Source of the DNA: Macrostomum hystrix
Lineage: Eukaryota > Animalia > Platyhelminthes
Length of the DNA stretch: 64,000 nt
Assembly: GCA_950097015.1 (NCBI GenBank)
Contig: CATNEN010000007.1
Span: 1,488,001-1,552,000 of the forward strand
Reading direction: 5' to 3'
Below are positions 1-64,000 of this stretch, piece by piece. Position 1 is the first letter of the stretch. Each line of letters opens with the position of its first letter. A program made the translations under genes and the position numbers. The notes below the pieces were generated by a model that was not told the origin of the DNA, ran no database searches, and saw only the letters and a program-made list of their open reading frames with translations.

Positions 1-125
1 CAGTTCACCGAGCTGGTAAATGGGTGCCAGCATTAGCTGGGGTAATTGAGGGTGGGTGTGGCGTCAGTCCCCAGTCCATGGACTGAACAGCCGTACGCAG
101 CCTTCAGATGTAATCGGTTATAATC
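1..125 (+). mobile_element. 3' part of a tRNA-derived SINE (CORE-like family), truncated by the window edge
   Basis: 1-110 (cagttcaccgagctggtaaatgggtgccagcattagctgggg...agtccatggactgaacagccgtacgcagccttcagatg) aligns closely with 38685-38790 of the full copy that has Pol III A/B boxes. Confidence 0.75.
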
Positions 126-278
126 AGTTATAATTTTCTTATTAGTTATTATGAGGCTACAATGAAGCTATGAGGCTATCTAATATTTGATAGATAATGG
201 CTTTAAGTAGGTTGGATTATACAGTTAACTTGAAATATTTTTTTTAGTAAAAACCTGCATATGAACCTAAAATCTCAC

Positions 279-425
279 CAGGTAGTTCATGTTGGCTGCA
301 GACGGACTAACAGACCTGCGAAGGCGGTTGTGAGTGTCCAAAGTTTCCGCTTTCTGACCCGGAGTTAGTTCAAGGCCGCTGACGACGGGAAGTAGAACCA
401 GCATAAGCGGAAGCACGCTTGCCAT
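279..425 (-). CDS. First coding exon of a secreted CAP/SCP/TAPS-domain protein (venom allergen-like, GLIPR1/PI16 family); remaining exons lie off the left edge
   Basis: Encodes MASVLPLMLVLLPVVSG (signal-peptide-like) then LELTPGQKAETLDTHNRLRRSVSPSAANMNYL. 'HNxxR...V.P.A.NM..L' is the canonical CAP N-terminal motif. The exon ends at a phase-0 donor CTG|GTGAGA (278/277). Confidence 0.85.
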
Positions 426-1967
426 TTTAGCTAAAACAAAAAATCCATGTAGCATACGCCTTACTCTCTACTGTTAGTAGTAGTAAAACAAATTTGTACT
501 CATATTTTAAATGGAGATCAGACGTTTATCTTGGTCCAGGACTGCAACATATATTTTAAATAGTGTTTTGAGAAATCGATAGAAACGTAGCTTTGAATCA
601 ATCAACTGTTTTTCTACGAGTATATACGAGCCGGGACGTAAATAAGGACTTTACGAGTCTAATAAATTCAAGAAGACAATAGTTTAATAGTTTACCTATA
701 TGGCGCCCTGCTGCTTCAGCTCGCTTCAAAGTCTATCGATGTCAGCTGAAAAATGGGAAATTTAGCTTTTGCTTTTCAGGTCGGAAGAAATAGTTTGAGC
801 AGGCGCCTGCTGCTGCTGCTGCTGCCGCTCTTATTGGTACTTGTCTGCGTGTAGCTTTTGGGAACAGATGTAGGATGTGTTTGCCATTTGTTGTCATGGT
901 AACGCTTGTGTCTGCTTCTGCACTTCCTATCCCTCACTTTCTATTTCTGCCAGACGTTGGCGCCGACTCAGAGAAGGAATGAAAGTGCTCTAGGGCAATT
1001 GGCGCCATGAACTTGTCCGCACCTGTGAATTTGATCAGCTCTGAGTCGATTCTCTGATCTAGCATAGCCGTGAGCTTCAACGACTTTGGCATTCATTTGC
1101 CGATGAAAACGATTGACAAGGATAACCCACCAAAGTAAGATGCATTGATTTGTTCGGCAGGAAAAGCCTGTTAAATTCAGAACCGAAATTGCGCGCTGGG
1201 GGGCAGGAGAAGGAACAAACAAAAAATTTCTGTTTGCCCAGGAGAAAACGTTGCTAAGCCGTTGACTTTTTTCATAGGCCTGACGATCGATTTTTCTCAC
1301 TTTTTTTCTCATCTCAACTCCAACTGCTGAACAGCTATAGACTCAATCTCAATTTAGTAGCTAGCAATGCATTAAAACAACAATAGACATTGTATGCACT
1401 TTAAGTGCCAATAAATAATTTATGAAAATGAAGTTGAAAACTTGCTTACCTGTTTTATCTGGGTCTAAATTTTGTCAAGCCTTTCTTGCCTTACGCAGTT
1501 GGAAACAGAACTTGATAAAAAATGTTAACAATATCAGCTTTAGAGCTTTAGAGCCCAGGTGAAAGCGAAAAATTCTACACTGTTGTCTTATAATAGCTAA
1601 ACATTTGAAATGAACCCAAGTGTGTGTACAGGTTGGTTAAATAGCTTTCCAGCATCAGTGTTGACGATGTGCCAGTCATATCAATATTCAGGCTCTCCAC
1701 GCTTAATCTGTCACAGAAAAAAATTAAATGTCGTTTCAGTGCCCGACAGAGGTGACTCAATTAACTCGGAATAAAAGTGCAAGTGAGAGTGAACAGGTGT
1801 TTTAAGTGATGGAAAATTTAAATGATATTTTTCAAGCTAATTTCTACCACAAAATTAGAAACAGATTAACTACAAAGCGGGAGATTAACTACTACTTATA
1901 GTAGAAGACAGCATGACATTTTTTTCGAATAACGTTTTATAAGTGCTTGAGTAGTTCGAGTAGTACA

Positions 1968-2432
1968 AGAACTAGAACTAGAACTAGAACTAGAACTAGA
2001 ACTAGAACTAGAACTAGAGCTAGAACTAGAACTAGAACTAGAAATAGAACAAGAAATAGAACTAGAACTAGAACTAGAACTAGAACTAGAACTAGAGCTA
2101 GAACTAGAACTAGAAATAGAGCTAGAGCTAGAACTAGAACTAGAACTAGAACTAGAACTAGAGCTAGAACTAGAACTAGAAATAGAGCTAGAGCTAGAAC
2201 TAGAACTAGAACTAGAACTAGAACTAGAACTAGAACTAGAGCTAGAACTAGAACTAGAACTAGAACTAGAACTAGAGCTAGAACTAGAACTAGAAATAGA
2301 GCTAGAGCTAGAACTAGAACTAGAACTAGAACTAGAAATAGAACTAGAACTAGAACTAGAAATAGAACTAGAACTAGAACTAGAAATAGAACTAGAAATA
2401 GAACTAGAAATAGAAATAGAACTAGATCTAGA
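1968..2432. repeat. Hexanucleotide microsatellite (AGAACT)n with AGAGCT/AGAAAT variants
   Basis: Directly visible; explains the RTRTRT ORF 1947..2471. Confidence 0.97.
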
Positions 2433-3202
2433 GCGTTTCTTCGATTCAGAATCCTTGTTTTTCTATTCTGAATCTTTGTTTCTTCGATTCTGAATAATTT
2501 TTCTTCGATTCTGAAATCCCCTCATTCGATTCTAAACTTCATGACCTTTTTATTTGAAATTTGATAAAGTAGATAAAAAATATGGAATCTAGTGAAAAAT
2601 TATTTTTTCGCACCCTAAATGATACAATTTTGATGCGCTCCGTAAAAATATTTGCAAAAGTCCGTATTGCCTACTGATCAGTAGGATAAAGTGACATTTT
2701 AATTTGGCCACGGGTATTTGAGACAGAGGGTGAACGACTCGGCCCAAACAAGTATTGGAACAGGTGGTGCTCTCATCTCTAATGTCTATGGCCTGAGGCT
2801 GCTGCCGCTGCTCGACAGAGAGCTAAATTTATTCTCAGAATCTTTGTCCGATGGAGATCGAAGACCAGCTCAGCGGGAAGTCGGCGAAGATGGTTCTAAG
2901 GCCTCGCGGGCTCCCGCGGCGATCTTCAAGCTTTTATCTCGCCGCTTCGTTTGCCTCCCACCGGGTGCTGCAGCATCATCATAGCGCTCCTTTGAGTCCC
3001 AGTAATTCTCGGCCGCGCAAGCCTACAATTTTCTGTTTCAAAATCGTTGCCTTATGCTCAAGAAATTGTCTGCATTTGAGATGCTGCAAAATCTACTCTT
3101 ATCGATCTTATCTGTGAATCACGGGCTTATGAATGAGTTCGTCTGAAATTTTAAACTTTTTTGAAAGATTTTTAGTCCAAAAATGATTTTACATTTAGCT
3201 GA

Positions 3203-3856
3203 ACAAATCCCACTGTCCCGAATCCCTCTTTCTCAAATCCCACTGTCCCGAATCCCTCTTTCTCAAATCCCACTGTCCCGAATCCCTCTTTCTCAAATCC
3301 CACTGTCCCGAATCCCTCTTTCTCAAATCCCACTGTCCCGAATCCCTCTTTCTCAAATCCCACTGTCCCGAATCCCTCTTTCTCAAATCCCACTGTCCCG
3401 AATCCCTCTTTCTCAAATCCCACTGTCCCGAATCCCTCTTTCTCAAATCCCACTGTCCCGAATCCCTCTTTCTCAAATCCCACTGTCCCGAATCCCTCTT
3501 TCTCAAATCCCACTGTCCCGAATCCCTCTTTCTCAAATCCCACTGTCCCGAATCCCTCTTTCTCAAATCCCACTGTCCCGAATCCCACTGTCCCGAATCC
3601 CTCTTTCTCAAGTCCCACTGTCCCAAATCCCACTGTCCCGAATCCCTCTTTCTCAAATCCCACTGTCCCGAATCCCTCTTTCTCAAATCCCACTGTCCCG
3701 AATCCCTCTTTCTCAAATCCCACTGTCCCGAATCCCTCTTTCTCAAATCCCACTGTCCCGAATCCCTCTTTCTCAAATCCCACTGTCACAAATCCCACTG
3801 TCCCAAATCCCACTGTCCCAAATCCCACTGTCCCAAACCAACTATCCCAAATCCTA
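3203..3856. repeat. 30-bp minisatellite (two 15-bp subunits) caaatcccactgtcccgaatccctctttct
   Basis: About 20 near-perfect units; repeat ORFs on both strands. Confidence 0.97.
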
Positions 3857-5337
3857 AAATCCAACCTCTCGAACCCCCTCCCCCACTCAATGCAAATAGT
3901 TCAATCCTTGTCTTTTCCAACTTCCAGTTCTCCCTTTGAACTCTGCCCCAGCCTCCGATGGCGCGTGCAAAAGCGATTTCCCTGATTAGAGACCATCCGA
4001 TGCGCCTCTTGGCCGATCCCAACGGGTGGTCTATTGGTGCCCAGAGCCATCGCGGGATGGGGAGAATGGGAAGAAATTGCAGGCCAGGAGGCCGGCCGGT
4101 TATCGCGGTGTTTAACAATCTCCCAGCGGGGAAGCTGTGTCCACTCCACTGCGGACAGTGTGGTAGCGGCCTTTGAGTTCGCGTGCAACATGAAATCTGT
4201 CACCTCCGTGATCCGTCATCACCATCAGTCGCAGTCCGTTGCAGAATCTTCTTTCGCATTGGCATCCCGCTGCTCCTCTCGACTCTTGCTGTTTAGTTTC
4301 TTTCAGTCTCTCGGCTTCATCTGCTGTTTTTTGGAATTGCCGGAGTCAGGTCTCAGACTCCTGAGTTGATGAGGCTGGGCCAGATGGTCGCACAAGAGGG
4401 TGACCCTTCTGCACATAGACTAATGGTGCTTCATGCTTCAAATCTGTGAATATCTTTTTGAGCATAGATGCGAGTGCCTATGGAGTAGTTTCCTTCAGCC
4501 AATTTTATCTTTAATTTGATTTACTTAAAGAAAAAGATTTTTTTGAAAGATAGAAAAATTATGAGGAATAGTTTTCTGTCGAGTGTCTCCTTTTAGCTGA
4601 ACAATGTCTCTCTCTCTCTGTCTCTAATAAATAATCTTTTGATTTGAGACGCGTACTCAGGCTCAACGGGAGTCGGCCAAATGTCCGTGCCGTCTCGAGT
4701 GCCGCCTCGCCGATCCTCCTCGACTGTGGGTCGGCGCAAATTGGCCCCATCTGCCGTCTAACAGGTTCCCCGCGCTGCGGAGCACAAATGGAAGCTCTTT
4801 GAGTTGATTGGGAGCTCATGATTTCTGCGCTATTGCGCTAATCACCCCAGCCACCCGTCAGTTCCCCTACCTGATGAAGAAGGCAATGCTGTACACAACA
4901 GCGAGCTTGAAAGCACTCCCCACAAACCTGCCTTTACACATCCTCCCGGCTCAACTCTTCTGGCGATCTGCAGGGGAAGATGCTCGGGTGGTCTGTCATC
5001 CCCACCCACGCCACTCTTATCCTCAGTGCCTCTAATTACTTTCTCGGCTTTAAAAACTTGTCTTCTCAGGCCGGGGCTCCCCAGTCCTCACAGTTTCTCG
5101 AGAGCTGCCTTGACTGAAGAGGAATCTGCGGACTGGGGCCTAGAATTACTTGGCGAGTGCTCTGCACCACCTTGCTAAGTAAATCTCATAAGGATTTGAG
5201 AGTCCACATTTAGCCGAGCTTAGTGCATACACTCCACAGCCAAGTCTGTTTGTTGCTTTCGGACGGGGCGTGCCATTGCCGCCCAGACACTGCTCGCATT
5301 CGCCTAAATCCAGCTCCCTGGCCCTTTCAACACTTCT

Positions 5338-6752
5338 TCTCATTTCTCCCGTGTCTCATCTCTCCCCTGTCTCATCTCTCCCATGTCTCATCTCTCTCGT
5401 GTCTCATCCTTCCCCTGTCCCATCTTTCCCCTGTCTCATCCTTCCCCTGTCTCATCCTTCCCCTGTCTCATCTATCCCCTGTCTCATCTTTCCCCTGTCT
5501 CATCTCTTCCCTGTCTCATCTCTTCCCTGTGTCATCTTTCCCGTCTCATCTCTCCCGTGTCTCATCTCTCTCGTGTCTCATCTCTCTCGTGTCTCATCTC
5601 TCCCCTGTATCATCTCTCCCCTGTATCATCTCTCCCCTGAATCATCTTTTCCCTGTCTCATCTCTCCCCTGTCTCATCTCTCCCCTGTATCATCTTTCCC
5701 CTGTCTGTCTCATCTCTCCCCTGTATCATCTCTCTGGTGTCTCATCTCTCCCATGTCTCATCTCTCTCGTGTCTCATCCTTCCCCTGTCCCATCTTTCCC
5801 CTGTCTCATCCTTCCCCTGTCTCATCCTTCCCCTGTCTCATCTATCCCCTGTCTCATCTTTCCCCTGTCTCATCTCTTCCCTGTCTCATCTCTTCCCTGT
5901 GTCATCTTTCCCGTCTCATCTCTCCCGTGTCTCATCTCTCTCGTGTCTCATCTCTCTCGTGTCTCATCTCTCCCCTGTATCATCTCTCCCCTGTATCATC
6001 TCTCCCCTGAATCATCTTTTCCCTGTCTCATCTCTCCCCTGTCTCATCTCTCCCCTGTATCATCTTTCCCCTGTCTGTCTCATCTCTCCCCTGTATCATC
6101 TCTCTGGTGTCTCATCTCTCCCATGTCTCATCTCTCTCGTGTCTCATCCTTCCCCTGTCCCATCTTTCCCCTGTCTCATCCTTCCCCTGTCTCATCCTTC
6201 CCCTGTCTCATCTATCCCCTGTCTCATCTTTCCCCTGTCTCATCTCTTCCCTGTCTCATCTCTTCCCTGTGTCATCTTTCCCGTCTCATCTCTCCCGTGT
6301 CTCATCTCTCTCGTGTCTCATCTCTCTCGTGTCTCATCTCTCCCCTGTATCATCTCTCCCCTGTCTCATCTCTCCCCTGTATCATCTTTCCCCTGTCTGT
6401 CTCATCTCTCCCCTGTCTCATCTCTCTGGTGTCTCATCTCTCTGGTGTCTCATCTCTCTCGTGTCTCATCTCTCTGGTGTCTCATCTCTCTGGTGTCTCA
6501 TCTCTCTCGTGTCTCATCTCTCTGGTGTCTCATCTCTCTCGTGTCTCATCTCTCCCCTGTCTCATCTCTCCCCTGTCTCATCTCTCCCCTGTCTCATCTC
6601 TCTCGTGTCTCATCTCTCTCGTGTCTCATCTCTCCCTTGTCTCACCTCTCCCCTGTCTCATCTCTCCCCTGTCTCATCTCTCCCCTGTCTCATCTCTCCC
6701 CTGTGTCATCCCTCACGTGTCTCATCGCTCCCATCTTATCTCTCCTGTCTCA
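5338..6752. repeat. 16-bp minisatellite (gtctcatctctcccct) with a 370-bp higher-order period
   Basis: 16-aa periodic ORFs; identical ORF starts at 5737 and 6107 are 370 bp apart. Confidence 0.95.
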
Positions 6753-7545
6753 TTTCACTCGTGCTTCAATTAAAAGAAAAGAATTGTTCGCAAAAAAGCA
6801 TAAAAGAACTGCTTGAAAACACGAAACACTTGGCTGGCTTCTAATTGAGCTCAAGATAGATAGACTTGAATGCTTTATGACATCGGCTTCGGGTGCGCAC
6901 ACACGGAGACAACTAAATAAAAAAACATGATAACTTTTTACACAACACCTGGCTTCTTATAGCTGATCAACCTACGAGCTTGTTGGTTACACAGGCGGAG
7001 TGAAATTTGAGAGTGAGATATATGACCGGACAGATGCCGAGATCAAGAAGAAAAAAGGCACATTTTGATCCACTTTTTGTTCTATTGCTTGTTGTCATCG
7101 GACACGCGGACTGTGGGCAAGGCGTGCAGTCGGTTTGTACATTTCAAGTTAGCCGCCCGTCTGCCGTGGACTCAACAGAATGTGAAGTTACTCGGTCTGT
7201 GAGCTGGCGCGTGTTGCTTTTTTGGTCGTAAATTTTTATAATGTGTTGCGGGGGGGTTCGCAATTTTTGCCCATTTTATCCTTAGCGCATTCAATTGCAG
7301 TTTTTTTGCAAGAAAAGATAAGAATTCTAATCCGGGGATGGGTGACACCTGGCTAAGAGTTCTGTTTTGCCTGGCAACGGGCAGTGTGCTTGACAGATGA
7401 ACTCTGTTAAGTTTTGTCTGTGTTTATTGCTTGGCACTCAAGCGATTTATTTTTTAAGGGAGACTTTTTGCTTCAGGGCAATTTACAAACACATAAGTAA
7501 GCTTGATATAGTTTAACAATGTTGCACTGTGAAACAAGACATTGT

Positions 7546-8208
7546 GGATCAAGAGTGACTCTACAGGATCAAGAGTGACTCTACAGGATCAAGAGTGACT
7601 CTACAGGATCAAGAGTGACTCTACAAGATCAGGAGTGACTCTGCAGGATCAAGAGTGACTCTACAAGATCAAGAGTGACACAAAAGGATCAAGAGTGACA
7701 CAAAAGGATCAAGAGTGACTCTACAAGATCAAGAGTGACTCTACAAGATCAAGAGTGACACAAAAGGATCAAGAGTGACTCTACAAGATCAAGAGTGACT
7801 CTACAATATCAAGAGTGACTCTACAGGATCAAGAGTGACTCTACAAGATCAAGAGTGACTCTACAAGATCAAGAGTGACTCTACAAGATCAAGAGTGACT
7901 CTACAAGATCAAGAGTGACTCTACAAGATCAAGAGTGACACAAAAGGATCAAGAGTGACTCTACAAGATCAAGAGTGACACAAAAGGATCAAGAGTGACT
8001 CTACAAGATCAAGAGTGACACAAAAGGATCAAGAGTGACTCTACAAGATCAAGAGTGACACAAAAGGATCAAGAGTGACTCTACAAGATCAAGAGTGACA
8101 CAAAAGGATCAAGAGTGACTCTACAAGATCAAGAGTGACACAAAAGGATCAAGAGTGACTCTACAAGATCAAGAGTGACACAAAAGGATCAAGAGTGGCT
8201 CTACAAGA
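7546..8208. repeat. 20-bp minisatellite gatcaagagtgactctacaa / gatcaagagtgacacaaaag
   Basis: Directly visible; two alternating variants in the 3' half. Confidence 0.97.
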
Positions 8209-8895
8209 GCAGTAGCGATTTCTAAATATTCGCACATGTCGCTGACAGTACAAAAATAGAAATTGAAAACTTGTGCAAGCTCGTTTCGGACCAGAAAGTG
8301 TCGGTCACACAGCCGCTAATTTTTATCAAGTACCTATTTAGGCCACATAAAATAGTTTCACCCGAATTTTGCTTGGCTGGTTATTAAAGTTGGCACGCCA
8401 GACTGCATCTGTGGTGCTCCACTTGTTGTAATTGCTTCCAAACTGGTGCGGTGAGTGGGCCCCCATCTGCTGATAGATTTGCCATTGACAAGCTTGGCTA
8501 TAGGTTTAAGCTCAATCGACTGAAATTACAACTATGCGTCTTATGGCTTTTATCAATGCAATTGTTCAGCCTGACAAGCATCACATTTAGAAATTGAGTA
8601 GAACATCTGGACTCAATTGAGTGCCGCGGCTGTGTTTACAACATTTGAGCACACCAATAAGCTGCCGTGTTGCCTATTTGGCATATGACTCCGTGAATCT
8701 TAGATTGGATCGCGAAGATCCGATCTGGTCTCTGGGTTGAGAAAGTCTGCAACTTCTTGAGGAGACAATTTCTGAGTTAGGCGAGTGAGGATGAGATTGT
8801 AAGAATACTCAAATGGGGAATAAACTCACTAAATTCGATTTTATCGCTTATCAACAATATTGGCCTGGCGCGCAACACAATGCATGACTGGCAGC

Positions 8896-9710
8896 TTGTG
8901 AGCAGTGTTTGTGAGCAGTGTTTGTGAGCAGTGTTTGTGAGCAGTGTCTGTGAGAAGTGTTTGTGAGCAGTGTTTGTGAGCAGTGTCTGTGAGCAGTGCT
9001 TGTGAGAAGTGTTTGTGAGCAGTGTTTGTGAGCAGTGTCTGTGAGCAGTGTTTGTGAGCAGTGTCTGTAAGCCGTGTCTGTGAGAAGTGTTTGTGAGCAG
9101 TGTTTGTGAGGAGTGTTTGTGAGCAGTGTCTGTGAGCATTGTTTGTGAGCAGTGTTTGTGAGCAGTGTCTGTGAGCAGTGCTTGTGAGAAGTGTTTGTGA
9201 GCAGTGTTTGTGAGCAGTGTCTGTGAGCAGTGTTTGTGAGCAGTGTCTGTAAGCCGTGTCTGTGAGAAGTGTTTGTGAGCAGTGTCTGTGAGCATTGTTT
9301 GTGAGCAGTGTTTGTGAGCAGTGTTTGTGAGCAGTGTCTGTGAGCAGTGCTTGTGAGAAGTGTTTGTGAGCAGTGTTTGTGAGCAGTGTTTGTGAGCAGT
9401 GTTTGTGAGCAGTGTCTGTAAGCCGTGTCTGTGAGAAGTGTTTGTGAGCAGTGTTTGTGAGCAGTGTCTGTGAGCAGTGTCTGTGAGCAGTGTCTGTGAG
9501 CAGTGTTTGTGAGCAGTGTTTGTGAGCAGTGTCTGTGAGCAGTGTCTGTGAGCAGTGTCTGTAAGCTGTGTCTGTGAGCAGTGTCTGTGAGCAGTGTTTG
9601 TGAGCAGTCTCTGTGAGCAGTGTCTGTGAGCAGTGTCTGTAAGCCGTGTCTGTGAGCAGTGTCTGTGAGCAGTGTCTGTGAGCAGTGTTTGTGAGCAGTG
9701 TTTGTGAGCA
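8896..9710. repeat. 13-bp minisatellite gtgagcagtgt(t/c)t
   Basis: Directly visible; 13-aa periodic ORFs 8777..9760 and 8851..9711. Confidence 0.96.
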
Positions 9711-11131
9711 CTGTTCTTTGAGCCGCAGAGATGAAAATTTAGCGATCTCACCTGGGGCATCAGTCAGCAGTCACAGGTGTCCCCAGCTGCCACATCTGAG
9801 AATCGATAAAATAAATAATTGATCAGCGACACCCCGGGCTTTTGTTCGCGAACGAATTTCAGTAAACAGGTCCGCTTGCTAAAATTTAATTTACGACCGC
9901 TCAAGAATTTTTTATGAATTCCAAGTTTGGAACAACGGGGCTTTTGGGGCAGCGCTGTCATTCATCACCTTGACTGTGGGATCAGGTGTCGCAGAAGTGT
10001 CCACCGTCCACTGTTTTATTATTAGAAGACAACAAAAGATTTTTCCCAAAATTAGAGGAATTTTAGGAAAAAATGAAAATTGAGAAATCTTTACGGCGAA
10101 CATGCCGACAGACATTTATTGTTTGAATTAGAGTTTGAGTCATATGGACTAGATTTTTGACATCGGATATGGCACTTCGAGAACATTTTCTGATGTCCAC
10201 CTTTGTCCACTCATTTGCTCTCCTGTCTAACTGCGATTTTATTAATCAAGCAATATTCTTTTTGATCAGGAAATTTGCCGCCGGAACATCTGCTAAGGGT
10301 ATATTGTCTGGCGAAACTGTAAGATTTAGTAAAAATTCTCAAACACTTCCAACAATTGCTGTTGTCCGCTGATTCAACAAACACACACACACAAATCCCT
10401 AAAATCTTATCCCTTAATTGAGCCGGCTAACACGTGTCCGACTTCCCAAAAGCAATTCATCCTTGCTGCTTCTAGTAGAAAACTCTGAAAGTGACAGCTG
10501 CAGCTGGGGGGGGCCTCCTAAACTCGTTCAGTTAAGGTGGCTTACGTAAGGCCCCCCCCCCGCTCGTGCAACTTCATTCAGCTTCATCTCATCAGCCATC
10601 AGCAACCTTATCCTCTCCTGCACTCTCTTAATCTGTCTCTCTCTCTATATATATATATTATAGTCGGTCTTCCCAGAAAAAAATGGCAACGGGTCTTTTG
10701 ACAATGGATAGAGCGCGCACAGCTCTGCACAGATTTGATTCAATTAGCTAAGTATTGGTCCTAGATCAGCATTGTTGAGTCTGGCACGGTAGTCCAGGTG
10801 ACTTTTTCGAACTGATTAGATTATTAGCCTGAGTGGAGTGAGACCTGTCCCTGTGTCACTGGTCCATAGACTCAACTATGCAGGACAGGTGAGCAGTTCT
10901 CACTGCGCCATCGGTGCTGGAAATCATCTCAAAATTAATCAGTGTTGAGTTGACTGTCTCCCATTTTATCTAAAGCATTTGTGACTGGCTAATGCCCTGT
11001 CCAGATTCATTGGGTACTCTGGGATATTCAGTGATGAAGCGTTTCGTTAAAAATATTTTAGCGGAAATCTATTTTTTTAAAAGATTCTCGGCTGATAAAA
11101 CTAAATGAAGATGAGGCTACAATTTAACTAT

Positions 11132-11541
11132 CAAGAGTGACAAGAGTGACGAAGGTAGAGTGACAAGAGTGACGAAGGTAGGGTGACAAGAGTGACGAAG
11201 ATAGGGTGACAAGAGTGACGAAGGTAGAGTGACAAGAGTGACGAAGGTAGGGTGAAAGAGTGACGAAGGTAGAGTGACAAGAGTGACGAAGGTAGGGTGA
11301 CAAGAGTGACGAAGGTAGGGTGACGAGAGTGACGAAGGTAGGGTGACGAGAGTGACGAAGGTAGAGTGACAAGAGTGACGAAGGTAGGGTGACGAGAGTG
11401 ACGAAGGTAGGGTGACGAGAGTGACGAAGGTAGGGTGACGAGAGTGACGAAGGTAGGGTGACGAGAGTGACGAAGGTAGAGTGACAAGAGTGACGAAGGT
11501 AGGGTGACGAGAGTGACGAAGGAAGGGTGACGAGAGTGACA
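11132..11541. repeat. 23-bp minisatellite gagtgacgaaggtagggtgac(a/g)a
   Basis: Directly visible. Confidence 0.96.
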
Positions 11542-12448
11542 ATAGCTGGATGACAAGTTAATGATGACGAGAGAGCTACCGAAAATTGGTGAGAAATTTG
11601 ACAATTTAATGAATTTTTTGTCAAATTTAAGAAGTTGCAAATATTAAAAATCATTATTATGAACTCAGAGCACAAAGTTGAGAAATAGTATCATTGTTGC
11701 ATCAAGAATCTGAAAAACAGAGTCTAGAAACTGGTTATTTACTAATGAGCAGCACTAATTAAGCATCAGACAATTTGAAGTCTCGCAATCATCAAAGATG
11801 TTGTTGACAATTCCAATTGGATATGTTTTTTAGCATTGTAAATTAAAGAATAGAAAATCAGAGTAACAATCATTGACAAGCAGACTCACAACTATTCTCA
11901 AAAGTTTCATATCTTCACACCCACGCGACCAATGTCGCCCTCCGGGTATTGACCCGTAAGCAACAACATGATAGACGGAGACTGGATGGAAGGCAGTATT
12001 TAAAAAAACCCATGCTTCAGTTTGTTTCTGTCTCCGTGAGAGCGAACTGTTCAAGTGGTCGAAAACTCGTCCACAGCAGGTCGAAGGCATCTGGGCCGGC
12101 CGTCACAGAGCACACCCGAGCGATGGTGTATCCATGCGCTGCGTATGCCGAGATTTCCGCCAAACTAGTTTCCTACTTTTACCCTGAGGCAGAAATTTTA
12201 ATCGGACAAAATTTCTTTTTAGATTCCTATACGGGAAATATTTCTGTCCTTAACTGATTGACAAGTTTATATACGAATATCTGGCTTTGTTTAAACAGTT
12301 CTTTTTCATTGGAAAAAATTTATTTAATCTTAAAATCCGCTTTGAAGGGATTTTAGCTTAGTGTGTAACTATGCCCAACTGCAGCCATGGAAACACATGT
12401 TGTTGAACACTTGTTTTAGCGTGTCCTAAAGCAAATAGCAATTAATTC

Positions 12449-12886
12449 CTGATTGTCCACGGACTGATTGTCCACGGTTTGATTGTCCACGGACTGATTG
12501 TCCACGGACTGATTGTCCACGGACTGATTGTCCACGGACTGATTGTCCACGGACTGATTGCCCACGGACTGATTGTCCACGGACTGGTTGTCCACGGACT
12601 GATTGTCCACGGACTGATTGTCCACGGACTGATTATCCACATACTGATTGTCCACGGACTTATTGTCCACGGACTGATTGCCCACGGACTGATTGTCCAC
12701 GGACTGATTGTCCACGGACTGATTGTCCACGGACTGATTATCCACGGACTGATTGTCCACGGACTGATTGTCCACGGACTGATTATCCACGGACTGATTG
12801 TCCACGGACTGATTGTCCACGGACTGATTGTCCACGGACTGATTGTCCACGGACTGATTGTCCACGGACTGACTGTCCACGGACTA
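12449..12886. repeat. 15-bp minisatellite ctgattgtccacgga
   Basis: Directly visible; explains the DNQSV, ISPWT and VHGLI ORFs. Confidence 0.97.
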
Positions 12887-15111
12887 AACATTTATTCTTA
12901 CGAGTAGAAAACAGAATCCGATTTTATTCGGATCAAATCAAAGTTTTTTCATGGGAGTGGCTGCAATCAAAGCTTCTCTCAAATATTTTGACTCCAACTT
13001 TATTAGTTGAACAATTTTTTTCCCATTCTAAAAGATCCACATTTTGATTCCATCATAATAGAAAAGAAATTAATTAGTCCTAAAAAATGATTACATTCCG
13101 TCATGTTCTTTGCAGGGCCAAATACATGGCGGATTTCATGCTGGTAGTTCATTGCGGCCAGTCAGTCAGTCAGTTACGCAACCGGAACAGCTTCAGTCAT
13201 TGTGCAGGGCTAGATGGGGGTAGAGAGAAGTCACACAGATAGCAATTGTTAACCTGGGCGGGTGGGGCGGAAGATGAGCATAGACTCAAGACAGAGGCGA
13301 ATCAAAAGCAGTATTTGATGAAAAAGTCATAGTCAGAATTGGGCAAGATAGAACTGAATTGCATTATTAAATTGAAAATAATGTATATTCATCGCACGCT
13401 CATCGACCTAGCAACAAACAAACTGGAGCGAAAAAAACAGTAGGAAAAATCAAATTATCAGCTCACACCACTATATTCCTAGGGGTTCATTGATAAAGTT
13501 TTAAACAACCTGTTTATACCAATTATAGGCCGTATTCAATGGGAAGTTTGGCGAAAGTGGGAAATGGAATCGAACAATAGTTGAGAATGATGGCGATAGG
13601 TTCGGTTTGGGAGATTGATGGAAAACTGAATGAATGCAGGAATTGTGTTTTTGTCCCGGACAGCAATACCTAGCGAGAGACAATAGGACTTATGGATGAT
13701 TTGGGATCAGAGAGAATTCAGGCTTGGCCTGATGTCTGATTGTGCTCAACTTGATTTCGGTCTGTTGGGATGAATTTGGGTCAGTCAGTGAGGTCTGCAT
13801 GCGGGAACCAGCAGAAGTCCCGAACAATTAATTCCCAACTTTTCCCCAAAAATATGCGAATTTTTTGGCATCGGAGGGAGAAAATAGTTCTGGAGACGAA
13901 ATCTCCCAAATAACTTCTAGCTTTGATTTTTTGGGGAAATGCAAATTGAGATTGCCTGCACGTGTCCAAGAGCCCGCAGGGGCAAAGACTGCAGATTTGA
14001 AAAGTCAAGAGCTAGCGAGTTAGAAATTGTCCCATTGTAGAGAAGACAGATTAAGAAAGCAACACAATGCAAAATGCAACAAAATCTTATCATATCTGCT
14101 GGTGGTGGCAGCCAATGGTGAAAAAAGTTCTATCTTCAAAATTTGTCTGGTTTAAAAAAAGCAATGACAAAAGTTGATGACAATCAGACCTCAACTGCTT
14201 TGTAGAAGTTCAAACTGCTTTATTACTGTTATTTGATTCTGTTATCAAATATAAATCATTGCAGGAAATCTTAGCGCACGTGACTTTAGTAATAAGAAAA
14301 TGGTTTCCTTTCGTCGAGGTCAAGTGCTTTGTTGGAAAATTAGTAGTCAATTCGTGTAAAGCATCGGTCAATTCAGGTGTACATGAGATAGCAATGTATA
14401 GACACATGGACACACGGCGTTAGTGTTTGCTGTGACCCTGAGGCGCAATATCTAAGCCTTATTGCCTATGCATAAGACTCAGAGCAATATCAAACAATAT
14501 TCTTGTCTCCGGGGCGAAGTTGGTGCAAAAAGTTTTCGAAATTTCCTTCTTCTTCTTCTGCAGGCTAAACTGGAGCCCACGGTAACAGAAATCAAGCATT
14601 AATAATGAACTGGGGTCAGCTGTTTGCTGTTTAGATCAATTCTGAGCAGGTGATCGTGTCATCATCGCCGCAGAGTTTTCACCTCTTCAGAAATCGCCGA
14701 CCCTTTAGGAAACAGGCAATCACGGTTGAATCTGTTTCTTAGAAGGAAGCGCAAGTTGTTGGCGGCGACAAAATCAATCGATAATCGATGACTAAAATTT
14801 CTCTCTCTCTGTCTCATAAAATTGCCGCTGGGCCCAATCTCCGGGCGGTTGCTGACGGACTCAATTGAAGGTTGTCGCGAAGTCCTCTTGACTATAGAAG
14901 GCCCCGTGTGGGGTGGCTTTTCTTCCAGGTTTTCAGTCTTGGCAAGCAACTGAAATTAAATTCTGCTCCTAGCAGAGAAAATCGATGACCTCCTGTTCGT
15001 TTCTCATCAGCTGCGACTTAGTCAGAAAGTCGGTTCTGCAGAATGTTTTTAGCCTGACCCATTAGATCCCAAATCACTGCAGTGATCTCATAATTTTTGT
15101 TTCCGTAAATC

Positions 15112-15348
15112 CTTGTCTGTCCCACCAGATCCCTAAATATCTGTCCCTCCAGATCCCAAAATATCTGTCCCACCAGATCCCAAAATATCTGTCCCACCAG
15201 ATCCCAAAATATCTGTCCCTCCAGATCCTAAAATATCTGTCCCACCAGATCCCAAAATATCTGTCCCATCAGATCCTAAAATATCTGTCCCACCAGATCC
15301 CAAAATATCTGTCCCACCAGATCCCAAAATATCTGTCACCAGATGCTA
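15112..15348. repeat. 24-bp minisatellite atctgtcccaccagatcccaaaat, with decayed units continuing to about 15480
   Basis: Directly visible; TDILGSGG ORF. Confidence 0.93.
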
Positions 15349-16627
15349 AAACATTTTCCCAGCAGATCCCAAAAATATGTTTCTTATAAGGTCCTAAAAG
15401 ATTTGGCCCTATAGATCCCAAAATGTGTGTCCTTTTTCTGTCCCATTAGATCCCCAAACATCGTTCTAATCAGATCCCAAAATTCCAGTTTCCTTATGAT
15501 TTCTCTATTTTAAGATCCAAAGTTTTACCTTCGATTTAGATTCAAAGAAATTATCCCATTTTAAATGGTGGTCAACTCATTATTGTTATTGTATTATTGT
15601 TGTTGTCTGCAACTATGTTCCAAGCTGCAAACTACAAAACGGGATAATGCATAATAAAGTTAGGGATATTTTTCCCACGTGAGAGCCGGATGCAGTCGCG
15701 TGTTGAATTGGCCCCTCACGGAAAGATCCCCAAACAAATATTTGTGTCTCCGAGGCCGCAGCAGAGAGTCCAATTGAAGATTCTTTTAGAAGAGAGTTGG
15801 GCAAGAGCCCCTTATAATTTTTTTCACTTTAAGTATAGAGTAGAGGGAGAGTAGCGGTGAGTAGGACGGGGGTCAGGCGGTTCCCGGTGACCAGGGCAGG
15901 CATGTGCCGCCCAGTCCCTGTCCCCTCACTATACTGAATTCACGAGAATACGGAGCAGCCTCACGCCTGACTGATAAAGTGAAGAGACAAAAGTTTTTTT
16001 TGGATAGAAAGAGACATTGCGCCATGCAGACACGAGAGCCAAATGTCTTTTAATCCCAAACAGTGTCTGTCCGTGTCTGCAAAAAAGCACGCCATTTTTG
16101 GCTTCTTCGAGTGGGTAAGATGGGACCCGCCTAGAGATAGGAGGCAAATGCCAGGTGCGGCACGGCGCGTCACTGCTGAGTTCACGTCCATATCTATGCT
16201 CAAAGAGGATGAGTACTAAAAGCACTAGGTCGCGATGCGGCAACATGTGTCCATTTGCTTTTGTTCTGCAGTCGTTGATTTATAAAAAAAGCAGACTTTG
16301 AGACAGGCACAAATCGAGATCTAGATCCTGTCCGATAAGAAGTTCCAATTTGTGAAATCAGTCTGCTTAGTAAGCTTATATAGTAAGAAATCAGTGCACC
16401 TTTCCTACCATAGTTGCACAGCCTCATTCATCGGGATTTAGTTTGTGCATTGTTAATCATGTCTGAGCTGTCTTATTCAGCATTGCTTGGTCACAGCTCC
16501 CGGAAGCTGTCTTTCACATTCTGCTTGCAGGTAGGAGGGAGGGAATGGGAATTCACTTTTGGAGTGTTGTGACCAGTTGTTGTTTAGCACTGGGTGACGG
16601 CTTGGAGTGCAGAACGGTAGGAGGAGA

Positions 16628-17570
16628 GATAGGTGAGCGGGAGAGATGGGTGAGCGGGAGAGATGGGTGAGCGGGAGAGATGGGTGAGCGGGAGAGATGG
16701 GTGAGCGGGAGAGATGGGTGAGCGGGAGAGATGGGTGAGCGGGAGAGATGGGTGAGCGGGAGAGATGGGTGAGCGGGAGAGATGGGTGAGAGGGACAGAT
16801 GAGTGAGAGGGAGAGATGGGTGAGCGGGAGAGATGGGTGAGAGGGAGAGATGGGTGAGAGGGAGAGATGGGTGAGCGGGAGAGATGGGTGAGAGGGAGAG
16901 ATGGGTGAGAGGGAGAGATGGGTGAGAGGGAGAGATGGGTGAGCGGGAGAGATGGGTGAGAGGGACAGATGGGTGAGAGGGACAGATGGGTGAGCGGGAG
17001 AGATGGGTGAGAGGGAGAGATGGGTGAGCGGGAGAGATGGGTGAGAGGGACAGATGGGTGAGAGGGACAGATGGGTGAGAGGGACAGATGGGTGAGCGGG
17101 AGAGATGGGTGAGCGGGAGAGATGGGTGAGAGGGAGAGATGGGTGAGAGGGAGAGATGGATGAGAGGGAGAGATGGGTGAGAGGGAGAGATGGGTGAGAG
17201 GGAGAGATGGGTGAGCGGGAGAGATGGGTGAGAGGGACAGATGGGTGAGAGGGACAGATGGGTGAGCGGGAGAGATGGGTGAGCGGGAGAGATGGGTGAG
17301 AGGGAGAGATGGGTGAGAGGGAGAGATGGATGAGAGGGAGAGATGGGTGAGAGGGAGAGATGGGTGAGAGGGAGAGATGGGTGAGCGGGAGAGATGGGTG
17401 AGAGGGACAGATGGGTGAGAGGGACAGATGGGTGAGCGGGAGAGATGGGTGAGCGGGAGAGATGGGTGAGAGGGAGAGATGGGTGAGCGGGAGAGATGGG
17501 TGAGAGGGACAGATGGGTGAGAGGGACAGATGGGTGAGCGGGAGAGATGGGTGAAAGGGAGAGATGGGTT
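16628..17570. repeat. 17-bp purine-rich minisatellite gagatgggtgag(c/a)ggga
   Basis: Directly visible; 17-aa periodic ORF 16553..17635. Confidence 0.96.
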
Positions 17571-20456
17571 AGTAGGGAATCGCGTAGAAGGGTAGAGAAT
17601 TTAGGTGGTTTCAAGAATTTGATGACACAGAACAACTTTCTTAATCAGAGTCGATGATGGTTAATTACAAACCAGCCATATGGATAATATTTTATCAGCC
17701 GTTAACTAATCGAGTTTAATAATGGGGCCGGACTGCAGTTATTCAGTGAAAATCTCATATTAGATAATTGGCATGTTGGTAATTCCACTTTCACTGGCAT
17801 TCCGAAGCAGTTATCGAGTTGCAAAATACCTGCAGTGTCAAATTTCAATTTCGAGAGACTGAGAATATTAAACTCTCGCGATGCGTAAGGCACCACACAG
17901 ACGAGTGGACAATTCAAAGACAATGGGATGGGGTGAATTGAAAAGCACCTGAAGCTTCGATTCCATCCTCATCGACGCTAAATCTCTAGTGAGCACATTT
18001 TGAGTATACCAACTCAAATAGCCTATCAGTTAAGCATACGAATCTTAATTGAAAACTTTGCCTTCAAGTAGGTAAGAAGGCTGAATGCACCTCCGCAGAG
18101 GGTCAGAGTGGACAGGTGAAGCTGCTCAAGATGAAGGACGAGAGCCTCATCAGGTTTCACCTCTCTGTCCGTCAGTCTAGAATCATCTTCTCATAGGAGA
18201 AGATTCGAATCTATATAGGAAGAGTTTGGTAGACAAACCGATGGTGTGTGTGGGTGTGGGGGTCATTAGGTTAATTGATGTCTGGTATGGGAGCATGCCA
18301 CGAGAGCCACAAGCCGCTGGTCAAACATTCCCACAATGACTCCAGAGCGCGAAAAAATACCGCAAGGGATAAGGACCCGAGCATTCGAATGGCCCTGCAA
18401 ATATTTCATCTGTCACACGCGCGCGAGCGGGAACAGTTGAGATGGCATCATGCGAGAGGCTGGTCTGTCAACACAGAAGGCCTGTAGATGGTCAGTAATT
18501 TTCTCAATTTTCAAAATCTTTAACCCCCGCCCTGATCGGCTTTTGTCAATTCTTCTTAGACCCTGAAGAGCTTTGGCCACACCCCTTTATCAAACTTATT
18601 GTTCCAAATGGATCTCAAATACAATAGAAGCGACAGTTGGGGCCAGGGTGGACAAAGGGTAGAATATTCTCCGCTCACAAACCAGCCATTATGGAAGTGT
18701 TTTTCGCCGCGGACAATGCGACATTTCACCGCCAGAGAATTGATGAACGGTCAGCGGCGAGTGAGAGCGTTGATCACTCGGCTGGGAAGAATAATGACCC
18801 ATCTATTAATTGTGAAATCCCAACTCCCAATGTCGGTGGGATCAAGCACGCACACGCGGACCAGCTGTGCGGACCAAATTTTTATCACGCCGCACGCGCG
18901 CGAGAGTTGAAAATTCGAGTCAAATGCGCTTCTTAGAAAATCATCCGAGCAGCGTTCTTAATGATAGTCCAGACTCGCCGCAAACTGTTACGCACCATTG
19001 CTCACCGCAGACTCAAAACTACCATATTGCCGTATGGCTCGTGCGTGTCATTCACTTACTGCTCAAATTGACGACTATTTGAAATCCGAGAGGTGAGAGA
19101 GAAAAGTGTTGCTTCTGTCTTCTGTCTACTAGGAGAGACTGGGAGCGAGGAGGGGGGTGGGTCACGATCTGAGCCCTGATCCCCGCAGGCTTTATCCCCT
19201 CTTCAATACTCTCCTTAATTCTTCTCCTCTTTCTTCGGTCAGCTCATTTTCCTGCCACAGCAGTTGGCCGCGGTGAAAAGGCTTAGCCGGAGGGACTCAA
19301 ACTACCTGCAGCAGCAGCAGCAGCAGCAGCAGCAGCACCATGGGGAATTCATCTGGTGGGATTGGGGACTCGGAGAAATAAGAAGATTCCCTGGCTACTC
19401 TCCTTCTGCTTTAGAGGAGAAAGAGGATCGTAATCCCCTTCCCGGCAGGGTGAGCAGCCAAGCTCGCGGCCCAGGCTTATTGTCCGGTCTGATGCGGCAT
19501 TATGGAGACACAAACATTGAAACACGGCTGCGAGTGTTGTGCTATGATGCCCAAACAGTTGCTGCTGCTGCTGCTGCTGCGGAGCAAGACTTTTCCAATA
19601 ACAATCCCAAGGGGAACCGTATGATCCCATCTAATTGCGTCTTTTTGATGAATTTGTGCCTCTTTTAAAAACTTTCTTCTAGCTATATTGGCAGGCCTTC
19701 TCGTTGGTAGAAAATGGGGATTATTGTGCCGGGATGATGATGAATAAACTGCATGGCCTGCTCACTGTTTGAGTATACTTTGAAGTGTCTGGACCATGCC
19801 TGCTAATAAATTTAGCAGTGTTAATGAGTGTCGGGCTTGGAATTTGTTTTCTTTGTAAGCATCAGGTGGGGTTTGGGATCCTTGAGATTGAGGATAAATT
19901 GAGCTAAGACTGCACGGCAAACACACTCCTGCTCAGACACCAATCAGTGCTAGCTGTGGAACCCCCAAGGCCAACAGGAGAATCGATGCTTATACACTGT
20001 GTTATCATTGCAAACTGGGGCGACAAGAAGCGAGGGATTATCTTTTAGTAAGCGGCAACAGCAGCAGCAGCAGCAGGCGAGTTTTTGAGAGAGGAAATAT
20101 CTGGCAGCGCCAAAACAGATGAGAAACGGGCGGGTGGCCGCATTCCCGCATGCTTTGGGACACCAGCCTGGCTCCCGGAATGGATTTGTTCCCTCAGGTG
20201 TGTCAGGCTCGATGGGGACAAAACCTCCGAGGTGGACTGCTTAGGCAGGTTTTGGGAGGGGGAATATTTTTATACCTTAAACAGTTTTCTTCGCCTCAGA
20301 TTTCTCCCAGATCCCCATTTTCACGTGTCTATTTTTATAGGCAGCCAAGTAGGTAGTGGGGCTTAGAAAGGGGGATTAATCTCCCAATCTCTGCTAGCTC
20401 AGGGGTTGGCAGAATGCTCCCAAATCCTGCCCCCCGGTCAATTTCAAAACCTCTCA

Positions 20457-21242
20457 CTGGTGTCTCATCTCTCTGGTGTCTCATCTCTCTGGTGTCTCAT
20501 CTGTCTGGTGTCTCATCTCTCTGGTGTCTCATCTGTCTGGTGTCTCATCTCTCTGGTGTCTCATCTCTCTGGTGTCTCATCTCTCTGGTGTCTCATCTCT
20601 CTGGTGTCTCATCTCTCTGGTGTCTCATCTCTCTGGTGTCTCATCTCTCTGGTGTCTCATCTCTCTGGTGTCTCATCTCTCTGGTGTCTCATCTGTCTGG
20701 TGTCTCATCTCTCTGGTGTCTCGTCTCTCTGGTGTCTCATCTCTCTGGTGTCTCATCTCTCTGGTGTCTCATCTCTCTGGTGTCTCATCTCTCTCGTATC
20801 TCATCTCTCTGGTGTCTCATCTCTCTCGTATCTCATCTCTCTGGTGTCTCATCTCTCTGGTGTCTCATCTCTCTGGTGTCTCATCTCTCTGGTGTCTCGT
20901 CTCTCTGGTGTCTCATCTCTCTGGTGTCTCATCTCTCTGGTGTCTCATCTCTCTCGTGTCTCATCTCTCTCGTGTCTCATCACTCTCGTGTCTCATCTCT
21001 CTCGTGTCTCATCTCTCTCGTGTCTCATCTCTCTCGTGTCTTATCTCTCTCGTGTCTCATCTCTCTCGTGTCTCATCTCTCCGGTGTCTCATCTCTCTGG
21101 TGTCTCATCTCTCTGGTGTCTCATCTCTCTCGTATCTCATCTCTCTGGTGTCTCATCTCTCTGGTGTCTCATCTCTCTGGTGTCTCATCTCTCTGGTGTC
21201 TCATCTCTCTGGTGTCTCATCTCTCTGGTGTCTCATCTCTGT
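20457..21242. repeat. 16-bp minisatellite gtgtctcatctctctg, same family as 5338-6752
   Basis: Directly visible; shares the gtctcatctctc core. Confidence 0.96.
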
Positions 21243-22097
21243 TCCCTCAAAACTGTTGTAATTGAGGGAATTTTATAGTTTCAAAAATAAGAAATTCAAA
21301 TGCTTAGGAATAGGATATGTATTATGATTTAACTATCCTCTCTCATCTTCTTGGCTTTTAGTAATCTTTCTAAGAAAAGCAATTTGAATTTAAATTTAAC
21401 TTTCATCCCAGTCAGCCATTCATTTCCAAGAAATACGATTTTATCAAGATCTGATCGGCAAATTAAAAATCGTATAGGTTCAGCGCAAATGATAGCTAAT
21501 TTAATTTTACAGTTTTTTAAATTGTAGAGAGTTAAACTAAGACGGTGACTATGTTTTCGATATTTCATGACTTGACATGGTACAATTTGCAATCTCTTCA
21601 CCGTGAAGTAACTTCTATTTGCATGTCCTTTTGTACTTATAAAGAAGCTACGAAATTCACTGCATTTTGCAAGATTGTAAGAACAAACAGGCTGAAAATT
21701 TGACAACTTGTTGTTTGCACTGGAAATAATAAAAGCAAGCAAGCAATTTAAAATATAGCAATTGAATTAAAAGTGTAAAACTGAATGATTTTTCTAGAAT
21801 TATAGTTGATATAAACAGACATTCATTATGTCTCGCATAAAAAAGACATTAAATTCTTTGATTTTTTACAAACGATAGATATATATAATAGTTTCTTAGA
21901 AAAGTAGAACACAGTTTATAAAACAGAAGGTTTACAAAGCAGTTACTAAATAGACAATGCACTAAGAGAGACAAGCAATGCTGCGCTAGTTAATATATAT
22001 ATATATATATAATATGCAATTGCATAATATAAAGGTGCGAGTTATCACAATAAGAAGCTTCCATCGCTACGATTTGCAGTCACCAAGTTTCATCGCA

Positions 22098-24355
22098 TTA
22101 AACTGCCTCTGCATCGCGGCTGTCTTCAAACTGATGCTGCTGCTGATCAACAGCCGTCGACTCCATGGAATCTGCCTTGGAATCAACGTCCAGGAGGGCG
22201 TCGGAATTGAATTCAGCCGACAACGAGCCACCGGTGGTGATCTGACAGGCTGACTCCTGGTGCTTGTTCAGGTAGGATTTCAGAGCGAACGACTTGTCGC
22301 ATTTGCCGCAGCGGAATTGCTTCTCGGCCGAGTGGGTCTGCATATGCGCTCGGAGGTTGGACCGGTCGGCGAACGCCTTGCCGCAGTGCGCGCAGCCAAA
22401 CGGTTTCTCACCTGCACGATGGAGAAGATGGGAGAATGATTATGAACTGATCGGAGTTAGCCTAAATCTAACCCGAAGTTTATTTAATCTGAATCTAACC
22501 TCAAAGATTTAAATTGTCGAAATCTCACCTGTATGCGCCCTCAGGTGGCCATTGAGCAGCCACGGCCTGCTGAATGCCTTGCCGCAGATGTGGCACTTGT
22601 GCTTCAGGCTGTGCGTGAGGATGTGCATGGACAGTGCGGGCATGGAGACGTAGGTCTTGCTGCAGTGCGGGCACTTCTTTGCCAGCTGGCTGTCAAGGCT
22701 TCGGTGAGTCTGCTTGTGCCGGCTGAGGTTGCTGGAGGTGGCATAGTCCTTGCCGCACTCATTGCAGGTGTACCGGGTGCGGCACTTGGCGTCGGCAACG
22801 GCGGCGGCGTCGGTCAGGTCGCCGTATTCGGAGGCGGATCCGGCAACGGAGGCCGCGCTGGCGCCGATATGCGCCGCGTTGCGCTTCCTCGAGCGACCAT
22901 CACTGACGAAGAAGGCGTCGAAGGTGTAGCCGACTGTCACGCCGTCTTGGAAGCCGCTGTTCTTGCCCGACGACTTCCTGATGGCCTTGGCTTTGCCCGC
23001 CTGCTGCTGCTGAGGCGAATCGTCGCTCGTGTCCGGCAGGCGCGGCAGCTCGTCCTCCGTCACCTCGAGTTTCATGTCGTCGTCAACGTCGTCCACATCG
23101 TCGATGATGTAATCATCTTCCGGAGCCTCATCCGTTGCCAGCATCATCGCAGCCTCTTCCTCGTCTTCTGGCTCGGTTTTGAGTCGTTTGGCGGCTGCGG
23201 GCGAGTCGGCGACCTCCTTCTGTAGGCTGAGATCCTCGGGCAGCATCGAGAGCGACAGCGCGGCGTCCTCGGGCTGAGCCGGGCTGCGCTGCGGCGATGA
23301 TGGAGAAGCAAGGAACAACTGCTGCTGCTGCTGCTGCTGCTGCTGAGAATTTGGCGGACTCAACTGACTGTGAAGCAGCTTCATGTACTCTGTTGAATTG
23401 GGATTTCGGGTCAAGTTACGAAGCGTTACGAAAGCCTCAGAATTGTTGAAAATAACAGATGGGACTGTCAATATTATTTAGGCATGGCTAACGGTGAGTC
23501 CAGCAAACTTTATCAAGTGATTTCTCTTAAAGAGCCAAACAGCCGATGTCGCAACCTTGCCCAAGTTCCAAGTTGAGCCCACCTGTCGCGTCCATGCATC
23601 CAGTGCTCAAGATTTCATCCATGAGAGTTCTCATCTCATTTATATTTGAATGAAAAGGTGACCCGCGCCTCTAGACAAATAATAATGCATGCATAATGCA
23701 GGCTGGTCTGCTAGGCCACGCGTCCGAAAATTCTCAAGTGGCCAATCTCTTCCACGCGTGGACTGTGCCAGTGACCCAAGCCTGCAAGAGCCCAGGCATC
23801 TGTTCCACTGATTTCTTATGCTGGCCCAGCTGGGATGACCAGTGCAATCAGCGCCCTGTCTATGGCCGTGACCCCTCAGACTATGCAGATTGACTATAAT
23901 GCCTTTCCACAACTTCGCACACACGTCACGTGGACCTTGCGGGAGGCGGGATATTGTGCCACACACCGCGGGGAATATCCCAATGTAGGATCTGTTGCTG
24001 GGATATGGCCAGGTTGCAGATAAACACACACACACACACACACGGATGGACTCAACCGCTTTAGGCTTACACAATATTTATCTATGAGCTTTCAGATTGC
24101 TAGCTAAACAATGCGAGTCTCTAAGACTGTTTTAGGATAATCTGAACTCACCAATTCTCCTGGCCTCCAGCTCCGCGGCTGCGTAGGCTGAGAGAAGACT
24201 GCCTGGCGCTTGGGTGGCTGCGGCGAAAGCCATCAGCTTCGACTGGCTGACTGCCGCTGCGGCCGCTGCCGCCGCTGCCGCCGCTGCCGCCTGCTGCTGC
24301 TGCTGTTGCTGCCACCAGGCCATATAGGACAGCATGGCAGTGTAGACCTCAGCGC

Positions 24356-24389
<34 letters not shown>

Positions 24390-24650
24390 AGGGCTGAGAG
24401 CCTGGGCTGCTAGATTGGCCGGGTAGGGTAGAAACGCCAGTGCTGGGTGCTGCTGCTGCTGCTGCTGCTGTTGCAAGGCCATGACAGTTGCCGAGAAATT
24501 CGGATGCTTGACAGGATAAGACGCGATGGGAGCCACAATTGGCGGGTGGGGCGGCACTCGGCCGGTGGATGCGGCGGCTGGCGCAGCGGTTGGCACCAGC
24601 GGCACCACTCGACGGTCTCTGACATCAGCCAACAGAGTCTTGATGTCCAT
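22098..24650 (-). CDS. scrt: Scratch-family (Snail superfamily) C2H2 zinc-finger transcriptional repressor, 3 exons, 557 aa
   Basis: Exons 24650-24152, 23389-22529 and 22411-22098, with GT-AG introns of phase 1/1; total 1674 nt in frame. Five Scratch-type fingers (YTCNECGKDYATSSNLSRHKQTH...KCPHCSKTYVSMPALSMHILTH...CHICGKAFSRPWLLNGHLRAHTG|EKPFGCAHCGKAFADRSNLRAHMQTH...CDKSFALKSYLNKH). Diagnostic Scratch domain GYTFDAFFVSDGRSRKR. Exon 1 is assigned from splice phase and polyQ/polyA content rather than homology. Confidence 0.93.
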
Positions 24651-24767
24651 GGCTAGCTTAGTCTGCCGAGTTTGAGTTTGAGTTTGAGTTCGAGTTTGAG
24701 CTCTTAGAAAACTATGAAGAATTTGTTGCGGAACTTTTTAGTAAACTCCGGTCTTCAAATCGAGCGG

Positions 24768-24788
24768 TTTTATGGGGGCCGCAATTGG
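24768..24788 (-). promoter_or_regulatory. Possible core promoter of scratch (TATA-like CATAAAA, adjacent CCAAT)
   Basis: CATAAAA on the minus strand at 24774-24768, about 120 nt upstream of the ATG; CCAAT at 24788-24784. Motif-only evidence. Confidence 0.25.
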
Positions 24789-25766
24789 GAAACCTGTGGG
24801 GTGGGGCTGGCCAAGTTGTGAGATGGATGCGCCAGCCAACCATGACCCGTTTGAGTCGGTTTGGGGTGGGTGATCGTGGGGTGGGGGGCTACTCAGTGAC
24901 CGCCGCATCGGAGCTCACGAGCTCAACATGTTTAGCCAAGGGTCGCGGCGAGCAACTTGGCGCGTTGGCCAATGACAGAGAAGCTGGGGGGGTTGCTGCC
25001 GGGGCAGGTCCAGGATGTGCTTGACTGGGGCATGCTGCTCCAAGATACTCAGGCGGGTGATTCTTTAAAGATTCCGCTAAGCTTCACTTAACTGTCAAAA
25101 ACCCGTTGTTGTCATCACATTTGCTAAAACATTTGCTATTAGCACATTTTTGTTATGCATTAAATCTAGTGTGACAGTTATGTTTTTTTGGTGTCAACTT
25201 ATTCGCGCCCTAATAAATCACGTGAATCGAAATTTATGATTTCACAAATTTGTGAACACATTATTGACAGTTACACCTGTCAATCGCAATATCGTGTAAC
25301 TGTATCATATTTCTACTTTACGTTTTGTTAAGAAAAATCAAAGGCAATAAAGCATTAGAGATAGTTAACAAATTCCAGATCCCAAATCCCGCTGATTCCC
25401 CTAATCCCTTGCAATAGCTCACTCCTTAAAACTCTCAATGTGCTGTAGCTGTGGGCATCACTTTCAATGCATTGATTATTTTTCCTGACAGCTCGGGATA
25501 CAGATTGAGCCAGAGCAGTGGCAGGAATGTCAGAAAAAAAGAGAAGATTTGGGATAAGCCATTGCCGTCCCCATTAGGGATCGATAACCTGATGCTCGTG
25601 GGATCAAGAAATCGATCAGAAAGGCGGGTGGGATCAGGAAAACTTTGGGAAGGAGATATACAGAGGAATGCGAGACAGCCAAATGATGATAAGGATTTGA
25701 GAAGTTTTTGGCAGTTTTTGGGGAGTTTTAGTATTTCCAAGAAATTCTTAAAAGAGGGGAGATTTT

Positions 25767-26574
25767 GGGAAACAAGTGGCACAATCATGGGATACAAGTG
25801 GCACAATCATGGGATACAAGTGGCACAATCATGGGATAAAACTGGCACAATCATGGGATACAAGTGGCACAATCATGGGATAAAACTGGCACAATCATGG
25901 GATACAAGTGGCACAATCATGGGATACAAGTGGCACAATCATGGGAAACAAGTGGCACAATCTTGGGATACAAGTGGCACAATCATGGGATACAAGTGGC
26001 ACAATCTTGGGATACAAGTGGCACAATCATGGGATACAAGTGGCACAATCATGGGATACAAGTGGCACAATCATGGGATAAAACTGGCACAATCATGGGA
26101 TACAAGTGGCACAATCATGGGATAAAACTGGCACAATCATGGGATACAAGTGGCACAATCATGGGATACAAGTGGCACAATCATGGGAAACAAGTGGCAC
26201 AATCTTGGGATACAAGTGGCACAATCATGGGATACAAGTGGCACAATCTTGGGATACAAGTGGCACAATCATGGGATACAAGTGGCACAATCATGGGATA
26301 CAAGTGGCACAATCATGGGAAACAAGTGGCACAATCTTGGGATACAAGTGGCACAATCATGGGAAACAAGTGGCACAATCTTGGGATACAAGTGGCACAA
26401 TCATGGGATACAAGTGGCACAATCATGGGATACAAGTGGCACAATCATGGGATACAACTGGCACAATCATGGGATAAAAGTGGCACAATCATGGGATACA
26501 AGTGGCACAATCATGGGATACAAGTGGCACAATCATGGGATACAAATGGCACAATCATGGGAAACAAGTGGCAC
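25767..26574. repeat. 22-bp minisatellite gggatacaagtggcacaatcat
   Basis: Directly visible; 242-bp (11-unit) block duplication shown by identical ORF starts at 25864 and 26106. Confidence 0.96.
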
Positions 26575-26940
26575 CCTTTAGGATATGAAATGGCTCCCTC
26601 TCGGATAAGAAATGGCACCCTCTTGTAAATGAAATGGCACCCTCTTGTAAATGAAATGGAACCCTCTTGGAATAGAAATGGTACCCTCTTGTAAATGAAA
26701 TGGCACCCTCTTGTAAATGAAATGGCACCCTCTTGGAATAGAAATGGCACCCTCTTGGAATAGAAATGGCACCCTCTTGGAATAGAAATGGCACCCTCTT
26801 GGAATAGAAATGGCACCCTCTTGGAATAGAAATGGCACCCTCTCGGAATAGAAATGGCACCCTCTTGGAATAGAAATGGCACCCTCTTGGAATAGAAATG
26901 GCACCCTCTTGGAATAGAAATGGCACCCTCTTGTATAAGA
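26575..26940. repeat. 22-bp minisatellite aaatggcaccctcttggaatag
   Basis: Directly visible; contiguous with the previous array. Confidence 0.95.
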
Positions 26941-27182
26941 AATGGCACCTTAGGATAAGAAATGGCACCCTAGGATAAGAAATGGCACCCTAGGATAAGA
27001 AATGGCACCCTAGGATAAGAAATGGCACCCTAGGATAAGAAATGGCACCCTAGGATAAAAAATGGCACCCTAGGATAATAAATGGCACCCTAGGATAAGA
27101 AATGGCACCCTAGGATAAGAAATGGCACCCTCTCGGATAAGAAATGGCACCCTAGGATAAGAAATGGCACCCTAGGATAAGA
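26941..27182. repeat. 20-bp minisatellite aaatggcaccctaggataag
   Basis: Directly visible; contiguous with the previous array. Confidence 0.95.
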
Positions 27183-27829
27183 TAAGAAATTAATGCATAT
27201 GGACTCAAAACGCTGATTCAACAGCATGTGAGCCAAGTCTGGTGCAGAGGACACTAACTCACCATGATGCACTGACAGACAGACAGAATATCTAAGATTT
27301 GGCTCTCAAACTTCCTCAGAAGGGGGTAAGTAATAAAATTTTTGGGAAGTTTTCAACCGGTCATTCTATATACACAGGGAGAGGCAGTGATAGAATGAGG
27401 ACACACCCGACAATTGTTCCCTCATGGGCACCTGTTGTGATTTAAAATTCATCAGATCTGAGTTGCTGCTGGCTAATACATTTTTCATGAGCTATATCCC
27501 GTTGTGGCCTATAGAAATTGGCTGATTCCCGAGAAGAGTCTGAGAACAATAGACTAAGTTGTTGATCAGAATGGCCTAGAATTGCTCTGAGCAATAAGGA
27601 GCTTGGTCTTGAGTCTTAATATTGTTAACTGTATACTCAGGCTGAGCATTCTTGAGCAGACTCATGGGAATGCGCCGAGAGACTTCATAAACTTTCTTCC
27701 TTAGCAGAATCTTTATAGGACATGCGGCACTGTACCGAAACAGCAATGCGGTTTAGAAGTTGTCTTGTATTGATACAGGACTATCGCATAGTGACAAATA
27801 TGGGGTGAGAGAGACGGTGGTGGATTGGG

Positions 27830-28200
27830 TAGGAGAGAGGACAGGAGAGAAGGTAGGAGAGAGGGTAGGAGAGAAGGTAGGAGAGAGAGTAGGAGAGAGG
27901 GTAGGAGAGAGAGTAGGAGAGAGGGTAGGAGAGAGAGTAGGAGAGAGGGTAGGAGAAAGGATAGGAGAGGGGGTAGGAGAGAGGGTAGGAGAGAGGGTAG
28001 GAGAGAGGGTAGGAGAGAGGGTAGGAGAGAGAGTAGGAGAGAGAGTAGGAGAGAGGGTAGGAGAAAGGATAGGAGAGAGAGTAGGAGAGAGGGTAGGAGA
28101 GAGGGTAGGAGAGAGGGTAGGAGAGAGGGTAGGAGAGAGGGTAGGAGAGAGGGTAGGAGAGAGGGTAGGAGAGAGGTTAGGAGAGAGGGTGTTAGAGAGT
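27830..28200. repeat. 12-bp purine-rich repeat gtaggagagagg
   Basis: Directly visible; ERVG and REGR ORFs. Confidence 0.95.
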
Positions 28201-28904
28201 GTGATAGACTGGTAGAGAGTGTAGGAGAGCGGGAAGAGGATAGGGTGGTTGAGAGGGTAGGAGAGGGCTGTAGAAAGGTTAGTAAGGTGCTAGTGGTAGC
28301 GATGACAGAAGAGAAAGATTAGAGGTTAAGCACCATAAGTGAGGAGTAATATATTGCCAGTCCAAACTACAAGTCCAGCACTGTTGAACATCAAACAGCT
28401 GTTATGTCTGTACGAGCTGCACTGGTTGCACACGATAGAAGACATAATTGAATTCCAAATCGTTAACCCAGATAAGATACTGGCGAAGCTCAGCACAGAC
28501 TCAGGCACAACTGACTTGCTCCGATGACTGACTCACAGGAAGCTTAGAATTTTCTGGTCATTGCGTCGAATAGAAAATCTGCTTGGTCTCACAATATTAT
28601 AGAGAAATGCGTGGCATAGTGAGAACACGAGCTCACTTCTACAGCCTGTTTGAGCACAACAGCCTTGTCAATCGATTAATAAATATTCGTGTAGCTTGTT
28701 TAAAACTGCTTGGTAGAGTCAGAAATAACCGAAAACAATATAGTTTCTACTGGTTTTAAAAACCCAAATGCCGTCACGTGACGGCTTATGTGAGCATCAT
28801 TTTGGAGATTTGAATACGGTCATTTTAAGGATCTAAGTGCTGACATTCCCAGGATCTTATTGTGGTAGTTTTGGGATATAAACTGAGTTGTTTAAGGGGT
28901 TTCA

Positions 28905-29305
28905 AGAACCGTCATTTTCGGAATATTAGAGCGGTCATTTTAGGGAGATAAGGATGGTCATTTTAGGAATATTAGAACGATCATTTTAGGAAGACAAGGA
29001 TGGTCATTTTCGGAATATTAGAGCGGTCATTTAAGGGAGATAAGGACGGTCATTTTAGGGAGATAAGGATGGTCATTTTCGGAATATTAGAGCGGTCATT
29101 TAAGGGAGATAAGGACGGTCATTTTAGGGAGATAAGGATGGTCATTTTTGGGATATTAGAACGGTCATTTTAGGGAGATAAGGATGGACATTTTTGGAAT
29201 ATTATAACGGTCATTTTAGGGAGATAAGGATGGTCATTTTCGGAATATTAGAGCGGTCATTTTAGGGAGATAAGGACGGTCATTTTAGGGGTATAAACAC
29301 GGTCA
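28905..29305. repeat. 23-bp two-variant minisatellite ggtcattttagggagataaggat / ggtcattttcggaatattagagc
   Basis: Directly visible. Confidence 0.92.
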
Positions 29306-30277
29306 TGTTGGGCAAAGAAGCACCGGTCTATAGGGGCTCGTATGAATTTAGATTGTTTTTTTCCTAGAAAAATCGCACCTTGCACTCTTTGAAACAGAAA
29401 TCTTGTCTGATAACTTGCGAATAGACTAACTGTTTAGCAGTTTAGCAGTTTAACTGTTTAGCAGTGGAATATGACTTAGCGGTTAATGCGAGAATTAGCA
29501 CATTAGCACATTTGCCTACTCAAGCAGCTGTTTAGTTGTTAGAACGTGCCAAAACTGTCAACATCATGAACAAATTTAACAGATTTTTAACTAATGTGCA
29601 AGTAATCTTTCGCGAATTGTTGTTATCTGTCCAACTAAATAGTGCGATATTAACGTTCTCTTTTCAAATTCAGATTCAACGGAATCAAAATGAGAATGCT
29701 ATTTTCTATTTATATTTTTTGCAAGAAAACTACGACTTAAAGCATTAAAAACCGAGCGATGATGAATCATGGTCCAAACCAGATCGTCCATTGCAGATCA
29801 GGCGAACAATGGAGTCTTGGGTGCACGAGGGTCAGCAGCAGCAGCAGCCGTGGCGTTGGTGGTGGCCGTTTAAACAAAAGAGAAATAATCATTTCTTTTT
29901 TCTCCGAACCCCAATGCACCGGCTTTGAATTGTGAGCTAATGCGATAATGATGCCATGAGATGAGCCCGATGACAGGATCATTTGGACAAAAAAGAGGAA
30001 ATAAATTCAGCACCAGCAGCAGCAGCAGCAAAAGCAGCAGCTTGAGAGGCTCCCACCATGAACTCATTCGCTTTTTGATTCATTCACCGGCTGCAGGGGG
30101 AGAGAGACCGGCCGATCATCAATTCGTTAATTAGCGGAGGGCATTAACTTATTAGCCAGTTTTCGTAGCAATCAGTGCCGCGACTAAGCTAAGTGGCCAG
30201 CTCTGGCAACAATCGGAACTGTCTGGGGGGTGCTGCAGTTTGTTATGGTCACATCAGCCCGCATGCCAGTACATTAA

Positions 30278-30311
<34 letters not shown>

Positions 30312-32175
30312 ATGCATTGCCTCAGGTAATCTTTGCTCTTTCCTGGCGCGAATCAGAAGCCATCAGAAGTTTCTCAGACCTGTGCTCACATTTATACATA
30401 TACACATCGTTTCCTGTGACCAAATCTAGAATACTTTTTATATTTATTATTCCAGCCATATTTTTCTGGCGCTGGAAAAAAACACACGGGCCAGGCAAAT
30501 CAGAGGGCTAGGTTGTTGGGTGGGACATTGGATCGCCTCAAATCAGTCATTTTACGATGGAGCCGGGAGAGCCTTCTCTCTCCCTCCCAGATCCCGTCCA
30601 GTTTCCGGTTGGGGGTCTGGGGAATCTCAGAGTTGGCGGATGCGGGGTCCCCGGGGCCGTCATGCAGGTAGGCAGAGCATGGGATGTCACGGGATTAGAG
30701 GCAAAGTGATCGGAGGAGGTGGGGTGGGCTAGCCCAAATCCCGGGCAAGTTTTGGGCGTCGGTGAGTGAGTGAATGAGGAAAATTAGCGGATTTATCTTC
30801 TGTTGTTAGGCGGCAGTTGTGGGAAAATCAGGCCTGTGGGATTCCTGCGGGCCTCCCATGGGGAGTGTCTGGGGGATCTGATAGAAAAGTTTTCCCACTG
30901 CAGGCTGCAGAGCGCATGGAGGGAGCAAACGGTAAACATTGCGAGGGATCCCTGATGAGCGCTTCAGGAATTTCGACTTAATTATATTAATGCGAGCCGA
31001 CGCGAACCAACACAAATCTGGGAGATTTTGGGAGCGTGATCCCAGAGACTGGGGCAGGGAAGCAAGGGTGAGAACTTTAATGGGAGATTTCGATTGCTAA
31101 TAAATTAGCAAAATTTGAGTCCGTTAAAGCTAAGGATTTTTTAACTCATAGAAAATTTTGAGCTCTGGGGAAATTTTGTCTTGTGAAAAATCCACGTTTT
31201 GAGCTTTCGATGGAATTTTGAGCATTGAGGAAAATTTTGTACTCTGAAAAGTTATTTTGCTGTGGGAGATTTTGAGCTTTTGGGCTCTGAGCAAAGTTTG
31301 AGCGTTTAGGAAGCATTGCATTTTGGGACATTTTTACTTCAGGAAAACTTTCCTGCTTCGAGACATTCTCGAGCTTTAGGAAGTATATTTTCAATAGTCG
31401 GTATCCAAGGCTATAAAAAATAATAATGAAGTGCTGAGAACACTTCGAAAATTCATTTAATAAGATGAGCTGCTCAAAAAGACAATAAGTCATTCTTAAT
31501 TTAAGAATGACACAATTAGCAAAATTATTTTACAAGCAATCAACTGACTCGTTTATTAATTGACTGCCATCTTCTTTGAAAGAAACAATCGGTAAAGCAC
31601 GGTTCCACGCTGCGAAACCGATTAATGCATCCGCATGGCATGCTCCGAACACTGCCCACCAGCCCCCCCAGCAACTGAGCAGTCGCCGATTTTCATTCAT
31701 ATTTTTGGGATCACTTGTCGTTTTTAAGTGCTTCTAGGGAGCTTGAAAATTTATTCAATTCCTTCTTCCCTCAAATTGTCGCTCATTTTTGTCAGTTGAG
31801 GTGTGAAATTTATTGGTACTTCTGCTGGCGGGGATAATTATCCCCCGCCAAGGCACTTGATTTTGCCAACCCCATAAAGCTTCGGCTATAATAGCTTGAT
31901 TGAGCTGTCCATCTTGAGCACTGCGGGGTGGACAGGCTGGGCTCGAGTTTCGCACGTCGGTTAGGGTGGGATTTTATCCCAACAGGAGGGAAAATATTAG
32001 TTTTTTGGCCGATGGGGCATTTTTTGGTATCCAGGGCGAAGAGGATGTGACACCTTGGGGGGTCCACGTGGCAACTGGACTCAGTTAGCCTCTTCTATGG
32101 CCGTTTTAGCTCACTGCCTCACTTTCTGAGTATAGTCTCAGCTCAGGGCTCTATATGCCTCTCTAGTGAGAGACT

Positions 32176-32870
32176 AGTGACAGAATCGAGTGAGATGGTG
32201 AGACAGTCAAACAGACGGGCGTGAGAGAATCGAGTGAGATGGTGAGACAGTAAAACAGACGGGCGTGAGAGAATCGAGTGAGATGGTGAGACAGTAAAAC
32301 AGACGGGCGTGAGAGAATCGAGTGAGATGGTGAGACAGTAAAACAGACGGGCGTGAGAGAATCGAGTGAGATGGTGAGACAGTAAAACAGACGGGCGTGA
32401 GAGAATCGAGTGAGATGGTGAGACAGTAAAACAGACGGGCGTGACAGAATCGAGTGAGATGGTGAGACAGTAAAACAGACGGGCGTGACAGAATCGAGTG
32501 AGATGGTGAGACAGTAAAACAGACGGGCGTGAGAGAATCGAGTGAGATGGTGAGACAGTAAAACAGACAGGTGTGAGAGAATCGAGTGAGATGGTGAGAC
32601 AGTAAAACAGACGGGCGTGAGAGAATCGAGTGAGATGGTGAGACAGTCAAACAGACGGGCGTGAGAGAATCGAGTGAGATGGTGAGACAGTCAAACAGAC
32701 GGGCGTGAGAGAATCGAGTGAGATGGTGAGACAGTAAAACAGACAGGTGTGAGAGAATCGAGTGAGATGGTGAGACAGTAAAACAGACGGGCGTGAGAGA
32801 ATCGAGTGAGATGGTGAGACAGTCAAACAGACGGGCGTGAGAGAATCGAGTGAGATGGTGAGACAGTCAG
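32176..32870. repeat. 44-bp minisatellite gagagaatcgagtgagatggtgagacagtaaaacagacgggcgt
   Basis: Period measured from 32223 to 32267; about 15 units, with no unique spacers. Confidence 0.97.
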
Positions 32871-35159
32871 ATAGGTTAGCAGATAAATCAGAGATTTGAG
32901 TAGGACAAACCAGGCGAAGTGTCCTGCTCTGACGGTCGCACACTCAAAGGCCAGTCATGCAGGATTTAAAAATTTGTAAAGATTGCTCAGCTAGCAGTCA
33001 GAATGGGACTTAAGGTTGGCGGTGGGGTGGGTGTTAGACCAGCATCCCCTGTCGTGTTTCCAAGTGTTCAAGCACAAGCTTTCAATTCCAAGCTGCAACA
33101 GCAGAACAGTTTGAAGCAACACAGGATGTTGCAGGCCGGGCTGTGCTCCTTCAGGCCTAACAGTTGACAAGGGCCCCGCATTATCGTCCGGGTTCTGCAC
33201 TTCCTGCCAGAGCTGGAATTGCTGGATGAGGAGTAGGGATTTTGAAGCATTTCAGCACTGCATGGTCCGCGCACGCTTGGAAGAGCGAATTCACAAGAGC
33301 GGTTCCTGTCCCGTATATTGCTGTTCTCTCTTTTCTCTTTCCTATATTTTTACCTCCAGGAGACTGTGTGTGTGTGTGTGTGGCATTAGAGCACTCAACC
33401 CGTCCTAATGTCGCAGGGGTAAGGGCACATCACACGAACACACGAGCATAACACTATGGGGTAATGAGAGGCAGCGACAGCACACAAGTGCTCAACATGG
33501 CCCAGAATGCCGCATTCAGCTATAGAAAGGAAGTGGGGTGGCTAACGGAAGGTGGCTTGTCTGCGGGACCCCAAGCGGTATGGCAGGGCAGTGAATGGAG
33601 GACAAGGGGTTCCGGATGCTGCGAGAGCCTGAAGAGCTGGGGAGGGGTTGCAATCGCTGGGATTTCTAAAAGGGTCGGAGGGGAAGTTAGAGAGAGAGAG
33701 GATGTCAGGTAAGGAAGCAAGGTGCGCTCAGGGGTTGGGATCCACAAGTTGACGAAGCATTTGAAAGGATTATATAGCCCTGAGCAGTTGCGTTGGGCCG
33801 GGAGAGACGCGCTGATGAAGTTGGTGGCGGGACACTCTACAATTAGTTGAAGGGGGTGGAGGGAGGTGGTGTTGTGTCCTGCTCACACAACAAGTCTTAC
33901 ATACACATCAGCGCAGACCCCCTTTCTGGCTCCAACTCTCGGAAGCATCAACAGCACACACTAGCCTGGCGATGCGTGAGCGACCGCTTGCTCCTCAAAG
34001 CTCTTTTCCCCCGCACTGCGCGTCAAGTGGAATGGAATGAGACAGAGGCGCATGAAGTCGCCGGTTCTGGCCGAGAACCTGGCACTAAAGGATGGGGAGA
34101 GCCAAAGCGTCAATTCAAACACGATTACTCCATTAAGGGTGTTTCCGGGCCTGTTCAAGAGCTGCGATTTAGCGGCTGGGATGGGAATAACTGGGAATAC
34201 GAAGGGGAGAGAGGAGTTTTTTGAGACTGAGAGATAGGGCCAGAGACAGATGGACTAAGCCGTAATTCAATTCGGGCAAGTCCCTTTGCGCGGCTCAGCG
34301 CTTGGCCCCTGTGCAACATAATACAGCAAAAGCAGAGCTTGAGTGGCCTCCGCGCGAGTCCGTGCGCAAACTCTTCCTAAAAATCTGATCCACTCTGCCC
34401 ACTTGTCATGCAGCTCTTCTCTCTCTTAAACGCAGCAGCAGCTCAGGCTGTATTTGCAACACTTGTCCGCAAAGTACCCAAAATCTGCGAGTTTATAGAT
34501 GATTAAAACAGTCAGCTCTCTGCACTGAAATCGCAAAGTCTATAACTAACAGATGAAAAATACAAATTAACAAAAAATCGCATTCAAATCCGTATTTATT
34601 TCACAGCACTATACTGGGGCTGTCAAAATCCAAATCGATTAATTTTTCTGAACTTCATGGCACAAAATGATGCTTTTCCATTTTATTTCTAAGAGCACGC
34701 TGAGAAACGATGGCAAGTTAAAGTTAAGGAATTGGCTAGAAAAAAAATTATTTTAAGTATATAGTTGTTAATGTATATAATGTTATGCGTCCAGCATTCG
34801 ACGTGGGCGTAATATAACACCGCGAGAGAATACTACTAAGAAGTAGTAGTATGGCTCGGGCGAAGTACTAAAACTTTACTGGTTTTTCGCGTCTATGATA
34901 ACTACAGAAAAAATAACGAAAACGTACGAGCCAGCCTTAATTAGCCGTGGCTGCCGCACCTGATGCTCGGGGACAGCTGCGGCTTCAATTGAAAGCGTTG
35001 CAAAAATCAACGCAGCAAAAAAGCTATTAATACAGACCTCGAACTCGCCGCTACGCGCAGAGAGCGGGCTTATTTGCTTGCTAGTCCTAAAACATCAGTT
35101 CTTGTTTTCCCTTTAAACTGTATTCTAAAAGTTGTGTATCTCACAATAAACTAAAAAGA

Positions 35160-36230
35160 AACACGAGTGTAACTTATCCCGCTCGATATCCCGCTCGATA
35201 TTCCGATCGATATTCCGACAGATAATGTAGTGTACTTAAACAAAAGCTAAAGAGAACAAAAAAGGAAAACAAAAACTCTCTTTATTTTTATTTTACTCAA
35301 TTTAGTTTTTAATAATAATTATCACTTTCAATAATTTTTTCTCCAGAACAAAACAGTTGAAATGCATTTTATTTCATAAAATACTCTTGCTACAGATGAA
35401 TGATGCATTTCGGGTCAGGTGGTGATTTAACTGTCGGGACGATGAATGAACTGTCGGGATGATGCATTAACTGTCGGGATGTTGCAATAACTGTCGGGTC
35501 AGGTGGTGATTTTACTGTCGGGACGATGAATTAACTGTCGGGATGATGCATTAACTGTCGGGATGTTGCAATAACTGTCGGGTCAGGTGGTGATTTTACT
35601 GTCGGGACGATGAATTAACTGTCGGGATGATGCATTAACTGTCGGGATGTTGCAATAACTGTCGGGTCAGGTGGTGATTTTACTGTCGGGACGATGAATT
35701 AACTGTCGGGATGATGCATTAACTGTCGGGATGTTGCAATAACTGTCGGGTCAGGTGGTGATTTTACTGTCGGGACGATGAATTAACTGTCGGGATGATG
35801 CATTAACTGTCGGACCATCGTCCCGACCGTTAATCAATCATCCCGACAGTTATTTAAAGGCCTGTCCCGACTGTTAATGCATCGTCCCGACCGTTAATCA
35901 ATCATCCCGACAGTTATTTGAAGACCTGAGCCTACAGTTGATGCATCGTCCCTGGTGTTCATCGATCATCCTGAACTGTAGCTGGATGTTTTTATTATGT
36001 TCTGTAATGCATTTATGCCGTAAAGAGGTTCAAATTGCAATTAGAACATTCATCTGCTTGCTCTTTTCAAATGTAAGTGTTTGTCCCTTTTTATCTTTTT
36101 TTTCCAGCGACCAACCAAGTAGTTCACGGTGATTCATTTGTTTTGCTACATTTAGTTTCATTTAAAAATATCGATCGGAATATCGAGCGGAATATCGAGC
36201 GGAATATCTGTCGGTGAATGTTATATACGT
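35160..36230. mobile_element. Putative non-autonomous foldback/TIR DNA element (about 1.07 kb) with internal inverted arrays
   Basis: Left end ...atcccgctcgatattccgatcgatattccgacagata (35176-35225) matches the reverse complement of the right end atatcgatcggaatatcgagcggaatatcgagcggaatatctgtcgg (36168-36213). Interior has an 84-bp array (35412, 35496, 35580, 35664, 35748) followed by inverted copies (35815-35930). No transposase ORF. Confidence 0.65.
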
Positions 36231-36916
36231 AAAAGAAACACGAAGTCCAAAGAGAGATAACGAAAAAACAAATTAAACAATTTTTTAAACAATACATTGA
36301 TCAAACTTAATAGATTATTACTTTATTTAGTTTGTTTAGTTTTTATTGAAAAAATATATAAATTTACCAACAATCATGACCAGTTATCATAATGTTCTTG
36401 GAATATTCTACGTGTATCGAGTTTTAATTTCGAAAATATGTACTGATTTTTCTTTTAGCGACTATAGATGGCTTTCCGCAAAATAATTTGCGAAATTAGC
36501 CGTTACATTTCTTTGCGTAGAAGAACATTGCAGTTATTTGACTACTTACTATTGTCTATTAAAAGAAAATTAATCTATCATATAATATAGCTTTTATATT
36601 TTTGTTCTGTATGCCCCTTCATCATTTCTGTAGAGTCAGTCCAAACCAATTATGCAATAATAAAAGCAATTATGTCTAGTAATCATGCATTCAGCATCTA
36701 TCTTATTATGCTTTGCTGACACTAACTAACCAACCATTGTTTATATTTTTTAAGAGTTTCATTCCGAAATTCTAATAAATTTACGAGTGTTAAAGAACTC
36801 TTGACTTTGAAATACCAAAACAAATTACAAATTACAGTCCACATATGCCATCAAATATGGTAAAAAATGGCAGGCACAGAGCCTGCCATTGTGATATTTT
36901 CTTTGATAAATATTTT

Positions 36917-37230
36917 GGGGCTGAGTGGCAGAGCACCTAGTGCATTTGCCTCTTTCACTTGCTTGATTCTATGGCAAGGCCACATTCATTTGGGTTGCTG
37001 CCATGGAGAGATGGCTTGGGGGCTTGTCCTGCAATATCTGCCTTTGAGGGCCAACCTCCATGGTACACTGTCTGAGAATGAGAAATTTAAGGTAGATGTA
37101 TATACCTATGTGAGTATATGCCTATGGATAGTATCTATGTGCATTTGTGCTCATAAAATCAAAGAGTCAGCAAAATGGGCAGAATTGCCTCCTTGCTATG
37201 GGTTTAGTGGCCCAATTGATGTGCCTGCAG
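36917..37230 (-). repeat. Dispersed repeat, copy A (CpG-free); homologous to 49965-50240
   Basis: Reverse complement shares ordered blocks gaggcaattctgcc, tacatct..tttctcat, cagtgtac, gaggttggccct, cccaaatgaatgtggcct and gctctgccact with the SEL1L-intron copy. Confidence 0.85.
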
Positions 37231-38561
37231 CCCTCTTATGATAAAGTAATAATCATTGCAGTATCATTATATAATTTGAAAATACAACAATTATACATAC
37301 AAAGGTTAATTATATTTTTTAACAGATTCAAAGTTTTTTCTATGATGCAAGAGTGCCTAAGCATTGAACAGCCCAGATTTTTTATGTTGCCTTTTGTGTA
37401 AAAAACAAAGTTTATTTTTTTCTTGATAAGCTATCAAAATCAAAAAGTTAAATAGTAGTGACAACAATTGTTTTCAATCTTTAAGATATAATATTTAAAA
37501 TTTATTTTTATATGTCTCATAAAATTTATTTCTCATATTAGTTTATGAGTTTATGAGTCATATGAGTTTATTTCTCATAAAATATTGCATATACAGAAAA
37601 AATCCTATTCAGCAGAGCTATAGAAATTCAATGGTATAAAATAGTTTAAGTCAATTCTATCTTTAAAAAATAAAGTCTGTTATTCAACTATTATAAATAA
37701 TATAGTTTCCCCATTAATGTTTTACGACCTTTAATGCTGTTTAAAAAACTAAAAATAGAATCAGGTATATCCTTCCTGTAGACAATCTGTCTCGTTGCTT
37801 ATATACAGAGTCCAAAGGATTAACCAATAGGCTCTAGCCTCAGTTATAGAACATAGATTATTTTTTATCAGTCATGTAGTAAACTACCATTATATATAAA
37901 TTATGTACTATTAGTTTGTAGGCCTTAGTATATAATTTACTATAATGAAAAATAGTAAAAAAGTGTTTTTGCTATGCATAATTCAACATATATTTTGGTT
38001 CACACTTAGGTAATATTAATAATCAATAACTAAAAAATTTGATTAACATAAAATCAACATGAAAAATAGTGGTACTGGTACCTAACAAAACTTATTTTAT
38101 ATTCAATCAATTTAGCTAGCTGTAGTTAGTGCTAGTAATTTGTACATTGACAATAATTCTACAGTACTTGACAGTGTCTTACAATCACTTGGTCACATTG
38201 AAAGTACAGCTTCTCTGACATCATAGTGCAGTGTACACACTGCTTTGTGGTTTACAGTAGAACCCAGTTAATCTATATATTTACCATTACCAATACCAAA
38301 GGATCAAACTCTGTATCATCTTCCAGGAGTTAAAAGTGTCTTAAAATCTAGATATTATTTTTATTAAACTATTGTTTATAGTTTATATGTGAATGTATAA
38401 ATGAGATATGTGAATGTGCTGCGAAAACGGCAAGAGTGTTGATATTATTTTTGTCAGTAAATAGTAATTGTTTGGGAATTAATGCTTTAAAAACAAACTT
38501 GGGTGTGGCAGTAAGACAAATTCGAAATGCACTTTTATTCGTTGTTACTCTTTGATTTGAG

Positions 38562-38860
38562 GCAGAGGTTGTAGCCTAGTGGTTAGGGCGTCGGACTCAT
38601 GACTTGAAGGTCGGGGGTTCGATTCCCGACTCCACTGGAACAATTTGCGTCCTTTAGCAAGACACTTAACTCTGCATTGCTTCAGTTCACCCAGCTGTTA
38701 AATGGGTACCAGCATCAGCTGGGATAATTGAAGGTGGGTGTGGCGTCCCTCCAGTCCGTGGACTGAACAGCTGTACGCAGCCTTCAGATGCGCCCCGCAT
38801 TAGCTACGGCTGTGCTGTCGGCTGCACATCTGACCCAATTGGGGCAGGTGTAATCAATTA
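38562..38860 (+). mobile_element. Full-length tRNA-derived SINE with a CORE-like central domain
   Basis: A box TAGCCTAGTGG (38572-38582) and B box GGTTCGATTCC (38616-38626). Then cctttagcaagacacttaact...cagctgttaaatgggtacc, which resembles the MIR/CORE domain, and a 3' tail with a gcccc...ggggc stem. Two further copies lie in this window. Confidence 0.8.
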
Positions 38861-39295
38861 TTGATTAAGTTTCTAATTACTAGTTCGTTTATGTGTTAGA
38901 TTGCTAAATTACAAATCTATTTTTCGCAACAAAAAATAAGTTCGCTTTTTTCGGCGAAGCAAAATAGAAGTGATGAGTCGTTTGGGAAGGATGGAGATCG
39001 GCTGCTGAGTACGCACTATTGGAGGTTGAGCAAAATGGGATTAGATGGCGGGGAGAGGAAAACTGGACTGGGAACATTTGGATGAGAGCGGGCGGCGGGG
39101 GATGGGGCAGCCAGCTGGGATGTCCGGACGGGAGTCAGGCAAGTGCGCACTGAGCAGTCGACTTTTTTAACCAAAGAAAAATGGAAAGAGATTTGGAGAC
39201 AGAGATAAGGCTCAGTAAGAGAGAGACTCTAGTCGAGCAAATCCCCGAGGTCTTCGTCGACCCCTTCGCCATTGCATCCTTCTCTCTTCTTAGTC

Positions 39296-39303
39296 TATAT
39301 AAA
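39296..39303 (+). promoter_or_regulatory. Candidate TATA box (TATATAAA) upstream of the ACBD3-like gene
   Basis: Consensus TATA followed by a likely non-coding exon with donor tag|GTAAGT (about 39518) and acceptors at about 39615 and 40331. Confidence 0.35.
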
Positions 39304-40404
39304 CAGGCGTGCAGAATATTTTTGCTTTCTTTGCTTACTCTGCTTTGCTTAAGTTGGCAATTTTGCTTGCGTATTCATCCCTCTCCCTTCCTCCCACTGC
39401 TCAAAAATAATTCTGCACTTTTTCGAATCTAGCATCCACTGTAGAAGATCTCTACCTTTTTTGCAAAAGCTTTAACCTTATTTATTTACCGATCGGCGTT
39501 TTGAAAAGGTCATTTAGGTAAGTTTTCAAATCAACAGTTTTTTAATTAAGTCAACGTTTTTGCATTCAACCGCTAGCGTGTGTAGAGCTGTGTGTACTTT
39601 TTCTCGTGTTGCAGGCGTCCTAGATAAGAATTTTATCGCATGTAAAAAATTTTACGGAGAGTCCCTTTCTTGCATCGGACGCTACTGGATGTTGGGCTGT
39701 GAGCACAGACTCGGACTTGGATAAATGTTTCGTCCAGAAAAATTGTGTTGCTGGCCTCGCTGCGCAAGATTTACGAGAGAAACGCATTTGCGTTGATTAG
39801 ATTTGGGAACATTTTTTTGCTAATCCCAAGTTAACAAATCCGAATATGAGATTGCCTAGGCTTAGTCATACCTACCACCCAGCCCGCCACCTTGCTTTAA
39901 TTCACCACACCCATTTTTAACTGCATGTATACTCTTTGGCCATCATCAAACTCGGTTGGTTTATCTACAGATCAACCATGCTCACTATAAAATTCGCCTA
40001 CCCTATTTCTCTCAAACGCACAAAAATGACTACTCGAAAACACTCCTCATATTGTGTACCGTATTATTTTTATTTGAGCAGAACAAGCAGCTTACTGGTT
40101 AATCAATTGGGCTTTCAGTTTGATTGCATTTTTAATGATAATTAAATTAAAATATGAGACATGAGAAAATGCACTCCGCGAAATCATTGAGCAGCTTAAA
40201 AATAGAATATTTAATTTTATGAAGCTTTTCTTAATCTGGTTGATCTCCAGAAATCAAAATCTGCATGCGAATACACAGCGAGACAGTGTTAAGCAATTTT
40301 TGTTGATTAAGCTGCAATTCTCTTCTTTCAGTGGCTTGTCTTTCAAATTGATATAAAAAGTGTGACAAAAAGCTGAACTTAGCGGACCCTGACATCGAAT
40401 TTAA

Positions 40405-42565
40405 ATGTCTGACGAGCCACAGCTAGAGCAGCAGCAGCAGCACGAGATGACAGAACAGGAGCAGCAAACTGGCGATCAGCTGCAGCAGCAGTTTACTCAA
40501 GAGGAACTTACCCGGCGACAGCAGCAAGAGTGAGTGCAGTGCTATGTTTGAGATCCTTCTGCGGTCAGCGCTTTGGCTTCTGAGGCACTATAGTTTTTCC
40601 TCGTCCTCAGACTAGACAGCCATTATCTCAGATCCTCTGATTAAAAAGCCATCCTCCCAGGTCCTCATATGGAGCAGCCATCCTCCCAGATGCTCAGGTT
40701 AAGCAGTCCTCCTCCCAGATGCTCAGGTTAAGCAGTCATCCTCCCAGATGCTCAGGTTAAGCAGTCATCCTCCCAGATGCTCAGGTTAAGCAGTCATCCT
40801 CCCAGATGCTCAGGTTAAGCAGTCATCCTCCCAGATGCTCAGGTTAAGCAGTCATCCTCCCAGATGCTCAGGCTAAGCAGTCATCCTTCCAGATGCTCAG
40901 GTTAAGCAGTCATCCTCCCGGATGCTCAAGTTGAGCAGCTATCCTCCCAGATCCTTCTCAGACAATATTTTATGCAACTGTTACCTTCTCAATTGTTTCT
41001 CGGCTCTCCGCCTAGATCTCAGATTCGCGAAGCCCTGAAGCAGCAGACGGCCATCCAGTTCCGACAGTACGCCACCGAGCAGCACCCCAACGATGCAGCC
41101 AAGCAGCTAGAGCTCATTAGCCAGCTGCAGGAGCAGCACTATCAGCAGTACATGAGTCAGGTGTACCTCATGCAGCTGCGTCACCAGGAGGAGCAGGCCA
41201 AGCAGCTGCGCATGAAGCGCAGGCAGCTTAGCACTGCAAGCAGCGGCGTCGCTGGTGACGGCGCGGACGTCGAAGATGGAGGAGTTGGAGAACCTGGAAC
41301 TACGGCAGCTGGCGAAGGAGAAGACAATACTGCCGCTCCGGCGATGGCAGTTCTACCACTGTCTAGCGGCGACGCTGAGGCGGAAGGCTTTGACGGTGCG
41401 CGCTGGTTTTATTTAAATATCATCCTCACTCCGCTACCCACCTCACTCCGCCACCCACCTCGCTCCGCCACCCACCTCACTCCGCTACCCATCTCACTCC
41501 GCTACCCACCTCACTCCACTACCTACTTTACGCAACTTCCACGTGACTCTGTAAACGTGCTGATATTAAATTACTGATAAGATGACTGCAGTTTAAATAT
41601 TTGCGTCCTGTCACAACACTCAATAATTTTGCAGAGCCTCTACCAGAAATGCCGCAACTCATTCCGGCCAGCGTGTGGACTCGTCAAAATATAGCAGAGT
41701 TTAAAAAGGAGATACTTCGTGATAGCAAGCACTGCTGTATCAAGATCGGCTCTCTGGCTACGGCCACAGTGAGTGCTGCGAACTTACAGTGCATCTGACC
41801 TTTCTGAGTAACTTTGTTTTTATTTAGTGGATAAAAATAATTAATACATACCGTTAATCCAGGTACGCGTGCCAACCCACGAAGAGGGAACCTGCCTTGT
41901 CTGGGAATTCGCAACTGATCACTACGATCTGGGATTTGGCGTCTATTTCGAATGGACCATCTCGCCCTCGGACAAGGTGACGGTGCACATTAGCGAGAGC
42001 TCGGACGAGGAGGACGACGAAGAAGGAGAGGAAGGAGAACAGACTCGCGGAGATGGTGGTAAATTTTCTGGGAAAGCCACCGGTGTTCATTTGTTTTACG
42101 GACGACATCACTGCGCCACCAACCTCACTCTGTCGGTTGAGGTTCACTGCACTCCGTCGGTTGAGCTGCACTCCGTCGCCCACCTCACTCCGTCGCCCAC
42201 CTCACTCCGTCGCCCACCTCACTCCGCCGCCCACCTCACTCCGCCGCCCACCTCACTACGCCGCCCATCTTACTCCGTCACCCACCTCACTCGGTCGCAA
42301 ATCTCACTCCATCTCAAACCTCACTTCAATTTTCCTTGCAGATGTCGAACGTCCTGAAGATCCCGAACGAGGTTCACGTCGACGCCGTGATGACGACAAG
42401 GCCATTGACGAAATCATACCAGTGTACAGGCGCGACTGTCACGAAGAAGTCTACTGCGGCAGCCATCAGTACCCTGGCAAGGGTGTGTACTTGTTGAAGT
42501 TTGACAATTCCTATTCGTTGTGGCGCTCGAAGTGGCTCTATTACCGCGTGTACTACACCAGGTAG
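40405..42565 (+). CDS. ACBD3: ACBD3/GCP60 (TMED8-like) Golgi adaptor: Q-rich domain plus GOLD domain, 5 exons, 352 aa, no ACB domain seen
   Basis: Exons 40405-40529, 41016-41395, 41635-41768, 41863-42058 (alternative donor 42055) and 42342-42565; total 1059 nt in frame. Motifs [23 protein letters not shown]...[17 protein letters not shown] (Q domain), [37 protein letters not shown] and [37 protein letters not shown] (GOLD). Confidence 0.9.
40670..40950. repeat. 29-bp intronic minisatellite cagtcatcctcccagatgctcaggttaag
   Basis: Directly visible, in the first coding intron of ACBD3. Confidence 0.93.
41425..41525. repeat. 18-bp intronic repeat cacctcactccgc(t/c)accc
   Basis: Directly visible; same family as 42115-42325. 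Confidence 0.85.
42115..42325. repeat. 18-bp intronic repeat cacctcactccg(t/c)cgccc
   Basis: Directly visible, in the last ACBD3 intron. Confidence 0.88.
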
Positions 42566-42710
42566 ACAATTGACAGGTCCTGAACTGTCTTCGGATGAGA
42601 CAAGGAGACCTAGTCCAGCGCTCGTGCTGTGTCCCTCTTGATGTGTCTCGATTATTGTTTATATCCATATTTGTGTCATGCCTCAACTGTTGTCTCCATT
42701 GTTGTCTTGA

Positions 42711-43054
42711 GTTCCCAGATCTTGAGATCCCAGATCTTGAGATCCCAGATCTTGAGATCCCAGATCTTGAGATCCCAGATCTTGAGATCCCAGATCTTGA
42801 GATCCCAGATCTTGAGATCCCAGATCTTGAGATCCCAGATCTTGAGATCCCAGATCTTGAGATCCCAGATCTTGAGATCCCAGATCTTGAGTTCCCAGAT
42901 CTTGAGATCCCAGATCTTGAGATCCCAGATCTTGAGATCCCAGATCTTGAGTTCCCAGATCTTGAGTTCCCAGATCTTGAGTTCCCAGATCTTGAGATCC
43001 CAGATCTTGAGTTCCCAGATCTTCAGATCCCAGATCTTCAGATCCCAGATCTTG
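42711..43054. repeat. 15-bp minisatellite cccagatcttgagat in the presumed ACBD3 3' UTR
   Basis: Directly visible; PDLEI, SQILR and QDLGS ORFs. Confidence 0.97.
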
Positions 43055-43873
43055 TGAAGATTTTTGTGTTCTGATTTTTGTCCAACTTGTCAACAGCACC
43101 TAAGAGGCATTCAATGAAATTTTAACAGACGGAAAAAGTTTTAGTTTTGAGTATCTTTTAATTGTGTCGCACCATATTTTCGGTGTATAAGAGCATGTTT
43201 CTCTTCTTGACCGTATTCTATTTATAAAATTGCTAGTTATTTAGCTCATCTTTCCCAAGTTTTGTGTTTTGCTTGTAGAGTTTCTAAAATAAAATAAAAT
43301 GAATTTTTTGAAAAAGCAAATTGTGTATTTCATCTTTTTTCCCCATAAATTTATTTCAGTTTTATTAAGAAACAAATTGAATTTGAATAAGAAAGCCATT
43401 TTAATGATTGTTGCAGTTCTGTATTTATTGTAACACCTGTGACTGTTAATCAGATTTCTATTGTGCACTAGTCTGCTATAATATGTTTATATCAAATCCC
43501 ACATTCGTTGGAATCCATTCAGATTATTAATACTCGTAGTATTTGTATGTATTTATAGTCGTATTACATGCTTTGTGTCAGTATGAATAACCATTTGCAC
43601 TGAATATTTGTGTAAGAAGTTTATTTGACACAATTCATATTTCCTACCTAGTCAGCAAGTTTTTTTCTATTTCGTTCTGTTGTTTTTGCTTGCAAAGTTT
43701 TAAGACGAGGAAAACAGCTTACAACAATGCACGAAATAAATGTTTTATAATATCGGCGTGTTGTATCCCAAAGCTTGACTGCTTTTGTATTGTCTATTTT
43801 TAGGCGAATTTTGTTTTACTTCTTTTTCAAAAATATCTAGGCGTATTTAGGCTACTGATACTACTGATTTAAA

Positions 43874-55659
<11,786 letters not shown>

Positions 55660-56004
55660 GGAATAGTTTGTTTTCCCGCTCACCTGTTAATCCAGTGCAC
55701 TCAGAATTGTCTTATCTAATTATAACTTGCCCCATTGTGCTTCAAATCTCTTCTTCCGTGTCTTTGTCTTTTTTAGAATCCCACAAATCTTTGTTGCAAT
55801 TGTTAGGTTTATTTTCCTCGTTCTTTCTTTCAATGTTAGTCGCTGTAATTACCAGCAACGACCAAAGTTTTGTTCTAGTTGAAATCACATACAGATAGGT
55901 TGCTCAGCTTGATTGTTTCGTAGGGATTTCCCACTTTTCAAAATATTGAATCGGATTTGCTATCGGAGGTCCCCATGTTAAGATTTCCCCATTTTAGATT
56001 AAAA

Positions 56005-56665
56005 TGTTGGGATTTCCCCTTCGCCGATACTCATGATGGGATTTCCCCTTCGCCGATACTTATGATGGGATTTCCCCTTCGCCGATACTCATGATGGGAT
56101 ATCTCCTTCACCGATACTCATGATGGGATTTCCCCTTCGCCGATACTCATGATGGGATTTCCCCTTCGCCGATACTCATGATGGGATATCCCCTTCACCG
56201 ATACTCATGATGGGATTTCCCCTTCGCCGATCCACACGATGGGATTTCCCCTTCACCGATTCACATCATGGGATATCCCCTTCACCGATACTCATGATGG
56301 GATTTCCCCTTCACCGATACTCATGATGGGATTTCTCCTTCTCCGATTCACATCATGGGATATCCCCTTCACCGATTCACATCATGGGATATCCCCTTCA
56401 CCGATTCACATCATGGGATATCCCCTTCCCCCGATCCAAATGATGGGATTTCCCCTTCACCGATTCACATCATGGGATATCCCCTTCCCCGATCCAAATG
56501 ATGGGATTTCCCCTTCACCGATTCACATCATGGGATATCCCCCTTCACCGATTCACATCATGGGATATCCCCTTCACCGATCCAAATGATGGGATTTCCC
56601 CTTCACCGATTCACATCATGGGATATCCCCTTCACCGATCCACATGATGGGATTTCCCCTTCAAA
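56005..56665. repeat. 29-bp minisatellite gggatttccccttcgccgatactcatgat
   Basis: Directly visible, downstream of the SEL1L stop codon. Confidence 0.95.
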
Positions 56666-57233
56666 GATGCAAATGTTGGGAGGGATTTCCCACATTATTA
56701 CGAGAAGCTCAATTAAGTTCGCAGTACTTCGCAGTTCTACGCTCTTCTGCTTTAAACCGCTGAGTTTCTAGTCAGAAGATGACCAAGCTTTTTCATGCGT
56801 TTATTGTTGCGGATGTGATCACTATGACACTTCATATGAGCTGGCGAGTCACCAGAACGATGGTTATTTACAGATAGTTTCCAAACTAGTTCTAGCACAT
56901 CTCTTCATTTCTCTCTTTGTCTATCTCTCTCAAATCCATGGCCATCCGCTGGTGTGTGGTCGATTTGTGTGAATTCGTTAAATAAAATGATCAGTTATGC
57001 TGTGTAGACACTTCATTTCATGTTTAACCTATTCGCTTTATTGAAACCTATAAATACTTATATGAGCTCATTCTTTTGTCTGCTCTTAGTAATGCCAATC
57101 TGCTTTACAGATTGTCTGTTTGCTGATGCTCACGGATTCCTGTTGAGGAATTAAGTAACATTTATTTTGTTCTCAAATACTTTAACACTTGTTTTCGTCC
57201 TTTCTCACGTGTTCACGTGTAACGTTAAATAGG

Positions 57234-58490
57234 GGTGTCATGTGTTAGATATTGCTGTCATGTGTTAGATATAGCTGTCATGTGTTAGATATAGCTGTCA
57301 TGTGTTAGACATGGATGTCATGTGTTAGATATAGCTGTCATGTGTTAGATAGAGCTGTCATGTGTTAGATATAGCTGTCATGTGTTAGACATGAATGTCA
57401 TGTGTTAGACATGGGTGTCATGTGTTAGATATAGCTGTCATGTGTTAGATATAGCTGTCATGTGTTAGATATAGCTGTCATGTGTTAGATATAGCTGTCA
57501 TGTGTTAGATATAGCTGTCATGTGTTAGATATAGCTGTCATGTGTTAGATATAGCTGTCATGTGTTAGATATAGCTGTCATGTGTTAGATATAGCTGTCA
57601 TGTGTTAGATATAGCTGTCATGTGTTAGATATAGCTGTCATGTGTTAGATATAGCTGTCATGTGTTAGATATAGCTGTCATGTGTTAGATATAGCTGTCA
57701 TGTGTTAGATATAGCTGTCATGTGTTAGACATGAATGTCATGTGTTAGACATGGGTGTCATGTGTTAGATATAGCTGTCATGTGTTAGATATAGCTGTCA
57801 TGTGTTAGATATAGCTGTCATGTGTTAGATATAGCTGTCATGTGTTAGATATAGCTGTCATGTGTTAGATATAGCTGTCATGTGTTAGATATAGCTGTCA
57901 TGTGTTAGACAGGGATGTCATGTGTTAGACATGAATGTCATGTGTTAGACATGGATGTCATGTGTTAGACATGGATGTCATGTGTTAGACATGGATGTCA
58001 TGTGTTAGACATGGATGTCATGTGTTAGATATAGCTGTCATGTGTTAGACATGAATGTCATGTGTTAGATATAGCTGTCATGTGTTAGATATAGCTGTCA
58101 TGTGTTAGATATAGCTGTCATGTGTTAGATATAGCTGTCATGTGTTAGACAGGGATGTCATGTGTTAGACATGGATGTCATGTGTTAGACATGGATGTCA
58201 TGTGTTAGACATGAATGTCATGTGTTAGACATGGATGTCATGTGTTAGACATGGATGTCATGTGTTAGACATGAATGTCATGTGTTAGACATGGTTATCA
58301 TGTGTTAGACTTAGATGTCATGTGTTAGACATGGATGTCATGTTTTAGGCAGGGATGTCATGTGTTAGGCAGGGATGTCATGTGTTAGACAGGGATGTCA
58401 TGTGTTAGACAGGGATGTCATGTGTTAGGCAGGGATGTCATGTGTTAGGCAGGGATGCCATGTGTTAGACAGGGATGTCACTGTTAGACA
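57234..58490. repeat. 20-bp satellite tgtcatgtgttagatatagc (about 60 units)
   Basis: Directly visible. Confidence 0.98.
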
Positions 58491-59049
58491 TTAGTGAATA
58501 TTAGTGATATCATATGTTCGATCTGCATGACACAGTGGCTATTCTGGGTTGAATTATACTGGCACATATTTGTGAGTCCATGACCCGGGTCTTTGAAGAC
58601 TTCGAGACGAGTCGTCCCGCTAAGTCCCTAATCTGCACCTTAGTGTGAGTCAAGAAGGTATTTCAGCGCCAGTAATCTCTGTGCGAAGCCTCTCACAGTT
58701 CATGAAGAGGCGCTTGTGCCATTAGTGAACCGAGAAACGCATTACCTATGGTACCTCAGCAATAGCCGAGCCATGAAACCTACAGCCCAGCGACCACCAC
58801 CTGCTGCCTTCTGTCACTTGCCGCTGACTTCACCTTGGCTTGACCTTGTGTTTTGTGTCAGCGAGTGACATTCTTAGGCCTTTGGACCTGTCCTAATTCA
58901 AATTATCCGCTCCATCGAATAGATAAACTAATAGATTCTACCTGTCTGACATTGACTGATTGATAATAACAGCGGTTATTAAATGAGCTTTGGACTCTTT
59001 TGATGATTCTGGATTGTGTCAGATCATGCGATATCGTCGACATCGAGTG

Positions 59050-59460
59050 TCATATCATAGGATTTAAGTGTCAGATCATGGGATTTAAGAGTCAGATTAT
59101 TGGATTTAAGTGTCAGATCATGGGATTTAGGAGCTAGATTATGGGATTTAAGAGTCAGATTATGGGATTTAAGTGTCAGATCATGGGGTTTAAGAGCTAG
59201 ATTATGGGATCTAAGAGTCAGATTATAGGATTTAAGTGTCAGATCATGGGGTTTAAGAGCTAGATTATGGGATCTAAGAGTCAGATTATAGGATTTAAGT
59301 GTCAGATCATGGAATGTAAGAGCTAGATTATGGGATTTAAGTGTCAGATCATGGGATTTAGGAGCTAGATTATGGGATTTAAGAGTCAGATTATGGGATT
59401 TAAGTGTCAGATTATGGGATTTAAGTGTCAGATTATGGGATTTAAGTGTCAGATGATTGG
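59050..59460. repeat. 21-bp minisatellite gggatttaagtgtcagatcat
   Basis: Directly visible. Confidence 0.92.
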
Positions 59461-59861
59461 GATATTAACCATTGTACTGTTAGCTGCATTTTCACACGGA
59501 AGTAAGTACTAAAAAGTTAATATCTTAAGTCATGAAAACATTTTGCTTTTTTACACGCAAATTGAACTCGACTTTTTAGTCTTATTTGTATTCTCTGCAT
59601 TTTCTGTATTCTCTGCATTTTCTGTATTCTCTGCATTTTCTGTACTCTTTGCGCAGGCCGTCTGTAATCCCTTTTGTAAACTTGATATCATTTCCTTGTG
59701 GGCGAAATCTTTGTCTTCCCATGTGATCTAAAAAGGTATCATAAGGATCAATCATTGCAACAATGACTGCGAATAGGTTTAATAGAAAAATGATTAGTCG
59801 AATCTGCGAATTTGAAGCACATGTACTTTACGCTAAATATAATTAAACATCCTTGACAGGG

Positions 59862-60855
59862 GCATCCTGTGTTAGACATGGGTGTCATGTGTTAGACATG
59901 GATATCATGTGTTAGATATGGATATCATGTGTTAGACATGGATATCATGTGTTAGATATGGGTGTCATGTGTTAGATATGGGTGTCATGTGTTAGACATG
60001 GATATCATGTGTTAGACATGGATATCATGTGTTAGACATGGGTGTCATGTGTTAGATATGGGTGTCATGTGTTAGATATGGGTGTCATGTGTTAGATAGG
60101 GGTGTCATGTGTTAGATAGGGGTGTCATGTGTTAGATATGGGTGTCATGTGTTAGATAGGGGTGTCATGTGTTAGATAGGGGTGTCATGTGTTAGATATG
60201 GGTGTCATGTGTTAGATAGGGGTGTCATGTGTTAGATAGGGGTGTCATGTGTTAGACATGGGTGTCATGTGTTAGACATGGTGTCATGTGTTAGATATTG
60301 GTGTCATGTGTTAGATAGGGGTGTCATGTGTTTAGATATGGGTGTCATGTGTTAGACATGGATGTCATGTGTTAGATATGGGTGTCATGTGTTAGATAGG
60401 GGTGTCATGTGTTAGATATGGGTGTCATGTGTTAGATAGGGGTGTCATGTGTTAGACATGGGTGTCATGTGTTAGACATGGTGTCATGTGTTAGATATTG
60501 GTGTCATGTGTTAGATAGGGGTGTCATGTGTTAGATATGGGTGTCATGTGTTAGATAGGGGTGTCATGTGTTAGATAGGGGTGTCATGTGTTAGATATTG
60601 GTGTCATGTATTAGACATGGGTTTCATGTGTTAGACATGGATGTCACGTGTTAGATATGGGTGTCATGTGTTAGATAGGGGTGTCATGTGTTAGATAGGG
60701 GTGTCATGTGTTTGATATGGGTGTCATGTGTTAGACATGGGTGTCATGTGTTAGATAGGGGTGTCATGTGTTAGACATGGGTGTCATGTGTTAGATAGGG
60801 GTGTCATGTGTTAGATAGGGGTGTCATGTGTTAGATATAGGTGTCATGTGTTGTT
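59862..60855. repeat. 20-bp satellite tgtcatgtgttagatatggg, same family as 57234-58490
   Basis: Directly visible. Confidence 0.97.
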
Positions 60856-61157
60856 GTGTAATGTTTTAGAATGGGCTTATATTAAGCACGCGAGCAGTGC
60901 CTCAGATGGATGGTTGGTAACTCCTATAATTCTGGAAATTGTTTTAGAAAATAATCTTCCGATTAGAAATCGAGACCGAAAATAGGTTCGATAAAAGTTT
61001 TTTCCATCAATACATTGTTAACAGCATTCGCAATTTTGTACAGATTAGTGTAAATAATATTTTATTATTTTATTTGCAATTTACAGATTAATAAGTCAGA
61101 GAATGGGGATATTTTTAGGATCCATAGGACATTTGTCAAGACCGAGTAAGTCCCGCA

Positions 61158-62805
61158 TCAAACGTAGCCGTCGTCGAACTCCTGATCGCCTCGCCAGTCC
61201 TGTCCGCAGCCGAGCCCGACCCCGCCAGCCTCCCTTGCCTCATTCGCCTTGCACTCCTTGGCCACGGCCAATTCCACCTTCACCTGCTCCGCCTCCTTGA
61301 AGCTCACCGACTCCTCCGCGCTTCTCCTCGGACGGGCGTCCAGAAGCGGCCGAGTTGAAGAAGCCAGCCGCGTGGCCGGGGAAGCCTGGCGGATCAGGTG
61401 CTGGTGCTGGCTGTAGCCGCTGATTGGCCCGTTGCCTCCGAGGCCCCCGCCGCCGCCGTCGCCGCCAAAGCAGCAGCAGAAGCAGCAGGCCAGAGCTCGC
61501 CTATAGCCAGTCCTGAACCTCTGCGACATGAAATAATAAACTATCGGATTGCTCATCGAGTTAACGAAGCCGATCAGGTGCAGCAGAACCATCAGCAGCA
61601 CGTAGTTCTTGTCGTACATTTTGTGATAGAACAGGCCGATGACATTGGCTGAATACCAGGGCACCCAGGAGACCAGGTAGAGACAGGCTACAACTACCAT
61701 CATCTTGGCCACCTGCAAGATTAACAAGTTTTTTACGGACATGCTCTCGTAGAGAGATTCCACAGCCTGTGTACAACTGTTTAGTCCATGGACTGTGCGG
61801 GCCGCCCACTCATCCAACAAAAATTTCTACCCCAGCTGCTAGTGTCTTGCTCAATGATAAAAATTGACTCCATTGAGTTGGGATTCGAACTCCCAACCTC
61901 TCGATCAGAAGTCTAAAATATCTAATCTGTAAATATCTTAAACCACAGCGCACTAAATCCCTTCATGTTCAGTTGTCCGAATCCGAGCCTGCAGTCACCG
62001 CAGGCTAAGAGGCAGTAGAAGGCAGAGGAGAACAGACATGAGCCTGCAATGCGATCTACTGCCGCAGAGGATGGCATTCTCAATGGGACCCTGAGAAAAA
62101 AACCCTACTAAAAGCGGAGAAATCTGAGAAGCAAGCAACCATAAGTACGCCAAGAAACGTCAAGCAGCTGTCGTTTCCTTCGCCCATCTCTCCATCAAGC
62201 TCTTCCCAATTTCGCTGGGAGTAAATTGAGAGACAGACGGAGAGAAAGTCAAGAAATTCAGGCAAACTTTGAGACTTGAGGTGTAGGCCGTCATCCAGGG
62301 GGGGGGTCATAAAATCGATAAGCTGTTCTTCTGTGAGAGATTTGAGCTGTTTTTTGGTCCAAATGGTGTTTCTCAAAGGTCAGCAAAACCTTAATCTCTT
62401 GCCTTTCGCTTGCTCTCCTCGCGACTTCCGCCTCCGCCACCGCCGCTGCCACCGCCGGCGACGCCGACTGTTCCGCAGGCGTCGAGTTGTACAGGCTCCG
62501 GTCTGACCAACGCCAGAACGATGGCGCAGGAGGTGTAAGCCACCACCAGCAGTGGGCACAGGAATAGCAGCACGAAGGAGGACAGGACGTAGACGTTGCG
62601 TCCGATTCTATCGAAATTGTCCAGGCAGTGCTGATTGCGCATCTCGCCGTACTGGCTGACGCTGTAGAAGGGCGTCGGCTGGGCGTGCAGCGCCTGCACC
62701 AGGCAGAAGGCGCTTGGCACCGCCCAGGTCAGCAGGATGAACAGGCGGGTGCGGCGGTTCGATTGGAACAGGCGACTCCGCAGTGGATGAACAATGGCCA
62801 GAAAG
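61158..62805 (-). CDS. Class A neuropeptide GPCR (QRFP/orexin/allatotropin-receptor-like); last two exons (TM3 end to C-terminus), 5' exons beyond the right edge
   Basis: Exon 62805-62403: (R)FLAIVHPLRSR...FILLTWAVP (TM4), C in ECL2, YVLSSFVLLFLCPLLVVAYTS (TM5). Exon 61712-61158: VAKMMVVVACLYLVSWVPWY (TM6, SWxP), LHLIGFVNSMSNPIVYYFMSQRFR (TM7, NPxxY, helix 8), CFCCC palmitoylation cluster. The upstream intron is phase 2 inside the DRY/ERF motif. Ligand subfamily is inferred only. Confidence 0.9.
61765..61960 (-). mobile_element. Third, internally deleted copy of the CORE-like SINE, inside the GPCR intron
   Basis: Reverse complement reads ...gagaggttggGAGTTCGAATCCcaac...ttgagcaagacacta-cagctggggtag...cagtccatggactaaacagttgtacacagg, colinear with 38562-38780. 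Confidence 0.7.
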
Positions 62806-62899
62806 CTGGGTGCAGGTTTGGTGGAGGTTTTTGGAATTCTATCTCTTCTGGTGCGATTTTAATGAGAGATTGTAACTTCTTACTGCGCACAGTTGGGGT

Positions 62900-63660
62900 A
62901 GGAGTTTTGGAGGTTTTATGAGATGTTTGCGGTGGGGTAAGAGTTTTGCGGAGTTGTGTGCAGTGGGGGTAGGAGTTTTGGGGGTTGTGTGCAGTGGGGA
63001 TAGCAGTTTTGGGGGTTGTGTACAGTGGGGGTAGGAGTTTTGGGGGTTGTGTGCAGTGGGGGTAGGAGTTTTGGGGGTTGTATGCAGTGGGGATAGGAGT
63101 TTTGGGGGTTGTGTGCAGTGGGGGTAGGAGTTTTGGGGTTGTGTGCAGTGGGGATAGGAGTTTTGGGGGTTGTGTGCAGTGGGGATAGGAGTTTTGGGGG
63201 TTGTGTGCAGTGGGGGTAGGAGTTTTGGGGGTTGTGTGCAGTGGGGATAGGAGTTTTGGGGGTTGTGTGCAGTGGGGGTAGGAGTTTTGGAGGTTTTATG
63301 AGATGTTTGCGGTGGGGTAAGAGTTTTGCGGAATTGTGTGAAGTGGGGGTAGGAGTTTTGGGGGTTGTGTGTGCAGTGGGGGTAGGAGTTTTGGGGGTTG
63401 TGTGTGCAGTGGGGGTAGGAGTTTGGGGTTGTGTGCAGTGGGGGTAGGAGTTTGGGGTTGTGTGCAGTGGGGATAGGAGTTTTGGGGGTTGTGTGCAGTG
63501 GGGATAGGAGTTTTGGGGGTTGTGTGCAGTGGGGGGTAGGAGTTTTGGGGTTGTTTGCAGTGGGGGTAGGAGTTTTGGGGTATTGTGTGCAGTGGGGGTA
63601 GGAGTTTTGGGGTATTGTGTGCAGTGGGTGTAGGAGTTTTGGGTGTTGTTGCAGTGGGCT
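62900..63660. repeat. About 31-bp G-rich intronic minisatellite gtgtgcagtggggataggagttttgggggtt
   Basis: Directly visible; explains ORF 62839..63750; a variant block recurs at about 62914 and 63294. Confidence 0.94.
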
Positions 63661-64000
63661 AGGATTTATGGGGTTGCTTAAAGTGCACAGTATAGAAGAG
63701 TTTTCAGGGTCAGTTTGCAGTGAGCACAACCGATTGAATTTAGTCAGCAAAATATTTTCATAAAGGAAACGATTGCACTATAAGGATTAAGCAAAAATTT
63801 GAATCTCAAATAAAATAAATAGTGAATGGTGTGAGACTGCGCATTTGCAACCAGCCAATTTAAGTCATTAGCACTTGCAACAAGCGAATGGTCCGCTTGA
63901 GGGCCAGACCAAGGGGATAATAAAACTTATCCCATAAATCCCAAAGCTCCCAATCGACACAAGGCCTCAGTAAATCACTCAGAGTTAGCAGAGCAGCTCT

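Follow-up and report, generated by a model that had tools for sequence, protein, structure and literature searches.

Composition and surroundings of a CpG-void block

The DNA analyzed here (the window) is a 64,000-nucleotide stretch of the Macrostomum hystrix genome. It contains an AT-rich, CpG-void block that carries one copy of a repeat, SINE-1, and is flanked by a foldback-like element and a copy of a second repeat, SINE-2. The nearest downstream gene encodes a GOLD_2 domain, and a second copy of SINE-1 lies in an intron of a SEL1L-like gene. In window coordinates, the features are:

35163..36230, no strand assigned: foldback-like element, CpG-rich, with inverted ends (inverted repeats I1-I11 in this DNA); left neighbour of the block
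36231..36519, no strand assigned: left border, AT-rich, single-copy, CpG-enriched DNA abutting the void (GC 26%, rho(CG) 2.06)
36520..38420, no strand assigned: CpG-void, AT-rich island (4 CpG in 1901 bp, o/e 0.09; C7:1524520-1526420 in the genome)
36915..37231, plus strand: copy A of SINE-1, long subfamily, fully CpG-decayed (nhmmer E 1.2e-69)
38565..38862, plus strand: SINE-2 copy, CpG-intact (Rfam tRNA match at 38565-38634, 32 bits); right neighbour of the block
40331..42565, plus strand: nearest downstream gene, GOLD_2 domain, ACBD3-like (spliced RNA contig; GOLD_2 E 1e-31 and 5e-25)
49967..50216, minus strand: copy B of SINE-1, in the SEL1L-like intron, CpG-intact (nhmmer E 6.5e-58)

Only four CpG dinucleotides (36765, 36784, 37725 and 37793) were found in the block, and none between 36786 and 37724, exactly as counted in the earlier note on this DNA. 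The block has a GC content of 30.0% and a CpG observed/expected ratio (o/e) of 0.094, compared with a typical value of ~0.75 for the M. hystrix genome; at o/e 0.75, ~32 CpG would be expected, and the Poisson probability of four or fewer is ~6e-10. As had also been noted, similarly AT-rich DNA at 43100-43930 (29.4% GC) has many CpG (14, o/e 0.78), and AT-rich unique DNA elsewhere is CpG-normal. The CpG clusters closest to the block end at 36516 on the left, where eight CpG fall within 36411-36516, and begin at 38422 on the right.

The ~1.6 kb of the block beyond the SINE are single copy and as CpG-void as the SINE itself. These unique flanks have a rho(CG) of 0.14 and a rho(TA) of 0.97, as against 0.69-0.83 in stretches of the window used for comparison. 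The block without its SINE (36240-36916 and 37231-38420) has no match in the whole genome other than itself, so that it does not qualify as a repeat domain; the proposal that a repeat domain had been the target was discarded. A search of the block for the terminal inverted or direct repeats of an old transposon returned only chance-level AT-rich matches, and among the RNA contigs mapped to the window, none lies on the block.

Short-read contigs, obtained independently from two runs, cover the block without a single difference and connect it to its flanks. Contig depth is ~67 on the block and ~63 beside it, which is the single-copy level, and the sole contig break is a 23-base overlap within the SINE. 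These findings answer the concern that the block might be a misassembled or contaminant segment. Such an artefact, or editing of the SINE as RNA or cDNA before its insertion, has nothing but the odd composition in its favour, and we regard either as scarcely credible; pre-insertion editing is further opposed by the void in the unique flanks and by changes on both strands of decayed copies.

The foldback-like element has a CpG o/e of 0.95-1.6 and contains internal 84-bp and 20-bp tandem units, with arrays at 35410-35952. The SINE-2 copy is delimited by loose contig ends at 38564 and 38862, and 1 of its 26 CpG cytosines is changed. SINE-2 is tRNA-headed and far more abundant than SINE-1, with a summed contig depth of ~1.4 million compared with ~65 for single-copy DNA. 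The spliced RNA contig places exons of the GOLD_2 gene at 40331-40529, 41016-41394, 41634-41768 and 41863-42058; the island is ~2 kb upstream of the first mapped exon, and RNA contigs begin at ~40331. No ACBP exon, which might have placed the block in an intron, was detected by motif search upstream of this gene, and the exons next to the block show no CpG depletion. Around copy B, Sel1 repeats are encoded in ORFs at 46684-47043, 52570-53055 and 53975-54277.

Direction and context of change in SINE-1

SINE-1 is ~340 bp long and has at least 4,495 copies genome-wide by pattern matching (1 match in the control). At a relaxed threshold only, ARAGORN detects a cloverleaf resembling tRNA-Glu(CTC) at positions 9-84 of the consensus, and an Rfam search of SINE-1 heads gave no tRNA match at E<=0.01; the family is probably a SINE with a tRNA-like head. 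The repeat pair proposed earlier is real, with nhmmer placing copies A and B on opposite strands of the window. Copy B is without the central segment and part of the tRNA-like head, has 1 of 24 CpG cytosines changed and lies in flanks of CpG o/e 0.63. The consensus is 57% GC with 21 CpG. Therefore, copy A lost GC, and the converse possibility, that an AT-rich ancestor had gained GC in copy B, does not hold.

Relative to the consensus, copy A has lost every CpG dinucleotide, 20 of the 40 cytosine positions being changed. CpA>TpA changes were found at 12 of 53 sites (23%), 9 of these 12 in a CA/TG-rich segment that the earlier note had quoted, while CpT was changed at 4 of 38 sites and CpC at 1 of 44 (2%). 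The difference between CpA and CpC has a p value of 0.005. Overall, 37 GC>AT transitions were counted against 4 AT>GC transitions (4/125), with transversions at 18 of 300 positions (6%), in agreement with the claim of one-directional C>T/G>A change from an ancestor rich in GC, concentrated at CpG and secondarily at CpA. Read directly from copy B to copy A, GC>AT transitions number 25 and those in the opposite direction 5, besides 18 transversions, and none of the 12 aligned CpG survives; the first hand counts were about right for the GC>AT changes and the CpG loss, but had undercounted the transversions and reverse transitions.

Fourteen fully decayed SINE-1 copies were found, copy A and 13 elsewhere. 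The comparison set held 81 aligned copies, comprising 57 intact, these 14 and a number of partly decayed copies. Of 100 copies drawn from the 4,495 by transition-blind sampling, 94 retain the probe CpG; ~2% of the 4,495 are fully decayed and >90% are intact. Copy B, once thought to be spared for being intronic, is merely one of this intact majority.

When the decayed copies (n=14) were compared with the intact set (n=57), which is drawn largely from best-scoring BLAST hits and is thereby biased toward few changes, 47% versus 5% of CpG cytosines were changed. Within the CA/TG-rich segment, CpA>TpA changes reached 21.7% versus 2.5%, and beyond it 13.6% versus 2.4% (p=8e-22). The corresponding values were 8.3% versus 3.4% for CpT and 6.1% versus 2.5% for CpC, and partly decayed copies had intermediate rates. 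Thus ordered, decay is strongest at CpG by a wide margin, followed by CpA and then by CpT and CpC. The sense strand of the decayed copies has a C>T rate of 19.9% and a G>A rate of 16.5%, so that both strands were changed. Since the strands are equally affected and the unique flanks are also altered, the changes postdate insertion.

Most CpG sites read TG in some decayed copies and CA in others (5:4 at site 13, 6:6 at site 228, 6:5 at site 128). This mixture indicates that the copies decayed independently and in place. Three losses are common to decayed copies: one at site 64, seen in the six copies inspected first, and two at sites 275 and 298, which the search pattern itself demanded. Descent of the decayed copies as a subfamily from a decayed master was rejected as the main cause, as sites outside these three shared losses are mixed. 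Copy A and the decayed copy at another locus, L043, agree at 12 of 13 sites, which shared ancestry may explain.

CpG-void islands elsewhere in the genome

Within 500 bp of SINE-1, the flanks of 53 intact copies had a median CpG o/e of 0.87, as against 0.195 around 12 decayed copies (MWU p=3.5e-5). Consistent with the earlier view that the change is local, acts on a domain and left the intronic copy intact, decayed copies sit in void domains of 1.4-2.5 kb that have sharp edges and consist of single-copy DNA. These islands are intergenic or gene-adjacent. Those outside the window include:

C13:344407-345805
C24:5247660-5249416
C3:6064727-6066208
C7:10752599-10754191
C33:468472-470942
C24:862784-864544
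C32:2565994-2567563

Among 578 non-tandem 500-bp windows at other loci, which are not a random genome sample, 1.2% have a CpG o/e below 0.2, and the distribution is unimodal with its centre at ~0.75. Void DNA makes up ~1-4% of the sequence sampled. When the 14 island loci were compared all-versus-all with SINE-1 masked, only SINE-2 and a few short repeats were held in common. Hence, the islands do not represent copies of a single element.

Within the void domain of L043, a SINE-2 copy is changed at 14 of 26 CpG, 22 of 49 CpA, 3 of 37 CpT and 7 of 43 CpC sites; two similarly diverged SINE-2 copies elsewhere (L011 and L019) together have changes at 2 of 40 CpG and 8 of 72 CpA sites. Thus unique DNA, SINE-1 and SINE-2 are all affected, and depletion is regional, regardless of sequence family. 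Exceptions were seen in both directions: intact SINE-1 copies occur in CpG-poor flanks at L053 and L046, a decayed copy at L094 has normal CpG in both flanks, and the decayed copy at L043 abuts CpG-rich DNA on one side. A gag-like ORF adjoins L043. The block belongs to a rare class of such short islands (~1.4-2.5 kb), in which C->T change has been far faster than elsewhere.

Decayed copies are about twofold older than intact ones, with mean private transversions of 1.36% versus 0.66% on a clock that carries an unknown offset from source-gene variation. Because of this age difference, part of the rise at CpT and CpC and some of that at CpA reflects age. The islands could thus simply be the oldest neutral DNA, shaped by a genome-wide mutation process biased to CpG and toward AT or by broad methylation in the past, with all other DNA being younger or having escaped exposure. 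In line with such a relic, the three shared CpG losses look subfamily-diagnostic, several island edges coincide with younger insertions (SINE-2 at 38565 and the ORF beside L043), and the two intact, presumably young, SINEs lie in CpG-poor flanks. However, a twofold age gap cannot lift CpG loss from ~5% to ~100%, and no decay is seen in intact copies with matching transversion loads: 12 with an equal total load (3.9% versus 4.0%) have 2.6% of CpA changed, and 11 with a private load no lower than the decayed median have 5% of CpG and 2.8% of CpA changed. The CpA>TpA rate of decayed copies is ~5-6 times that of intact ones, including those of similar transversion age. AT>GC transitions are no higher in decayed copies, AT-rich unique DNA outside the islands is CpG-normal, and the void occupies only a small part of the sampled DNA, yet 77% of the M. 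hystrix genome is non-repetitive (PMC10468722). For these reasons, we consider age an unlikely explanation of the islands.

AT>GC transitions are in fact about half as common in decayed copies (1.8%) as in intact ones (3.4%), as would be expected if mutation were uniform and GC-biased conversion or selection maintained GC and CpG everywhere except in recombination-cold islands. A bias between weak and strong bases does not produce the observed order of contexts, and it would have to suppress CpG transitions ~20-fold across >95% of the genome; edges at a scale of 1.5-2.5 kb are also too sharp. M. hystrix is able to self-fertilise, and selfing, like inbreeding, weakens gene-conversion bias. The sequenced line is strongly inbred (PMC10468722). 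This form of fixation bias is therefore very improbable.

Candidate causes and known systems

Searching the M. hystrix genome with PF00145 identified three genes, whose best solved relatives are DNMT1, DNMT2 and DNMT3. The DNMT1 matches PDB chains at 2e-63, the DNMT3 contains motifs I and IV (GGSPCNELS) together with a Cys finger of the ADD type, and a UHRF1-type SRA domain is encoded at two loci. Of the enzymes that the earlier note had proposed to look for, DNMT1 and DNMT3 are thus both present, whereas the PF00145 matches include no RID/Masc1-like methylase. APOBEC_N had no match in the genome, an absence that is weak evidence, and neither had NAD1, a blank that carries little weight because the control matched nowhere. 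The related M. lignano retains DNMT1 and DNMT3 with low 5-methylcytosine, and the methylation patterns of free-living flatworms are unknown (PMC9246332, PMC11292947).

The islands probably arose through dense, locus-specific germline 5-methylcytosine and its deamination, possibly with some methylation of CpA. In the mechanism that we propose from these substitutions, DNMT3 would lay down dense 5-methylcytosine at chosen loci in the germline, DNMT1 and UHRF1 would keep CpG methylation up, and DNMT3-type methylation outside CG, at CpA, would add the CpA>TpA changes. As 5-methylcytosine deaminates spontaneously to T on either strand, anything within an island would decay jointly and copies outside would remain CpG-rich. 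The islands would be methylated now or would formerly have been, and CpA methylation may lie behind the excess of TpA. Of the options first offered, the methylation-driven one fits the DNMT1, DNMT3 and UHRF1-type genes and the mixed, strand-symmetric CpG>TpG and CpG>CpA changes. Against it, the islands lie outside gene bodies, no RNA contig maps to the block and adjacent exons are not depleted. Canonical invertebrate methylation marks gene bodies, and we know of no established case of substantial CpA methylation in an invertebrate germline.

RIP is recognized by a TpA/ApT index above 0.89, a (CpA+TpG)/(ApC+GpT) index below 1.03, a preference for CpA, directional C>T/G>A change, a RID/Masc1-type C5-methyltransferase-like gene and duplication as the trigger, so that similar copies beyond a length threshold are mutated and unique DNA is spared except for leakage. 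The block has a TpA/ApT of 0.95, in the RIP range, and a substrate index of 1.44, outside it. Change is directional in copy A and likewise in the pooled decayed copies. Repetition did not trigger it, as seen from the intact copies in both samples (94/100 and 57/81) and from single-copy DNA that is equally void, and CpG loss is ~100% compared with 14-22% for CpA. Since >90% of SINE copies are intact, unique flanks are affected and CpG outranks CpA, we favour focal methylation-type decay over RIP, and the RIP-like reading of the earlier note was set aside.

A RIP-like or deaminase system might instead be aimed at chosen domains, for example via small RNAs, and act on double-stranded DNA with a preference for CpG and CpA. 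The strong one-way, context-specific C>T change and the real excess of CpA>TpA over CpT and CpC would suit it, as would the high rank of 5'-pyrimidine contexts (CCA 18%, TCA 15% and CCT 12%, versus GCT 1.6% and ACT 1.1%) and sharp-edged, AT-rich islands that recall RIP-affected regions. Most SINE-1 copies are untouched despite their high mutual similarity, single-copy flanks are altered as much as the repeat, the top context is not CpA, and the enzyme searches above yielded no candidate; we judge this system improbable. Similarly, there is only a slim chance that M. hystrix has a domain-targeted cytosine hypermutation defence of any kind, whether RIP-like, based on a deaminase, or consisting of sufficiently dense CpG and CpA methylation, that inactivates loci of 1.5-2.5 kb. 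Were this so, a locus and its resident mobile elements would be permanently inactivated, and the system would be the first of its kind described in an animal.

Under focal methylation-type decay, the footprints predict germline methylation sites that are rare, short, sharply bounded islands near or between genes rather than gene bodies, and non-CG methylation marked enough to have scarred the DNA with CpA>TpA changes. Among invertebrates, such a distribution of methylation would be out of the ordinary, and it would offer a natural gauge of the mutagenicity of CpA methylation. If the islands proved unmethylated, enzymatic hypermutation would become the leading explanation, a far bigger result.

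Among known systems, APOBEC/AID editing of retroelements likewise produces clustered C>T changes in a retroposon and favours some 5'-pyrimidine contexts, but here both strands are equally changed, unique flanks are altered and no APOBEC_N or NAD1 match was obtained. RIP shares with the islands the many C>T/G>A changes in a repeat copy, a CpA>TpA part, AT-richness and spill into unique DNA. It differs in that here repetition is no trigger, change falls mainly on CpG, the block has a substrate index unlike that of RIP and no RID-type enzyme was found. To our knowledge, RIP does not occur outside fungi. Within them, it acts in ascomycetes, and a RIP-like TpCpG hypermutation acts in basidiomycetes (PMC3318451, PMC12543289).

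The order CpG > CpA > CpT/CpC is also that of mammalian DNMT3 methylation outside CG, and an ADD-finger DNMT3 is encoded here; in M. hystrix, such methylation is deduced solely from substitutions. In mammals, it occurs, mainly at CpA, in oocytes, neurons and stem cells, and we know of no established mutational footprint of CpA methylation of this size in animals. CpG o/e is low in the methylated gene bodies of mosaic-methylated invertebrates. Germline CpG depletion by 5-methylcytosine in vertebrates and in such invertebrates matches the islands in its one-way CpG->TpG/CpA change, on both strands and regionally, with DNMT1, DNMT3 and UHRF1-type genes. Elsewhere, it covers whole genomes or gene bodies, whereas here CpG depletion is seen in rare, AT-rich, intergenic or gene-adjacent islands of 1.4-2.5 kb, adjacent exons keep their CpG and a CpA>TpA component is added.

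The CpG-void block and its surroundings

The window spans C7:1488001-1552000 in an assembly of 42 contigs and 220,453,370 bases. The published Macrostomum hystrix assembly has an N50 of 13,505,968 bases (contig C7) and 22.9% repeats, and the genome paper does not mention CpG, methylation or SINEs (PMC10468722). An earlier note had listed four CpGs in the block at 36520-38420, and dinucleotide counting returned the same four at the same positions (observed/expected ratio [o/e], 0.094; GC, 30.0%). The comparator that it chose, 43100-43930, is as AT-rich as the block and has an o/e of 0.78; that of the whole window is 0.64. By our own arithmetic, four or fewer CpGs against ~32 expected at genome-typical o/e has a p of ~6e-10. 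Among 578 non-tandem 500-bp windows, from loci picked around intact SINE copies, o/e was unimodal near 0.75 and fell below 0.2 in only 1.2%; thus, the block is a true outlier. Outside its SINE, the block is single copy by genome search, with rho(CG) of 0.14 and rho(TA) of 0.97 (window comparison stretches, 0.69-0.83).

A misassembled or contaminant block was ruled out, as short-read contigs from two runs covered it at single-copy depth, showed 0 differences and continued into its flanks. One run, labelled as another organism than the main holder, contained the block and flanks at 0 differences together with a spliced GOLD_2 contig; the run probably derives from the same species or from a mixture of DNA and RNA.

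Features of the window
35163-36230, left of the block: CpG-rich foldback-like element, inverted arms of 62-110 nt, o/e 1.1-1.6
36231-36519: CpG-enriched unique DNA, ~290 bp, single copy, 26% GC, rho 2.06
36915-37231, + strand: copy A of SINE-1, in the block, every CpG changed
38565-38862, + strand: CpG-intact copy of SINE-2, right of the block, Rfam tRNA head (32 bits)
3084-3830, 5263-6300, 8766-9440, 16487-17280, 25608-26550 and 57064-58900: examples of minisatellite arrays

The foldback-like element contains internal 84-bp and 20-bp tandem units that are based on the motif CTGTCGGGA. The adjoining 36231-36519 has twice the expected CpG (8 in 106 bp) and meets the block at a very sharp border. 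SINE-2, a second, tRNA-headed family, had a summed contig depth of ~1.4 million versus ~65 for single-copy DNA, which implies a very high copy number, well above that of SINE-1; several of its copies lie in the retrieved loci. A spliced RNA contig mapped a GOLD_2 (ACBD3-like) gene with exons from 40331 onward, and no RNA contig lay on the block. These data make the block intergenic, ~2 kb upstream of this gene. The ~24 bases of the contig 5' of 40331 that did not align may come from a spliced leader or from a short exon upstream. Exons 40331-40529 and 41016-41394 are separated by an intron holding a 29-bp tandem array of 11 units (40629-40952). Long minisatellite arrays (periods, 12-44 bp) crowd the window as a whole, and some of its low-CpG 1-kb bins (e.g., 26001-27000) fall in them; these are not islands of the block's kind.

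Substitutions in SINE-1 copies

Copy A and copy B, an ordinary intact copy that is intronic to a Sel1-repeat gene, belong to a ~340-bp interspersed repeat, here named SINE-1. Its head forms a tRNA-Glu(CTC)-like cloverleaf by ARAGORN at a relaxed threshold; an Rfam search of SINE-1 gave no match. A 28-base probe in purine/pyrimidine code, and therefore blind to transitions, matched 4,495 places genome-wide versus 1 for a reversed control. The consensus is GC-rich rather than AT-rich (57% GC, 21 CpG); thus, copy A lost GC and copy B did not gain any.

From B to A, 25 GC>AT transitions stood against 5 reverse transitions, with 18 transversions and loss of 12 of 12 aligned CpGs. The one-way change and complete CpG loss described earlier therefore stand. 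Of the tallies made by eye, ~20 forward transitions and ~10 CpGs were near the mark, while ~1 reverse transition and ~8 transversions were too low. Relative to the consensus, copy A had all CpGs changed, with CpA>TpA at 12/53, CpT at 4/38, CpC at 1/44, AT>GC at 4/125 and transversions at 18/300; 9 of the 12 CpA changes lie within the CA/TG-rich segment that the earlier note quoted.

Copy A is not unique, since further decayed copies were found. Five others in the first 60 loci had lost 24-50% of CpG cytosines at ordinary transversion levels. A second search pattern, restricted to copies with site 275 changed from CpG to CpA and site 298 to TpG, had 42 exact matches genome-wide, of which 20 were retrieved, 8 with flanks. 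Overall, decay was complete in 14 copies and partial in 10, and 57 were intact.

Changes in decayed and intact SINE-1 copies
CpG cytosines changed: decayed 47% (ceiling ~50%), intact 5%
CpA>TpA outside the CA/TG-rich segment: decayed 13.6%, intact 2.4% (p=8e-22)
CpA>TpA within the CA/TG-rich segment: decayed 21.7%, intact 2.5%
CpT>TpT: decayed 8.3%, intact 3.4%
CpC>TpC: decayed 6.1%, intact 2.5%
AT>GC transitions: decayed 1.8%, intact 3.4%

Partly decayed copies gave values in between. CpA>TpA exceeded CpT and CpC changes about twofold, in decayed copies only, so that the objection raised in the earlier note, of CpA changes no commoner than other transitions, does not apply. The original observation is thus confirmed and extended.

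Place, age and ancestry of decay

The 500-bp flanks had a median CpG o/e of 0.195 for 12 decayed copies versus 0.87 for 53 intact copies (MWU, p=3.5e-5), and only 2 intact copies had flanks below 0.35. Each void domain is sharply bounded and 1.4-2.5 kb long.

Examples of void domains
C13:344407-345805
C24:5247660-5249416
C3:6064727-6066208
C7:10752599-10754191
C33:468472-470942
C24:862784-864544
C32:2565994-2567563

Domain-to-domain comparison revealed no common sequence besides SINEs. Several domains adjoin GC-rich stretches, some coding, that kept their CpGs, such as a profilin ORF that lies ~250 bp outside the L035 island. A SINE-2 copy within the L043 island, from a family unrelated to SINE-1, had 14/26 CpG and 22/49 CpA changed, versus 2/40 and 8/72 pooled over two similarly diverged copies elsewhere. 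The process at that island acts on place, not repeat family. A 393-aa open frame with DUF1759 (L043 2140-3318, + strand) starts ~300 bp past the right edge of this island; DUF1759 is of a kind that occurs in gag regions of Pao/BEL-type LTR elements.

Private transversions were about twice as frequent in decayed as in intact copies (1.36% versus 0.66%). Twofold age can account for the ~2.4-fold rise in CpT and CpC changes, but neither for the almost complete loss of CpG nor for the excess at CpA. In 12 intact copies matched on total transversions (3.9% versus 4.0%), CpA change was 2.6%; in 11 intact copies whose private transversions equalled or exceeded the decayed median, CpG change was 5% and CpA change 2.8%. 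The case that decay is not due to age alone is strong but not absolute, as the transversion clock carries an offset from source-gene variation.

Three CpG losses were common to the first six decayed copies examined, two of them later demanded by the search pattern. Other CpG sites mostly had mixed TG and CA outcomes, indicating that each copy decayed after insertion. Both strands were changed (C>T, 19.9%; G>A, 16.5%), which excludes pre-insertion editing at the RNA or cDNA stage. Two islands hold two SINE-1 copies each (L092, 456-808 and 1578-1913; L091, 1538-1900 and 2286-2633), of which one is fully decayed and the other partly so (0.32-0.35 of its CpG cytosines changed), as though the two had arrived at separate times in an island that went on mutating.

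Methylation machinery and comparison with fungal RIP

A PF00145 search found three genes, whose best solved relatives are DNMT1 (2e-63), DNMT2 and DNMT3. At the DNMT3 locus, an ORF encodes an ADD-type cysteine finger, and catalytic motifs I and IV are also present; two loci carry SRA (UHRF1-type) domains. Between the finger and catalytic-motif ORFs lies an intact, presumably intronic, SINE-1 copy (L064 1891-2246; C11:3925951-3926306). According to reviews, M. lignano retains DNMT1 and DNMT3, and its 5mC level is low (PMC9246332, PMC11292947, PMC10658182).

Judged from substitution patterns, the best explanation is probably focal cytosine methylation in the germline, at CpG with a CpA component, after which the methylated cytosines would be deaminated. 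Enzymatic hypermutation targeted to domains is improbable; searches for APOBEC_N and NAD1 gave no match, which is weak evidence of absence. In the fungal sense, the RIP-like reading does not hold. Of five defining features examined, it fails on four: dependence on repeats, preferred context, RIP substrate index and presence of a RID-type enzyme.
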